IMG/VR virus record: IMGVR_UViG_3300008450_000048 | Span: 1-56,390 of that record | From: a virus | Lineage: Duplodnaviria; Caudoviricetes | DNA: 56,390 nt | Strand: one strand, 5' to 3' | In this document: piece after piece, positions 1 to 56,390 of the stretch | Layout of the letters: each line of letters begins with the position of its first letter | Numbering within the stretch: the first letter of the stretch is position 1 | The notes under the pieces: model-generated | What the model was told of the DNA's origin: nothing | Databases searched by the model: none | Seen by the model: only the letters and a program-made list of their open reading frames with translations | Translations under genes and position numbers: made by a program

Positions 1-114
1 CAATGCTGCGCTCCAGCTAGTAACAAAGTTTGCGTAGAACGTCCCTTCAGCATTGTTATACCAACTGCTGAAGTTCGCGCCCGTCATGCTTGCTTGATCC
101 GTTGACCTCGTCAC
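1..114. repeat. Terminal direct repeat, copy 1 (circular assembly overlap)
   Basis: Bases 1-114 are identical to 56277-56390 and lie inside a CDS that reads through the junction. Confidence 0.97.
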
Positions 115-846
115 TTGAGAGCCGGCAGTGGCGATGTAGCTCGTTGCAAAGGAACCGGCCTCGAGCTGGGCGCCCCAGATAAAGATGCCGCTGGTGCCGT
201 CGCCTGCGTATGTGCCAGTTTGAAGGATGATCTGCAATTGACCCGAGGTGGCAGAGGACGCTGTGCCGGTCACAGAACATCTGAACCAACCATTGCCTAC
301 AGGCGTGATGCTGGTTGACGTGCCGCTGTTTAACGTAGCCGTAACAGCCGACAAGTCAAAAGTCGCCGTGATACCCCATCCACCACCGGCGTTTAACCTG
401 AAGGTCGTTCTTCCTGCGGCCTTTGCGAAGATTGAGTACGTGTAGGCTGTTCCGCTTACTGGAGCAAAAGAAACATAAGCATAGTGGGTAGAGGTAGTAG
501 CGTCTTCAGTAAGTTTGTCAGCAGTCGCATTGCCATCTGGAGAGACTTCGGTGTTTGCCGCAATGGTTGCGCCACTTTTTGTCCAAAACGCGTTATCGAA
601 CTGCTCGGAATATGTGAACAAATTTGTCCGCGACTCCTCGATCAGCAACCCCAGCGACTCCTCAGTCACCGGATCAAACGTGAAGCGAGGAACGCCCGAC
701 GCAGCCGTGCGCAGTACCCCATCCTTGTCGTAAAACGTCGCCGAGCTGGCGCGTGTGAAGGTCACACGCGGGTCGAGTGTTTTGGCGTTGGCGAAGTCCA
801 GCAGGAGTGCTGGACGAATCGCCGGGAAACTAGACGCGAGGCTCAT
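1..846 (-). CDS. Fibre/spike-like virion protein, 5' part; continues across the junction to 55917 (about 401 aa)
   Basis: Not in the ORF track. ATG at 846 gives MSLASSFPAIRPALLLDFANAKTLDPRVTFTRASSATFYD...GLLIEESRTNLFTYSEQFDNAFW; frame is consistent with joining 55917..56390 (1206 nt in total). Paralog of 54060..55907. Confidence 0.85.
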   Translation of the reverse strand, partial: MSLASSFPAIRPALLLDFANAKTLDPRVTFTRASSATFYDKDGVLRTAASGVPRFTFDPVTEESLGLLIEESRTNLFTYSEQFDNAFWTKSGATIAANTEVSPDGNATADKLTEDATTSTHYAYVSFAPVSGTAYTYSIFAKAAGRTTFRLNAGGGWGITATFDLSAVTATLNSGTSTSITPVGNGWFRCSVTGTASSATSGQLQIILQTGTYAGDGTSGIFIWGAQLEAGSFATSYIATAGSQVTRSTDQASMTGANFSSWYNNAEGTFYANFVTSWSAAL

Positions 847-874
847 GTTTGCTATCCCGGTTATTCAACAAACC

Positions 875-1198
875 TTATGCGCTCCAAGGAAGCGGTGGCG
901 TTACCACCGGAGGATTGATCTGATTTTGAATCTGTTGTGCTACAGCTTCTTCTGTCACATCCTTGTCCACACCATTTGCCCAAATCCAGCTTAGTACATC
1001 CTCTTGAGTTAAGTCTTCATAAGGTGTGAACTCACCACCGGCATAAGGTATCTGACAGGTGTTGATGACACTTGCAGAATAGTCACCCTCTGTACCAGCG
1101 CAAGTCCAGTGAACATTAAAAACCACATCTGCATTACCCTGCTCTTGTGGGTAGCAGTCCATCGCGGTGACTGACCAAGTAATCGTTGTTGCCATCAT
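875..1198 (-). CDS. Small acidic protein downstream of the tail fibre (possible fibre assembly/accessory protein)
   Basis: AGGAGG RBS; C-terminal PPVVTPPLPW typical of phage fibre-adjacent proteins. Confidence 0.65.
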   Translation of the reverse strand: MMATTITWSVTAMDCYPQEQGNADVVFNVHWTCAGTEGDYSASVINTCQIPYAGGEFTPYEDLTQEDVLSWIWANGVDKDVTEEAVAQQIQNQINPPVVTPPLPWSA

Positions 1199-1207
1199 TA
1201 CCTCCTA

Positions 1208-4200
1208 TTAACTCAATCTGTAAACCGTAAAGGTGTTTGCTGCTGTTCTGCGGATTCTGAAGTGCGCTGAAACTCCTGTTGCAATTGTCAACGTACCTAA
1301 AGTGGTGTTGCCGTTAGCGCCAATAGTAATCGTGCCAGAAGCCGTATTAATAACCCACCAATCAAGGGCTACGTTATTTGCTGACCAAGTTAAAGCGCCT
1401 TCAATATCTGTTCCTGTGGGCAGGGTAATGGTGTAAGTCGTGCCTGTTGTGTTCAGAATACCTGTAATCAGTTCAGCGCCGGTCAGAGTAGCCAAAGCCG
1501 CTTTTGAAGTCGGTGCGCCCTGATAGGGCATGACAAGGTTACTGTTGAATTGCGTAATACCGGCGTTGTTGATGCGCATCCGCTCCGTAGACGAACTGCC
1601 GCCATCTGCCGTCGTACTGAATACCAAACGGCCCGGCATGTCGTTCGTGCCGGGGGTGCCGTCTACTTGAGCAGAGATTTGCGCGGCGCGAATAAACGCA
1701 GTGCCGTCTGCGCCCCACCATCTTAAATACCCAAGGTCGTCCCCAGACGCGACAACAGTCAAGCTTCCGTCCGTAGTTCCGCGAGACCGTTTAATGTCAA
1801 CAATAGACGCAGCGGTGGCGGTGGTTCCTGAATACGCTACAGAGGACAGCCCCGGAAATACACCTGAACCTGTTGCAACTACTGCTAGTTTTTGTTCACT
1901 AGAAATATTATTCGCAGTAGCCGTCGTACCCACCAACAACCGCCCACTCGCATCCAACGTCATCGCTTGGGTGAAGGTGATGGCGTTACCTGCGGTGCCG
2001 GATGGGGCAATAGACCAAGAATGTTTACCATCCTGCATTTGATAAGCAGTGGCAAAATCAGAAGTAATGTATTGCGTATTTCCGGTTACAACGTAAGCGT
2101 TTGAAAATAAATACAACGCTTCTGTGTCATTTCGTCCGGTGATAACTCCGGTATCGCCCAACTGCAAGGCATTGTAGTTACTAGACCAAGCACTCGGCGT
2201 AACGCCCAAGCCGAGGTTGCCGGAAGCATCCTTCACGATCTGGCCATTGCCGATCGTCAGCACATCGCTTGCGCCGTTGATGTTCGCTACGTTGATCGAC
2301 GCGCTGTCCTGATACGCCATCGAACCCAAGTACTGGTTCAGCGGAATCTGGTTCGCTGCCGTGCCAACGTCGTACTGCGAGGCCACCAGGTACTGGGTGC
2401 TGCCGACGGTTTCGCTGATCGTGCCGCCAGAAACAACAGTCGAGGTATTGGTGTTGGTAGTGGTACCGACAGTCAACCGGCTGTTGGAATCCAGCGTCAT
2501 CGCCTGTGTGAAGGTGATGGTGTTACCTGCCGTGCCGGAGGGGGCGGTTGACCACCGATGTTGACCACCGGTTTGCTGATAATGAGTTGCTGCTGCTGTG
2601 GCAGCGTAAATCCAGTTTGTTCCGTCGTAGTAAGCGTTGGAGGTGAAATATGAATTATTTGCGCTAAATGCCGCAATAGAAGTTCCCAACCTACTTACTT
2701 CAATCACTCTAGTTCCAACCCACGCACTCGGCACAACACCCAAGCCGAGGTTGCCTGCGCTGTCGATGCGCATGCGTTCGGTGTACGAAGCAGACGCAGT
2801 TCTAACACCAAACACCATGTCTGGAGTAAATCCAGATGCTTTACTTACGGCTCCCATGTAAGCATAGTGCCCAGCAGATGTTCCACCTAACGCGCCGACA
2901 ACTATGCCACTAAACTTATCAGCGGCTGCTGTATTGTTATTAAAGCAAAATAAATTATATCCAGCAGGAGCTGCTGTTGAAGCCCCAGAAGCTGCATAGG
3001 ATGTGTTATCAACCAGATTGAAATTAACAATCCCGCCATCCAATACGAATTTATAGCCTGCGGTATTGCTGGTTGTGCCAACCAGCACATTCCCCGCAAA
3101 GTAGTTCGCCGCCGTCCCCGACGCATAGATGTTCCACTTGTTCGTGCCGGAGGAAACTAGCGAGGTGATGCCGAAGTTGTTTGTGCCTTCGCTTAAATCT
3201 GGTATTTGGATAGCGTGGGCATTTGTAATTGTTGAACCCGCGCCTTTGGCAGTGACAGAGGCTTGTAGTCCATAAACATTGGCAATTGTCGTAGCGGCAG
3301 CGGCTGAACTTGCATAGGCAGCAACACCAGTAATAGATGACGCATCTGAACTACCTCTATAACCAAATGTTGAAATTGATGCTTGAGATTGGCTTGCCCC
3401 TACTGTGGGTTTTTGAACAAAAATATTTATGTTTTGGTTTGGCGCAACTCCCACCCCCATATAACCATTCACCGTCACGGTGTCGGTTGAAGCATCGCCA
3501 AGGGTGGTGTTGCCAGTGACGGTTAATGTTGGCGTAGTCAGCGCACCGGTCATGGTGTCGCCAGCCTTCAGAACATAAGCAGCACCAGGCAGGTAAGCCG
3601 CTACCCAAGCCGAGCCGTTGTAAACGCGCATTTCACCGACCGTGCTGTTGAAGTACAGCGCACCCGTCAGCAGCGCATTGCCATCATTGTCTACCGTCGG
3701 ATTGCTGGTCTTCGATCCAAGGTAGCGATCGTCAAACGAGTCGTAAGCCGCCTCAGCAGCGTTCGCACTTGCAAGCGCAGCACTCGCAGAACCCGATGCG
3801 CTTGTCGCGCTGTTAGCAGCATTGTTCGCGCTGGTCGCGGCCGCCGAAGCAGAAGCCGCGGCGCTGGTCGCCGAGCCAAGGATCGAGTCAACGTAGAACT
3901 TTGTGGCCGCATCCTGGTTCGCAGTCGGATCAGCCATGCTCACGATCTTCTGCGAACCCATGTTGATCTGGCCCGACATAGTGCCGCCGGCCTTCGCCAG
4001 CAGAGTGCCGACCGTCGTGTCGATCTCGGTCTTTGTGTACGCGTCCGTGATGCCGTAGCCGGCGATCGTCGTCGGGTTCGTACCTGCCGTCACTCGGCCA
4101 TACACGTCCACCGTCACCGACCGGTAGGTCGCAGCCGTCACACCGGTTGTCGCCAGATCAATGTTGTCAGTGTTGACCACGATGCGGCTGCTTGACGCCG

Positions 4201-5356
4201 TGCCCACATCCAGCGTGTTGCCGGTCTTCGTCAGACCCGCGCCAGCCGTGATCTGGCCTGCGCCGGAGAACTGCTCAAAGGTGATCGCGGTCGACCCCAG
4301 CGTGCCGCCTGCAGAGACCGTGCAGACCCAGCCAGAGTTGTCGTTGACCGTGCCCTGCTCCACGAACACAAACGCACCAGGCAGCTCGGCCCATGAATCC
4401 GCATCGGTGGATCGGGTCCAGCTGCCGGCCGCGACCACGTAGATGCCGTTTGCTGATGCCGTGGACTGGTTCTTGACCAGCACCCGGTCGCCAGCAATGA
4501 CCGCCACGCCGTCAATCGTCTGCGTGCCTGACAGGGTGATGTTGGCCGTCGTTGCCGCAACCACGCTGGCCTTGACATCCAGACCCTGCGCCACGCCGTC
4601 CACATAAGCCTTGGTCGCCGCATCCGCATCCGCGGTCGGTGTGCCCAGGCCCGTGATCTTGTTGGTGCCCATCGCGATGGCGCCAGACATGGTGCCGCCG
4701 GACAAGTTGAGCTTGAGTGCGAGTCCCGTGTCGACGTAGCCCTTCGTTGCCGCATCGCTTGCGTTCGTCGGCGTAGACAGGCCAGTGATCGTCCCAGCCG
4801 TGCCGGAACTCATGTCCAGCGTGCCGGTGATGGTCACATTGTTGAACGTGCTCGTGCCGCTGTTGGCGGTCACGTTACCGGTCACGTTGCCGGTCAGGTC
4901 GCCCGTCACGTTGCCGGTCACATTGCCGGTGACGTTGCCCGTCAGATTGCCGGTAAAGCCAGAGCTGGCAGAGACCGTCGTAAACGCGCCAGACGCAGGT
5001 GTGGTGCCGCCAATGGTCGTGCCGTTGATCGTGCCGCCTGCGATCGTCACAGCCGATCCCAGGTTCACCGCACCGTTTGCCGACAGCGTGGTGAAGCTAC
5101 CGGCGGCTCGAGTCGTCGCGCCAATCGGCGTGCTGTCGAGCGTTGAAGCGGTAATCGCAAGCGCCTGCAGTGCCGACGAAGCAATCAGCGCATCGCCAGC
5201 CGCATTGACCATCGCCACCTTGTAGCCATTGCCAGTCAAGGTGGGGAGCTTGGCAAAGCCAGCCGTTACAAGATCCAGCTCCGCACGCAGCGCCGCCGAT
5301 GAGCCTGGTGCATTGGGTGCCGGATAGGCGGAATGGTTGTAGTAGCTGTTTGGCAT
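1208..5356 (-). CDS. Tail fibre protein, 1382 aa
   Basis: Gly/Thr/Ala-rich; TGNV tandem repeats, three DAATKxYVD repeats, ERMRID and GNLGLG fibre motifs; follows the tail nozzle gene. Confidence 0.9.
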   Translation of the reverse strand: MPNSYYNHSAYPAPNAPGSSAALRAELDLVTAGFAKLPTLTGNGYKVAMVNAAGDALIASSALQALAITASTLDSTPIGATTRAAGSFTTLSANGAVNLGSAVTIAGGTINGTTIGGTTPASGAFTTVSASSGFTGNLTGNVTGNVTGNVTGDLTGNVTGNVTANSGTSTFNNVTITGTLDMSSGTAGTITGLSTPTNASDAATKGYVDTGLALKLNLSGGTMSGAIAMGTNKITGLGTPTADADAATKAYVDGVAQGLDVKASVVAATTANITLSGTQTIDGVAVIAGDRVLVKNQSTASANGIYVVAAGSWTRSTDADSWAELPGAFVFVEQGTVNDNSGWVCTVSAGGTLGSTAITFEQFSGAGQITAGAGLTKTGNTLDVGTASSSRIVVNTDNIDLATTGVTAATYRSVTVDVYGRVTAGTNPTTIAGYGITDAYTKTEIDTTVGTLLAKAGGTMSGQINMGSQKIVSMADPTANQDAATKFYVDSILGSATSAAASASAAATSANNAANSATSASGSASAALASANAAEAAYDSFDDRYLGSKTSNPTVDNDGNALLTGALYFNSTVGEMRVYNGSAWVAAYLPGAAYVLKAGDTMTGALTTPTLTVTGNTTLGDASTDTVTVNGYMGVGVAPNQNINIFVQKPTVGASQSQASISTFGYRGSSDASSITGVAAYASSAAAATTIANVYGLQASVTAKGAGSTITNAHAIQIPDLSEGTNNFGITSLVSSGTNKWNIYASGTAANYFAGNVLVGTTSNTAGYKFVLDGGIVNFNLVDNTSYAASGASTAAPAGYNLFCFNNNTAAADKFSGIVVGALGGTSAGHYAYMGAVSKASGFTPDMVFGVRTASASYTERMRIDSAGNLGLGVVPSAWVGTRVIEVSRLGTSIAAFSANNSYFTSNAYYDGTNWIYAATAAATHYQQTGGQHRWSTAPSGTAGNTITFTQAMTLDSNSRLTVGTTTNTNTSTVVSGGTISETVGSTQYLVASQYDVGTAANQIPLNQYLGSMAYQDSASINVANINGASDVLTIGNGQIVKDASGNLGLGVTPSAWSSNYNALQLGDTGVITGRNDTEALYLFSNAYVVTGNTQYITSDFATAYQMQDGKHSWSIAPSGTAGNAITFTQAMTLDASGRLLVGTTATANNISSEQKLAVVATGSGVFPGLSSVAYSGTTATAASIVDIKRSRGTTDGSLTVVASGDDLGYLRWWGADGTAFIRAAQISAQVDGTPGTNDMPGRLVFSTTADGGSSSTERMRINNAGITQFNSNLVMPYQGAPTSKAALATLTGAELITGILNTTGTTYTITLPTGTDIEGALTWSANNVALDWWVINTASGTITIGANGNTTLGTLTIATGVSAHFRIRRTAANTFTVYRLS

Positions 5357-7404
5357 TATCGAAGCCCTCGGCGCATTGAATAGTGGACGATCACGGTGTT
5401 CACCGTGAACGGTTTAAACAGGTTGGACACAGACGAAATACGGATGGCGATGTTCTCAGCCGTTCCCGTCACCTCAACCTCGGACGGCGAAATGTCGCGG
5501 CCATCCCAGACAAAGTTGTCCCAAGTGAATGAGTCCCAATAGGACGAACGCAAGTCGTTGCCATAGACCTGGTCAGCTGGCTGTTCAAGCTCAGACGTGC
5601 GATATCCAAGGTCATACGCAAACGAAAATTCAGCATACGAATCACCCGTCAGCTCCACGCTGGCGCGGCGATACCGCTTCAAAATCCGCGGCGAGTTGAT
5701 GCTGTTGTAAACCAATGTGATATTTGCGGAGATGTCTGCACCATCAAACGAAGTGCCAGCATCCAGCGTGTAAACGAATCCATTGGTCGATCCAAAATAC
5801 GAAGTCTCCGCACCGTCCGCATTACTGCCTTCTGAACAGCAGGTCACAGGGTTTGGAAACTGAACCGGGCCAGAACCAATCAGCTTGCCGTTGGCGACCG
5901 TCATGTAAAGCCCGGTGCCGTCACTGAAGAAAAGCCTGTACTGCCCCTTTTCGCGGTTCAGCACCGACGCTGTTGCCAACTGCCGACGAGCCTGGATGAA
6001 CGGACGGATGTTCATCGTCATTGAGTTCGACAGGAAGTTGCCGAAGTTCAGTGTCGTGGACATGCCCATCACGCCGCGCTGAGAGAGCGCATACGTCTGG
6101 TCAAGGTTTTGCGCGGTGTAACGCATCGCACCGCTGGCATTGTTAAAGTTCGACAGCTTGAAATCCGCTTCGCTGGAGCCGTACAGGATCGATGTTTCGT
6201 TTTCCGTGTAGACGCCTAGCGCGCCGCTTGTCTGGTCGCCTGGCAACTGCGGCAAGTTCGTGATGTCGTCATTCATCGCGATCTCGCCAGCACCCAGCAC
6301 CGGATCCCAGACGTAGGGATTGCCAATGCCAGAAAACTGCAGCGAGTGCCCGAAAGCTAAGAACAGATGCTGCTTGTGCGCGGCGATGCAGGTCGGCGCG
6401 TCCGGCGACATGGCGGTCGCAATCGGCACCAGGTACGTGCCGTCAAACTCAAATGCCCGGTTCTTGCCGTCGCAGAAGTACAGCTTCTGATTCGTCTGGC
6501 CGCCACCAAAGTTGGCAATGACTGTCTGCACTCGACCGTCTGCCGCCCAGGTCATCTGACTCTGCGTGCCGTTGGCCAGTGCGTACTTCGTCCCCCCGAC
6601 GTTGATGTGCTCGTTGTTTACAAAAGTTCCGGTCACCGAAGTGAAGATGATCCGGCCAGACGCATGCGGAGATCCGCCCCAAGCCCCGCCGGTGACGATC
6701 ACACGCCGGGCGATGCCTGTCGCGCCACTGGTGCCGCCGACAACGGTCGTGCCCTCAGCAATCTCTGTCGTGCCATCATCAAACGCCAGCTCAATGCCAA
6801 GCGTGACCGCAGTCCATCCACTGCCGCTGGACTTGTACATCGCCAGCGCCGTGCCGCCTACATTGTTTCGCCATGCATAGACATTGCCTTTGTAGTAGAC
6901 AACGCCTCGCACGGGACCGGAGCCAGGGACTGCCTGAATGTCAGACCTGTAGGCATCTGCCGCCAGCGCCTTGTAAGTCGCATCCAGTAAGCCATCAGCA
7001 ACCAGGTTGGAAATTGAGTTGATTGTGCCGACGTTGCTCGCGCCAACCAGCAGACCTTCTGACTCGAGAAACGTGCCAGTCTCTTTGGTGATGACAACAT
7101 CTCCACCAGAGACAGCAATAACCCGTCCGGTCGCAGATGATGTGTAGCCGGTGACGGTATTGCCTACCGCTACAGCACCAGTCAGTGTGCAGCTCAGTAC
7201 GCTGTACAGCGCAGCAGACGGCGCAGGGCGCCCATCAAACCGCTCATAGCCTGCAATGCGGGTATAGCCACCCGTGATCGAGCATTCAAAGTTTGCGCCA
7301 CGGCGCATGACGCCAGGCGGCAACGACAGCGTTGGCGTGACCTGATCCAAGCCGCCGTTCAGGCGGATCAAATCGTATCTAACCTGCGGTAGCGCCAAGC
7401 CCAT
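5356..7404 (-). CDS. Tail nozzle / DNA stabilisation protein (P22 gp10 / T7 gp12-like)
   Basis: 682 aa, beta-rich, N-terminal GGL motif; lies between adaptor and fibre genes. Confidence 0.7.
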   Translation of the reverse strand: MGLALPQVRYDLIRLNGGLDQVTPTLSLPPGVMRRGANFECSITGGYTRIAGYERFDGRPAPSAALYSVLSCTLTGAVAVGNTVTGYTSSATGRVIAVSGGDVVITKETGTFLESEGLLVGASNVGTINSISNLVADGLLDATYKALAADAYRSDIQAVPGSGPVRGVVYYKGNVYAWRNNVGGTALAMYKSSGSGWTAVTLGIELAFDDGTTEIAEGTTVVGGTSGATGIARRVIVTGGAWGGSPHASGRIIFTSVTGTFVNNEHINVGGTKYALANGTQSQMTWAADGRVQTVIANFGGGQTNQKLYFCDGKNRAFEFDGTYLVPIATAMSPDAPTCIAAHKQHLFLAFGHSLQFSGIGNPYVWDPVLGAGEIAMNDDITNLPQLPGDQTSGALGVYTENETSILYGSSEADFKLSNFNNASGAMRYTAQNLDQTYALSQRGVMGMSTTLNFGNFLSNSMTMNIRPFIQARRQLATASVLNREKGQYRLFFSDGTGLYMTVANGKLIGSGPVQFPNPVTCCSEGSNADGAETSYFGSTNGFVYTLDAGTSFDGADISANITLVYNSINSPRILKRYRRASVELTGDSYAEFSFAYDLGYRTSELEQPADQVYGNDLRSSYWDSFTWDNFVWDGRDISPSEVEVTGTAENIAIRISSVSNLFKPFTVNTVIVHYSMRRGLR

Positions 7405-7415
7405 GTGTCAGTGCC

Positions 7416-8111
7416 TCAAGCCAACGGATTGCCCAAATAAACTTCCTGCAGCTGCTCACGCTCGAGCTGAGTCAGAAGGTTCTGATACTCCTGCTGACCG
7501 TGCTGTATGACTTCTGCAGCCGCTTCAAATAAGCCATACGAGATCATCGCCTTGTAGACGATCATCATGTGGTACGCATCTGGAATGTCTGGCGAGTCGC
7601 CATCGTTGACTAGCGCGTACGGCTTTTTCTGGTACTCACCTGTAATCAGGTAAACGTCGTCAGGGATCTGGCCAAGCATGATGGCCTTGCCCTGCGGGTT
7701 CTCGCCGAACACCACCGGACGGCCATTGACCTGCAAGTTGAAGCGGTACGTGTTGCGAAACACGTAGTACTCCCACTCCACCAGCCACTGCTCGTCCTGA
7801 ATGCCGATGCTCTGCTTCTGGCAGCGGAACGTGTCCTTGTACCAATAGCGAAGGTCCGTCATCAGGTTGCCAGTCAGCTGGTTTGTGATCGCCGTCGGCA
7901 GGTAGTCACCAGTACCGGCGACCGTCTCCCACTGAAACTTTTGACGCATCCAGTTCCAGGTGTTGTGCAGGCCTTGAATTTCCAGCCACGCTGAGTTGAC
8001 CCAGTTCACCAAACGCAGGTTGGCGCCGCTCTGCGCTAGAACCGAAGACGGTCCCGTGCCAGATGCACCAACTTCGGAACTGAGTCGCTGAACGAGCTGG
8101 AGGTAGTTCAT
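7416..8111 (-). CDS. Head-tail adaptor protein
   Basis: MNYLQLVQRL N-terminus and DSPDIPDAYHMMIVYKA motif typical of podovirus adaptors; synteny. Confidence 0.7.
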   Translation of the reverse strand: MNYLQLVQRLSSEVGASGTGPSSVLAQSGANLRLVNWVNSAWLEIQGLHNTWNWMRQKFQWETVAGTGDYLPTAITNQLTGNLMTDLRYWYKDTFRCQKQSIGIQDEQWLVEWEYYVFRNTYRFNLQVNGRPVVFGENPQGKAIMLGQIPDDVYLITGEYQKKPYALVNDGDSPDIPDAYHMMIVYKAMISYGLFEAAAEVIQHGQQEYQNLLTQLEREQLQEVYLGNPLA

Positions 8112-8114
8112 GTC

Positions 8115-8588
8115 TTACACCGGGTTAGCAAGCATCTTGCGCAGCCAAGGCGCGCCCTGCTTCGGATTCGGATCGTGCGATACAGAGAACGGATACGTAA
8201 GCGACAAGACGTTTTCCTCTTGGAAGCCCATCGAACCATCCTGGTTGACGATCTTCTTCTGACGAACACGCGACTGCTTGGCTTGCGCCAATACAGCAAC
8301 GTGATACCTACGCAGCTTCTGAGGCTCACCGTTGCGCATCAGCAGACGATAGTCACCGTTGACATTCACCTCACAAAACTGCGGGTCGTTCTCATTGCCC
8401 GGTTCCATCAGGATGACTTCCATTTCGTCTCGCATGAAAGCTTCTTCATCCAGTGCATCAGTGCTCAGCACTCGATCAGTGTCGACTTCATGGCCGCCTT
8501 TTGTGGCTTCCGCCGCGGGCTGCACCTTGTTCACGATCTCCACGTCCTCAGACGAGACACCGCGCTTGCGCTCGTAGGTATTGGTCAT
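8115..8588 (-). CDS. Hypothetical protein in head-tail module
   Basis: GGAG RBS; co-oriented and tightly packed with structural genes. Confidence 0.7.
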   Translation of the reverse strand: MTNTYERKRGVSSEDVEIVNKVQPAAEATKGGHEVDTDRVLSTDALDEEAFMRDEMEVILMEPGNENDPQFCEVNVNGDYRLLMRNGEPQKLRRYHVAVLAQAKQSRVRQKKIVNQDGSMGFQEENVLSLTYPFSVSHDPNPKQGAPWLRKMLANPV

Positions 8589-8612
8589 TGCTTAGTCTCC
8601 GTTACGTTAATC

Positions 8613-8646
8613 AAAGCAGGGAGCTGCCCGAAGGCAGCCCCCTTTG
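8613..8646 (-). terminator. Hairpin after the capsid operon (terminator or RNA-stabilising stem)
   Basis: Minus strand GGGGCTGCC-TTCG-GGCAGCTCC (UUCG tetraloop) followed by only a short U-tract. Confidence 0.55.
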
Positions 8647-8651
8647 CCGAC

Positions 8652-9167
8652 TTAGGCAGTCAGCGGGTTGGCCGGCATGTCGGCCAGGTTGTAGAAGGTG
8701 TCGGTGACACCCGCTGCCGACAGGTCGGTGCCGCCAGGAGTGAATGCCGTACCAGCGGTCAGCGCGATGCGCAGGCCACCGATCGGGCAAACACCAGCCG
8801 GAGCGTCAGGCCACTGCAGAGCAACGCGGCCGGCAGCCAGCTCGACGTTGTCCACGATCGGACCCGGCAGGATCGACACAGCACCAGCAGCATTCAGGAA
8901 GATGCCGTAAATACGAGTCGAACCATTCACGCCGCCGGTGAAGCCACCGTTGACGGCCTGAATACCACCGGCAGCAGCTTGATACACGGTAGGACCGCTG
9001 TAGCTGATGGCGATGTTGTCGGTGATGGCTTTCGAATAAAAACGACCATCGATGATGTAGTTGATGGCAGCAGCGATTTGGATGGTGTTGGCGTTGGTGC
9101 CTTCAGCCAGTTCGCCGCTGTTCAGAGCCATGGTCAAGCCACGGTTGAGAGATTGATTGTCAGACAT
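8652..9167 (-). CDS. Putative capsid decoration / minor head protein
   Basis: 171 aa, Ala/Gly-rich, AAAGGA RBS; sits after the major capsid gene and before a hairpin. Confidence 0.55.
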   Translation of the reverse strand: MSDNQSLNRGLTMALNSGELAEGTNANTIQIAAAINYIIDGRFYSKAITDNIAISYSGPTVYQAAAGGIQAVNGGFTGGVNGSTRIYGIFLNAAGAVSILPGPIVDNVELAAGRVALQWPDAPAGVCPIGGLRIALTAGTAFTPGGTDLSAAGVTDTFYNLADMPANPLTA

Positions 9168-9178
9168 GATGTGTCCTT

Positions 9179-9691
9179 TCAGATTTCAAATGTTGCGTGT
9201 TTTTTCAGATTGACCTTGGCCGGAATGACTTGAAGATTGCTTTCCACATGCAGCCCGCAAACGTGTTTGCCACGCAGCGGGACAATGTGGTCCACATGCC
9301 ACTTGCCTCCCAACATCTTCTCTCTTACTTTAGCAATGTGATATGCCTCGGCAATAAAGAACTTGTTAGCCCAAGAAGGCGTCGCGCGCTTGATGTAATC
9401 AACACGAAGCGCATTTTCTGCAAGCTTCTTTGAGTTATCAATTGCACGAAGCCTTCTCTTGCTTTCGTTGAAAAGCTGCTGCGCACGCTTTGGATTACTC
9501 AGTCGCCACTCGCGAGAGCGAGAGATGTAGTTCTCTGCGTTATCGCGGTAATGCTTCTTGTTGTAAGCCTTGGCGCACTCACGGCACTTGTTGCTCACGC
9601 CAAACTTTGCCGTCGGATGCTTGTTGAAAGCATCCAATGACTTTTCCGTTTGGCAGTGAGAACAAGTCTTCATCATTTCGGCCTCAGTCAA
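9179..9691 (-). CDS. HNH homing endonuclease
   Basis: N-terminal CxxC...CxxC; ATPSWA; WHVDHIVPLRGKHVCGLHVESNLQVIPAKVNLKK HNH motif; more AT-rich than neighbours. Confidence 0.9.
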   Translation of the reverse strand: MTEAEMMKTCSHCQTEKSLDAFNKHPTAKFGVSNKCRECAKAYNKKHYRDNAENYISRSREWRLSNPKRAQQLFNESKRRLRAIDNSKKLAENALRVDYIKRATPSWANKFFIAEAYHIAKVREKMLGGKWHVDHIVPLRGKHVCGLHVESNLQVIPAKVNLKKHATFEI

Positions 9692-10744
9692 TTACAAAGC
9701 AGAGCAGGCGCTTTCAATGCGAACCATCCAGTTTTCATTGAGACGGATCGCGTTCTTATAGAAGTTGGCGCCCACGTACCCGAACATGCCCATTGGGTTG
9801 GCGTGAGTGATTTGCTTTGCCGGCAGGTAGATCGGCTGAATGGCGTTCATGCCCTTCAGTGCAACCTGACCCCAAGCTTCTTGCGCGATCACCATGGTCG
9901 GATACACGTCTGCAGTGGTGCCAGTCGTGCCGCCGTTCGACAGGAAAGCGCCCGCAGTGACCGTGCCGCCTGCAGCCAGGAAAGGCTTGAAGTACGGCGA
10001 GGTGATGATGCGGAAGTTTTCAATCGTGCCGATCTCGCGCTCATGCACAGGCTTTTGCGCACCGTAGCGAGCAACCGGAACAAACACGTTCTGGCTGTTG
10101 ACAGTCAGACTACGAATGTCAGCTTCCATGTCGGTGTGGATGAACACCAGGTAGCCTGGTTCGATCGCGCTGGTGTTGAAGTTCACCGACGAAGCAAGCT
10201 TCTCGGTGACCATCTGAGCGTGTGCGTTTTCGAGCTGACGGCGAGCCTGGCGCAGCTTGTTTACGCTGATGCCGGTGTTGACCGAAGCGCGAGCTGTGCC
10301 GTTGGAGTACACGACGTTGGTGCCGCCGCGGACTACACCGTAGGAGATCAGCTCTTCGATCGATGCCATGTGCTCACCGACCAGCTTGACCATGTCGCCG
10401 GGGATGTCGTCCTCGTACATGTTCTCAGCCTTGCTCGAGAGCTTCATCAGAACGCCGTACTGCTGCAGGGTGACCTGCACGTCCTGATAAGCGATCGTGC
10501 GCGAGCCAGGAGTCACACCTTCCTGCAGCAGGTAGTTGCTGGCAGTGATGTTCGGTGCGCCGTTGGAGCCAGCGTCGATCGGCAGAGCGCGACGGAACAC
10601 AACGGTGTCAGTCTTGTTCTGCGGGATTTGTTTCTGGGTGCCGAAGGTGCTCAGCACTTTGATAGGCATGGCGTGCTTGAGCATCTCACGCTCAGCCATG
10701 ATGAGGTTCCGCGAGGGAACGAGCGAATAAGTTTGCATGATCAA
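9692..10744 (-). CDS. Major capsid protein, N4 gp56-like family
   Basis: IPQNKTDTVVFRR, LQEGVTP, LQQYG, EIGTIENFRII and NPMGMFGYVG motifs; follows the scaffold gene. Confidence 0.9.
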   Translation of the reverse strand: MIMQTYSLVPSRNLIMAEREMLKHAMPIKVLSTFGTQKQIPQNKTDTVVFRRALPIDAGSNGAPNITASNYLLQEGVTPGSRTIAYQDVQVTLQQYGVLMKLSSKAENMYEDDIPGDMVKLVGEHMASIEELISYGVVRGGTNVVYSNGTARASVNTGISVNKLRQARRQLENAHAQMVTEKLASSVNFNTSAIEPGYLVFIHTDMEADIRSLTVNSQNVFVPVARYGAQKPVHEREIGTIENFRIITSPYFKPFLAAGGTVTAGAFLSNGGTTGTTADVYPTMVIAQEAWGQVALKGMNAIQPIYLPAKQITHANPMGMFGYVGANFYKNAIRLNENWMVRIESACSAL

Positions 10745-11619
10745 TTACCTTTCTGTCGATCAAGTTCGTCTAGATAGCGCCAGTACTCTTCGGGCGACAT
10801 ATCCTCTACGGCTTTCTGACGGACGTTGCCACCAGATCGGCCTGAAGGAATTGCCGCTGCAGAGCTAAGGCGCTGCGTTCTTTGCGACGACACCGACTTC
10901 ATGGCTTCGGCGTGCAGATCAAGCAGGCGGACCGCATCTTGCGGGCTTTCGCTCGCCGCAAGCATCTGCACTTCTCGAGGCTGGCGTTGCATCCAGCCCA
11001 TGAATTCGGGCGTCCTCACACGATCTTGCCAACCCGGATGCCGAATCTCGACTGCCATTTCGCTACGCATGCGTGCGAGTTCTTCTGCCGTGACACCGGG
11101 CTGCTGCATTTGCGGTTGCGGCATCGCTGCCTTGATCGCCTGCAGCTGCTCGTTCAAAGCAGCTTCCATCGCCTCTGCGAACTCTGGGTAGTCGCGCTTC
11201 AAAGACTCCATCGCCTTGGGGTTGCTCTGCGCTTCCCGGATCTCTCCGGCGGTTGGCGCTTCGCCGCCCTTCGCTGAGACCTGTTGAGCCGCCTGAAGCT
11301 GCTGCTTCAGTTGGCTGCCCAGACCTCCGATGTGGCCTTCTGCATTTCTAAGACGTTGCGTGACCTGGGTCAGCATCGTCTCAAGCCCAGCAATCTTGTC
11401 CAACAAAACAGACTCACTCGTCGGCGCCGCCTCTTCACCGCCATCAGCAGCATCGGCCTGATCGGCGGGTGCTTGGTCGGTGGGGTCGGCCGGAGTTGAA
11501 TCGTTTGCCGGCGGGTCTTCTTTCGCTTGGCGTGGGGCTTTGCCCGACTCCTCAGCATCCAGTTGATCCCAGATTTTCTGTGCTTCTTCTTGCGGGTTAA
11601 CTTGTTCCTGTGCGTTCAT
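10741..11619 (-). CDS. Capsid scaffolding protein
   Basis: Acidic disordered N-terminus, coiled coil, C-terminal EDMSPEEYWRY; overlaps the capsid gene start. Confidence 0.75.
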   Translation of the reverse strand: MNAQEQVNPQEEAQKIWDQLDAEESGKAPRQAKEDPPANDSTPADPTDQAPADQADAADGGEEAAPTSESVLLDKIAGLETMLTQVTQRLRNAEGHIGGLGSQLKQQLQAAQQVSAKGGEAPTAGEIREAQSNPKAMESLKRDYPEFAEAMEAALNEQLQAIKAAMPQPQMQQPGVTAEELARMRSEMAVEIRHPGWQDRVRTPEFMGWMQRQPREVQMLAASESPQDAVRLLDLHAEAMKSVSSQRTQRLSSAAAIPSGRSGGNVRQKAVEDMSPEEYWRYLDELDRQKGN

Positions 11620-11646
11620 AAAAGTTTTGTCTCACTTCGGTGTTGG

Positions 11647-11886
11647 TCATTGCTGACCATCTTCATCAACGCCGGCGAGTTCGTCGGGGTTGATCGCGGG
11701 ACTCAGGCTGGCCTCTTCGGCCAGGCTGAGAATTTTGTTCAGCTCACTGATCCCACCGCGAATCAGGGCTGTCTGTTCTATGCCGTACGACGGGTTGTCG
11801 TTCAGCTTTCGAAGCTCATCCACACGGTCCTGGATGTGTTTCGAAAGCCGCTTCCATGTTGCTGATCGGAAGTCCTCGGGTCGCAT
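11647..11886 (-). CDS. Small head-morphogenesis-region protein
   Basis: 79-aa helical protein between portal and scaffold genes. Confidence 0.65.
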   Translation of the reverse strand: MRPEDFRSATWKRLSKHIQDRVDELRKLNDNPSYGIEQTALIRGGISELNKILSLAEEASLSPAINPDELAGVDEDGQQ

Positions 11887-11896
11887 TCAATCTTTC

Positions 11897-11930
11897 AAAA
11901 AGGAAAGGGCCGCCGGTTGGGCAGCCCTTT
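11897..11930 (-). terminator. Intrinsic terminator in the leader of the capsid operon
   Basis: AAAGGGCTGCC-CAACC-GGCGGCCCTTT followed by CCTTTTT. Confidence 0.7.
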
Positions 11931-11990
11931 TAAATTTCACACTTCGGAGAGGAGAAACGGGGAATGTCCAGAGACACTGCCCCGCGGGTG

Positions 11991-12019
11991 ATACTACAGC
12001 ATTGTGATAGCAGGTGCAA
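11991..12019 (-). promoter_or_regulatory. Sigma70-type late promoter (capsid operon)
   Basis: TTGCAC-17 nt-TAGTAT with TATCACAATG in the spacer. Confidence 0.65.
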
Positions 12020-12023
12020 CACC

Positions 12024-14261
12024 TTAGATCCCCGATCCTTGACGAACCTTGATGGCGGCCTCCGCATTGAAGATCTGCCGGGAGTTGTCGATCTTCAACA
12101 TCTCCAAACGCTCCTTGGCGGCCAGCTGCTCACGGGTCAGCTGCGCGTCCTGCCCCAGCTTCGTGAGCGCCAGATCCCGTTCCATGGCGCTGTCGGTCAT
12201 GGCGATCTCGTACTCGGCCTGCTCGCGCTGCGCGTTGTAGGCCAGGCTCTGAGACTTCAGATTCATCTCGGCCGTGTTGCGCTGCAACTCAAAATCGCGC
12301 TGCGCCTGGCGGTCCTGCAGCTCGAGCTGTTTGGCTTCCATGTTCATCTGCGCTGCCACGATCCGCGGATCCTGCGGTGCGCCCTGCTCGGCCTGTGCCT
12401 GCTGCTCCTGCGCCACCACGTCCTCCGGCTTCATGATCTCTTCAGGGTTCACGCGGAACGCCTTTAGGATCGCCTTCAGCTCCTCGCGCTCCTTCAAGTG
12501 CGGCGTGTAGCGCGGGTTGTTGGTGATGTTCGCCAGGTTCAGCAGCGCCTGGTTTTGGATGTCGCGCTCGATCAGCGCCGTGCTGCCGCGGGCATCGATT
12601 TCAAAGTCGCCCTTGATCGCAGGATCTGGATCGCTCGACATCTTCCAGTCGTAGTACCTGCCGATGTGCGGACGGGTGATCGAATCGTCGTACAGCTTCA
12701 CTCGCTGGCGCAGGACGGCATTGGCATTGTTATACAACATGACCATCCCGCCGACGGTCTCCGGCGCACTGCCCTGCTCGCCGCCCATGATCTGCGGCAT
12801 CGACGACTCCACGTCCGCAAACTGCATCGCGGCCTGCGCAATCGCCAGCAGCTCTTGCAGGTGGCTGTTGAACTCAAACACGCTGAACGCCTGGCGCACG
12901 TCAGCCATGTCGTCCTTGGCCAGCCAGATCTTGTTCGGCGTGATCTCCCACGAATTGTTCTGCGGGATGACCATGCCCTTCTTCATCACAATCTGGCCAC
13001 CGAGCGACGTGCGGCCGTTGTCCATCACCTGCCGCCATGCTGCGTTAACTACCCGCTGCTGGCTCTCCAGCTCGTCCGGCAGGCCGTAGCCGTAGGGGCT
13101 GCTGTCGCTCTTGCGCCAGCACCACACGTCCACCGGCAGGGTTTTGTCAGCGACCCAAGAATCCATCGCACCGATGACCTTGTCGTTGACGATCACCAGC
13201 ACGCCGAACGTCACGTCGGTCAACGGATCGCCCGTGCGAGATGACAGCATCTCCATCTCTTCCGGCTCAATCTCGCCGTGGTACGTCCACATCTCATAGC
13301 TGTCTTCTTTGATCGTGTCACGCAACACGCGACCCTCAGCCAGCCGCACGCGGTTCGGCTTTTCTCTCAGCACCTCGCGAATGACCTCGGTATCAAAGCC
13401 CGGCAGGCCGACGAGCTGTCGCAGTTCCTTGCGCGTCACATTGCGACGATAGAAAAATCCGCGGCCGCGCTGGTGATCATTGCCGCACGAAGGGTCGAAG
13501 AAAACATCCCACGGATCCAGGCGCATCGATGCCGGGACAATCGTCTCGTTGATCTGCAGCACCTGCGTGCCGTCCGGCTGCGGTAGCCAGACCTTGCTGG
13601 TCTGACGCGCAGGGAACGGGCCGTACATGACCATCGTGCCCAGCCGTATGCCGTCTTCAATGCCCTTGCGGCTCTCGCCGTTGTACTTGCACTCGGTCAG
13701 ACTGTCGTCGATCGACCGCTCCATGGCAGTCGCGGCTTCCTTCGCAGCCTGCATCACCACCTGTGCTTCTTCGTTGGCGGTCATGCCAGTCGGCTCGCCG
13801 GTCGTCGGATCAATGGTCTCGGCGTTGTTGCCGACCATGTCTGCCAAGTCTGGCAGTGGCGTTGGTTTCAGACCCCAGTTGCGATCGTCGACGGGGAACA
13901 GGATCTCGCACATGCGCGCGACCGCCTGGTCGACCTTCGGTCGTACGATGTTGATCACCACTCGAGAGCGGTTACCGTCTTGCGCCTTGCGCGCCGGCGG
14001 TCCGTTCTTCAACGTGTTCTCGAATTCGCTCGGGTTTGCCTCGCCACGGTCACCAAAGTACAGCTGGCTGTTGCGGCGCCAACGCTTCTCCACATCCGAC
14101 GTGCCGCGATGCTGGACCCACTCGTCGCGCATCTTGGTGAACATGCCGTGCAGCTTTTCAATTTCTTGACGCTGATGATGTTCGTACTGCTCTGGCGTCA
14201 TCAGCTCTTCGCCGACCATAACGGCCATGTCTTCTGGGATTTCTTTGGCATTCATTTGCAA
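12024..14261 (-). CDS. Portal protein
   Basis: 745 aa directly after TerL; INIVRPKV, PWDVFFDP, YGYGLP, ETVGG, IKGDFEIDARG motifs; coiled-coil C-terminal region. Confidence 0.9.
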   Translation of the reverse strand: MQMNAKEIPEDMAVMVGEELMTPEQYEHHQRQEIEKLHGMFTKMRDEWVQHRGTSDVEKRWRRNSQLYFGDRGEANPSEFENTLKNGPPARKAQDGNRSRVVINIVRPKVDQAVARMCEILFPVDDRNWGLKPTPLPDLADMVGNNAETIDPTTGEPTGMTANEEAQVVMQAAKEAATAMERSIDDSLTECKYNGESRKGIEDGIRLGTMVMYGPFPARQTSKVWLPQPDGTQVLQINETIVPASMRLDPWDVFFDPSCGNDHQRGRGFFYRRNVTRKELRQLVGLPGFDTEVIREVLREKPNRVRLAEGRVLRDTIKEDSYEMWTYHGEIEPEEMEMLSSRTGDPLTDVTFGVLVIVNDKVIGAMDSWVADKTLPVDVWCWRKSDSSPYGYGLPDELESQQRVVNAAWRQVMDNGRTSLGGQIVMKKGMVIPQNNSWEITPNKIWLAKDDMADVRQAFSVFEFNSHLQELLAIAQAAMQFADVESSMPQIMGGEQGSAPETVGGMVMLYNNANAVLRQRVKLYDDSITRPHIGRYYDWKMSSDPDPAIKGDFEIDARGSTALIERDIQNQALLNLANITNNPRYTPHLKEREELKAILKAFRVNPEEIMKPEDVVAQEQQAQAEQGAPQDPRIVAAQMNMEAKQLELQDRQAQRDFELQRNTAEMNLKSQSLAYNAQREQAEYEIAMTDSAMERDLALTKLGQDAQLTREQLAAKERLEMLKIDNSRQIFNAEAAIKVRQGSGI

Positions 14262-14270
14262 TTCCTTTGA

Positions 14271-15764
14271 TCAATAGCCTGTGACTTCGTCCAGGGCAGC
14301 CCACACCGTCTCAGCGCCAGCCGGCATCGTGTTCCACGTTTCATCTTCATCTGGCCACGGCAGCGTCAAGCTCGGCTCGTCTAATCGCGCCAAACAGTCC
14401 ATGCCGTCATCGAACCGACCGACTGGGAACGTGGCGTACTCCACATCCAGCAGCTCTTGAATCAGCTCGTGCTGGTGGCCCTGCACATCCACGTAGTTGA
14501 GCGACTGCGGCATCCAAATGCGGCCGCCCTCGAACCACGGGATCAGGCGCCGGATGCGAGCGTTCTTCTCCACTGCACCGGCGACCTCAGTGATCTTGAA
14601 CCGGTACTGCCGGTGCTCCATCTCGTTTCTGATGTGCGATATGTCGCCCATCATTCCGTACCGCTCGTAGCGCACCTGCATCGGCTTGTGCTTCTTGTGC
14701 AGCTCGAAAAGTTTGTCCGCGCGCTGCGTCAACGTCAGCCGGTCAATGATCCCGTCAACGATGAATGCGTTGCCGTCGGCCGCAAGCCCCACCACCCACA
14801 TGACCGTGCGATCGCTGCGCTTGCGCTTGCCGGCCGACGTTTGCGGGTCGCCCGCCGGGTCGACCAGAATCACCTTGTTCATTTTCTTCGGCGCGTCGTT
14901 GTAGCGACAGATCCAGCTGCGCTTGAACTCCGCACCCTCGGCTGGCCGTGGCTCCTGCTGGTACAGCGAGATCCATGACCGCGGATCAGACTGCGCCTGG
15001 CGCACCATCTCATCCGTAAACCATTCTTTCCACAGCCGCTCGCCTGGCTCACGGCCCAGCGGGTCGTTGTCGCTTGCAACCATCGGCAGCTTGATGACCT
15101 CCCACCGCTGCGGCTCGCGCTCGAGCAGGCGGCCGGCCAGATCGTCCTCATGCCAGCGGGTCATGATCACCACGATCCGGCCACCCGGCTTCAGACGGGT
15201 CAGCAGATCGTTCGTCCACCACTCCCAAGTCTTCTCGCGCACGCGCTCGGAGTCCGCGTCCTCGCGGCTGCGCACCGGGTCGTCGACCACGATCAGGTCG
15301 CCGCGGCGGCCGGTAACGGATCCACCGACACCGACTGCCGTGTACTCACCACCGTGGTTAGTTCCCCACCGGCCGGCGGCCGTGCTGTCAGCGGCCAGCG
15401 TCACCTGCGGAAACAGCGCCTTGAACTCGACATCGTCCACGCCATTGCGCACCCGGCGGCCGAATCGCTCGGCCAGCTCGGCGGTGTGCGACGCCGCGAT
15501 CACCGACAGCTGCGGGTTGCGGCCAACAAAGTATTCGGGAAAGTAGACGCTGCCGTAGGTGGACTTCGCCGATCCTGGCGGCATCATCACCAGCAGCCGA
15601 TCGCATTCGCCCTTTTCGACCTTGTCCAGCGCGTTCGTCAGCAGGACGTGGTGCGGCGCCAGGCTCATGTCCTCCGGCAGGCGGTACGTGCAGTAGTGCG
15701 GGAACGACTCCCGCGCCTTGCGCCGGGAGAGCAGTTCGTTGGCGGCTTCGGCCGGCGCGATCAA
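14271..15764 (-). CDS. terL: Terminase large subunit
   Basis: MPPGSAKST Walker A-like motif, GRRGDLIVVDDP, MTRWHEDDL, LYQQEP, RNase H-like VDPAG...DD. Confidence 0.95.
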   Translation of the reverse strand: MIAPAEAANELLSRRKARESFPHYCTYRLPEDMSLAPHHVLLTNALDKVEKGECDRLLVMMPPGSAKSTYGSVYFPEYFVGRNPQLSVIAASHTAELAERFGRRVRNGVDDVEFKALFPQVTLAADSTAAGRWGTNHGGEYTAVGVGGSVTGRRGDLIVVDDPVRSREDADSERVREKTWEWWTNDLLTRLKPGGRIVVIMTRWHEDDLAGRLLEREPQRWEVIKLPMVASDNDPLGREPGERLWKEWFTDEMVRQAQSDPRSWISLYQQEPRPAEGAEFKRSWICRYNDAPKKMNKVILVDPAGDPQTSAGKRKRSDRTVMWVVGLAADGNAFIVDGIIDRLTLTQRADKLFELHKKHKPMQVRYERYGMMGDISHIRNEMEHRQYRFKITEVAGAVEKNARIRRLIPWFEGGRIWMPQSLNYVDVQGHQHELIQELLDVEYATFPVGRFDDGMDCLARLDEPSLTLPWPDEDETWNTMPAGAETVWAALDEVTGY

Positions 15765-16108
15765 TCTTTGTCCTCCGGCATAACGCCCTGCTCGTCGGGT
15801 CCAGCAAACGGACTCAAGCCAGCAGCCAGGCGCTTCTGCGCATGGAATACCGCCTTGCCGACGATCGCATCGGTTGGCTCGCCGTCCTCGAGCAAGTGCC
15901 GGATCTCGGCCTTGGTCAGGCCCGGCACCAAGAGCGGGATCTCCAACTCCTTGCCGTCGATGTTCACGCCGACCGACAGCTCGGTGGAGATGTCGCCATC
16001 GGGACGCTTCAACGCGCCAAAGAATCCCATGCCTTTCGGCGTGCCGTCAGTGCGGTTGCCGAAGTTCGCCGGATCGACCGGCATCTGATCTGCGACTAGC
16101 CCTGGCAT
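15761..16108 (-). CDS. Hypothetical protein between terS and terL
   Basis: Translationally coupled to both neighbours; GGAGG RBS. Confidence 0.7.
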   Translation of the reverse strand: MPGLVADQMPVDPANFGNRTDGTPKGMGFFGALKRPDGDISTELSVGVNIDGKELEIPLLVPGLTKAEIRHLLEDGEPTDAIVGKAVFHAQKRLAAGLSPFAGPDEQGVMPEDKD

Positions 16109-16599
16109 TACGCGCCCTCCTGCATGCCCTTGGCAGCGATCGCCAGCAGCTCATCGTCCGTCATGGCCAAGAGCTTGATCGGACCGCCGCCTTGCCCCGT
16201 GTGCTCGATCGTCGCCTTGTCGTTGTAGGCGGCGTTCAGCTTCGCAGCGATCTTCATGTTCGTGTCGATCGCCACCTTCAGCCCGGCTGCATCGCCCTGC
16301 GCCGCCGCCTGGCGGCCGTAGTCCAGCGACGCCTCGATCAGGTTGTGCGAGCGCAGGATGTTCGCGTTCGCGTACGTCTCGCGGGTCTCCTCCGACTCCA
16401 TCAGGATCTGGCGCAGTTTCCAGCCGGCAATCTTGAACTTCAGGGTATCGGCAATCGACTGGAAGGATTCGCCCCACACGTAGCGGTCAAAGACCTCGTC
16501 GGCGACGGCCAAGACCTCGGCCTTCAGCTCGTCTGCGGCTTTACGCTTTGGCTCGACGTGCAGCGCCGGGCCGATGTTGGTGGGTCTGCCTTTCTTCAT
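16108..16599 (-). CDS. terS: Terminase small subunit (Sf6-like)
   Basis: N-terminal GRPT, GESFQSIA HTH, IDTNMKIAAKL, EHTGQGGGPI tail. Confidence 0.8.
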   Translation of the reverse strand: MKKGRPTNIGPALHVEPKRKAADELKAEVLAVADEVFDRYVWGESFQSIADTLKFKIAGWKLRQILMESEETRETYANANILRSHNLIEASLDYGRQAAAQGDAAGLKVAIDTNMKIAAKLNAAYNDKATIEHTGQGGGPIKLLAMTDDELLAIAAKGMQEGA

Positions 16600-16600
16600 G

Positions 16601-16855
16601 TCACCACTTCACTTTGTTGGCCCAGTACGCCGCAGACATCTTGCCTTTGGCAATGTTGTCGGCGTGACGGGCTTTAAATGATTCGTTTCGCTTCGTGCCC
16701 TCGGGCGAACCTTTGACGCCCTGCTGGCCGAAGCGGATCAGCTTCACGTCGTCGCCGGACTTGGCCAGCACGACGTGCGATTTAGTCGGATGGCTGGGCG
16801 TGCGCTTCGGGCTGTTGTAGCCGGAGAACTCCATGCCGCGGTAAATGATGCCCAT
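16601..16855 (-). CDS. Small basic phage protein
   Basis: Start reassigned to ATG 16855; KLIRFGQQG...SFKARH...SAAYWA motif. Confidence 0.75.
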   Translation of the reverse strand: MGIIYRGMEFSGYNSPKRTPSHPTKSHVVLAKSGDDVKLIRFGQQGVKGSPEGTKRNESFKARHADNIAKGKMSAAYWANKVKW

Positions 16856-16862
16856 GATCAGC

Positions 16863-17036
16863 TCACTTTCTCGCGGTCTTGGCCGCAGCCTTGAAGTCGG
16901 ATTCCGACGGCGCGCCCTTGGACCCAGGCTTGCGCATCTTCTCGCCGCTGCCTGCCTTGATCCGCTCACGCTTTCGATGAATGTTGGCGTACAGGCCCTG
17001 CGATGCTGCCCTGCCAATGATTCCTCTGCCGTCCAT
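16863..17036 (-). CDS. Small basic phage protein
   Basis: GLYANIHRKRERIKAGSGEKMRKPGSKGAP; GGAG 6 nt before ATG 17036. Confidence 0.7.
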   Translation of the reverse strand: MDGRGIIGRAASQGLYANIHRKRERIKAGSGEKMRKPGSKGAPSESDFKAAAKTARK

Positions 17037-17123
17037 CACCATCTCCGAAAAGGGTGGCCCCGCGATCTCCAACTTTCGTGGGAGACAGTTTCACTACGGT
17101 CAGAGCCGGGGGCCGTAGATACG

Positions 17124-17149
17124 AAAAAAGCCCGCAGATGCGAGCTTTT
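17124..17149 (-). terminator. Intrinsic terminator in the leader of the terminase operon
   Basis: AAGCTCGC-ATCT-GCGGGCTT followed by TTTT. Confidence 0.75.
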
Positions 17150-17173
17150 CCGGGGCGCACTGCCCCGCCGGGG

Positions 17174-17202
17174 AATTTACACCAATGTGATACTTCGGTC
17201 AA
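17174..17202 (-). promoter_or_regulatory. Sigma70-type late promoter (terminase operon)
   Basis: TTGACC-17 nt-TAAATT with TATCACATTG in the spacer. Confidence 0.7.
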
Positions 17203-17480
17203 TCGTCGATCGTTTGCGGCAGGCGCTGCAGTCCCTGACGGGTGCAGAGCGCCAGAAAACGGATCGCCGCCTGGCACGCCTCGCGGTTGCTGGCGATGCC
17301 CCACTCCTTGCGGATGTACAGGATCGATGCCGACACGTCAGCGTCAAGAGCAAGCTGCAGCTGCCGCGTGCCCCGGTTCCTGCGCACCTTCTGCTGCCGC
17401 TCGGCGTCCGTCATCGCGTGCGGCTTGCGCGAGCGGAAGCCCATCTTCTTTGGCAAGCCGTTGTCAGTCATGCTCACCAT
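17199..17480 (-). CDS. Putative small DNA-binding protein
   Basis: AMTDAERQQKVR motif followed by a possible ribbon-helix-helix-like segment. Confidence 0.55.
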   Translation of the reverse strand: MVSMTDNGLPKKMGFRSRKPHAMTDAERQQKVRRNRGTRQLQLALDADVSASILYIRKEWGIASNREACQAAIRFLALCTRQGLQRLPQTIDD

Positions 17481-17586
17481 CTTTCGACATCACACACAGC
17501 GACGCCAGCAGGATGCCAGCCGCCGCACCGATCAGCATTCCAACGATTAACATTCCCATGATTGCCTCGCGCAAGTATGTCAATGC

Positions 17587-17787
17587 TTATGCTGCCACTC
17601 GACGATACAGCGCGTCCATGAGCTTGGCCACATCCGCTGATCGGCCCGACTGGTTGGCGTAGATGCTGTCTGTCTTGCGTTCGATGCACATCCGGCAAAC
17701 CCATCTGGCGGTGTTGCGCAAGCGGCGCTTCTCTCCGGTGCTGCCGTCGCGCATAGCCTGGCAGCTGGTGCAGAACTTTTGGCTCAT
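17587..17787 (-). CDS. Zn-finger hypothetical protein
   Basis: CTSC...WVCRMC; AAGGAG RBS before ATG 17787. Confidence 0.65.
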   Translation of the reverse strand: MSQKFCTSCQAMRDGSTGEKRRLRNTARWVCRMCIERKTDSIYANQSGRSADVAKLMDALYRRVAA

Positions 17788-18347
17788 GTGTTTTTCTCCT
17801 TCAAGCTCACGCAAGTACCGCACAGTGCGCCATCGTCAGGCACGATACCGTCACCGCATGAGCAATAGACGCGCTGTGGCGGGGCGGTGCGTAGTTTGTC
17901 AATCCATTCTCTAGCTTCAGCGTCAAGTCTTTCCTGCGCTATTTCGTTAAAGCAGATGTACTGCTGCCAAAAGTCGGCGCAGTCATTCATCCACGCCACC
18001 GGCTCCGGTTCAGGTTGTGCAATACGCGCTGGTGTGACGTTCTTCAACGCCCAGTCAAGCCACTTAACGGGCGACATATCGTAATACCCATCAGGGCCGA
18101 CCGTAGAAAGCTCTTCACCTAATCGCATGGCTACGCTTTTCCATGCTGTGTTTGTCCATACGCTGGGGCCAAGCTGCGCTACTGACGCACCCGTGCTGTA
18201 GATATGCGTCACGCCCGATGGAGTCATCTTTAAGTCCCATCGCGAAAGTCTGGTGCGTAGCGCCTTCATCACATCAGCGCGATCGGTGGCGCGCCCCGAT
18301 TCAAAAGCGTCGAGTGCCTGCTCAAGCAGGTCGCGATCAGTCGTCAT
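17784..18347 (-). CDS. Hypothetical nin-region-like protein
   Basis: DLLEQALDA, QPEPEPVAW and LKEKNT motifs common in accessory genes of betaproteobacterial phages; coupled overlaps. Confidence 0.65.
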   Translation of the reverse strand: MTTDRDLLEQALDAFESGRATDRADVMKALRTRLSRWDLKMTPSGVTHIYSTGASVAQLGPSVWTNTAWKSVAMRLGEELSTVGPDGYYDMSPVKWLDWALKNVTPARIAQPEPEPVAWMNDCADFWQQYICFNEIAQERLDAEAREWIDKLRTAPPQRVYCSCGDGIVPDDGALCGTCVSLKEKNT

Positions 18348-18507
18348 CTTTCACCTCCCAGATCACTGTCGATCCCGGTGGCATTAACGCATCAGGATTG
18401 CATTCGCATGGCATGCCTGCGCCATCGCAGAAGATGCAGTTGTGAGCTTCTTTGTTCGGATGGTTCTCGCACACCCACAGCGTGCCGTTGCAGTTGGGGC
18501 AGGTCAT
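18337..18507 (-). CDS. Cys-rich hypothetical protein
   Basis: CPNCNGTLWVCENHP...GAGMPCECNP; GGAAG RBS. Confidence 0.65.
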   Translation of the reverse strand: MTCPNCNGTLWVCENHPNKEAHNCIFCDGAGMPCECNPDALMPPGSTVIWEVKDDD

Positions 18508-18710
18508 GATCTTCCTTCGGTCATTTTTTTCTTGATGCTCGCGGGGATCTTCGGCTTCGGACACCAGCCGAGACAGTCGTCGCTCCAGTTACCAATGATC
18601 AGCACGCCGCCAGGATTCAAGAGCAGCACGCTGGCATTGCGTGGTGGTGGATCGATGTCAGGATCACGGAACCACAGTGCGTCGGTGGTCGGGTGTAAAG
18701 GGTCGCTCAT
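18504..18710 (-). CDS. Hypothetical protein
   Basis: ATGA-coupled; PPP...VLLL...GNW...GWCPKP resembles DUF551-type small proteins. Confidence 0.6.
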   Translation of the reverse strand: MSDPLHPTTDALWFRDPDIDPPPRNASVLLLNPGGVLIIGNWSDDCLGWCPKPKIPASIKKKMTEGRS

Positions 18711-18804
18711 TCGTCCCCCATCATCAGCGTGATCCAGATCGCCATGCCGATTAGCAGCACCAGGCCGCCGGCTGCGATTAGTACGACGCCAAGAAACATA
18801 AGGG

Positions 18805-19116
18805 TCATGCTTGCATCTCCTTCATCAGGTATCGCAGCTCCACGGTCTGCGCTGCTTCGCGCAGCTTCGATACGTTGGTCTTCTTCATCACCTCAATCGC
18901 AATTGCAATGAACGTCTCGATCTCAGCGCGCTCTTCATCGCCCCAGCCGATCAAGCCTGCAATGGCAGACTGCATGCGCTCGTCTTTCAGCTTTGCCGCT
19001 CGCTCGACCAGGTACTCGAGATCCTCACGCGGGATGGCTGAGCGTTGCTGCAGCAGATCCGTCATGCGAGCGGCCTGCTCGGCAACGAAGTCAGCGTCGG
19101 GTCGTATGCGTCGCAT
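18805..19116 (-). CDS. Hypothetical protein
   Basis: Helical 103-aa ORF inside a packed operon. Confidence 0.6.
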   Translation of the reverse strand: MRRIRPDADFVAEQAARMTDLLQQRSAIPREDLEYLVERAAKLKDERMQSAIAGLIGWGDEERAEIETFIAIAIEVMKKTNVSKLREAAQTVELRYLMKEMQA

Positions 19117-19125
19117 CGTTAGCCT

Positions 19126-19320
19126 TCACAGACGGTGTTTGTTTCTGTTCTTCCGGCACCACTCGCGGTGCTCGGTGCTGAAGTCCGGGCTGATCTCAAC
19201 GAGCTGGCAAGAAGGCTTGTTCGGAACTTTGTCGAGCTGCGTTGCGAAGTACAGCGACCAACACGCGACTGCGGCCATGTACACGTACAGCAGCAGCTCT
19301 GTCGTCTTAATCTCTTTCAT
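19126..19320 (-). CDS. Hypothetical membrane-anchored protein
   Basis: N-terminal hydrophobic segment; CQLVEISPDF...WCR motif; GGGGAG RBS. Confidence 0.6.
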   Translation of the reverse strand: MKEIKTTELLLYVYMAAVACWSLYFATQLDKVPNKPSCQLVEISPDFSTEHREWCRKNRNKHRL

Positions 19321-19330
19321 TGACTCCCCT

Positions 19331-19540
19331 TCATTCCGGTTTGCCCGTCATCAAGTCCACGAGCGCCGCATACGCAGCTTTGCTCTGCTCGTGCGTCTTG
19401 GCGCGCACCACGTCGTAGCCCAGCACGTACGCACGCGCCAGCCTTCTCAGCAGTGCTGCAGCCTCAACGTCGCCCTCGTCACGCGCACGGTCCAGCAACA
19501 TGTCAGCCAACTGCTCGGCCTTTCGCTCAATCGAATGCAT
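19331..19540 (-). CDS. Hypothetical protein
   Basis: AGGAGGAG RBS; directly downstream of the promoter at 19567-19595. Confidence 0.65.
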   Translation of the reverse strand: MHSIERKAEQLADMLLDRARDEGDVEAAALLRRLARAYVLGYDVVRAKTHEQSKAAYAALVDLMTGKPE

Positions 19541-19566
19541 GTCTCCTCCTTTTTTTGTGCTTTGGA

Positions 19567-19595
19567 ATTATAAGCTTTGTGATACTTCTAGCCAA
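19567..19595 (-). promoter_or_regulatory. Sigma70-type promoter at the end of the Q-like gene
   Basis: TTGGCT-17 nt-TATAAT with TATCACAAAG in the spacer. Confidence 0.7.
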
Positions 19596-19935
19596 GGGTT
19601 TTGTCGACAAAGTCCGCGACCATCTGCACCGCCTCGACCAGCAGTCGCTCGTCGTCCTCGCCGGCCGGCAACGTCTTGCGTGACCATGGCCTGAAGTGCC
19701 GGGACAGGACGCGGTAGTGCTCCGCATGCTTGGTGTGCAGGTGCTCGACGGCCGCGGCCACCGCCTGGATCTCGGCGCTTGAGTAGCCGAACACATCGAC
19801 CTCGGTGCTGATCTCGAGCAGGCCGCGGAAGGTCGGCGACACCGACGGCAGGCCAAGCCTCTGCTCAGCGTCGTGCCAGTCCGATCGCGCCCAGCCGTGC
19901 AGCAGCTCGGCAGCCCATGGCGGGTTCAGCTTCAC
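19588..19935 (-). CDS. Putative late antiterminator Q (phage 21/DLP12-type)
   Basis: LHGWAR, LPSVSPTFRGLL and AVAAAVEHL...YRVLSRHF align by eye with the Q21/DLP12 pattern (LERWGAW, WSSIAAGFKGLI); located after rusA as in lambdoids. Confidence 0.55.
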   Translation of the reverse strand: MKLNPPWAAELLHGWARSDWHDAEQRLGLPSVSPTFRGLLEISTEVDVFGYSSAEIQAVAAAVEHLHTKHAEHYRVLSRHFRPWSRKTLPAGEDDERLLVEAVQMVADFVDKTLG

Positions 19936-20180
19936 ACACGCTCCAGCCTGCAGCCTTCCAGCTCGGTCCGCTTGACCTCGACCACGGTCCGCGTGTACGG
20001 CCAGCCTCGGCTGTCCACAAACACCACGCGCACGCGGTCGTCGCTCTGCCGCATTGATCGCGCTGCCTTGCCGATCGCCAAGTTGGCAAGCTTGCAGCGG
20101 CCAGTGACTGTCTCCCAGGTCTTCGCGCCGTACGGCCGCACCTGGCCGATGAAATAGCCGCTTATCTTTTTGAAAATCAT
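19932..20180 (-). CDS. Hypothetical protein
   Basis: Coupled between rusA and the Q-like gene. Confidence 0.6.
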   Translation of the reverse strand: MIFKKISGYFIGQVRPYGAKTWETVTGRCKLANLAIGKAARSMRQSDDRVRVVFVDSRGWPYTRTVVEVKRTELEGCRLERV

Positions 20181-20593
20181 CGTGTCCCCTCCTCGCTGAC
20201 CTCGACCATCACCCGGCCGCCCTTCACCGGCTCGACCACCTCAAACCCGACGCGCCACTTGCTGTCGTCCACGCCCATCGCATCAGCCAGGCCATCGAGG
20301 CCGGCCTTCATGGACGCGAGCATGTTGTCCCAGTCCCTGGCCCGTTTGTCCGGCGGGAAGAACATCAGATCGACGCGTACGGCGTTTTCTGACCCCCGGA
20401 GGTATCCAAGCCCCGCCAGCTCGCCGATCGCCCTGCAGCGGGCGCGATAGACCCTTTTGAGCTTGCTCGTCACCGCCCAGTGCTCGCGCGCGTTCGGCGA
20501 CAGACGCCGATCAGGCCAAGGAATTTCCAGCAGGAAACTTCTTTTGTGACAAGTCACATTATTAATTTTTTCTATCACTTTGCTGATCTCCAT
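20177..20593 (-). CDS. rusA: RusA-like Holliday junction resolvase
   Basis: PWPDRRLSPN, PPDKRARDWDNMLASMKAGLDGLADAMGVDDS; start position uncertain. Confidence 0.85.
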   Translation of the reverse strand: MEISKVIEKINNVTCHKRSFLLEIPWPDRRLSPNAREHWAVTSKLKRVYRARCRAIGELAGLGYLRGSENAVRVDLMFFPPDKRARDWDNMLASMKAGLDGLADAMGVDDSKWRVGFEVVEPVKGGRVMVEVSEEGTR

Positions 20594-20668
20594 TAATCAT
20601 TGTGATAGTTCTGCGGTGCGGCTTTTGGCGCAAACCGGGTGGACTTTTTGTGAAGTTTTTCTGGCCTG

Positions 20669-20881
20669 TCCGCCACCCATCCGCCTCTATCCGCCACCCC
20701 TAAAGGGTGTGGCGGATTGGCGGATAGCGCCCGCCAAAGATCCGCCAACTTATCCGCCAACTGCCACCACCTCAAAACCCGCATAAACACTGGCTTTTTT
20801 CGATGTCGCTGGCTTATCCGCCAGCTATCCGCCAAACATCCGCCAGTTGCCAATTTGATACGTCCGCCAAGCTATCCGCCA
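20669..20881. repeat. TCCGCCA iteron-like array, putative replication origin
   Basis: About 13 direct and inverted copies at 10-12 bp spacing immediately downstream of the primase-helicase. Confidence 0.75.
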
Positions 20882-20898
20882 ACACTTTTGCCTATTTT

Positions 20899-22935
20899 TT
20901 AGGCAGATAAATCACTCGAATTCATGGCCAGAAAACCGGTCATGGACAGGTGATCTATTGCACTTTCGGAAAGATCCCAGCCGCCCTTGCCGCCGCTTGC
21001 GAGACCCTGATCCTTCATCGTTTTCATGATTCTGGAGATCGTCCGCTCGCTGCAACCGAGCGCGATCGCCATCGGCGGGACGCCCGGCCAGCGCGGATGC
21101 ATGGCCTTGGCCACGTCCAAAGCGGTCAGATCCGTGCCGTTGGTCCGCTTGCCGACCACGAAGTCCATGGGGTTCCCGTCGACCTCGATGTAGGCGCCCA
21201 TGATCTCGACATCGCATTCGTCGTTGATCCCAAGGCCGGTCTGGACGATCTTGAATCGCCGCTTGGCCGGCATCTCGGCGTCTTTCATTTTGGTAACTTG
21301 CATCTCGATCTGGCCCATCGATCCCTTGACCCAGATCTCCTGGTCCATGGCGCCTTTGAATGCGGAAGATCCCCGCGCACGGTCCATGTCATGGCCTGAG
21401 TGGTGGACGGTCATGACGTTGCACTTCCACCGCCGGCGGATGTACTCGTCCAGGTGCTCGATGAACATGTTCGCGTCCTGCTGCTTGTTCTCGTCCCCGT
21501 CGCCGAAGTTCCTGGCCAGCGTGTCGACGATCACCAGCGACGGTGCGTGCCCGGTCTGCGCGGCCAGCCGCTCGACTTCCAGCGACAGGCCTGCTGCCGC
21601 GTCAGCGTTCAGGATCATGACCGCCCGGTTGGACTTGAAGAGCGGAACGTCCTTGGACAGCTTCACGCCGCGCGCTTTCTGCCAGGCTGCGAATCGGCGT
21701 GCGAGACCGTTGTGGCCTTCGCCGGCGATGTAAAACACCGCTCCCTGCTTAACAGGCATCCCGTGCCAGGGTGTGCCGGTGGCAACACAGCAGGCGATGT
21801 CGACCACGGTGAAGGACTTGCCCCCGCCGGAGGGTCCAAAGACCATCGACAGGGCGTCCGTCTCGAGGTAGTTCTCGACCAGCCACTGGATGGGTTTTAA
21901 GTCGTTCAGCAGCTCGTCGACCTGCGTGAACAACGGCCGGTCTGGCTCTTGTGCCTGGATCTCGCCGGTCTCTGGATCGACGAACTGCAGTGCCGGGCGT
22001 GGCGGTGGCTTGTATTTCTCCTCAGCGCCGCGCACGCAGCGAGGGATGTCTTTGTATCGGCTCTCCCAGCGATCGTCTTTGGCGCCTGGATAGGCGTTCA
22101 TGAGGCCGCGCAGCATGTTCGTGACCGCCGCTGGGTGGGCGCCGGTTGAGATCATCGATGCGGCAATGATGTTCAGTGGCTCATGAAATGAGCCTGCCAT
22201 GACGGCCTGCACGGCTGCCTGCAGTTTCTCGTCCTGCGTTGTGCCGAACGAAGTCGGCATCGGAATTGAGAGGTTTGCTGCGGCCACCGATGCATTGCGC
22301 ACCGAGTCCAGATCCATGCCGACCGACGCGCATGCGTCTTCCAGTGTCAGCCGGATCTCCGGGCGCCAGACCAGCAGGCGATGCTTGAAGTGCCCCGTCA
22401 CCCGCGGCTTCTGGTTCGTCCCCTGCGGCAGGCGAACGTATCGAACAGAATTGTTGCCGGAGATGTCGCCGCCAATGAAGCCGCGCATGGTCATGGACTT
22501 CACGACCGCCGAGCACAGGTCTTCGTTGGCGCAATCTGGATCGTCGCCGTCTAAGAAGTAGCCAGCCTGGGTCTTGCCGGGTGATGTCTCGAGCACCCAC
22601 GAGGGTGGTGAGAAGAGGCTTTCGAGGTCCACGTCGTCGACCACCAGCGCCAGCATGCGAACGAAGGTGGACTTTCGCCGGTAGAAGTAGCCGTCCTGTG
22701 CCTTGCCGACTGCAGCAACGCTGAAGTAGGTATTGAACTCTCCCCAGCTGTCGCACATTGACCGCTCGTGGTCGGCCGGCGTGTAGACCACGCCCTTCCA
22801 CTTTGCGTCATCGCTGTTCGGGTTCCCGTGGAAGCGGTTGACCCACAGGCACGCGCCTTCTGGCGCACCCTGCGCCAGCTCGGCCAGGAAATCGGTGTTG
22901 GAAACTACAGCATTGTGATTCTCTTGTGTGCTCAT
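20899..22935 (-). CDS. Primase-helicase (RepB-type primase domain plus RepA/AAA_25 helicase)
   Basis: LVVDDVD, LETSPGKTQAGY, RYVRLPQGTNQK; Walker A GPSGGGKS, VIVDTLAR, VHHSG, RGSSA. Confidence 0.9.
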   Translation of the reverse strand: MSTQENHNAVVSNTDFLAELAQGAPEGACLWVNRFHGNPNSDDAKWKGVVYTPADHERSMCDSWGEFNTYFSVAAVGKAQDGYFYRRKSTFVRMLALVVDDVDLESLFSPPSWVLETSPGKTQAGYFLDGDDPDCANEDLCSAVVKSMTMRGFIGGDISGNNSVRYVRLPQGTNQKPRVTGHFKHRLLVWRPEIRLTLEDACASVGMDLDSVRNASVAAANLSIPMPTSFGTTQDEKLQAAVQAVMAGSFHEPLNIIAASMISTGAHPAAVTNMLRGLMNAYPGAKDDRWESRYKDIPRCVRGAEEKYKPPPRPALQFVDPETGEIQAQEPDRPLFTQVDELLNDLKPIQWLVENYLETDALSMVFGPSGGGKSFTVVDIACCVATGTPWHGMPVKQGAVFYIAGEGHNGLARRFAAWQKARGVKLSKDVPLFKSNRAVMILNADAAAGLSLEVERLAAQTGHAPSLVIVDTLARNFGDGDENKQQDANMFIEHLDEYIRRRWKCNVMTVHHSGHDMDRARGSSAFKGAMDQEIWVKGSMGQIEMQVTKMKDAEMPAKRRFKIVQTGLGINDECDVEIMGAYIEVDGNPMDFVVGKRTNGTDLTALDVAKAMHPRWPGVPPMAIALGCSERTISRIMKTMKDQGLASGGKGGWDLSESAIDHLSMTGFLAMNSSDLSA

Positions 22936-23038
22936 CACGAAATTGCCCTCCCCTGCACTGCCGTGAGCGGGAAGGAAGGTGTGTGAGCGATGATTGTTTT
23001 GACTGCCACTGATGAACCCCCTCAATGCTTGAACCTGG

Positions 23039-23102
23039 AAAAAGAAAGCCGAACGGCAGGCGGCGGTTCAGTCCGCTTTTCGGGAGCTACCCTAGCCGTG
23101 GC
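23039..23102 (-). ncRNA. Candidate structured leader / attenuator upstream of the primase-helicase
   Basis: Outer stem GCC-ACGGC-AGG / CCT-GCCGT-GGC enclosing GTAGCTCCCGAAAA and a GCGG/CCGC hairpin, then TTTCTTTT. Confidence 0.45.
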
Positions 23103-23188
23103 TCAAAACTTAACCATTGTGATATTCAGCTGCTCAATTTAGGTGCCAAATCCACCATAACGAGCACTTGCACAAAACTTCACAGCTG

Positions 23189-23380
23189 TTATGCTCTGCG
23201 CCTCAGAATCTCAGGTGATGCCTTGAGTTTGCCCTTGGTGATGTGCTCGAGCCGCAGCTGCTGCAAGTGGGGAATCTTCCCCCGAGTTCGCCACATGGAG
23301 ATGGTCGGCTGCTGCACGCCGAGTGCCTGGGCGACAGCGACTTGCGATCCGAAGAACTTGATGACTTGGTCTATTTTCAT
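23189..23380 (-). CDS. cro: Cro-like HTH repressor
   Basis: FFGSQVAVAQALGVQQPTISMW...GKIP...TKGKLKA; divergent from cI. Confidence 0.85.
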   Translation of the reverse strand: MKIDQVIKFFGSQVAVAQALGVQQPTISMWRTRGKIPHLQQLRLEHITKGKLKASPEILRRRA

Positions 23381-23472
23381 GATGTGAATTATTGAGTTTG
23401 CAGGTACTTGCTCTAACAGTATAACTCTTGTGATGGCGGAAAGGGAAGCCCCCTTTTTCCGCCTCTATTCCA

Positions 23473-23871
23473 ATGACAAAGCATGTTCCGCAAAACCACG
23501 TAGGCGATAAGCTTGATCCCGCATTTCAGTCCTGGGCCAAGAAGGCCTCTATAGGAGAGAGACTGAGGTGGTTACTTGAGTACCGGGACATGAAACAGAC
23601 GCAACTCGCAGAGACCATTGGCACCACGCAGGCGGCGATATCGAACATCGTCACCAACGCATCACGAAAACCCAGCGCACCGACGCTGCTCAGAATGGCA
23701 GCCGCCCTCCAGGCGTCCGCAGACTGGATCATCACCGGCGACGGGCACCCGTTTGAAGTCTCGACGGTAGGCAAGCGCGCCGAGAAAGACCTGCTGGCAG
23801 CGTTTCGGGACATGGATCCACAAGCCCAAGCGGCGCTGCTTGCTGCCGCGAAGGCGATGTCAAACAAATAA
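23473..23871 (+). CDS. CI-like XRE-family repressor lacking an S24 peptidase domain
   Basis: IGERLRWLL...QTQLAETIGTTQAAISNI...ADWIITG; divergent from cro. Confidence 0.85.
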   Translation: MTKHVPQNHVGDKLDPAFQSWAKKASIGERLRWLLEYRDMKQTQLAETIGTTQAAISNIVTNASRKPSAPTLLRMAAALQASADWIITGDGHPFEVSTVGKRAEKDLLAAFRDMDPQAQAALLAAAKAMSNK

Positions 23872-23923
23872 TTATCCTTGGCACTTCAGTAGTTGCCTCT
23901 ACTTATTTACCCTTGAAAACTTC

Positions 23924-23953
23924 TTGCAAGTAACTTCACAATGGTGATATATT
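23924..23953 (+). promoter_or_regulatory. Early promoter 1 with operator-like palindrome in the spacer
   Basis: TTGCAA-18 nt-TATATT with extended TG; TCACAATGGTGA in the spacer. Confidence 0.65.
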
Positions 23954-24016
23954 GTCTCCGTGATCTCAACGATCACAGCTTTTCCGGGGCGACCGGAACG
24001 AGTCAAGGAGACCAAC

Positions 24017-24232
24017 ATGAGCAACTATATTCACCAGCTGCAAAATCAAGTCAACGACTTGCAGCACGTCGTCATCACCCGCGCTGAGCGCGTCCAGGAA
24101 TTCCGGCAGCACCTGCTGTCGTCGAAGTTTCCCCCGATCCAGCATGACGGCAGCCGGGGCGATCTGGTCAGTGTGGCCGAAGTTTTCAACTGGCTGCGCT
24201 ACATCGAAAACCCTGCACTTGAGACCGTTTAA
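24017..24232 (+). CDS. Early hypothetical protein
   Basis: AAGGAG RBS, ATG 24017. Confidence 0.7.
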   Translation: MSNYIHQLQNQVNDLQHVVITRAERVQEFRQHLLSSKFPPIQHDGSRGDLVSVAEVFNWLRYIENPALETV

Positions 24233-24242
24233 GGAGACCGCC

Positions 24243-24500
24243 ATGCAAAAGCGCAACTACATCGCCGAGATCGATTCACGTGTCGCAGGCATCCCTTGCA
24301 AGATCGGCGTCGTTGAGTACTCCCGCTACGAGGGTTCGTATTCGTACAACGCACCCAGCGACATCGACTACTACGGCTACACCGAGATGGACTTCGACGT
24401 GCTGGACCGCCGCGGCCGCCCTGCTGCCTGGCTCGAGCGAAAGCTCGACAAGGACGAGCGCGCTGACATTGAGTACCTCATCTCTGATTACTTTTCTTAA
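24243..24500 (+). CDS. Early hypothetical protein
   Basis: AAGGAG RBS; AGIPCKIGV...DYYGY...LDRRGRPAAWLERKL. Confidence 0.75.
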   Translation: MQKRNYIAEIDSRVAGIPCKIGVVEYSRYEGSYSYNAPSDIDYYGYTEMDFDVLDRRGRPAAWLERKLDKDERADIEYLISDYFS

Positions 24501-24528
24501 CTATCACATTGCTTATTTGGAGACCGAC

Positions 24529-24735
24529 ATGATCGACATGGCACAAGCAGACCGCACCCTTCGCGCCAAAGGCGACGGCAACGACAAAGTGTTTGAGAAC
24601 TTTCGCACCCGCTTGCGCGGCACGAACGACCAGGAATATCAGATCTACCTGGCCTGCGCCGACGACGGCAATGGTGGCGACATCACCCGCGGCGGTGCCC
24701 CGCTGAAGACCTATCAAGAATGGTTGATGAGCTGA
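24529..24735 (+). CDS. Early hypothetical protein
   Basis: GGAG RBS; C-terminal PLKTYQEWL. Confidence 0.7.
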   Translation: MIDMAQADRTLRAKGDGNDKVFENFRTRLRGTNDQEYQIYLACADDGNGGDITRGGAPLKTYQEWLMS

Positions 24736-24823
24736 TGAGCCGCGCCCTTCGCATCGCTTACGTACTCGTGTACGCCGCTGCCCTGGTGGTGGCGTACATG
24801 GACCTTTTTATCTGGAGACCCTA

Positions 24824-25114
24824 ATGAGTCCATACAAAAACCACATCTTGCGCAACGCCAAGGGCATGTGCATCACGTCAGAGATCCTGCTTGACATGGT
24901 CGACATCTGCGGCCGCAGGCGTCCGTCATTCACAGGATTGAAAGATGCCGCAGTCGTTGACGGTGTTTGCAGCCTGCCGACCGCGCACACGAAGCTGCAC
25001 TGGCTAATCGACAACGGTTACCTAGTCTCAGAAATTAATCAACACGATCGCCGCGCCAAGATCTTGCGCGTGACTCTTAAAGGCGATCGCTATCTGCGTG
25101 AGGTGAACAAGTGA
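24824..25114 (+). CDS. MarR-like winged-helix protein
   Basis: SLPTAHTKLHWLIDNGYL...DRRAKILRVTLKG wing motif. Confidence 0.7.
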   Translation: MSPYKNHILRNAKGMCITSEILLDMVDICGRRRPSFTGLKDAAVVDGVCSLPTAHTKLHWLIDNGYLVSEINQHDRRAKILRVTLKGDRYLREVNK

Positions 25115-25273
25115 AACGCTACGGCATCCTCGACGACGACGATCGCGTCATCCGCTGGGTGTGGGACAAGCCTGGCGCTGGCTACCGGTATGTCGAAGTC
25201 AAGGTGCCGCGCCGTCGCAAGCCGCGCATTGATCTGAGCCAATTTGAAGAAGCACTTTTTTGAGGAACGCAAA

Positions 25274-25435
25274 ATGAGAAAGTATGAAACCCACTACGAC
25301 GACTGCGCTGCAAGTGTTTTTCCGCAACTTGCATGGGTAGCGTATGAGGAAGGCGCCTGCGGTGATGACATCCATGCTCGAGGCGCGACGCCCGAAGAAG
25401 CGATTGAGAACCTGCGCGAAATGCTGGACGACTAA
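25274..25435 (+). CDS. Small acidic protein with a HicB-like motif
   Basis: GAGGA RBS; ARGATPEEAIENLREML. Confidence 0.5.
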   Translation: MRKYETHYDDCAASVFPQLAWVAYEEGACGDDIHARGATPEEAIENLREMLDD

Positions 25436-25453
25436 TTGACTGGAGTTTTTCTT

Positions 25454-25717
25454 ATGGGAAACAAAACAGCTCATCCTGTGTTTGATGTTTTAATTGAGCG
25501 TTTCGGTCTGAAAAACGATGTCGATATAAGCAGGCTAATTGGCTTTCAGTATTCGTATATCTGGAAGCTGCGCAATCGGATCGTTGCTGGCAGCCCTGCG
25601 GTTGCTCTGGCAATTCACGAAACATTCGGTATGCCGATCGCAGAGATCCGTTCTCTGGGCGGCGACGACTTCGTCGGCATCAGCCGGCCAACTAATCGTA
25701 CGGAGGTGCAAGCATGA
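25454..25717 (+). CDS. HTH-like protein
   Basis: FGLKNDVDISRLIG...IWKLRN...LAIHETFGMPIAEIRSL; GGAG RBS. Confidence 0.6.
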   Translation: MGNKTAHPVFDVLIERFGLKNDVDISRLIGFQYSYIWKLRNRIVAGSPAVALAIHETFGMPIAEIRSLGGDDFVGISRPTNRTEVQA

Positions 25718-25896
25718 ACAATCGCAAATGGCCACGAACATTGAACGAAGCTTTTCCAAACACCATTGAGTACAGCTGCGCAATCGAACGCCCCAGGCCA
25801 AGAAACTGGATTTCTTGGAATCGATTGATTGTCTGGTTTATTGTTGGCGGCCTTATCACAATGCTAATCCGAAATATCGTTTTACCCCTTGCATAA
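25714..25896 (+). CDS. Small membrane protein
   Basis: WPRTLNEAFP...CAIERP plus C-terminal transmembrane segment; GGAGG RBS. Confidence 0.65.
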   Translation: MNNRKWPRTLNEAFPNTIEYSCAIERPRPRNWISWNRLIVWFIVGGLITMLIRNIVLPLA

Positions 25897-25916
25897 CTTC
25901 ACGCTTGTGATATTAT
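25889..25916 (+). promoter_or_regulatory. Early promoter 2
   Basis: TTGCAT-16 nt-TATTAT; TCACGCTTGTGA in the spacer. Confidence 0.6.
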
Positions 25917-25982
25917 GTGTCCGTGGTCAACGCATTGACCACCTGACCTGGCAGCACCAGGCACTCTCAAAGGAGACGCATC

Positions 25983-26288
25983 ATGTTTGATCTGAACGAC
26001 ATCGAAGTTATCGAAGGCGACGCTGAAGTTTCTGAGCTTGAGTACTACGCCAGCATTCAGCGCGCCATCAACTCCGGCACCGCGTGGTCTTTCCAGGGCA
26101 GCTACGGCCGCGCCATGATGGACGCCATCGAAAGCGGCTACTGCCTGCTGGGTAAGGCCGGCGCCCGTGACTACTACGGCAACTACATCCCCAGCCGTGA
26201 CGAAGTCATGGAAGGCACCAAGGGTTCGATCAGCTACGTCCAGGACCGCATGGGCGAAGACTGGCTGTTCGAAATGGAAAACGTCTAA
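25983..26288 (+). CDS. Early hypothetical protein
   Basis: AAAGGAG RBS; INSGTAWSFQGSYGRAMMDAIESG motif. Confidence 0.75.
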   Translation: MFDLNDIEVIEGDAEVSELEYYASIQRAINSGTAWSFQGSYGRAMMDAIESGYCLLGKAGARDYYGNYIPSRDEVMEGTKGSISYVQDRMGEDWLFEMENV

Positions 26289-26302
26289 CCGGAGGTATCA
26301 CA

Positions 26303-26620
26303 ATGGCTATTTCCACCATCCCCTTTGCCCATGTCCGCGAGTTCTACGAACGCAACCAGCCCGACGGGCATTGGTTTGACGCGGCCACCATGCGCTTCTT
26401 TAAAACCAAGCTGCCTCAGATTGCTTACGAGTCTGAGGCCGGCATCCACTTTGTCACACGCGAAACAGACCCAGGCGGCGTGTCGGCCTACAGCGTGCGC
26501 CGCCAGCTGCCGAACGGTGAGATCAAGACTGTCGGCGAGTTTCACAGCTACAAGACGCGCGCCGCCGCTGCGACTGCCATTCGCCTGTTGAGCAAGGAGG
26601 CCAGCCATGTGGTGGTCTGA
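26303..26620 (+). CDS. Early hypothetical protein
   Basis: GGAGG RBS; HWFDAATMRFFKT motif. Confidence 0.75.
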   Translation: MAISTIPFAHVREFYERNQPDGHWFDAATMRFFKTKLPQIAYESEAGIHFVTRETDPGGVSAYSVRRQLPNGEIKTVGEFHSYKTRAAAATAIRLLSKEASHVVV

Positions 26621-26894
26621 ATCCTCCGGTCGCATTGAACTCAAGATGACACTGAAGCAGGCGCAGTCCTGCAGTCATCCTGGCCGCTGCGACGACGACG
26701 TTGTTGCCCTGCGCCAGGTGCCGGCCATCAAGCGCCAGCTCGAGAAGCTGGACCCGAAGCTGGTGGCCGACTGCCTGCGCGAGTACGGCGCCTGGGACGA
26801 AGAGCAGCTGGCCGACCATGAGTACAACTTGGACCGCCTGCTGTGGATCGCAGCGTGCGACATCGCTGAAGAAAACTTTCTGAAGACCGCTTGA
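26607..26894 (+). CDS. Early hypothetical protein
   Basis: AAGGAGG RBS; LREYGAWDEEQL...RLLWIAACDI. Confidence 0.75.
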   Translation: MWWSESSGRIELKMTLKQAQSCSHPGRCDDDVVALRQVPAIKRQLEKLDPKLVADCLREYGAWDEEQLADHEYNLDRLLWIAACDIAEENFLKTA

Positions 26895-26918
26895 CGGACT
26901 TCACAATGCTGATATACT
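26891..26918 (+). promoter_or_regulatory. Early promoter 3 (recombination operon)
   Basis: TTGACG-16 nt-TATACT; TCACAATGCTGA in the spacer. Confidence 0.65.
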
Positions 26919-26960
26919 TAACCCCGGTTCATCAATAACCCACTCCCGAAAGGACGCATC

Positions 26961-27344
26961 ATGAAACCCATGACACTGCAAGACCTCATCAATCTCCGCA
27001 TCGCCGCCAAGCGCGAAGAAGACAAAGCCGTCCAGGCACGTCGCGATGTGGATGCTCAGATCGCCGAGCTGCTCAAAGACCCTGCCAAGCCTGAAGGCGC
27101 CGTATCCCAAAAGGTCGACGGCTTCAAGATCACCTGCACCTACAAAGTCGACCGCAAAGTATCTGCTGACGAGCTGCAAAAATCGTGGGACAAGCTGTCT
27201 CCTGAAGTGCAGGCCGTGTTCAAGTGGAAGCCCGATGTGTCGACCTCAGAGCTGCGCAAGCTCGACGACAAGCAGCAGCTCGCTGCTTCGAAGTTCATCA
27301 CGACAAACCCTGCTTCGCCGTCGATCAAGATCGAAGCGATCTGA
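26961..27344 (+). CDS. Recombination-module protein preceding Sak4
   Basis: N-terminal coiled coil, FKWKPDV motif; synteny with Sak4 and SSB. Confidence 0.7.
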   Translation: MKPMTLQDLINLRIAAKREEDKAVQARRDVDAQIAELLKDPAKPEGAVSQKVDGFKITCTYKVDRKVSADELQKSWDKLSPEVQAVFKWKPDVSTSELRKLDDKQQLAASKFITTNPASPSIKIEAI

Positions 27345-27371
27345 TTTCTTTTCACACTCGGAGACATCACA

Positions 27372-28058
27372 ATGGCTATATCCCTCAAGTCCACCAAGGA
27401 CGCCGCCCTTGACGGCATCAAGGTTCTCGTTCACGGCCCTGCCGGCGCTGGCAAGACCAGCCTGTGCGCGACCACCGGCGAACCGACCATCATCATCAGC
27501 GCCGAGTCCGGCTTGCTGTCGCTGCGTGGCGTCGACATCCCGGTCATCGAAGTCAAGACGCTCGAGCAAATGTACGAGGCGTACGACTTCGTCGTCAACG
27601 ATCCGCAGGGTCAGGCCTTCAAGTGGGTCTGCTTGGACTCCATCAGCGAGATCGCTGAGGTGGTGCTGAACCACGAGAAGAAAGTCGCCAAGGATCCGCG
27701 CCAGGCGTACGGCGCGCTGGCCGAGAAGATGACGGATCTGATCCGTGCCTTCCGCGACCTGCCTGGCCGCAACGTGTACTTCAGCTGCAAGCAGGAGCGC
27801 ACGAAGGACGAGCAGTCAGGCGCGATGCTCTATTACCCGGCCATGCCCGGCAACATGTTGAAGCAGGGCGTCGGCTACTTCTTCGATGAAGTCATGGCAC
27901 TGCGCGTTGAAAAGGATGCCGACGGCAATCCCACGCGCTGGCTGCAGACCAGCCGGGATTTCAATTACGAGGCGAAGGACCGGTCCGGTTGCTTGGACAT
28001 GTTCGAACCTCCAAACCTCGCGGACATCGCCGCGAAGATTTCTTCCACCGCCAATTAA
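27372..28058 (+). CDS. Sak4-like (AAA_24) single-strand annealing ATPase
   Basis: Walker A GPAGAGKT, SAESG, LDSISE, YFFDEV, AKDRSG. Confidence 0.85.
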   Translation: MAISLKSTKDAALDGIKVLVHGPAGAGKTSLCATTGEPTIIISAESGLLSLRGVDIPVIEVKTLEQMYEAYDFVVNDPQGQAFKWVCLDSISEIAEVVLNHEKKVAKDPRQAYGALAEKMTDLIRAFRDLPGRNVYFSCKQERTKDEQSGAMLYYPAMPGNMLKQGVGYFFDEVMALRVEKDADGNPTRWLQTSRDFNYEAKDRSGCLDMFEPPNLADIAAKISSTAN

Positions 28059-28077
28059 TCCTGAAAGGACACCCATC

Positions 28078-28599
28078 ATGGCGCAATTTCAATTCGACAC
28101 CAACACCGTTGAGAAACGGGAAAACAACTTTGAGCTGCTGCCGGCAGGCTGGTACGTCGCTCAGGTCGTTGAGAGCGACATCGTCAACCTGAAGTCTGGC
28201 AACGGCCAGGCTATCAAGCTGACGTTTGATGTGCTCTCTGAAGGCCACCGCGGCCGCAAGATCTGGGCGCAGCTGAACGTCCGTCACAACAACCCGGAAG
28301 CTGAGCGCATTGCCCAGCAGCAGCTGCGTGAGCTGTGCGATTCGATCGGCGTGGTTCGCATGAACGACACCGTCGAGCTGCACAACAAGCCGATGCAGGT
28401 CCGCGTGAAGATCCGCAAGTCTGAGAACCCTCAGTACGAAGATCAGAACGAGATCAGCGGCTACAAGGCTGCTGGCGGTGCGGCTGCACCTGCCATGCAG
28501 ATACCTGCTCGAGCTGCTGCTCCTGCTGCAGCGGCCGCACCTGCTGCTGCTGCTCCGGCTGCTGCCACGCCGCCCTGGCAAAAGAAGAGCGCAGCGTAA
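28078..28599 (+). CDS. Single-stranded DNA-binding protein (DUF669-like)
   Basis: FELLPAGWYVAQV...GRKIW...NEISGY, Ala/Pro tail ending PPW. Confidence 0.8.
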   Translation: MAQFQFDTNTVEKRENNFELLPAGWYVAQVVESDIVNLKSGNGQAIKLTFDVLSEGHRGRKIWAQLNVRHNNPEAERIAQQQLRELCDSIGVVRMNDTVELHNKPMQVRVKIRKSENPQYEDQNEISGYKAAGGAAAPAMQIPARAAAPAAAAAPAAAAPAAATPPWQKKSAA

Positions 28600-28606
28600 C
28601 GATTGC

Positions 28607-28687
28607 GGGGAAAGCGGATGCTGGCGTGCGGCACTGCGTGAAGCGGAGCGCATTGCAGCCAGACGCAGCGAGTACCCCACCTTTTTT
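28607..28687 (+). ncRNA. Candidate structured RNA / terminator
   Basis: Long irregular hairpin GGGG...CCCC with a GAAA/GAGUA internal loop, followed by a U-tract. Confidence 0.4.
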
Positions 28688-28698
28688 AGGAGACAAAC

Positions 28699-28848
28699 AT
28701 GTTTAAAGCGATTGTTGGACTGTGGCTTGCACTGACCGCCACGCTTGTGTGGGCCAACTGCACCACGCATACCTACTTTGTGAATGGCAAGACGGTCATT
28801 TGCACCACTTGCTGCTACGGCGGCAACTGCACCACCAACTGCTACTAA
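28699..28848 (+). CDS. Secreted Cys-rich peptide, 49 aa
   Basis: Below the ORF-track cut-off. AGGAG RBS; MFKAIVGLWLALTATLVWA-NCTTHTYFVNGKTVICTTCCYGGNCTTNCY. Confidence 0.8.
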   Translation: MFKAIVGLWLALTATLVWANCTTHTYFVNGKTVICTTCCYGGNCTTNCY

Positions 28849-28858
28849 GGAGAAAGCA

Positions 28859-29131
28859 ATGCAACAAAACCAACCACCCATCATCACCATCAAGATGGTC
28901 CCTGCCGGCGTTGAGCTGGTGCTCAATGCGCTGAATCAGCTGCCACGCGGACAAGTGGAAGGCCTGTGGCAAGAGATTGCCGGCCAGTACACCTATCAGA
29001 TGCAGGAGCTGCAGAAGGCCGCACAAGCCGCGCAAGCTGCTGAGGCTGCACAAGCACCGGCCGCTGCTGAAACCGCGCCTGAAGCGCCGTCTGACGACGC
29101 TGGCGCTGTCTCGCCGGGAGGTACTGAATGA
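28859..29131 (+). CDS. Hypothetical protein
   Basis: AAGGAG RBS, ATG 28859. Confidence 0.7.
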   Translation: MQQNQPPIITIKMVPAGVELVLNALNQLPRGQVEGLWQEIAGQYTYQMQELQKAAQAAQAAEAAQAPAAAETAPEAPSDDAGAVSPGGTE

Positions 29132-29331
29132 TGTCTACCCGCATTTACGCAGTCCAGGGACTGGACACCTTTCGATTGATTGAAGCCGGCAGCAAGCAGG
29201 CCGCGATTCGTCATGCCGCAAAGGGCATCTTCTCTGCTGAAGTCGCCAATCAGAAGACACTGGTCGCTGCCATGACAGACGGCGTGCGCGTCGAGGTGGC
29301 AACGCCTGAGAAGGCTGAGGCGGAGGAGTAA
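29128..29331 (+). CDS. Hypothetical protein
   Basis: GGAGG RBS; RIYAV...RLIEA...AIRHAA motif; followed by a terminator-like hairpin at about 29330-29357. Confidence 0.7.
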   Translation: MMSTRIYAVQGLDTFRLIEAGSKQAAIRHAAKGIFSAEVANQKTLVAAMTDGVRVEVATPEKAEAEE

Positions 29332-29498
29332 GCCAGCCGGCGGTGCGGCTGGTTTTATGGCTTTTTCCCAGCAAACACCGGCAGCATGGGCTTGTGGCTC
29401 CTTATACGCGAGTGACCGTGCCGACTGACCGCCGTAAGCGGTGGCTGGGCCAACAGCCTGACACCCCGGAAAGACGGGGCCAACACAATGGAGAACAC

Positions 29499-30566
29499 AT
29501 GGCAAAACCGCCCGAACCAATGCATTCAACTGCCGCCCTGATCTATCAGGCGTATGAGAACGACGCCGACTCCGGCAACCGCCCGCACCTGGGCGCGTCC
29601 CTGATCGGCCACGCCTGCGAACGCTATCTGTGGATGACGTTCCGATGGGTCGAAGACAAGAAGTTTGACGGCCGCATGCTGCGCCTATTCCAGACCGGCG
29701 ATCGTGAAGAGGCGCGCCTTGTTGCCAACCTGCGCCGCATCGGTGTGCAGGTGCATGACAAGACACCGGACGGCCAGCAGTGGCGCGTGTCCGATGTCGG
29801 CGGCCACTTCGGCGGCAGCATGGACGGCGCAGCTCTTGGACTGCCGGAAGCGCCGAAGACCTGGCACGTGCTCGAGTTCAAGACGCACAACGAGAAAAGC
29901 TTCAAAGAGCTGAGCAAGGGTGTGCGTGTGGCCAAGCCGCAGCACTACGCGCAGATGCAGATCTACATGGGTCTGACTGGAATGGACCGCGCTTTTTACA
30001 TGGCGGTCAACAAGAACAACGACGAGCTGTACACCGAGCGCGTGGAGTTTGACCCGGTTGAATTCGCCAGGCTGAAGGCGCGCGCTGAGCGTGTGATCAA
30101 TGCAACCGAGCCGCCGCTGAAGATCAGCGAAGACCCGAGCTGGTACGTCTGCAAGATGTGCGACTTCCACGAGCACTGCCACGGGACGGCTGCGCCGCAG
30201 GTCAACTGCCGCACGTGCGCTCACAGCACGCCGCAGATTAACGGCGAAGCGCGATGGTCCTGCTCTAGAGGCACCGCCGACTTGAACATCAGCAGTATTC
30301 CGATGGACCTGCAGCGCACCGGCTGCAGCTCGCACCGGTACATCCCGATCCTGCTGCAGAACTTCGCGACGCAGGCGGACTATGTCAATGGTGATGTTAT
30401 GTACACCGATTGCGATGGCATTGTGTTTGGCAACGGCGAGAACCCTGGATCGCTGACCAGCCATGACATCCGCAACCTGAAAGCAAAGTCACTGGCCGGT
30501 GGCATGGCAGAGCTGAAGAAGGAAATCGACGAGGTCTTCGGACCAGGCAGCAAGGTGGTCGCATGA
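29499..30566 (+). CDS. Cas4-like PD-(D/E)XK exonuclease
   Basis: RPHLGASLIGHAC, GSMDG, VLEFKT, HYAQMQIYM, CKMCDFHEHC; GGAG RBS. Confidence 0.85.
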   Translation: MAKPPEPMHSTAALIYQAYENDADSGNRPHLGASLIGHACERYLWMTFRWVEDKKFDGRMLRLFQTGDREEARLVANLRRIGVQVHDKTPDGQQWRVSDVGGHFGGSMDGAALGLPEAPKTWHVLEFKTHNEKSFKELSKGVRVAKPQHYAQMQIYMGLTGMDRAFYMAVNKNNDELYTERVEFDPVEFARLKARAERVINATEPPLKISEDPSWYVCKMCDFHEHCHGTAAPQVNCRTCAHSTPQINGEARWSCSRGTADLNISSIPMDLQRTGCSSHRYIPILLQNFATQADYVNGDVMYTDCDGIVFGNGENPGSLTSHDIRNLKAKSLAGGMAELKKEIDEVFGPGSKVVA

Positions 30567-30946
30567 GCAATGGACTCACATGCCCTTACTGCGAGCAACA
30601 AGCCCAGCTGACTACCGGCGACTACATCTACCCGCACCGCAAAGACCTTGCATCAAAACAGTTCTGGGTTTGCTGGCCATGCGATGCGTATGTCGGATGC
30701 CACGGCAGCAGCAACCGTCCGCTTGGGCGCCTGGCCAACGAGGAGCTGCGCAAAGCCAGGACTGCTGCGCATGCGGCCTTCGATCCGCTGTGGAGATCAA
30801 GAAGATTCAGCCGCACGCGTGCGTATGTGTGGCTTGCCAGTCAACTCGGTATCAAAACATCCGAATGCCACATCGCAATGTTTGATGTCGAAAAGTGCAA
30901 GTCAACCGTGGCAGCCGTTTACTCACTGAGCGAGGTGGCATCGTGA
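30563..30946 (+). CDS. Zinc-finger protein (DUF3268-like)
   Basis: CPYC, CDAYVGCH, PLGRLAN, HAAFDPLW, CHIAMF. Confidence 0.85.
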   Translation: MSNGLTCPYCEQQAQLTTGDYIYPHRKDLASKQFWVCWPCDAYVGCHGSSNRPLGRLANEELRKARTAAHAAFDPLWRSRRFSRTRAYVWLASQLGIKTSECHIAMFDVEKCKSTVAAVYSLSEVAS

Positions 30947-32556
30947 AGCTTCGCCCCTATCAAGAGCGCGCGCTCGACGAGCTGTGGACCTGGTTCGGTA
31001 AACACAACGACGGCAATCCGATCGTCGAGGCCTGCGTTGGCGCCGGCAAGTCGCTGATGATTGCGGCTCTCGCGCAGCGAGCTGACGCCGAGTTTCCCGG
31101 CACCCGCATCCTGGTGCTGGTGCATCAGAAAGAATTGCTCGAGCAAAACGTCGAGAAGATCCTGGCCATCTGGCCGCAGGCGAACGTGGGCCTGTACAGC
31201 GCAGGCGCCGGGCGCAAAGACCTGGGCCGGCAGATCACGTACGCCACGATCGGCAGCATTTGGAGGGACGCGCACCTGCTGGGCCGCATCGACATCGTGC
31301 TGGCCGACGAGTGCCACCTGATCAACCCGAAAGAGGAAGGCATGTGGCGGGGGTTCCTGTCGGACCTGGCCAGGTACAACCCGAGCACGCGCTGCATTGG
31401 CTGGACGGGCACGCCCTTCCGCGGCAATGGCGTGTGGCTGACGGCTGGCGACACGCCCCTGTTCACCAACATCAGCACCCGGGTGACGATGCGCGAGCTG
31501 CTCGAGCTGGGCTTCCTGTCGCCGCTCGTGCCGGCCACCACGGTCACGAAGATCGACGCGCACGACGTGCGAACCAGTGGCGACGATTACGTGGTCAGCG
31601 AGCTGGCCAAGGTGACCGACACCGAGGAGCTGGTCGAGGCGACGTGCGATGAGATCGTGCAGCTGGCCGCCGATCGCCGCCGCTGGCTGGTCTTTGCCGT
31701 GACGATTGAGCATGCCCAGCACGTGCGAGACGCGTTGCGTGCGCGAGGCGTGGTGGCCGAGATGGTCAGCGCCAAGACGCCGAAGGGTGAGCGTGCGCAG
31801 CTGATTGCCGACTTCCGCGCCGGGCGCATCAAGTGCCTGGTCAATGTTGCGGTGCTGACGACTGGCTTCGATGTGCCGGCCGTGGACTTCATTGCCTTGC
31901 TGCGCGCGACCAAGTCACCGGTCCTGTACGTGCAGATCGCTGGCCGCGGGATGCGGATTGCGGACGGGAAGACCGACTGCCTGTGGGCTGACTTCACCGA
32001 CACGACGATCAACATGGGGCCGGTGGATGCGGTCAAAGGCCGAGTGCCGAGCGGCGTGCGCAAGGGTGAAGCGCCGACCAAGCTGTGCCCTGAGTGCGGC
32101 AGCCAGAACCCGGCAGCTGCGACAGAGTGCATCGACTGTGGCTACCTGTTCCCGGAGCCGGAGCGCATCAAGCACGGCACACGTGCGTCGGCGGCCGCGG
32201 TGCTGAGCAGCCAGAAGGAAACGATGTTCTCGACCGTGCCGGTGAGTGAGGTGCGCTATCACCTGCATCGCAAAGAGGGCAGCCCACCAAGCCTGCGCGT
32301 GGAGTACTACGACGGCTTGATGCGCCAGGCCAGCGAGTGGGTGTGCCTCTCACACATCGGCTATGCGCGAAGGAAGGCAGAGGTTTGGTGGAATGCGCGC
32401 AGCACGATCGACGCGATACCAGGCAGCACCGAGCAGGCGCTCGAGTGGCTGGAATACAGCGACGCGATCCTGCGCAAACCGGCGGCGATCATGGTCACGA
32501 AGAAGGACAAGTATCCAGAAATCGTCTCGTATCACTGGGAGAGGGAGACAGCATGA
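30943..32556 (+). CDS. SF2 DNA helicase with Zn finger (RadD/YejH-like)
   Basis: LRPYQ, GAGKS, DECH, TGT, LTTGFD, QIAGRGMR, CPEC...CIDC. Confidence 0.9.
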   Translation: MKLRPYQERALDELWTWFGKHNDGNPIVEACVGAGKSLMIAALAQRADAEFPGTRILVLVHQKELLEQNVEKILAIWPQANVGLYSAGAGRKDLGRQITYATIGSIWRDAHLLGRIDIVLADECHLINPKEEGMWRGFLSDLARYNPSTRCIGWTGTPFRGNGVWLTAGDTPLFTNISTRVTMRELLELGFLSPLVPATTVTKIDAHDVRTSGDDYVVSELAKVTDTEELVEATCDEIVQLAADRRRWLVFAVTIEHAQHVRDALRARGVVAEMVSAKTPKGERAQLIADFRAGRIKCLVNVAVLTTGFDVPAVDFIALLRATKSPVLYVQIAGRGMRIADGKTDCLWADFTDTTINMGPVDAVKGRVPSGVRKGEAPTKLCPECGSQNPAAATECIDCGYLFPEPERIKHGTRASAAAVLSSQKETMFSTVPVSEVRYHLHRKEGSPPSLRVEYYDGLMRQASEWVCLSHIGYARRKAEVWWNARSTIDAIPGSTEQALEWLEYSDAILRKPAAIMVTKKDKYPEIVSYHWERETA

Positions 32557-32756
32557 GTCCGGCCGAGATACAAGTGAAGATCAACATCGCTCAGCGAGAG
32601 GCGGACTTCTGGAAAGACATCCTGCAAAAGAAGTCGTGCGGATTCTGCAAGCACTGGCAGCACCCTGGTTGCGAGCTGGCCGACGGCGCCGAGCCACCGG
32701 CGGATGTGGTGAAGGTCGGCTGCGATGTGTGGAATTGGGACGGAATTCCGTTCTAG
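32553..32756 (+). CDS. Small Cys-rich protein
   Basis: CGFCKHW...C...GCDVW...IPF; GGAG RBS; coupled to the helicase. Confidence 0.7.
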   Translation: MSPAEIQVKINIAQREADFWKDILQKKSCGFCKHWQHPGCELADGAEPPADVVKVGCDVWNWDGIPF

Positions 32757-32769
32757 GGGCGACAAGGGA

Positions 32770-32805
32770 TTGCAGGGGGTGATGCCGGGCCGTACAATCA
32801 CATTG
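32770..32805 (+). promoter_or_regulatory. xis-int promoter with operator motif overlapping the start site
   Basis: TTGCAG-17 nt-TACAAT overlapped by AATCACATTG. Confidence 0.55.
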
Positions 32806-32828
32806 CTGATAGTTCGCAGGGGAGCACA

Positions 32829-33032
32829 ATGAGCATTGAAATAAGCGCCGCCGCACGGTATGTCAGGCTGCCTCTCTTTGAGCGGCTGACTGGCTACACG
32901 CAGAAAGCCGTGCGGCGCAAGATCGAATCGGGCGCCTGGCTCGAGGGGCGGGAGTACCGCCGCGCGCCGGACGGGCACATCATTGTCGACATGCATGGGT
33001 ATCAAAAATGGGTAGAGAAATCCCCGGCGTAG
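32829..33032 (+). CDS. xis: Excisionase
   Basis: LTGYTQKAVRRKIESGAWLEGREYRRAPDG...YQKWVE; overlaps the integrase start. Confidence 0.85.
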   Translation: MSIEISAAARYVRLPLFERLTGYTQKAVRRKIESGAWLEGREYRRAPDGHIIVDMHGYQKWVEKSPA

Positions 33033-34201
33033 ACATCCGTGACGGCAGCCTGCGGCTGTGCTTCACGTATGAAGGCGAGCGCCATCGCAAAACCTTGCTG
33101 GTCAACGGCAAGCCCCTCGCCCCCACGAAGCCCAACATTGCCTTCGCGTCCAAGCAGATCAAAGAGATCAAGGACAAGATCCGGCTGGGCGTGTTCGTCA
33201 TGGCCGAGTACTTCCCCGAGGACGGCAACGCAGGGGCGAGCCTGACAGTCGCAAGCCAGCTCGACAGCTGGCTGGCTGGCCAGCGCATCGAGAACTCCAC
33301 CAAGGCCGGCTACACCAGCGCCATCAAGTTTTGGAAGAACGCGCCCTACAACGAGGCCAAGACCGGCAAGCTGGGCGATCTGCCCCTGCGCCAGCTGGTG
33401 CCCAGCCAGATCAACATAGCGATCGCCAGCAAGGCAGACCTGTCTGGCAAGACCATCAACAATTACGTGTCCGTGCTGCGCGAGGCGCTGAACTCAGCGG
33501 TCACCGATCGCGTGCTGGCTACGAACCCGGCGGACGTGGTCAAGCGCGCCAAGTATCAGAAGCCGGTCGCGGATCCGTTCAGCGCCGAGGAGCGCGAGAA
33601 GATCATCGCCAAGGTCGCCGAGCGTCACCCGGGCCAGGTGGCCAACCTGGTCGAGTTCTGGTTCTGGACCGGGCTGCGCACGTCGGAGCTGTTCGGCCTG
33701 TGCTGGCGGCACGTAGACCTGGCGTCCGGCACGATGCTGGTGACCGAGGTGGTGGTCCGCGGCGAAGAGAAGGACCGCACGAAGACCGATGTCGCCCGGA
33801 CGGTCAGGCTCAATAGTCGGGCCTTGGCCGCGCTCCAGCGCCAGCGCAAGCACACCCAGATGGCAGACGACGGGAGGGTCTTCCACGACCCGCGTTACGA
33901 CGCCGGGTGGTATGAGGAGCGCGCCTTCCGTCGAAGCTTCTGGGAGCCTGTATTAAAGGCGCTGGGCATGCGTTACCGCCGGCCCTACAACTGCCGCCAC
34001 ACGTACGCCACGGCCATGCTGATGGCCGGCATGACGCCGGCGTTCTGCGCCAAGCAGCTGGGGCACAGCGTGGAGATGTTCCTGAAGACCTATGCCAAGT
34101 GGATTGACGGCAATCAGGACGCCGCCGAGATGGCAAGACTCGAAAAAGCAATTGTCCCCGGAGTGTCCCCAGCTTCCCCTGCCGTCCCCGCAAGTGCTTG
34201 A
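33008..34201 (+). CDS. int: Tyrosine integrase with N-terminal arm-binding domain
   Basis: TGLRTSEL, PYNCRHTYA, QLGHS, TYAKW catalytic motifs. Confidence 0.95.
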   Translation: MGREIPGVDIRDGSLRLCFTYEGERHRKTLLVNGKPLAPTKPNIAFASKQIKEIKDKIRLGVFVMAEYFPEDGNAGASLTVASQLDSWLAGQRIENSTKAGYTSAIKFWKNAPYNEAKTGKLGDLPLRQLVPSQINIAIASKADLSGKTINNYVSVLREALNSAVTDRVLATNPADVVKRAKYQKPVADPFSAEEREKIIAKVAERHPGQVANLVEFWFWTGLRTSELFGLCWRHVDLASGTMLVTEVVVRGEEKDRTKTDVARTVRLNSRALAALQRQRKHTQMADDGRVFHDPRYDAGWYEERAFRRSFWEPVLKALGMRYRRPYNCRHTYATAMLMAGMTPAFCAKQLGHSVEMFLKTYAKWIDGNQDAAEMARLEKAIVPGVSPASPAVPASA

Positions 34202-34218
34202 TTTTGTGGTGAAATTGG

Positions 34219-34245
34219 TGGGGTGGCTGATGGGACTCGAACCCA
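34219..34245 (-). other. attP core identical in form to the 3' end of tRNA-His
   Basis: Minus strand TGGGTTCGAGTCCCATCAGCCACCCCA (T-arm, acceptor strand, CCA), 18 bp after the int stop; no 5' half of a tRNA. Confidence 0.9.
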
Positions 34246-34332
34246 TTCTACGGGGGAAGCTGGGGGTTTTGAGGGGAGCTATGTGCTTGATTCGATTTAA
34301 GCCGAATCCCCTCACTTCCCCGTCATTACCAA

Positions 34333-34356
34333 AGTTTGTCCCTGAGTTTGTCCCTG
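34333..34356. repeat. Putative Int arm-type sites
   Basis: AGTTTGTCCCTG twice in tandem; related TGTCCCC pair at 34153-34171 on the other side of the core. Confidence 0.65.
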
Positions 34357-34389
34357 AAGTATCACAATGCTATTGAAATGGAGACTCCT

Positions 34390-34677
34390 ATGAACCACCC
34401 AGAAGTTCCCCAGCATCGCGCCACCGTCACCCTGTCTGACATCACCGCCAAGGTCAAGAAGACGACCTACACGATCCTGCCAGACACCACCACGACCGTC
34501 TGCCAGCTCCACATGGAGAACGGCTACGTGATCCTGGGCACCAGCGCCTGCGTTGACCCGGCCAAGTTCAGCCAGGCAACCGGCGAGAAGTTCGCCTACG
34601 AGGACGCCATCAACAAGGCCTGGCCGCTCGAGGGCTACCTGCTGGCTGAAGAGATCTTCCAAAGGGGGAAAGCATGA
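34390..34677 (+). CDS. N4 gp49 / Sf6 gp66 family protein (possible Acb4-like nucleotide sponge)
   Basis: TTVCQLHMENGYVILGTSACVDPAKF...GEKFAYEDAINKAWPLEGY; GGAG RBS. Confidence 0.8.
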   Translation: MNHPEVPQHRATVTLSDITAKVKKTTYTILPDTTTTVCQLHMENGYVILGTSACVDPAKFSQATGEKFAYEDAINKAWPLEGYLLAEEIFQRGKA

Positions 34678-34925
34678 GAGACGCAGAAATCAGACCCGGC
34701 CCCATTGAAATCACGCCACCCGCAGACCCTTGGATTCACCGCTCAGATGGCATGCGCTGCCGCACCTGCATGTGGTTTGTAACCAAGCCGACCGACTACC
34801 CGACCAAGCCGGATGTTCGGATTGTTGGCCGCTGCCGCCGCCATGCGCCGACGATGGGCGGCTACCCGGTCGTGTATCAAACCGACTGGTGTGGCGACCA
34901 CCGAGTGGACGAGAACAAAGTATGA
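34674..34925 (+). CDS. Cys-rich metal-binding hypothetical protein
   Basis: CRTC...GRCRRHAP...YPVV...DWCGDH; ATGA-coupled. Confidence 0.7.
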   Translation: MRDAEIRPGPIEITPPADPWIHRSDGMRCRTCMWFVTKPTDYPTKPDVRIVGRCRRHAPTMGGYPVVYQTDWCGDHRVDENKV

Positions 34926-35563
34926 GCTTCGTCTGCCCCCTCCCACCCATCAAGGTGCTCGTCCGAGCCGAGTACCTATATGACCACCAGTCCGGCCACA
35001 ACGACCTCGTGGAGGGCGTCTGGTGCAGCGTGAAGGCCCACCGCGGTGAGGCCTTCCGCTTTGAGACCTACCTGCCCCAGTACGCCGCCCTGTTCGACAA
35101 GCTACCGATCAGTGCGTTTCTGTGGACCGACCAGGTTCCCAAGGCCGATCTGTTGCCTTTGGACATGCTCCAGATCTGGGACGCCCTGTCGTACCACGTG
35201 ACCGTAATTGAGAAGCCACTGCTCCAAGGGCTGCGGGCGCAGTTCTTCGGCAAGGACCGGCAGATCCACACCGGCCGGTACATGTTCACCCTGGACGGCT
35301 GCAGCCCGGATCCGCGAATCCCGGACTTCACTTTCGTGGAGACCATGGACGAGCACAAGTCCTACAACCTGCTGCAGCTGGACAACGGGCAGTTCGCCCT
35401 GCAGCCGAACAACCGCTGCCAGTTTTTTGACCCTGCGCTCAATCCGCAGGAGATCAAGACACCCGACTTCAAGGTGGCAACCACCAAGTACACGGTTGAG
35501 GACAAGGCGAAGTGGCGGCTGGGCGATACCACCTCTGTGACCTACGACGGGAGAACCGAATGA
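34922..35563 (+). CDS. Conserved phage hypothetical protein, 213 aa
   Basis: VRAEYLYDH, DKLPISAF, YMFTLD, EHKSYNLLQLDNGQFALQPNNR; ATGA-coupled. Confidence 0.75.
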   Translation: MSFVCPLPPIKVLVRAEYLYDHQSGHNDLVEGVWCSVKAHRGEAFRFETYLPQYAALFDKLPISAFLWTDQVPKADLLPLDMLQIWDALSYHVTVIEKPLLQGLRAQFFGKDRQIHTGRYMFTLDGCSPDPRIPDFTFVETMDEHKSYNLLQLDNGQFALQPNNRCQFFDPALNPQEIKTPDFKVATTKYTVEDKAKWRLGDTTSVTYDGRTE

Positions 35564-35892
35564 GCGCCGCCCTGTATTCCATTGCCAACGTGCAGCACGC
35601 CCTCATGGCGCTCAAAGAAAAGATCGCCCCGGAGAAGTGGGCCGAGACACCGCTCCCGATCATCGTCGCGCCAAGCTGGTGGATGGAAGAAGTCCGCAAG
35701 GAGATGGGTGTTGAAGAAGGCTTTGAACCCGGCGAGATCCACGGCTGCCACGTGACCCGCACGAACCATGTCAATGAACCGTACCTGCTGGATCACGATG
35801 GGGTGATGTATCCCATCTTGCCGGCCTGGCTGCGCGCCAGCAATTCAACCAAAGAAGAGGGAGACAAAGATGAAAGCAACAGTGACGTTTGA
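35560..35892 (+). CDS. Hypothetical protein
   Basis: GGGAG RBS, ATGA-coupled. Confidence 0.65.
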   Translation: MSAALYSIANVQHALMALKEKIAPEKWAETPLPIIVAPSWWMEEVRKEMGVEEGFEPGEIHGCHVTRTNHVNEPYLLDHDGVMYPILPAWLRASNSTKEEGDKDESNSDV

Positions 35893-36037
35893 AGACGAAG
35901 GCGATCAGGTCAAGGTCAGCATTGACTTCGGCGAGGACGGCGGCAACGAACTCAGCCCAGCGCACCAGATGGCAGTCATGGCCACGCAGATGGCAGCGCA
36001 GGCAATGGGATCCATGGGCGAAGGGGAAGTGCAATGA
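35870..36037 (+). CDS. Small acidic hypothetical protein, 55 aa
   Basis: Not in the ORF track; GGGAG RBS; MKATVTFEDEGDQVKVSIDFGEDGGNELSPAHQ...; stop overlaps the next ATG. Confidence 0.65.
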   Translation: MKATVTFEDEGDQVKVSIDFGEDGGNELSPAHQMAVMATQMAAQAMGSMGEGEVQ

Positions 36038-36345
36038 ACCGCATGAGCTACCGAGAGGTCGAGCTGGAGATCCTGCGCTGGGCAGAAGACCGTCGCATCA
36101 TCCCGAACGCAACGCCCACCAGTCAGCTGCTGAAGGCAGTCAGCGAGATGGGCGAGCTGGCCGACGCAGAAGGCAAGCGCAACAGAGAACTGATTAGGGA
36201 TGCCGTCGGCGATGTGATGGTGTGCCTGATCAACTACTGTGCCCTGCGCGACATAGACATCGTCTCGTGCATGGCAGACGCGTATGACCAGATCAAGGAC
36301 CGCCGCGGCACGCTCATGCCTGACGGCACCTTCGTCAAAGAGTAA
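36034..36345 (+). CDS. MazG-like nucleotide pyrophosphohydrolase
   Basis: WAEDR, QLLKAVSEMGELA, DAVGDVMVCL, AYDQIKDRRG...GTFVKE. Confidence 0.85.
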   Translation: MNRMSYREVELEILRWAEDRRIIPNATPTSQLLKAVSEMGELADAEGKRNRELIRDAVGDVMVCLINYCALRDIDIVSCMADAYDQIKDRRGTLMPDGTFVKE

Positions 36346-36372
36346 AGACGGGGGCATTGCCCCCATCCTTTA
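36346..36372. terminator. Hairpin between convergent operons
   Basis: GGGGGC-ATT-GCCCCC between the two facing stop codons. Confidence 0.5.
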
Positions 36373-39300
36373 TCTCAGACCCGCCGCTCGTTCCTTGTTG
36401 TCCTGCAGTTTCTGACGGCGCTCAAGCTTGTAGTCCTGCGCCTTCTCTTGCACCTTCTCGCTCGGTTCGTATTCCAACACTTCCTTGCTCAGGAACTTAC
36501 CCGACTCAACGTCGCGCTTCATCTGCATGAAAAGCGCATTGAAGTCTCGAGCCACGCTCACTCGCTCGCGCTGAATGTCTTTTCGCATCTGAGTGATGTC
36601 AGACTTTGACAGCGAATCATCGCTGGCAATTTCCAGCTCACGCTTGCGCAGCTCGCTCATCAAGTCGGTGTAGACCTTCGCTGCTTTACCCAGCGACTGC
36701 AGGCCGACGTTCTCTTCGTCGTACTCAAACTTGATACCCATCTTTGCACGACGGCCAGCCTCGTCGGCTGCCTTCATGACATCCGCACGGCGCTTGTAGT
36801 ACTCCGACAAGTCGGTGCTCTCATCAGCCTCGCCGTAGAAAGCTTTCAGGATCGGGATGTCCTTTGAGTTGATGTCAGCAACCGGGTCCATCATCTTGCT
36901 TGGGATGTTGACGAACACTGACGACAGGAAGTCGCCGGTGCCGCCAGTCACGTTGCGCACCACGTTGCGAATCGTGCCCGGAGCTAGATCAATACCGCCG
37001 GCCACAGCCGCATCGCCACCAGTTGACGAGTTCAGCCAACGCGCCAGGCGCTGCTCCCACGAACCGGCCATCGCCGGCGTGTAGTTCTCCGAGTCCGGTC
37101 TCTGGTCGAAGGGACTCTTGGCTGGCGACGTGGGCTTGCCAAACGCATCCACGCCTGCGCCGAACTGAATGCCCACGTCGACGATCGACGGGGCCGCGGC
37201 CAGCGCCACCTCCACCGGCTTGCTCGGATCGAACGCACCACCCATCGGGTTGAATGCACCAAAGACAACCGAGGTCATATTGATCGCAGCCTGACCCACG
37301 GTCTTGCCACGCTTGGCGTCTTCGCCGTGGCGCAGCACGTCAGCGATCTGATAGCCCAACGTGCTGAACACATTCAGTCCGTACTGGATTGGTATTTTCA
37401 TGTACCGGCCGCGGCTGCCGACGCGGGCGTAACCGGTTCCAATCAGCGGGTCACCTGGCGGCAGCATGATGATGATGTTGCGCTGCTTGATATCGTCAGG
37501 GATCTTGTCCCAGTACGCTTGACCATCGTCGTCGTCACCACCAGTAGACGCCGCCATGAACGCCAGCGCGGTGGAAAAACCAGTCAATGCAGTCATTAGA
37601 CCCATCACGTACGGGTTGCGCAGATTCTTCAGTGTCTTTGCCGTACCCTGCACGCCTGCATTGAAGAACACATAAGCCGTGTTCATCGCACTGCCCCACT
37701 CGCCCTTGCGGTTGAAGTTGGTCGACACTTCCTTCGCAATTGATGCCGCTCTTGCAGGTGACAGACCCATCTCACGGGCTGCCTTGTAGGCGGCAAAGCG
37801 GGCTTGCGTTTCGCTGTACTGGCCGACCCACTCCAGCGTGTCCAACAGACCCTTGGCCGCACGGTAGGTCGCGAACTTCGTACCGGATCCACCTTCCCAG
37901 GTCATCATCCGGCGCAGCTCTTTCTGCATGTCCTTTGTGTTGCGCATGTGCCAGCCGCCAGTGGTCGCACCTGCTGCCCGGAACTCTTCATAGATCGGGC
38001 CAGACTGTTTCGGATTGGCGTAGTTCTTGATGAACAAGGCCATTCCTTTCGGACCCAGATCAGCCAGCATGGAAGTCGATGCAAAGCCGAAGTCCTTGAC
38101 TGCGTTGGTTACGCCGAACGCCGGGTTGAATCGGGTCAAGGTGTTGCGCATCAGGTTGGTAAACCAGCCAAGGTTCTTGACCAAAAACTTCGTCACCTCG
38201 CCGGTCTCGTCCTTACCAGCCTGGCGCAGTGCGCGAACCAGCAGCGGATCGTTGACCTTGATGTAAACCTCTTTGCCGTCCACCTTGACCGACACGGTGT
38301 CTTCACCCTTGTCGATCAGCTTGTTGTACTGAACCATGCCGGTCTGCTTGTTGAACGATGCCGCTGTGCGCTTGGCATCGATCTCCCACAGATCCGGGTC
38401 AGGGTTGGTGGTGACAAGATCCAAGAACTTCTTCGCGACATTGTTGCGCTCTGCTCGAGCGATCGCACGCTCGTAGTCGCTGATGATGTTCTCGATGATG
38501 TGACCAGCGCGCGACGTTCTACCCAGAGCGCGAACAGTTTCTTTGCCGCGGATGTTGAATCCCTTGCCGCCACCCACCCGTGGGCTGCGCACCTGCTCAC
38601 CTGAAACGAGATCGCTCTCGTCAGTGATAAAGCCACGCAGCGGTACGTAGTAGCTGTATTGATTTTCGTATGCGTCGAACTCATCCTGCGAGATCAGACC
38701 CTCATCCAGCAGCACCAGTCGGGTGGTGGAGGTGATCGCCATCAGATCCTTGTGGATGTCCTGCAGATCCTGCAGTTTGCCGTCAGCCTGATACGCATTG
38801 ATGATGTCGTCGGCTTCCTGATCCGTCATGCCGGAGCCTTCGTCGGATGCCAGTCGCGCGTTACGCGATGACATCTCCGCGTTGCGCTCTTTCGCATGCA
38901 TCGCATAGGCGTACAGCGCCAGGTCGCTTGTCTCGAGCTTGGCCGCACGGAGCTTGGCCAGCATTGGCTTAACAGTCTTGTCCTTGAACTCAGTGAGCTG
39001 CTCTTGCAGGCGACCGTACGAAAGCGCCTCTGCAAGGTAAACGTCCTGAGCCTCGTCGACCACGCCGCCCTGCTCCGCGATCGCGTCCTGCACTTGCTTC
39101 ATGCGCAGGAAATAGTCTTGCCAGATTCGCCGCTGTTTTGCCGTGAGTGTCTCGCCTTTCAGGTAGAACTTCTGACCTTGAATAGGCTGCTGCCGCGGGC
39201 TGAAGCGGATGTCGTCAAAGCTGTCCACGTTGGCCAGCATCTGAGGTGACAGGCGCTCACCTTTGCCATCGAGCACAGCCTGCAGACCGCGCAGGATCGG

Positions 39301-42300
39301 CGCGTCTGAGCGCAGGCCAAGCAATCCCTTGGCCTTCTGCAGCATCTCGCCCAACCACTGCTTGGCCTGGCGGATCCACGAGCCTGCCTCATAGCGGCGC
39401 TTCAGGATGTCGGTCGCATTGACCGCCCAGTACTCGCTCGGGTTGACCAGCTGATAGTGATCGTCAGCGCTTAGCGTGCCGTCGGAGAATGCATTGCGGA
39501 CAAGCTTCTGCGCAGCCTGATCACCGGCCATTGCAGGCAGCATCTGCTCAAGTGCAGCGCGCTGCTTTTCGTCAGCCTTCGACAGCGCTTTGCTGTACGC
39601 ATTCGCCCACTCTTTGCGGATGCCATCTTGCACAGCAGACGGCATCATCCGCTCGGTGTGGTGCAGGATCTCGTGAACAGCGGTGCCCTCGTTCGCCCTG
39701 CCTTTGAAGACCCGCATGATCTCGGCGGCAGGGTTGTAGTCGCCGGCGGCACCGCGCTGGTTGGCGGGCTGCTCGCGCACGCTGATGCCAAGACCTTCTG
39801 CCATGGCAGGGTTCTGAGCCAGCGCCCACAGCGCAAACTCGGTTGTATCGTAGTCGACCTCGTTGCGACGGCGAGCTGCCAGCAGTTTCTCGCGGACGAT
39901 GTCTGCGCCACGCTCGCGCTTGCTGAGGATGCGGTTGGCTTCCTTGGTCGCAGTGACATTGGCCATGCGGTCCGCAAGCAATCGCACCTGAAGCTCGAAC
40001 TCAGCAGGCGTGAGCTTGCCGTCGTCGAGCTTTTTGATGATGCCGTTTATCTTGCGCGACGCCTGCACACGCGGCGTGTCAACGATCTGGTATCCCTGGT
40101 AAGCCAGCTGGCTGATGCCGCTGCGGTCTTCGCGCTGGCTGAACGCCGGCATATCGCCGACCAGTCCTTCGCTCCAGGTCCACTCTGGCATCAAGCCAGT
40201 CTTTTGATCAGCAAAGACGGTGTCCTCGACCTTGGCGGTACGGTTGCTCTCGCCGTAAGGACCGTAATTCAGCCAGCTGTTTTGACCGCGGGTCTCGCTG
40301 GTAATCGCGCCTCGTGCGCTGCCAGTGAACAGACGCACGTGCGCCTGCCAGGCATTCTCTTCGCCTTGCTCCCGGAAGCCGGCGCCCTCGAGGCCATGGC
40401 CGAATGCATCATGCACTGCACGGAATAGGTCGTTGGCCAGCACACGCTTTTGCTTGCCGTACACCGAGCCGTACGGCCACGTGATGCCGGTGTCCTGCAG
40501 CATGACGTTGTCAACCGGCGCTTCGGTGGTGCCAAACCCCGCTTCGGTCGCAAAGACGCCCATACGCTTCTTGGCCCGCAGCTCGCGCATCGCGTTCCAC
40601 GGATTGCCGTCGTAGGGGTCGTTGGTCTCGTCGAAGAAATAGAACTTGTAGCCAGCCTTTTCCAACGCCTTGTATTGCGCAATGGTCTGACGGACTAAGT
40701 TCTCGTAGGCTTCCTTGACCGCTGGATCTTGAGGCGCATGAGGCATGTCCTCATACGCCTGCGCGATGCGCTTGGCGCGCTCTGGATCTACTTGGACGTA
40801 TTCGGCTTGACGCTTGAGGTCGATGCCGTTGTCTCGGGCGTACTGCTCTGCGACTGCGACGAGCTGCTCGTCTGGCCCCGTGGCGCCGTCAATGCGCGGC
40901 GCACCATCGAGCGGCGCAAGGCCTCTGCCTTGATCGCGTCCTGCTCGGTCTCCGGCGTCGCGTCGGCTGAACTTGATTTCGCCGGCATCGCCCCATCCGT
41001 ACTCGTTGCTGAACTCGGTGAAGACGCGCTGGACCCTGGGCGCGAGTACAGCTCTGGCCCAGTCGAGAACATCGGATCGTCCGGCGGCACTAATCCTTTG
41101 TACGTAGCTTTCCCCATTCGGGTTCTCCTTCCAATTATTTGTCGGCATGTCGCCATCGGAAGCGAACACACGGTATTCGAACTCAGGCAACACCCCTTCA
41201 GCAACCGAGACAATGTCGGACTGAAGTATGTCGTTTGTGATTATACCAAAGTTCACAACTCTTATACCAGTGGGCGAGCTAACAAAAGCGAAGCTGTCCT
41301 GCCAGCCTTCCTTGCCGTTGTCGGCCATCCACTGGCCAACCGCCTGCTCGAGATCCGCCGCCTCGCGGGGGTTGATCGGCCTGCCAAGGTTGATGTCCAG
41401 GCCGTTCGCGTCGCGCTTCGTGCCGGCGTAGAAGGGGCGGTGCCAGCCCACGCCCTCCTGCCGGGCGACCAAGCCGGCCACCGCGGCGTACACATTGAGC
41501 GCCTCGGCCTGCGCCGGGTCGACCTTGGATTTACCCTCTTCGCCCTTGGCCGGCGCCATGGCCACGCCAAGCTGGGTGCTCGGCGACACCTCGCCTTGCC
41601 ACACGCCGGGGACCAGGATGTCGTTGTCGACAAGCAAGCCCAACCGCATGGCCAGCATGTCGTTGCCCTGCTCATCAAAGAAGGTCTTCTGGACGGCCTG
41701 CTGGAAGGCGACCTGCTGCGCATACGGCGCACTGTGAATCCCCGGCAGAACGCCTGTGGTGCGGCCAGGACGGGCCTCAAAAGAAACCTGCCCGATGTGG
41801 CGCTTCAGGCCATCGCCAAAGTCAAACTTCGCCTGCTGCGTGTCGTCCTTCGTGACATCGTGTTCGAACGAATACTTGAGCCAGTTGTCGCGATGCTTTT
41901 GCGCATCGATGATGACGCGTTTCTTCTTGCCGTCGGCGTCGCGCTCAAAGCGGATCCAACCTTTCTTCTCGCTGCTTGCCTCGGTGCGCTTCTTAACTCC
42001 GGCGTTTTCCATCCGTGCCTTCATCGCCACCCAGATGGCAGCCTGCACTTGCTGCGGCTCCCAGCCCAGCTCAGCAGCCAAGCGGTTGGTCTCGTTCTCC
42101 ATGAACGCATACTGTGTCTGGGTCGGCGCATCGTTGTCGTACTGACCGGCACGCATCATCCACATGTCGATCGTTGCGCCCTGCTTGCCGGCGGTCGAAG
42201 GATCGATCTCGCGCAGTAGGTTGAAGAAGAAGTTGCCGGTCTTCTCGCCCTTCCAGAATGCGTCGACATCCTGCATCGCCTCGGTCGCCTTGCGATCCTG

Positions 42301-45300
42301 GCTGCCAGTCTTAACGCTGATCGGCTGGCCGTTCTTGTACTGCGCCCACGCACGCAGCGCGAACGTGGAGTTGGCATCAACTTTCGCCTGCGGTGAGTAG
42401 ATCGCCAGCAGCGCAACGAACTTGCGCGCTTCCTGCACGTCGCCGCCCACCATCTTCAGGACTTCTTTGCCGCTGTTCTCGTACCAATAGCGACCCGGCG
42501 CGCCCTCGTCCGCCAGCTGGCGCAGGATCTTGCGCAGTGTCGGAATCTTGCCCGGCGTGTTGAATTTCGCAGGCGCACCGATGTACTTGCCGTCCTTCAT
42601 GGGCAGCTTGTCGAGCACCGCGCCGGCTCGGCTGTATGCAGTCTTCCTGCCTTCCAGCGCAGCCTTGACTCGAGGCGCTGCAGACGTGGTGAACACGATG
42701 CCGTCTTTGGTGACGCGACCCTTCACGTCATCCGGGATCTGCGCACGGATAGCATCCGGGTCACCGTAGACCACGGCCGTGCCGTCCTTCATCGTGCGAA
42801 CTTCAAAGTCACCTACCTGTTCTGCGCCACGGCGGGACATGACAGGCTCGGCTGTCTGCTCTGTCTGAACCTGCACTTGCTGTTCAGCCAGGTTGCCTTT
42901 GCGGAACTGGATCAGCGCATCGCGCGCCACCATCTTGGCTTTGTTCAGATCGCGGATGTACTGGTCGACCTTCGCGGACTCTTTGGTGCCCTGAGTCTTA
43001 CCGCCCTTCAGCTTGGCAATCAGGTTGTCGACGACGGCCAGCCAGCGCCGCACAAAACCTTCGAAGCCCTGCGGATCTTGCTGTGCCAGATCAATCAAGA
43101 ATTCCCGGTCTTGCGCACGGTTGCCAAGGAAGTCGGCAACCATCTCCGAGCGCGTGGCCGGTGCAGTCATGAACGCCTGCACCTTAGCTTCACGCTCTGC
43201 GGGATCGGCAATCTTTGCAAGATCAGCCTTGTGCAGGAAGTTTTCGATGTAGGCGCGCTTGCCCTCATCGGTCATGTCATCAAAGATGCTGTCAAGCTGC
43301 GCGGTAAATTCCTGCGCAGACTTGCTGCCAGAAGCTGCCAGCTGCTCTGCTACGTGACGCAGCTCGTGCAGCACCGTCTTCGGTGCATCGATCGCTGTTG
43401 AATCAAGCGACGTGTTGACGAACGCAATACCGCCCAGCGCAAACCCGTTGTCGCCCCTTGGATCGCTGTATGCGACAACGCGATTGCCGGTGCCAGTCGC
43501 ATCACCAAAGATACGGCCAAGCGCGCTGACAGTGGTCTCTGCATCCGCATCGGGAGTGCCGAGCTTTGGCGCATCCGGCAAACGACCGCGGGTGACAAGA
43601 TCATCTAGGTACGCTTGTACGCTGGCTCGAGAATCGGGAGCGCGTGGATTTCGGGCAAACTCTGCAAGGACGGCGTCAGGCACCGGCGACTGTCGGTCGA
43701 GGAGGTCTGGGAGCTGTCTTGCTGAGGCTGCTGGTACTTCTTGTCCTTGCGCTTCTGCTTGGACGGCTTGAGCGGTTTGAGCGACACGGGGCGTCTCCTG
43801 TGTGGGGGCGTTCAGCCCAATGGTTTCCACGGTGCCGGCGGCGGTTCCGGCGGCGGGTAATGCTTGTCTTGTGGGGGCAGCGGGTACTTGGGCATCGAAC
43901 TTTTCGTATCCAGCCAAGCGGTACTTACCGCTCGGCATTTGCTCAACCTTCCAGTCGAGCGTGGGGAACATGCGCTGACGGCCAGGCAATGCCTGCCCGG
44001 CGTCAGCCTCGGTGACATAGCCATCTCCACGCCGGCCAGTCCATTGCTCAACCGGCTGTGTATTAGCATTGTTATCTTGCTGCGGATTCAAGGCAGCCTG
44101 AACACGTGCGGCCAGGTCCTGATCAGTGGCGCGCTGGTCAACCTGCGGCAGCCTACTTAGACCGGGAGGCAGTTCTCCGGCTCGGCCTCGAGCAGCCACA
44201 TCCGCCCCAGCATTGGCTGTAATGCTTCCGGCATCTCCACCAATTCGTGCGGTGTCATCGATACCAAGTCCTGGAATGCCCAGGCTTCCGCCAAGCTGAT
44301 CGCTCCCTGTGAGACTGCCCAAGCCAGTTGCGGCTCTAGTTGCGCTATCTGTGCTGACATCAGGAACCTCCGTAGAAGCAGGAACAATGATCGGAGCCAG
44401 GCCAGCCTTCGCGCTTGGGCTGTCGGCAGGTGTGAAGTTCATCTCGCTGCGCATAGGCGCAGCTGTAGCAACGTCGCCGGGTGGGCGCGTTGTCTGCGAA
44501 GGGTCAATCAGTGTCGGGTCATACGTCTTGGGATCCAGCAGGTACGTGGCTGTGAGATCACCCGCGCTGGCCATCTGATCCTGCTGTTGCTGCTGCTGCG
44601 CGTCTTTGTACTGACTGCGAATGGCAGCTGCACTGAATGGCGCCGACGTGACGAGCGCGGTTCCCATTGCTTCTGGAACGCCCTCAAACAGCGACTGCTT
44701 AGGATCGACAGTGCGAGTCACCACGTTACTGCCCAGCTGCGTGCCGCCCTCCTCGAGCTGCTCACCGACCAGATCTTTGCCGGCGGTCTTTGCCATCCCC
44801 TTGACGGTCAGCGCCTCTGCCGCAGTCTTACCCAAGCCTCGAGAAGCGATCGCAGCCTCAGCACCAGCGTAGCCAAGCAGACCAAGCGGAGCGGTAATTA
44901 GAGCCGCCATCCTGGCCTTGGTCGTGGCGATCTCTTCGATCGCCTGCGACTCAGTCTTGCCTTCCTTAACCAGCTTCTGGAAGTCGGGGTTCTGCCTCCA
45001 AACGGACAGAGGAACTTTGTCCCGGTCGGTCAGGTTTTCGTACACGTTGCCAGCCGCATCACCGCCAGCCATGACCATGGATGCACCCACGCCGCCGGTC
45101 GTTGTGCCGATGGCTCTACCGGCTGTGGAAAGACCGCCGCCGGTGATTGCCTCGCTCACAGCGACAGCAGGACTCACCCGGCCAGCAACATTCACTGCGC
45201 CAGATGTAGCCGCGCCGACCACTCGTGCTGCGCCCACAATGCCAAGGAAGTTCGGCAACTGTTTGGCAGCTTCAGAAATAGTCAGCGTTGGGTCAGTGAC

Positions 45301-46101
45301 GAGCTGCTGCACTGTCGCCACGTACTGATTGAAGAAACCTTCTTCGCTGAGAACACGCTCCCTGAAACGCTCACGGCTTGCCTTCAGGACATCGGACTCT
45401 GCCGCCTGCAGTTCCTTCTGCGTCTCGCGCAGTGTCTGAGCAATCTCGCTGCTGGGCGCAATGATGTTGATGGGTAGTTGAACGAGACCGACACCACCCT
45501 GCGACAGACTTGAGATTGTGTCGATCGCCCACTCACCAGGCGTTCTAAACTCTTCTGCCTTGGCGTCGCGTGCTCCACGAATATTGACCGGGTCTTTTGC
45601 TTTCTTTACCAGCTCACCAAAGCTTGGCGCGTTGACGCGCTCCATACCTTTGGCAGTACGCTGAACGACTGCGTTGTCGCTCTTTGCCAATCCGCTGCGC
45701 ACAAGGTCAGCTTGAGATGCAGTCTCGGAAGAGATGGGGCCGGCACCGTACGACAAACGGCGATCCAAGTCAGAACGCACTTGCTCGGGCGTGGCTTTGT
45801 AACCATCCATCACGCTCTTTGGTTCCGGCTTGAAAAAGTCGGCCACGCGCTGAATGATGCCGCGCTCATCCTTGGCAGGATTCAGCGGGTTGTCGACAGT
45901 GTCGCGCTTGCCTGGCTGGGGTGCAGCGCGGGGAACTGATGTGGTAGCAAGGAACTGATCCCTTGCAATAGACAAATCTTCTTGCGGAACTTGAGGCGCG
46001 ATCACCGATTCAAAATACTGGTTACGAGCCTCTTCCTGTTCTTCAAGAGAGAGGGCCTGGAATGCGGGGCTTCCCGCTACGTCAGACCATTTCTTTGCCA
46101 T
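36370..46101 (-). CDS. Large polyvalent internal virion / ejection protein, 3243 aa
   Basis: C-terminal LPD38-like region (NFNRKG, FFNAGVQG, WDKIP, KIPIQYG); HELRH and HEILH zincin motifs; RAVHDAFGH domain; WY...TIDMWM...QVQAAIW domain; last gene of the ejection operon. Confidence 0.85.
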   Translation of the reverse strand: MAKKWSDVAGSPAFQALSLEEQEEARNQYFESVIAPQVPQEDLSIARDQFLATTSVPRAAPQPGKRDTVDNPLNPAKDERGIIQRVADFFKPEPKSVMDGYKATPEQVRSDLDRRLSYGAGPISSETASQADLVRSGLAKSDNAVVQRTAKGMERVNAPSFGELVKKAKDPVNIRGARDAKAEEFRTPGEWAIDTISSLSQGGVGLVQLPINIIAPSSEIAQTLRETQKELQAAESDVLKASRERFRERVLSEEGFFNQYVATVQQLVTDPTLTISEAAKQLPNFLGIVGAARVVGAATSGAVNVAGRVSPAVAVSEAITGGGLSTAGRAIGTTTGGVGASMVMAGGDAAGNVYENLTDRDKVPLSVWRQNPDFQKLVKEGKTESQAIEEIATTKARMAALITAPLGLLGYAGAEAAIASRGLGKTAAEALTVKGMAKTAGKDLVGEQLEEGGTQLGSNVVTRTVDPKQSLFEGVPEAMGTALVTSAPFSAAAIRSQYKDAQQQQQQDQMASAGDLTATYLLDPKTYDPTLIDPSQTTRPPGDVATAAPMRSEMNFTPADSPSAKAGLAPIIVPASTEVPDVSTDSATRAATGLGSLTGSDQLGGSLGIPGLGIDDTARIGGDAGSITANAGADVAARGRAGELPPGLSRLPQVDQRATDQDLAARVQAALNPQQDNNANTQPVEQWTGRRGDGYVTEADAGQALPGRQRMFPTLDWKVEQMPSGKYRLAGYEKFDAQVPAAPTRQALPAAGTAAGTVETIGLNAPTQETPRVAQTAQAVQAEAQGQEVPAASARQLPDLLDRQSPVPDAVLAEFARNPRAPDSRASVQAYLDDLVTRGRLPDAPKLGTPDADAETTVSALGRIFGDATGTGNRVVAYSDPRGDNGFALGGIAFVNTSLDSTAIDAPKTVLHELRHVAEQLAASGSKSAQEFTAQLDSIFDDMTDEGKRAYIENFLHKADLAKIADPAEREAKVQAFMTAPATRSEMVADFLGNRAQDREFLIDLAQQDPQGFEGFVRRWLAVVDNLIAKLKGGKTQGTKESAKVDQYIRDLNKAKMVARDALIQFRKGNLAEQQVQVQTEQTAEPVMSRRGAEQVGDFEVRTMKDGTAVVYGDPDAIRAQIPDDVKGRVTKDGIVFTTSAAPRVKAALEGRKTAYSRAGAVLDKLPMKDGKYIGAPAKFNTPGKIPTLRKILRQLADEGAPGRYWYENSGKEVLKMVGGDVQEARKFVALLAIYSPQAKVDANSTFALRAWAQYKNGQPISVKTGSQDRKATEAMQDVDAFWKGEKTGNFFFNLLREIDPSTAGKQGATIDMWMMRAGQYDNDAPTQTQYAFMENETNRLAAELGWEPQQVQAAIWVAMKARMENAGVKKRTEASSEKKGWIRFERDADGKKKRVIIDAQKHRDNWLKYSFEHDVTKDDTQQAKFDFGDGLKRHIGQVSFEARPGRTTGVLPGIHSAPYAQQVAFQQAVQKTFFDEQGNDMLAMRLGLLVDNDILVPGVWQGEVSPSTQLGVAMAPAKGEEGKSKVDPAQAEALNVYAAVAGLVARQEGVGWHRPFYAGTKRDANGLDINLGRPINPREAADLEQAVGQWMADNGKEGWQDSFAFVSSPTGIRVVNFGIITNDILQSDIVSVAEGVLPEFEYRVFASDGDMPTNNWKENPNGESYVQRISAAGRSDVLDWARAVLAPRVQRVFTEFSNEYGWGDAGEIKFSRRDAGDRAGRDQGRGLAPLDGAPRIDGATGPDEQLVAVAEQYARDNGIDLKRQAEYVQVDPERAKRIAQAYEDMPHAPQDPAVKEAYENLVRQTIAQYKALEKAGYKFYFFDETNDPYDGNPWNAMRELRAKKRMGVFATEAGFGTTEAPVDNVMLQDTGITWPYGSVYGKQKRVLANDLFRAVHDAFGHGLEGAGFREQGEENAWQAHVRLFTGSARGAITSETRGQNSWLNYGPYGESNRTAKVEDTVFADQKTGLMPEWTWSEGLVGDMPAFSQREDRSGISQLAYQGYQIVDTPRVQASRKINGIIKKLDDGKLTPAEFELQVRLLADRMANVTATKEANRILSKRERGADIVREKLLAARRRNEVDYDTTEFALWALAQNPAMAEGLGISVREQPANQRGAAGDYNPAAEIMRVFKGRANEGTAVHEILHHTERMMPSAVQDGIRKEWANAYSKALSKADEKQRAALEQMLPAMAGDQAAQKLVRNAFSDGTLSADDHYQLVNPSEYWAVNATDILKRRYEAGSWIRQAKQWLGEMLQKAKGLLGLRSDAPILRGLQAVLDGKGERLSPQMLANVDSFDDIRFSPRQQPIQGQKFYLKGETLTAKQRRIWQDYFLRMKQVQDAIAEQGGVVDEAQDVYLAEALSYGRLQEQLTEFKDKTVKPMLAKLRAAKLETSDLALYAYAMHAKERNAEMSSRNARLASDEGSGMTDQEADDIINAYQADGKLQDLQDIHKDLMAITSTTRLVLLDEGLISQDEFDAYENQYSYYVPLRGFITDESDLVSGEQVRSPRVGGGKGFNIRGKETVRALGRTSRAGHIIENIISDYERAIARAERNNVAKKFLDLVTTNPDPDLWEIDAKRTAASFNKQTGMVQYNKLIDKGEDTVSVKVDGKEVYIKVNDPLLVRALRQAGKDETGEVTKFLVKNLGWFTNLMRNTLTRFNPAFGVTNAVKDFGFASTSMLADLGPKGMALFIKNYANPKQSGPIYEEFRAAGATTGGWHMRNTKDMQKELRRMMTWEGGSGTKFATYRAAKGLLDTLEWVGQYSETQARFAAYKAAREMGLSPARAASIAKEVSTNFNRKGEWGSAMNTAYVFFNAGVQGTAKTLKNLRNPYVMGLMTALTGFSTALAFMAASTGGDDDDGQAYWDKIPDDIKQRNIIIMLPPGDPLIGTGYARVGSRGRYMKIPIQYGLNVFSTLGYQIADVLRHGEDAKRGKTVGQAAINMTSVVFGAFNPMGGAFDPSKPVEVALAAAPSIVDVGIQFGAGVDAFGKPTSPAKSPFDQRPDSENYTPAMAGSWEQRLARWLNSSTGGDAAVAGGIDLAPGTIRNVVRNVTGGTGDFLSSVFVNIPSKMMDPVADINSKDIPILKAFYGEADESTDLSEYYKRRADVMKAADEAGRRAKMGIKFEYDEENVGLQSLGKAAKVYTDLMSELRKRELEIASDDSLSKSDITQMRKDIQRERVSVARDFNALFMQMKRDVESGKFLSKEVLEYEPSEKVQEKAQDYKLERRQKLQDNKERAAGLR
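40788..41117 (-). CDS. Putative nested out-of-frame gene within the giant gene
   Basis: AAGGAG RBS about 7 nt before ATG 41117; MGKATYKGLVPPDDPMFSTGPELYSRPG then Ser-rich sequence. Confidence 0.4.
   Translation of the reverse strand: MGKATYKGLVPPDDPMFSTGPELYSRPGSSASSPSSATSTDGAMPAKSSSADATPETEQDAIKAEALRRSMVRRALTAPRGQTSSSSQSQSSTPETTASTSSVKPNTSK
44157..44360 (-). CDS. Putative nested out-of-frame gene within the giant gene, 67 aa
   Basis: GGAGG 6 nt before ATG 44360; protein-like helical sequence where the main frame is low-complexity linker. Confidence 0.55.
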   Translation of the reverse strand: MSAQIAQLEPQLAWAVSQGAISLAEAWAFQDLVSMTPHELVEMPEALQPMLGRMWLLEAEPENCLPV

Positions 46102-46104
46102 AGT

Positions 46105-47079
46105 TTATTTCCAGAGAGTTGAATAATCTTTTTTGCCAGTGTTCTTGTCACCAGTTTTTGAAGCCGATGAAGGATTAGCATCTCCCCGCGCTTCTCTCAT
46201 TTGCTTCAACACATTGTCGAGATCTTGTTTCAATTGATCGCGACGCTTCGGATCACGCTCATCCTTGATTGCTTTGCGAAGTGTCTCGGCTTGCGCCTCA
46301 AGCCGGACTTTAGGGCTGCTGCTGTTTGATCCACCACGACCAGTACGCGGGCGACTTGCGCTGATGGTCGCTGCATCAGCCCTCTGCTGATCGATAGGAA
46401 GCTTCGCCTCAAAACGCTCTTGCTTGTTTTCAAGCTCAATCTGCTTCAGCACACTGGTGCGAACATCCTTGTAGTAGTTGATGATGTTCTGATCAGCACC
46501 AATCTCAATCGCGGCCTTCGACTCGTCATCAATGCGTCGCAGTGCGCGCTGACTAGGATCACCAGCACCGTCGATGTAACCAGCCTTGCGGTAGACATCG
46601 CGGTACTGCGGATTCTGTTTGATCAGCTCAGCGAACTGCTCTGGCGTGGTACTCGGAGACTTGCCTTTGATCTGCGACGACAGTCCGGCCAAGCGTTGGG
46701 TGTCAGCCTCAAGCTGGGTCGCATCACGCTGCGCCTCAACCTCATCAGCGCGCTTGCTAATGTCAACCAAGTCTTGCTTCGCTCGTGCGCGGGTGGCCTC
46801 GAGCTTCTCTTCAGCCAACTTCGCTTTCAATCGCTCAAGCGCCTCAGCCTTCTCTTGAGCAGCCTTGGCAGCCGCGTCTTGGCGGTCAAGCAGTGCAGCA
46901 TCTCGAGCAGCCTGCCGCTCGGCAGCCGCTTCGTAGCTCTTCTCTTGACGCGCAGCGTAGGCATCCTCACGCGCAGCCTGGCGGCGGTCTGCAATGTCGG
47001 CAAGCATGAACCTGCCAAACGAATCGCCCGCGTCAGAAATGCCTTTACCGATTCCAGCCCAGATCAGACCGCTGCCCAT
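46105..47079 (-). CDS. Putative DNA ejection protein
   Basis: Gly-rich N-terminus, long charged coiled coil; GAGG RBS; directly upstream of the giant gene. Confidence 0.65.
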   Translation of the reverse strand: MGSGLIWAGIGKGISDAGDSFGRFMLADIADRRQAAREDAYAARQEKSYEAAAERQAARDAALLDRQDAAAKAAQEKAEALERLKAKLAEEKLEATRARAKQDLVDISKRADEVEAQRDATQLEADTQRLAGLSSQIKGKSPSTTPEQFAELIKQNPQYRDVYRKAGYIDGAGDPSQRALRRIDDESKAAIEIGADQNIINYYKDVRTSVLKQIELENKQERFEAKLPIDQQRADAATISASRPRTGRGGSNSSSPKVRLEAQAETLRKAIKDERDPKRRDQLKQDLDNVLKQMREARGDANPSSASKTGDKNTGKKDYSTLWK

Positions 47080-47081
47080 AA

Positions 47082-47585
47082 TTACACCTCTTCTGTGTTC
47101 TCTTCCGCTGCTTGACGGAACACCGACGGATCAACTTGACTCATCGCCTGGTCAAGCTGAGACGTATCCAATCCTTGCTCTTGCAGATAGCGAAGAACCA
47201 TTTGCTTGAATGCCATCGCTACATTCTCCGGCTGCGGATCAAGACCAGACGCGTTAGCGATCTCCACTACTTCTTCGAGAACTTTCATCGCCAACGGCAC
47301 AAGCAGCTCGTCAGGTACTTGCCCGTTCGTTCTCTCATCTATAACTGCTGTGATATCGTAGGCAACATTCGCCAACGCATCTGTCAGATCGCCAGCAGAT
47401 TTCAACTGCTTTGATACATCCATGGCAGCTTCGTTGCTGTACAAAGACTCCATCGCCAGCGCAAGAGCTTCCTGAAACTTCGGGTCGCTTTCGTCAACCT
47501 CTGGCTCACCTTGATTGGCACCCATTGCCATCTCTGGCGGCATGCCCTCTGCTTCCTGCATTTCATTTGCAATTAATCCGGCCAT
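47082..47585 (-). CDS. Acidic hypothetical protein in the ejection operon
   Basis: AAGGAG RBS; packed operon. Confidence 0.7.
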   Translation of the reverse strand: MAGLIANEMQEAEGMPPEMAMGANQGEPEVDESDPKFQEALALAMESLYSNEAAMDVSKQLKSAGDLTDALANVAYDITAVIDERTNGQVPDELLVPLAMKVLEEVVEIANASGLDPQPENVAMAFKQMVLRYLQEQGLDTSQLDQAMSQVDPSVFRQAAEENTEEV

Positions 47586-47595
47586 GATTTACTCC

Positions 47596-48507
47596 TTATG
47601 CAGTTGGCATCGCGTACGGGTTGTAGGGCGCCAAGCGGCGGCGCATGTCTTCTGCGTACCTTTCTTGTGGCGTCATGTAACCGGCAACCAGACCGGTCTG
47701 CGGGGATTGCGCATACGTTCCAGGTGATGAAGCAGCAGGGTCTGCGTTACCAGAACCCGACCACCAGCTTGTGCCGACGTTTTCGTTGTAACGATTGCGA
47801 GCCAATTGAGCTTGCTCTTGCTCGTACCTGCGCTGCTCTTCCATCGCCTTCTGCTGACCAGCGCCTTGGATCGCGCCCCCTGCGAGCTGCATGCTGCCCT
47901 GCACAGCAGCCATCTTTCCGTAGTCACCTAAGCTGTTCCAAGCGCCGGAGATAATGCCGGGATTGGGAGGTGGCGCAGTTACGGCTTGAGCTGGTGAAGT
48001 CCAATATGTACCTGGCGTAGTAGCGGCACTAGCCGGCGCTGAAGATAAAGTTGTGCCAGCCGCGGTCTGGCCGCTCGGGCCAACGCTTCCGTATCCACCA
48101 GCGCCAGCAGGGAAGCCGCCACCAGCAGCAGACACAGCCGCCGCATTCGCTGCGTTTACCGCAGAAGAACCAGCTGCATAAGAGCCGGTAAAGCCGCTGC
48201 CAAGCGAGCTGCCTGCTGCTGAGAATTGGCCGCCCATCGCCGCGCTTGCCGCGCCGGTTAGACCAGACCAAGCGTTTGCGATGCCAGCCGTAGCGCCCTT
48301 TAGGGCGCCCCCTATAGTCCCCATAAATCCCGTGCTGGCAGAGGCACCTCCCATGGCCCCCATGATGGCTGCGCCACCAAAGTAAACGGTTGCCGCAGCA
48401 AGCAAGACTTTGCCGATCGGAGACTTGGCAACACTCTTGACGACGTTGACTACACCTTTGACGACCTTGCCAATTGCTCGGCCAACACTCTTAACAACTT
48501 TACTCAT
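47596..48507 (-). CDS. Putative membrane-active ejection protein
   Basis: Amphipathic Lys/Val N-terminus, hydrophobic segment, Gly/Ala-rich body. Confidence 0.65.
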   Translation of the reverse strand: MSKVVKSVGRAIGKVVKGVVNVVKSVAKSPIGKVLLAAATVYFGGAAIMGAMGGASASTGFMGTIGGALKGATAGIANAWSGLTGAASAAMGGQFSAAGSSLGSGFTGSYAAGSSAVNAANAAAVSAAGGGFPAGAGGYGSVGPSGQTAAGTTLSSAPASAATTPGTYWTSPAQAVTAPPPNPGIISGAWNSLGDYGKMAAVQGSMQLAGGAIQGAGQQKAMEEQRRYEQEQAQLARNRYNENVGTSWWSGSGNADPAASSPGTYAQSPQTGLVAGYMTPQERYAEDMRRRLAPYNPYAMPTA

Positions 48508-48944
48508 GATGCACCTCTTACGTATGTGAGATTTAGCGACTCGCGTGAGAACCCGACCCGTTTAAAGAATCGAACAAGCCTCGGATCAACACCAGGCTCA
48601 AGCTCAATGATTGCCAGCTTGATGGCTGGACGACTCTTTACCCAACGAACAAACTCCCGCAGCAATGGCAAGCCAGCACCCGGTACACGGCTGTAGTAAA
48701 GCAGCACGGAGCACTGCATCCGTTCAAACCAGAATGCTGGCTGTACACACGCCCCCATTGCCGCCACCACCTTGCCCGCATCTTCAGCAACCCACACAAA
48801 GTGCGCCGGCCCCAAGCACGTCTTAGCCGTCTCTGCCATCGCTTCTCGGTCAATGCGCACCGGCAGCGGGTCTTTCGACACCGACTCAACGGCGATGTCA
48901 ACGATGGCTGGAATGTCGCTCATGGTTGCTTTTCTAAAGATCAT
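48504..48944 (-). CDS. GNAT-fold acetyltransferase-like protein
   Basis: IFRKATMSDIPAI, WVAEDAGKVV, GAGLPLLREFVRW, RFFKRVGF. Confidence 0.75.
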   Translation of the reverse strand: MIFRKATMSDIPAIVDIAVESVSKDPLPVRIDREAMAETAKTCLGPAHFVWVAEDAGKVVAAMGACVQPAFWFERMQCSVLLYYSRVPGAGLPLLREFVRWVKSRPAIKLAIIELEPGVDPRLVRFFKRVGFSRESLNLTYVRGAS

Positions 48945-50419
48945 GCAGTCGGTAAACCTGGAATGGTTGTTCCGTAAAACTTGTTCGCCCACGCAATCTG
49001 CGAGTTCGCGTAATTAATCACGCTTTGAATTGCACGGCTCTTGGGGCTTGATCCAGCCGGAGCCGTTCCATCAACCTTTCCACTCAAGTTCGGATCAGCA
49101 CCAATCGTGTTAATGCTGGCAGCCGTTGTGTTACTGATCTGCAAAGCAAAGTTCGCCGGAATCTGCGAGTTGGTCAGGTTTTTCTGGAAAGCTTGCGCAT
49201 CGTCTTGCAAGAAGATTTGCTGCTGACGATCCAGTCCTGCCTGCGCAGCAGTGAACGACTGCTGCATCTGAGTGATCGCAACCTGATGCGCTTGCTGATC
49301 GTTCTGCATCTTCTCCTGCTGAACACGATCCAAGCTCGACTGAGAAGCGGCAAAGTCGTTCTGCGCTTTCTGCAAAGCCATCTGGTTGGCCGCGCTCTTG
49401 TCTTGCAAGAACGCCTGCTGCGCGCGCTCGAGGGCAGACTGCGAAGCAGAAAAATCCTGCTGGAATTTTGTGAGGTCTTTCTGCAGCACTGCTTGACGCT
49501 CAACCAATGTGGTTTGCTGCGTACGGTCAAGAGCCGACTGAGCTGCATTAAAGTCGTTCTGCGCCTTCTGGAGCGCCATCTGATTTGCTGCGCTCTTGTC
49601 CTGCAAAAATGCTTGTTGAGCACGATCCAATGCAGACTGAGCGGCAGTAAAGTTTTGCTGACTGGTCTGCAGGTTGGTCTGCAGACTACGATCCAACGAA
49701 GATTGCCCGGCTTGGAACGTCTGCTGCTCGCGCTGCAAGGAGGTCTGCTGCGTACGATCCAGCGCACTCTGCGCAGCCGCAAAGTTCTGTTGAGCCACTT
49801 GCAAAGCTTGTTGAGCTTCAATGCTCTTGTCTGCCAATGCAGTCTGCTGCGCACGGTCAAGCTGTGCCTGAGCAGCCGTAAAGTTCTGCTTGACGTTTTC
49901 CAGAGTCGAAGTGAACGACTGCGACCCCAGACGCTCAGATGTCGTGAACTGACGATTGATGTTGGATTGACCGGCCTCAAACTCTTGAGCACCTTTCTGC
50001 AAGCCAAACTGGTTGATGGCACCAGCGCCAAACTCGTTGGCGCGATTTGTCGCACCCATGTTTTCAGATGCCGTCACCGCATAGGTCTGCGCATCCTGCT
50101 GCGCCATCGGCAGCGCACGGTCAACCATGGCGGCCACGCCTGCGCCCTGATTCATGGAGCTGTTGACCAGACCCCGCTGCGCCATGCCTTGTGTGGCCAG
50201 CGTTCTGGCGCGCTGCATAAGCGGGCTGTCTTTTGACAGGATGCTGTTGACCTGCCCTTGTACCGTCTCAGTCTGGGCGTTGACTTGGCGCGTCTGTGGA
50301 TCGTAAGTTGCGACACTGTTAGACGGCGGCAGCGCCGAAGCTACCAAGCCAGTCGTTGTGTTCGGATTGGTCGCAGACTTCTGCTGGGTGTCAAAGGGGT
50401 TTTGAACAGTCGTAGCCAT
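48941..50419 (-). CDS. Gln-rich coiled-coil ejection / pilot-like protein
   Basis: QRGLVNSS motif; FxAxQSxLDR repeats at multiples of 11 aa. Confidence 0.7.
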   Translation of the reverse strand: MATTVQNPFDTQQKSATNPNTTTGLVASALPPSNSVATYDPQTRQVNAQTETVQGQVNSILSKDSPLMQRARTLATQGMAQRGLVNSSMNQGAGVAAMVDRALPMAQQDAQTYAVTASENMGATNRANEFGAGAINQFGLQKGAQEFEAGQSNINRQFTTSERLGSQSFTSTLENVKQNFTAAQAQLDRAQQTALADKSIEAQQALQVAQQNFAAAQSALDRTQQTSLQREQQTFQAGQSSLDRSLQTNLQTSQQNFTAAQSALDRAQQAFLQDKSAANQMALQKAQNDFNAAQSALDRTQQTTLVERQAVLQKDLTKFQQDFSASQSALERAQQAFLQDKSAANQMALQKAQNDFAASQSSLDRVQQEKMQNDQQAHQVAITQMQQSFTAAQAGLDRQQQIFLQDDAQAFQKNLTNSQIPANFALQISNTTAASINTIGADPNLSGKVDGTAPAGSSPKSRAIQSVINYANSQIAWANKFYGTTIPGLPTA

Positions 50420-50431
50420 CTCCGGCCTTTC

Positions 50432-50460
50432 AAACAGAAACGCCCCGACAAAGCGGGGCG
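50432..50460 (-). terminator. Intrinsic terminator in the leader of the ejection operon
   Basis: CGCCCCG-CTTTGT-CGGGGCG followed by TTTCTGTTT. Confidence 0.7.
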
Positions 50461-50497
50461 AGCGCGGGCTGCGAGAAAGCGCAATAACCCGCAGTCA

Positions 50498-50527
50498 ATT
50501 CTAAACCAATGTGATACTCAATGCCAA
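50498..50527 (-). promoter_or_regulatory. Sigma70-type late promoter (ejection operon)
   Basis: TTGGCA-18 nt-TAGAAT with TATCACATTG in the spacer. Confidence 0.6.
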
Positions 50528-51001
50528 TCATTTCTGCCTCAAGGTTTCGTACTGGGTGAGGCACTGCCGGAGGGCTGCCCGGAGTTCGTCAGCTCGGGCA
50601 GCTTCCCTTGCAAGAAACTCTGCATCCGGTCGAGAAAGCTCGGCTCCAGTACAACTTGTGACGGCGGGTCCAGTGCTGGTGGCACCGGGCACGGGACGGG
50701 CTTCGGGGGTGGGGCGCTCGGGGCGCTGGCGCAGGCTTGCAGTAAGAGCAACAGCCCTAGCGTTAAGGTCACGGATCTCACGGTCTTTGTCCTTTCTGAG
50801 TTGATCGGCAGTTGTCTGCAGTTCCTGCTCCTTTTGCCGGGCTGCTTCCATCGCCATGGCATGCGCTTCAGCCTGCTGGGTGCGCTCTTTGTCCCACTGC
50901 TGCTGGACATGCGCCCGGCCAGCCGTGTCGCCCTTCATGTAACCGGTGACCGTGGCCACGCTTAGCGCCACCACGAACCCGACGATCAGCCACGGGTTCA
51001 T
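50528..51001 (-). CDS. i-spanin (Rz-like)
   Basis: N-terminal transmembrane helix, coiled coil, CTGAELSRPDAEFL...ALRQC. Confidence 0.85.
   Translation of the reverse strand: MNPWLIVGFVVALSVATVTGYMKGDTAGRAHVQQQWDKERTQQAEAHAMAMEAARQKEQELQTTADQLRKDKDREIRDLNARAVALTASLRQRPERPTPEARPVPGATSTGPAVTSCTGAELSRPDAEFLAREAARADELRAALRQCLTQYETLRQK
50539..50781 (-). CDS. o-spanin (Rz1-like lipoprotein) embedded in Rz
   Basis: GTG 50781; LGLLLLLQA-C lipobox; Pro-rich mature region. Confidence 0.75.
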   Translation of the reverse strand: MRSVTLTLGLLLLLQACASAPSAPPPKPVPCPVPPALDPPSQVVLEPSFLDRMQSFLQGKLPELTNSGQPSGSASPSTKP

Positions 51002-51162
51002 TTCTGCCCCGGCACTTTTTTGCCTTCAAGCTTCTTGTGAACCTTGATGGTCTTGCAGACTTCCTTCTTAGTCTTCGGATCTTCCCGGCAAACCTTCTTC
51101 ATCTCCCCGCCGGCAAACGCGACCAGGGGGACAAACGCAATAAGTGCAATCAGCTTTTTCAT
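50998..51162 (-). CDS. Small secreted basic protein in the lysis cassette, 54 aa
   Basis: Not in the ORF track; AAGGAG RBS; MKKLIALIAFVPLVAFA-GGEMKKVCREDPKTKKEVCKTIKVHKKLEGKKVPGQK. Confidence 0.75.
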   Translation of the reverse strand: MKKLIALIAFVPLVAFAGGEMKKVCREDPKTKKEVCKTIKVHKKLEGKKVPGQK

Positions 51163-51178
51163 CGGGATCTCCTTTGGG

Positions 51179-51631
51179 TTATATGCGGGCAGATGGGCCG
51201 GGTTCCGACAGCTCCGGTTCGTCCGCGGCTGGTGGTGCTTTCTTGCCGGTGTATCCCGTGGCTACCTGGCTGCTGGAAAACGTCGGCTCAATCCGGCGTG
51301 GTGCCGGCGCAGGCGCTGCTGGTGCTATCTCCGGCACGTTGTTACTGGCTGTGCCATTGAGCTTCTCCTGCGTACGGCCCCAGGCTGCCAAGCCAAGCAC
51401 GGCGCCCATGGCCATGTGAAACAGGCCGGCGCCCTGCAGCGTCATCGGCTGCCACTGCCGGAACGCGTCGTTCGCAGACTCGGTTTCCCAAAACTGGATG
51501 ACCGCCCACAGAATCGGTGCCAGCACGAAGTCGAAGATGCACACGCCCATGTACATCCAGCCCATGGCCGGACGCCACTTCGTGTTCATCCAATCGTCTT
51601 TGGCCTGCTCGCTCTTCGATTTCTTTGTCAT
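51179..51631 (-). CDS. Holin (GTA 3TM-holin-like)
   Basis: KWRPAMGWMY...FDFVLAP...GAVLGLAAWGRTQEK; adjacent to the endolysin. Confidence 0.75.
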   Translation of the reverse strand: MTKKSKSEQAKDDWMNTKWRPAMGWMYMGVCIFDFVLAPILWAVIQFWETESANDAFRQWQPMTLQGAGLFHMAMGAVLGLAAWGRTQEKLNGTASNNVPEIAPAAPAPAPRRIEPTFSSSQVATGYTGKKAPPAADEPELSEPGPSARI

Positions 51632-51632
51632 G

Positions 51633-52250
51633 TCAGCCTCCCAAAACATGCAGCGCGTGTTCGTAATGCTTGATGCGATCCGCCAAACCCAGCTCGCCGC
51701 CATTGATCGCACGAGTCAGACCCCGGATGTCACCCTTGTCGGCAAAGCGGTTCAGATTGTTGGTCTCCCAAAACCAGCAGGCTGACTGCGCCGCACCCTC
51801 AAACGTCATCAGGTACTCCGGCACATCATCGATGTCCATCTCGAGCGAGTCGGCAAACGCCTGGTAGTTGTTGCGGCCAGTCAACTGAATCAATCCGCGG
51901 CCGCAGAACCGCCAGCCATCGCCGCTGGCCTCGTCGCCGTTGCCCATGCGGTTCGCGTACGCCCGATTGGCGATGTGCATCTGCTTGCCGATGCGGGATG
52001 CGTAATCATTGGCGATCGCGTCGGTCGGGAAGTACCGTGGCCAGATCTTGCGCAGTGTGGCGGCTCTGTAGTTCAGGTTCTCTTTCAACGTCGTGAACCC
52101 GCCAGACTCGTGGGCGCACTGCGCGACAAATGCAGCAATGCGATTGGGGGTGTTGATGTCGTAATCGGGAAGCAGCTGCTCAAGCGCCGCGTGCCAGTCG
52201 GCGACATACGGATTCTTTGGCAAAATCTTCCTGAGTTGTGCTTCCGTCAT
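51633..52250 (-). CDS. Endolysin, glycoside hydrolase family 19
   Basis: AQCAHESGG, ENLNY, DGWRFCGRGLIQLTGRNNY, SACWFW, INGG. Confidence 0.92.
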   Translation of the reverse strand: MTEAQLRKILPKNPYVADWHAALEQLLPDYDINTPNRIAAFVAQCAHESGGFTTLKENLNYRAATLRKIWPRYFPTDAIANDYASRIGKQMHIANRAYANRMGNGDEASGDGWRFCGRGLIQLTGRNNYQAFADSLEMDIDDVPEYLMTFEGAAQSACWFWETNNLNRFADKGDIRGLTRAINGGELGLADRIKHYEHALHVLGG

Positions 52251-52252
52251 AG

Positions 52253-52537
52253 TCAATCTCTCCTATCTATTTCCGCATCGTTTTCCTTTTTGATCTGCCT
52301 TCGCAGCTCACGCATTCGCTTGACTTCTTCTACTGCTAAACCTGTTGCTCTCTCTGCCATGTACCTTGCGTTGTTCATGTCCATGTACATGACGCCCATG
52401 ACCGGCAGCGCGATCACTAGCACAAGACACAAGACCACCACGGCGACGAGTAGAGACCACGGTACGTGTGGCTCGTCCGAACTAGAAGGAGCACTCCGAC
52501 GTACCACGCCACGACGAAAAGGATTGCTCCAACCCAT
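52253..52537 (-). CDS. Single-pass membrane protein in the lysis region
   Basis: Long hydrophobic stretch followed by a charged helix. Confidence 0.55.
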   Translation of the reverse strand: MGWSNPFRRGVVRRSAPSSSDEPHVPWSLLVAVVVLCLVLVIALPVMGVMYMDMNNARYMAERATGLAVEEVKRMRELRRQIKKENDAEIDRRD

Positions 52538-53127
52538 ACCGCTTCTTCCTTACGCTTTCTTTTTAACCTGCGCCTATGCACTGCCTCTGTTTGCAATCGT
52601 GCGGTCTCCCGCCTGTGCGCCTCATCCTGCTCGACAACAATTTGCTTCCACATCTTTTCGTACTTCGTCCACAAGTCACCCAGCTCCGGTGGCGCCTTGT
52701 AGACCATCGTCTCGCGAAGCTCTGCCAGCATTGCATCCAGCCTTGAGCGGATGATCACGCGGTTTAAAGCGCGCTTGCTTACCGACTCACTGCCGGTGTA
52801 AATCTCCTTGGCCTGAGCCTCCTGCTCGATGAACGCTTTGCCGATCGCGTCGTAGGCGTCCATCAATGCGCCCAGGTCATTGCCGATCTGCAAGAACACA
52901 TCGTTCGGATCAGACCTGCCAATCTCCTGCACCCGCTGTACTTCTTCGTTGTACTGAATCTTCTGCGCGTTCGTCGGATTCGGGATCTTCTGAAACTGCG
53001 ACTTCAAATCATCCAGTACATCCTTAACCTCGCCTGCGGCGCCCTTGATGTCCTTGTAGAGCTGACATCCTTTCTTAACTGCCGCAACAGCAGCGTTGGC
53101 AGCAGCAAGTAAGGTGAGCGGATCCAC
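52417..53127 (-). CDS. Coiled-coil membrane-anchored protein
   Basis: MDPLTLLAAANAAVAAVKKG N-terminus; C-terminal transmembrane segment. Confidence 0.7.
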   Translation of the reverse strand: MDPLTLLAAANAAVAAVKKGCQLYKDIKGAAGEVKDVLDDLKSQFQKIPNPTNAQKIQYNEEVQRVQEIGRSDPNDVFLQIGNDLGALMDAYDAIGKAFIEQEAQAKEIYTGSESVSKRALNRVIIRSRLDAMLAELRETMVYKAPPELGDLWTKYEKMWKQIVVEQDEAHRRETARLQTEAVHRRRLKRKRKEEAVWVGAILFVVAWYVGVLLLVRTSHTYRGLYSSPWWSCVLC

Positions 53128-53128
53128 T

Positions 53129-53395
53129 TCACTTGTCGGCTTTCTCGTTCACCCGGTCAAACAAAAGACCAATGGCGTCCTTAACTTCTTTGAAGCCCTC
53201 CCTCATGTCAGCCTTTAGTTCGCCAACGGCTTCGCGGAAATCTTGTCGACGAACGAAGTCTTGGTTGACCTCACGGTTCAACTCTTTGACATCTTTGCGA
53301 AGCTCTGAAATCACATCCCAGATCATCTTCAAGACCCATCCCCCTGCGGCACTTGCTACGCCAATCAATATGTTGAAAAGAATCTGTCCGTCCAT
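53129..53395 (-). CDS. Membrane protein with coiled coil (holin/antiholin-like)
   Basis: N-terminal transmembrane segment, FVRRQDF, ends KADK. Confidence 0.65.
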   Translation of the reverse strand: MDGQILFNILIGVASAAGGWVLKMIWDVISELRKDVKELNREVNQDFVRRQDFREAVGELKADMREGFKEVKDAIGLLFDRVNEKADK

Positions 53396-53397
53396 GC

Positions 53398-53766
53398 TCA
53401 CCCCAAGAAATGAAGCTTGTAGATCGTGGAGTCGTACAGAGCCACAATCTCATCAATAATGTTTTGCATCTGCGTCTCCTCCTTCGGCACCGCCTTGTAA
53501 CGATTGGCGACAATCCATTTGCGCTGAGACTGCAGAGCCGCCTTGATCTCACTCGGAAACTCGTTGTCCAACAGCGGGATCTGAATCAGCTCCAGCATCG
53601 CGCCCTGGTACGCCTCAGCGATCTGATCAGCCAGATCAATCACTGCCGGGTAAAAGCCGCCCAACGCCTCGTGCTTGGCAAAGCTGCCCGGTCCAGTCGC
53701 GGCGAGGTGCGCCCGGTGGGCGAGGTCTCGAGCGAGAAAAAGTACTGCGATGAATTGGCCGATCAT
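53398..53766 (-). CDS. Ferritin/Dps-like four-helix protein (DUF5856-like)
   Basis: AHRAHL...SFAKHEALGGFY...DQIAEAYQG...QNIIDEI...YKL; AGGAG RBS. Confidence 0.75.
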   Translation of the reverse strand: MIGQFIAVLFLARDLAHRAHLAATGPGSFAKHEALGGFYPAVIDLADQIAEAYQGAMLELIQIPLLDNEFPSEIKAALQSQRKWIVANRYKAVPKEETQMQNIIDEIVALYDSTIYKLHFLG

Positions 53767-53779
53767 GGTCGCTCCTACA

Positions 53780-54049
53780 TCATTGTGATACTTCAGGCTC
53801 GACTTCAACCTGGATCAGGCCAGCCTCAATTGCCATCGATGTGAATTCCGCTTCGTCGGCGAAGACGTAGAAGAACGTCTCATGCCCCGCGTACACACGG
53901 CTGGGGCTGTTGGGCGTGACCTGCTTGTCGGCAAACGCCTCGACCGGCTCTGGCGTGTTGACGTGCCAGCCGGGGAGCGCGGCCATGACCGGCAGATCGT
54001 TGCCCTCTTCGTCTTGGGTAGTCTCGTACATGATTCCGATGATGTCCAT
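53780..54049 (-). CDS. Small acidic protein following the spike paralogs
   Basis: DIIG...LPGWHVN...VTPNSPSRVYAG; AAGGA RBS. Confidence 0.7.
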   Translation of the reverse strand: MDIIGIMYETTQDEEGNDLPVMAALPGWHVNTPEPVEAFADKQVTPNSPSRVYAGHETFFYVFADEAEFTSMAIEAGLIQVEVEPEVSQ

Positions 54050-54059
54050 GTTGTTGTCC

Positions 54060-55907
54060 TTAAACGGTGGTGAGAGCTTGAAGCTGGGCGTTGGTCAGGC
54101 GTGCCGGGTAATAGGCAAGTTTTTTGACGGTGCCGTTGAGCTGTGCTCCCAAGGAATAGCTTCCGATAAAAAACGAACCCGCTCCAACAGCAGGTACAAC
54201 ACCCGATGTATCGGGAGTACCTAGCGAACCTTGGGCGGCAGCTGAAAAGTCGTTGACCTTATAGGCACCCGCCATTTTGAAAGACACGCCGGCTGTAACT
54301 GAGCCGGAGGAAATCAATGCTTGAGTAACATTGCTGTCGCGAACGAACCAAGATCCAGCGCCGGCATTCGTATACATGCTCATCCGAGTTTGAGCGTTGA
54401 TATCAGCTGACAGGTAAGTCTGCCCCGTTGCGGGAGACGGACTAACTGTTTCGGCGTACATCGTCCCCTCATCAGCCCGATACCAGCTCGAAAAGTTCGT
54501 CCCCGTCATGCTGGCTGCATCAGCCGAGCGGGTGACTTGCGATGCGACGGTGGGGATGTAGCTGGTGGCGAAGGCGCCTGCTTCGAGTTGAGCGCCCCAG
54601 ATAAAGATGCCTGAGAAACCGTTGCCTTGGTAAGCCTGAAGGCGTGTTGCAGCGGTGGAATTGACCACCGCAATGATGAATCGCCCAGAGGCGGTGGCTG
54701 ATGCGGTATCAGTAAATTGGCAGCGTAGCCACCCGTTACCAACGGGCGTTATGCTGGCCGTCTTACCGCCAAGAGATGAGCCAAGAGTGCCGGTTGCCAA
54801 GTCAAAATTCTGAAAAGCATTTCCGTTGCCCTGCATTGATGTGGATGATGTTATTTGCAAAACAGAACGCTCTGCTTGTTTTGCAAAAATTGTGATCGTG
54901 TATGCGACCCCAGACGTTATTGAAACATCTTGTGCAAACCAATGCGCCTCATTAGAAGATGATTCAACCCACTTATCACCCGTCAAACTGCCATCAGGCG
55001 CAACAACTGTATTGGCTGTGATGCTTGAGGCGGTCTTTGTCCAAGCCGCATTATCAAACTCCTCACTCCGCAACACCAGATTTGTCCTGCCCTCCTCAAT
55101 CTCCAGCCCCAAGCTTTCTCGCGTGACCGGGTTGTGTTCAAACCGAGCCACGTTCGCCGCAGCGGTGAGCAACTGCGGAACGTAGTTCGTGACCGCCTGC
55201 GTGGTCGTGGCGGTGTAGGCGGTGACGCTGGAGCGTTGCTCTACTTGAGCGCCCCAGAGGTGGATAGTTCTGCTTGTCCCTGTATATACAGGGAAACCGC
55301 TCGACGTTATTGCACTACCGTCGGACATCCCTATTTGAATGCCGTTGGAAGAAATGTTTGCTCCAACCTGCGCCACGAGGACACAGCGATACCACCCATT
55401 ACCAACAGATGTAATGGACGTTGACGTTACAGAAAATCCTGTTCCAAGTGCGCCGCTCGTTGAAAGAGTACCGGCTGAAATATCAAAGACAGCATAAACA
55501 ATGTTTCCAGACGCGCCACGAAGTGTGATGAAGACATATTGACCGTCTACGTTTTTTGCAAATATCGATGCGGCGTAAGTTGTGTTGGCTGAAATAGAAA
55601 AACTTGTGTTGAAGTAATGACCTACAGCAGCGGTCGTTCCTTCACTTAGAGTGTCCGCCGTCGTTGTTCCGTCCGGGGCTGTCGTTGCATCTGCAGTAAA
55701 AATCGAATTCTGTTTAACCCACGCAGCGTTATCAAACTCCTGACTCCGCAACAGCAAATTCTCCTCAGCCTTCGACACCGTATGGTCGTCGTAGTACGTC
55801 GCCGTCGATGCGCGAGTGAAGGTGATGCGCGGATCAAGCGATCGCGTGGCAGCAAAGTCCAGCGCCAGGCTGGGGCGCACGGTCGGGAAGTTGGCTGAAA
55901 GACTCAT
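54060..55907 (-). CDS. Fibre/spike-like virion protein with two carbohydrate-binding-like modules
   Basis: Two NL..S(Q/E)EFDNAAW...APDG...GNGWxRC...WGAQ(V/L)E modules; C-terminal YYPARLTNAQLQALT. Confidence 0.75.
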   Translation of the reverse strand: MSLSANFPTVRPSLALDFAATRSLDPRITFTRASTATYYDDHTVSKAEENLLLRSQEFDNAAWVKQNSIFTADATTAPDGTTTADTLSEGTTAAVGHYFNTSFSISANTTYAASIFAKNVDGQYVFITLRGASGNIVYAVFDISAGTLSTSGALGTGFSVTSTSITSVGNGWYRCVLVAQVGANISSNGIQIGMSDGSAITSSGFPVYTGTSRTIHLWGAQVEQRSSVTAYTATTTQAVTNYVPQLLTAAANVARFEHNPVTRESLGLEIEEGRTNLVLRSEEFDNAAWTKTASSITANTVVAPDGSLTGDKWVESSSNEAHWFAQDVSITSGVAYTITIFAKQAERSVLQITSSTSMQGNGNAFQNFDLATGTLGSSLGGKTASITPVGNGWLRCQFTDTASATASGRFIIAVVNSTAATRLQAYQGNGFSGIFIWGAQLEAGAFATSYIPTVASQVTRSADAASMTGTNFSSWYRADEGTMYAETVSPSPATGQTYLSADINAQTRMSMYTNAGAGSWFVRDSNVTQALISSGSVTAGVSFKMAGAYKVNDFSAAAQGSLGTPDTSGVVPAVGAGSFFIGSYSLGAQLNGTVKKLAYYPARLTNAQLQALTTV

Positions 55908-55916
55908 TGCTGTTCC

Positions 55917-56390
55917 TTATGCTGTTAATGCTTGAAGCTGTGCGTTCGTCAGGCGCTGCGGGTAGTAGGCGATTTTCTTAAACGTGCCGCTGAATGCATT
56001 GCCGCCTCCGGCTGATAAGCTTCCGATATTGAATACTGATAAAACACCTGTCTTTGAAAACGAGCCGGTCGTTATGCTTCCGCCATTCAAAGTTGCGCTT
56101 ACTTGTTTGGTTGCGGCAACCAAACCCGTAGCGACTCTTGCATTGATGTTGAGAACCGACGACGTAATAGCCGAGACTGTTGTGCCGTCAAACGAAGAAA
56201 TTCCTGAAGAACCCGCCGGTATATAGTTAATGCGCTCATTGGCACTATTTGCACCTAACACGCCTACTGTGTATGGCAATGCTGCGCTCCAGCTAGTAAC
56301 AAAGTTTGCGTAGAACGTCCCTTCAGCATTGTTATACCAACTGCTGAAGTTCGCGCCCGTCATGCTTGCTTGATCCGTTGACCTCGTCAC
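55917..56390 (-). CDS. 3' part of the junction-spanning fibre/spike paralog (starts at 846)
   Basis: Continues the 1..846 frame; ends YYPQRLTNAQLQALTA. Confidence 0.85.
   Translation of the reverse strand: MTRSTDQASMTGANFSSWYNNAEGTFYANFVTSWSAALPYTVGVLGANSANERINYIPAGSSGISSFDGTTVSAITSSVLNINARVATGLVAATKQVSATLNGGSITTGSFSKTGVLSVFNIGSLSAGGGNAFSGTFKKIAYYPQRLTNAQLQALTA
56277..56390. repeat. Terminal direct repeat, copy 2
   Basis: Identical to 1-114. Confidence 0.97.

Follow-up and report, generated by a model that had tools for sequence, protein, structure and literature searches.

The gene of a 3243-residue polyvalent protein in a tailed phage very probably harbours a second gene of 67 codons, hidden in another frame of the same strand. 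The small gene would be translated on its own, and it is of a kind that gene finders usually miss. The window, i.e., the whole stretch of DNA that was analysed, comprises the 56,390 nucleotides of virus record IMGVR_UViG_3300008450_000048, and it also encodes terminase, portal/adaptor and tail genes. The nested open reading frame (ORF) was present at the same place and in the same frame in every related sequence examined, and it is therefore very likely to encode a real protein.

According to the arrangement that we propose, ribosomes coming from the start of the giant gene would read through the stretch in the main frame, where they would make a low-complexity, flexible linker joining the conserved N-terminal module to downstream domains that vary. 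A second set of ribosomes would initiate internally at the Shine-Dalgarno (SD) site and ATG (44371..44358), in the +1 frame. Internal initiation would yield a separate acidic protein of 67 residues, predicted to form three helices and ending at the TAA listed in Table 1. We infer translation of the nested ORF itself from the comparisons described below.

Position and Signals of the Nested Open Reading Frame

The nested ORF lies wholly within the giant gene (46101..36370, minus strand) and on the same strand. Its start is offset by 1741 nt from that of the giant gene, which places it in the +1 frame of the latter. A first-pass annotation of the window had reported a GGAGG located 6 nt before an ATG that opens an ORF of 67 aa in another frame of the same strand. 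All of these elements were confirmed in the sequence, and the translation was identical to the reported one at every letter. The program-made ORF listing contains the same frame as an entry of 76 aa (44157..44387), counted from an upstream TTG. The product begins with MSAQIAQLEPQL, and its sole Cys is residue 64. The GGAGG (44371..44367) gave a duplex energy of -10.2 kcal/mol with a generic anti-SD sequence, which ranks it in the top 0.4% of the positions sampled in the giant gene. No promoter or terminator was found within 43900..44900.

The giant protein scored above the Pfam gathering threshold for LPD38 in a multi-domain phage protein, which identifies it as an LPD38 polyvalent protein, and its PHROGs matches (14770, 616 and 10691) are each of unknown function. 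Over the nested ORF, the main frame reads DVSTDSATRAATGLGSLTGSDQLGGSLGIPGLGIDDTARIGGDAGS..., a translation rich in G, A, S and D. The GC content at third codon positions is 0.41 in this linker vs. 0.61 in the upstream part of the giant gene.

Table 1. Coordinates of the nested gene, its ribosome-binding signal and the parts of the host gene in the window.
Feature	Position	Strand	Details and basis
Nested gene	44157..44360	-	ATG 44360..44358, 67 codons, TAA 44159..44157; sequence and substitution phase
Shine-Dalgarno-like GGAGG	44367..44371	-	Spacer of 6 nt (44366..44361) to nested ATG 44360..44358
Host gene, large polyvalent protein, 3243 aa	36370..46101	-	Pfam LPD38, DUF7178; PHROGs
LPD38 domain, residues 2864-3069	36895..37512	-	Pfam E 1.7e-20, 74.3 bits, cut-off 27
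DUF7178 domain, residues 1199-1362	42016..42507	-	Pfam E 4.2e-13, 50.1 bits, cut-off 27
Main-frame "passenger" linker, residues 581-649	44156..44361	-	G, A, S, D-rich translation
N-terminal module, about 580 aa, with G/A-rich hydrophobic stretches	44361..46101	-	phmmer linkage across loci

The length of the ORF is no argument for or against a gene, since it ranks only ninth among the same-frame ATG ORFs of the giant gene (153, 122, 122, 104, 85, 84, 77, 73 and 67 aa). The eight longer ORFs and the regional GC content of 0.59 are what a functionless open frame, arisen by chance in a GC-rich gene, has in its favour. Such an origin is next to impossible in our judgement: all of the comparative results are contrary to it, and the ORF is kept in genomes with a GC content of 0.43-0.44, where long chance ORFs are rare.

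Conservation Among Related Loci

The comparison set consisted of the window and 17 other phage or metagenome contigs, with a locus GC content of 0.43-0.65. These 18 loci include several close pairs (window/L006, L007/L008, L015/L016, L017/L018 and L025/L026) and are not independent lineages, so that naive products of probabilities would overstate the case. All 18 loci kept the ATG, the SD-like site and the +1 nesting, together with a stop that sets the length at 66-69 codons; the surrounding host frames are open for 1403 to more than 3000 aa. All three stop codons occur at the end of the nested gene across the set. The first-pass annotation had raised three outcomes that would speak against a gene, namely stops in the nested frame of homologous giant genes, loss of the ribosome-binding site or ATG, and selection on the main frame only. 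No such stop was found in any of the 18 loci, the ATG and SD-like site were retained throughout, and the nested frame was the more constrained of the two.

The duplex energies of the SD-like sites ranged from -5.5 to -11.7 kcal/mol. The site fell in the top 1% of the positions of its own giant gene in 11 loci and in the top 15% in all 18; the weak ones were those of L007-L009, L019 and L025 (-5.5 to -5.8 kcal/mol, top 8-14% only). In the main frame, the T of the nested ATG occupies the third position of an Asp or Asn codon; the base is a T in 18/18 loci, while the share of T-ending Asp/Asn codons in those giant genes is only 14-69%. The closest relative of the window (contig G001; 91% nucleotide identity over 321 nt) carries the ATG and GGAGG unchanged, and its stop is placed as in the window, with TAA replaced by TAG.

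The same loci bear on a trans-frame isoform, in which ribosomes would shift by +1 just before 44360 and end at 44157, joining the N-terminal module to the 67-aa domain with no internal initiation. Two points favour it: +1 shifting can be promoted by an internal SD-like site, as happens in prfB, and no nested-frame stop interrupts the 26 codons that precede the ATG in the window, or the more than 100 that precede it in L007-L009 and L018. In L026, L024 and L006, however, the nested frame is stopped 3, 4 and 6 codons ahead of the ATG, respectively, and the frame was not found open to a conserved shift site as a programmed +1 frameshift demands. The bases before the ATG are unconserved and present no common slippery motif, all 18 loci keep the ATG in spite of the host frame's codon preference, and related proteins form 60 clusters of stand-alone gene-caller products, mostly starting with MSA. 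We consider frameshifting very improbable on these grounds.

Evolutionary Constraint on the Two Frames

A comparison of the window with its closest relative gave substitution counts at main-frame codon positions 1/2/3 of 14/2/0 in the overlap, as against 52/29/163 over the 566 codons of the flanks (Fisher p 6e-8). The substitution phase changes to that of the nested frame exactly across the nested ORF. When the 16 sense-codon substitutions were read in the nested frame, 14 were synonymous and two were not (A to S and T to A); this was a manual reading of the alignment, while the 14/2/0 count was made independently. In a scan of the whole gene against the same relative (totals 167/92/561), only the segments at 571 (12/4/1) and 601 (9/2/4) showed position 1 far above position 3. 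The scan flagged the interval 571-660 aa, together with a fast-evolving segment at 751 aa whose phase is unclear (16/8/14). The first-pass annotation had suggested that such linkers in general may carry overprinted genes; within this giant gene, the signature was confined to one stretch.

The pattern extends beyond the closest relative. The main-frame third-position rate was lower inside the overlap (0.00-0.22 per codon) than outside it (0.06-0.66) in 8/8 locus pairs. Across 12 loci, the minimum numbers of changes at nested codon positions 1/2/3 were 61/44/80, and the mean pairwise identity was 0.66 in the nested frame vs. 0.47 in the host frame, with the nested frame ahead in 66/66 pairs. As read from these substitutions, purifying selection on the nested frame is shown, and with it the suppression of synonymous change in the host frame. 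Of the two readings, the small protein is under the stronger selection, and the earlier description of the 3243-aa frame as the passenger over this interval holds, the host frame being the less constrained one. Codon usage does not tell the primary frame cleanly: the nested frame fitted the usage of the gene better in 14/18 loci, and the four in which it did not include the three low-GC loci.

Embedded RNA elements, too, are marked by a host frame in which synonymous change is suppressed, and the constraint might come from an RNA structure or a DNA site, with the ORF being incidental. The change is, however, re-phased and not suppressed overall, with the nested third positions varying most, and the position of the stop is kept while the stop codon itself varies. 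Only the nested and host frames are open in all 18 loci, and the amino-acid covariation over 66 sequences gives a confident predicted fold. Non-coding constraint is, on this evidence, an extremely remote explanation.

The host frame is open over the overlap in 18/18 loci. When the nested protein was held fixed and its codons were drawn at random among synonyms, the host frame stayed open in 4-17% of the recodings per locus, whereas it is in fact open in 12/12 modelled loci. The third sense frame is open in 1/18 loci, and the antisense frames in 5, 2 and 0 of 18. As far as open frames can tell, this shows true dual coding, with the host frame also maintained.

Protein Family and Predicted Structure

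The family search returned 63 clusters at E ≤ 1e-3, from which three long repeat-like matches were dropped and 60 were kept as single-stretch proteins of 61-88 aa; the family therefore counts at least 60 clusters. Its members are strongly acidic, the 66 analysed having a median net charge of -6 and a median pI of 4.4, and Cys makes up 0.6% of the residues. The AlphaFold2 model reached a pLDDT of 88.2 and a pTM of 0.69 with 66 sequences, compared with a pLDDT of 68.8 with 14 sequences. Helices are predicted at residues 10-17, 23-35 and 45-58 of the nested product.

The nested product had no family match in Pfam and PHROGs, and the 66 members gave no consistent Pfam match and hit no PHROG family. 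No match was obtained in a PDB profile search with the family or with Foldseek against the PDB using the predicted model. A wide structure search with VIA-align gave a best Z of 3.9, which is within noise for helical models, and the best score of 0.75 in the ESM Atlas provided no fold lead. Complex prediction of the nested protein with giant residues 170-581 scored 0.00, a value below the mark that speaks neither for nor against an interaction.

The contig scans were queried with single proteins and with a 6-sequence alignment. The scan with the single protein P0040 found no relative, and the prokaryote genome contigs scanned contained no relative of the nested product, so that they offered no prophage or host clue. 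INPHARED searches gave no match by blastn with 2.5 kb around the nested ORF, nor by tblastn with the 67-aa product, the main-frame module, P0023 or P0043, or the N-terminal 900 aa of L023. The annotated records of cultured phages are probably without this nested gene, and distant versions of it are probably present in the cultured phages PEp14, Pavtok and Serratia phage Parlo. Taken together, the sequences at hand indicate that this is a wide, unnamed family, known only inside such giant genes.

Genomic Context and Possible Function

The N-terminal parts of the host proteins were linked by phmmer in 17/18 loci (E ≤ 1e-5, single linkage), and the nested gene lies at the same junction, directly after the N-terminal module, in all 18. 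Its start corresponds to giant residues 486-779 in the first 15 loci, and the N-terminal part measures 514-562 aa in L024-L026. The downstream parts of the host proteins fall into three unrelated groups. The LPD38 domain was detected in the window and its closest relative only (1/5 other records searched), while other host proteins carry ART-PolyVal or DarB-like parts. LPD38 was considered as the common denominator of the hosts and was rejected on this count. The first-pass annotation had taken LPD38-type giant genes as its reference and had asked whether relatives lie in their alternate frames; the placement in an alternate frame of giant genes holds in 18/18 loci, but the restriction to LPD38-type hosts does not. 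The C-terminal 976 aa of the giant protein matched 0/4 records, an empty answer that shows little with the search used.

Record MW202426.1 contains a giant gene with a related N-terminal module but without a nested member. No free-standing copy of the nested gene was found in the viral, metagenome and genome contigs scanned. Eight matches to shorter proteins with the N-terminal module were obtained and none was unfused; P0084, one of the eight, is without the surrounding module, and P0085 is apparently cut at a contig end.

Because the nested gene is in every case preceded by a homologous N-terminal module, whereas the parts after it differ, we tentatively suggest that the small protein may be an accessory factor for the constant portion of the giant protein, which is itself probably delivered with the virion. 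Such a factor could help the N-terminal module to fold, stay soluble or be loaded, and would not be dedicated to any single enzymatic domain. The first-pass annotation had put forward an inhibitor of particular enzymatic domains; the conservation of the small protein in the face of differing downstream domains speaks against this role. A chaperone or partner protein, also raised there, is conceivable. It is by position alone that the nested protein is tied to the giant protein, with no known fold or family as a lead.

A job unrelated to the giant protein is a serious possibility, if a little less than an even one. The small protein might, for instance, be an acidic anti-defence or host-takeover factor, translated separately, for which the linker of a long late gene would be a safe site for overprinting. 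The core comparative evidence for a real gene fits this equally, and some giant genes with a related N-terminal module do without the nested gene. Several phage anti-restriction proteins are strongly acidic, as is this family. Furthermore, recombination cannot split a nested gene from its host, so that constant co-occurrence needs no functional link and co-inheritance is weak evidence for one. Opposed to this are the shared junction downstream of a homologous N-terminal module in all 18 loci, the lack of a free-standing copy in the contigs scanned, and the lack of a PADLOC-type or anti-defence match in the family and fold searches.

A more specific history is also conceivable, although we regard it as unlikely. 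The small gene could be the older, primary reading, and the giant genes of this phage group could have arisen when an N-terminal delivery module and exchangeable cargo were joined across it, its other frame becoming the linker. The small protein would then be an escort or loading factor needed for the giant protein to fold or to be packed into the capsid, with a second branch in PEp14, Pavtok and Parlo, where the giants are DarB-like.

Comparison With Known Systems

Nested out-of-frame genes are textbook matter for tiny phages and for the Rz/Rz1 pair. In large dsDNA phages they are considered rare, and gene callers are designed to discard them. The nearest arrangement is Rz1 in Rz of lambda and its relatives, likewise a small gene with its own SD site and start, on the same strand and in the +1 frame, in a tailed dsDNA phage; an rz1 nested in rz is also annotated in Erwinia phage PEp14. 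Rz1 belongs to the lysis cassette and is a lipoprotein that is secreted and binds Rz, the product of its host gene, whereas the nested protein described here has no signal peptide or lipobox, which sets it apart from o-spanins. Its host is the gene of a 3243-aa polyvalent protein in the virion region and not an i-spanin gene in a lysis cassette.

The overprinted genes of small phages (B in A, E in D and K of phiX174; L of MS2) are similar in their out-of-frame, same-strand overlap, in that both frames are selected and in that one frame is more tolerant. Those overlaps are explained by compression of genomes of about 4-6 kb, whereas the genome analysed here has about 56 kb and the overlap lies in a disordered linker of a 9.7-kb gene. 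The usual overprint is young and disordered; the nested product presents the opposite, being well folded according to prediction and encoded in the more conserved frame.

Giant multi-domain phage proteins are thought to be injected to fight host defences. The Dar system of P1 offers at most a functional analogy: the small proteins DarA, Hdf and others act with the giant DarB, which is packaged in the head and injected. According to PMC12810830, DarA and Hdf are associated with head morphogenesis. DarB-like C-terminal parts (phrog_10089) occur in some of the host proteins described here; the P1 genes, by contrast, are separate genes with no nesting. As far as the Pfam, PHROGs and structure searches with the family reach, no likeness in sequence, family or fold to accessory proteins such as DarA, Hdf and DdrA emerged.

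The host gene is a member of the large polyvalent proteins (Iyer, Burroughs, Anand, de Souza and Aravind, 2017; PMC5512222), with LPD38 as its representative domain here. Sections of that paper describe phage-type polyvalent proteins as likely to be packaged in the capsid and LPD38 as confined to them, and its passages on embedding, reading frames and overlap do not describe a gene nested in another frame.

The comparative support for the nested gene is unusually clean, and it concerns a family of at least 60 clusters without a known relative or fold. A nested family at a fixed junction of the giant genes would be a missing component to consider in the making, packing or delivery of their products. 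The scan of substitution phase between close relatives is a worked example of how hidden genes can be found that ORF length would miss. Replacing the nested ATG by ACG does not alter the host-frame protein, as the Asp or Asn codons concerned are synonymous, and the small protein could therefore be removed without touching the giant protein, which provides a clean genetic handle.

The nested reading frame and its host gene

The nested ORF begins 1741 nt inside the 9732-nt ORF of the giant gene, which places it in the +1 frame (Table). The 3243-aa giant protein matched Pfam LPD38 (74.3 bits, cut-off 27) and DUF7178, as well as three PHROGs of giant function-unassigned proteins, and the 56,390-bp virus record also carries terminase, portal/adaptor, tail and replication genes. 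The first-pass annotation had described a 67-aa product in another frame of the same strand behind GGAGG and ATG, overlapping a G/A/S/D-rich stretch of the main frame. This description was accurate: the product is identical to the one recorded there, and the main-frame translation across the overlap is rich in G/A/S/D.

Table. Positions of the nested ORF, features of the giant gene and counterparts in related phages.
Feature	Position	Strand	Details
Nested ORF	44360..44157	-	ATG 44360, 67 sense codons, TAA 44159..44157
GGAGG	44371..44367	-	six bases before ATG 44360
Giant host ORF	46101..36370	-	3243 aa
HExxH motif, residue 912	43354-43368	-	VLHELRHV
HExxH motif, residue 2143	39661-39675	-	VHEILHH
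Linker, residues ~751-810	43700-43850	-	A/T/Q-rich, indel-rich
C-terminal 976 aa	36370-39300	-	
Insertion in giant gene of G001, the closest-relative contig	L005 7903-8776		~540 nt extra, near window gene nt 6890
Nested ORF, Erwinia phage PEp14 (L028)	4841-5071		76 codons, +1 frame, start at giant residue 822
Nested ORF, Erwinia phage Pavtok (L031)	4607-4837		76 codons, +1 frame, start at giant residue 837
Counterpart, Serratia phage Parlo (L033)	8219-8434		71-76-codon class, +1 frame with SD, giant residue ~800-840
Further stretch, PEp14	7073-7393		giant codons ~1566-1672
Further stretch, PEp14/Pavtok	giant codons ~3537-3626

The giant gene has a GC content of 0.60, and its +1 frame holds eight ATG ORFs longer than the nested one, up to 153 aa; length is therefore no argument for a gene. 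The question of chance is settled, at the level of sequence, by comparison with relatives. The closest relative, an IMG/VR contig (G001, with loci L001, L005 and L006), is 91% identical to the window over 321 nt around the ORF; GGAGG and ATG are unchanged, and the stop keeps its position with TAA replaced by TAG. When the alignment was read by eye, 14 of the 16 sense-codon substitutions were silent in the nested frame and two changed a residue. A script counted 14/2/0 substitutions on main-frame codon positions 1/2/3 inside the overlap versus 52/29/163 in 566 flanking codons (Fisher p 6e-8). Over the alignable giant gene the totals were 167/92/561, and a whole-gene scan found position 1 swamping position 3 only at residues 571-660 (windows of 12/4/1 and 9/2/4). 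One further window (751) was flagged with 16/8/14, its phase not being clear; it falls in a fast-evolving linker which, without a coding phase of its own, forms a contrast to the dual-coded linker. The insertion in the giant gene of this contig encodes ~180 aa extra. The giant ORF then breaks off directly behind a string of N, translated as XX, and its apparent division into ORFs of 2564 and 910 aa probably reflects a gap in the assembly, not biology.

Conservation across the wider family

Relatives were sought with the 67-aa product as the query, not the giant protein. This yielded six loci on viral contigs (64-97% identity), five on metagenome contigs (57-79%) and three called proteins, and a profile search of 1.84 billion representatives gave 63 clusters at E<=1e-3, of which 60 were single-stretch proteins of 61-88 aa. 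P0031, P0056 and P0063, with long, multi-stretch, repeat-like matches, were left out of the family, and P0040 as a further query found no relatives. DNA for distant members (L017, L018, L019, L024, L025 and L026) encoded proteins 30-43% identical to that of the window.

The window and 17 other contigs gave 18 loci, several of them close pairs, so that the counts below are not 18 independent trials. The protein-search matches were nested in the +1 frame of a longer open frame (1403 to >3000 aa) at all 18 loci; each began with ATG, ran for 66-69 codons and stopped at the conserved position. TAA, TAG and TGA are all in use, and GC spans 0.43-0.65. An SD-like site precedes the ATG throughout, with duplex energies of -5.5 to -11.7 kcal/mol that rank in the top 1% of positions of the own giant gene at 11 loci and in the top 15% at all. 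The middle base of the nested ATG falls on the third position of an Asp/Asn codon in the main frame and is T at all 18 loci, although only 14-69% of Asp/Asn codons in those giant genes end in T. Interruptions of the frame and loss of the ATG or ribosome-binding site, named in the first-pass annotation as signs against the gene, were absent at all loci.

Selection on the two frames

Across 12 loci, minimum changes by nested codon position 1/2/3 were 61/44/80, as is usual for coding sequence. Pairwise identity averaged 0.66 for the nested and 0.47 for the host reading, the former scoring higher in all 66 pairs; the main frame is thus the less constrained over the overlap, as had been proposed. 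Third positions of the host frame changed more slowly inside than outside the overlap in eight of eight locus pairs. Selection is therefore not confined to the main frame. In a recoding model of 12 loci that kept the nested protein constant and randomised its synonymous codons, 4-17% of recodings per locus were expected to leave the host frame open; the real host frame was open at each of these 12 and at all 18 overall. The third sense frame was open at one of the 18, and the antisense frames at five, two and none. Codon usage pointed to the nested frame as native at 14 loci, with GC3 over the overlap at 0.60-0.95 in the nested frame versus 0.28-0.45 in the host frame, and was ambiguous at four, including the three of low GC. 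These sequence patterns argue that the overlap is true dual coding, with the linker of the giant protein as the looser reading, and that the nested ORF is very probably a real gene.

Same-strand overprinting with its own SD is an already known kind of phenomenon; new here are its setting, the protein family and a reversal of the conservation, the nested frame being conserved above its host. Large surveys of small phage genes may hold family members without remarking on nesting. The full-text literature searched contained no description of an out-of-frame gene inside the giant gene of a polyvalent or DarB-like protein, and none is given in the passages of Iyer et al. 2017 (PMC5512222) on embedded or overlapping reading frames.

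The small protein

Family members are acidic, with a median pI of 4.4 and a median net charge of -6, rich in Leu (19%) and poor in Lys (1.2%). Its conserved signature is roughly MSA-x4-L-x3-L-x2-AV-x3-(A/V)(L/I)(S/T)-x2-EAW-x2-QD ... P-x2-L ... R(L/M)-x-L, frequently ending in N-x-L-P-(L/V/A/I). The AlphaFold2 pLDDT was 68.8 with 14 sequences and 88.2 (pTM 0.69) with 66, the latter model predicting helices at 10-17, 23-35 and 45-58. No signal peptide, membrane segment or lipobox was found, and Pfam, PHROGs, PDB sequences, Foldseek, VIA-align (best Z 3.9) and ESM Atlas returned no known relative. Called family proteins are named 'hypothetical protein' where a name is given. Most come from contigs of 0.4-3.3 kb and three from contigs of 39-59 kb; where no more than a fragment of the giant frame is present, gene callers would appear to choose the nested one.

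Mosaic host genes

The carrier genes had been called LPD38-type, a label that does not extend to the family: LPD38 was seen only in the window and its closest relative, one of five other records searched. One host (L021, 3399 aa) has ART-PolyVal, and two others (L022 and L023, ~2200 aa) have DarB-like end regions. By BLAST, the giant protein of the window shares almost nothing with those of L017-L019. An N-terminal module of ~500-780 aa is common to the hosts, phmmer-linked at 17 of the 18 loci (L024 apart), and ends just upstream of the nested gene. Beyond that point the giant proteins sort into three groups with no relation to one another. The nested gene therefore marks the junction between constant module and variable cargo. 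A related module without a nested member occurs in the giant genes of phage record MW202426.1 and P0084. Another homologue of the module, P0081 (1736 aa), matches PF14528 under the source name 'intein/homing endonuclease', which suggests a polyvalent protein holding an intein.

Of the two HExxH motifs in the giant protein, that at residue 912 is kept as HE(I/A/V)YH in related loci, and the region may be a metallopeptidase-like domain uncalled by Pfam. The C-terminal 976 aa matched 346 records. Among them are unannotated or 'LPD5 domain-containing' giant genes of many short-tailed Stx-converting phages, at ~31% identity over 89% of the length; phages of Vibrio, Ralstonia, Burkholderia and Bacillus also have matching genes, and the closest record was MW202426.1 (43%).

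Proposed expression and possible role

Both overlapping frames are maintained, the nested one with its own conserved start signals, and internal initiation on the long late mRNA would allow the small protein to be made independently of the giant protein. Stops in the nested frame lie three (L026), four (L024) and six (L006) codons upstream of the ATG, so a start farther upstream or a distant frameshift cannot produce it. The suggestion that it inhibits a particular enzymatic domain is unlikely to be right, as is a domain-specific immunity role, since this protein stays the same in hosts whose enzymatic cargo differs. Our modest favourite, put forward tentatively, is that it acts with the constant part and helps the N-terminal module to fold, stay soluble or be loaded into the capsid; accessory proteins of the P1 Dar system (PMC12810830, PMC9024508) offer a loose analogy for such a helper. 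About equally likely is a role unrelated to the giant protein, for example in countering host defences as an acidic factor.

Nested ORFs in cultured phages

A search with the DarB-like C-terminal part of L023 matched giant genes in 32 cultured phage records. Seven of these and MW202426.1 (L020), all annotated, were scanned in six frames with the family profile in two batches (L027-L030 with L020, then L028 again with L031-L033). In PEp14 and Pavtok the ORF has GGAGG 9 nt before its ATG and profile scores of E 6e-4 to 2e-3 in these small searches; the Parlo counterpart is weaker (E 0.94; 39% identity over 28 aa). Atu_ph08, Mwe-JY07, Skulduggery, SopranoGao and MW202426.1 gave no profile match at E<=1. 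Between PEp14 and Pavtok, substitutions were 24/14/17 inside the ORF versus 353/227/1179 gene-wide (Fisher p 3e-8), with identity of 68% in the nested versus 57% in the host frame. Sequence comparison thus gives good support for a nested gene in a similar position in these phages. Its homology to the family of the window is probable, with a profile-profile (hhalign) probability of 40% and E 2.9e-4 over 50 columns. The ORF is unannotated in all three records; the PEp14 record does annotate the Rz1 gene within Rz.

Elsewhere in the PEp14 and Pavtok giant genes, two stretches show fewer third- than first-position substitutions, with windows of 9/4/7 and 8/3/4 at codons ~1566-1672 and of 20/8/15 and 12/5/11 at codons ~3537-3626. 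Their +1 frames are open for 107 and 90 aa, respectively, and they may be further nested genes. The 107-aa segment of PEp14 holds ...GLSNQEAWEM... and matches the family profile weakly (E 0.3-0.8).
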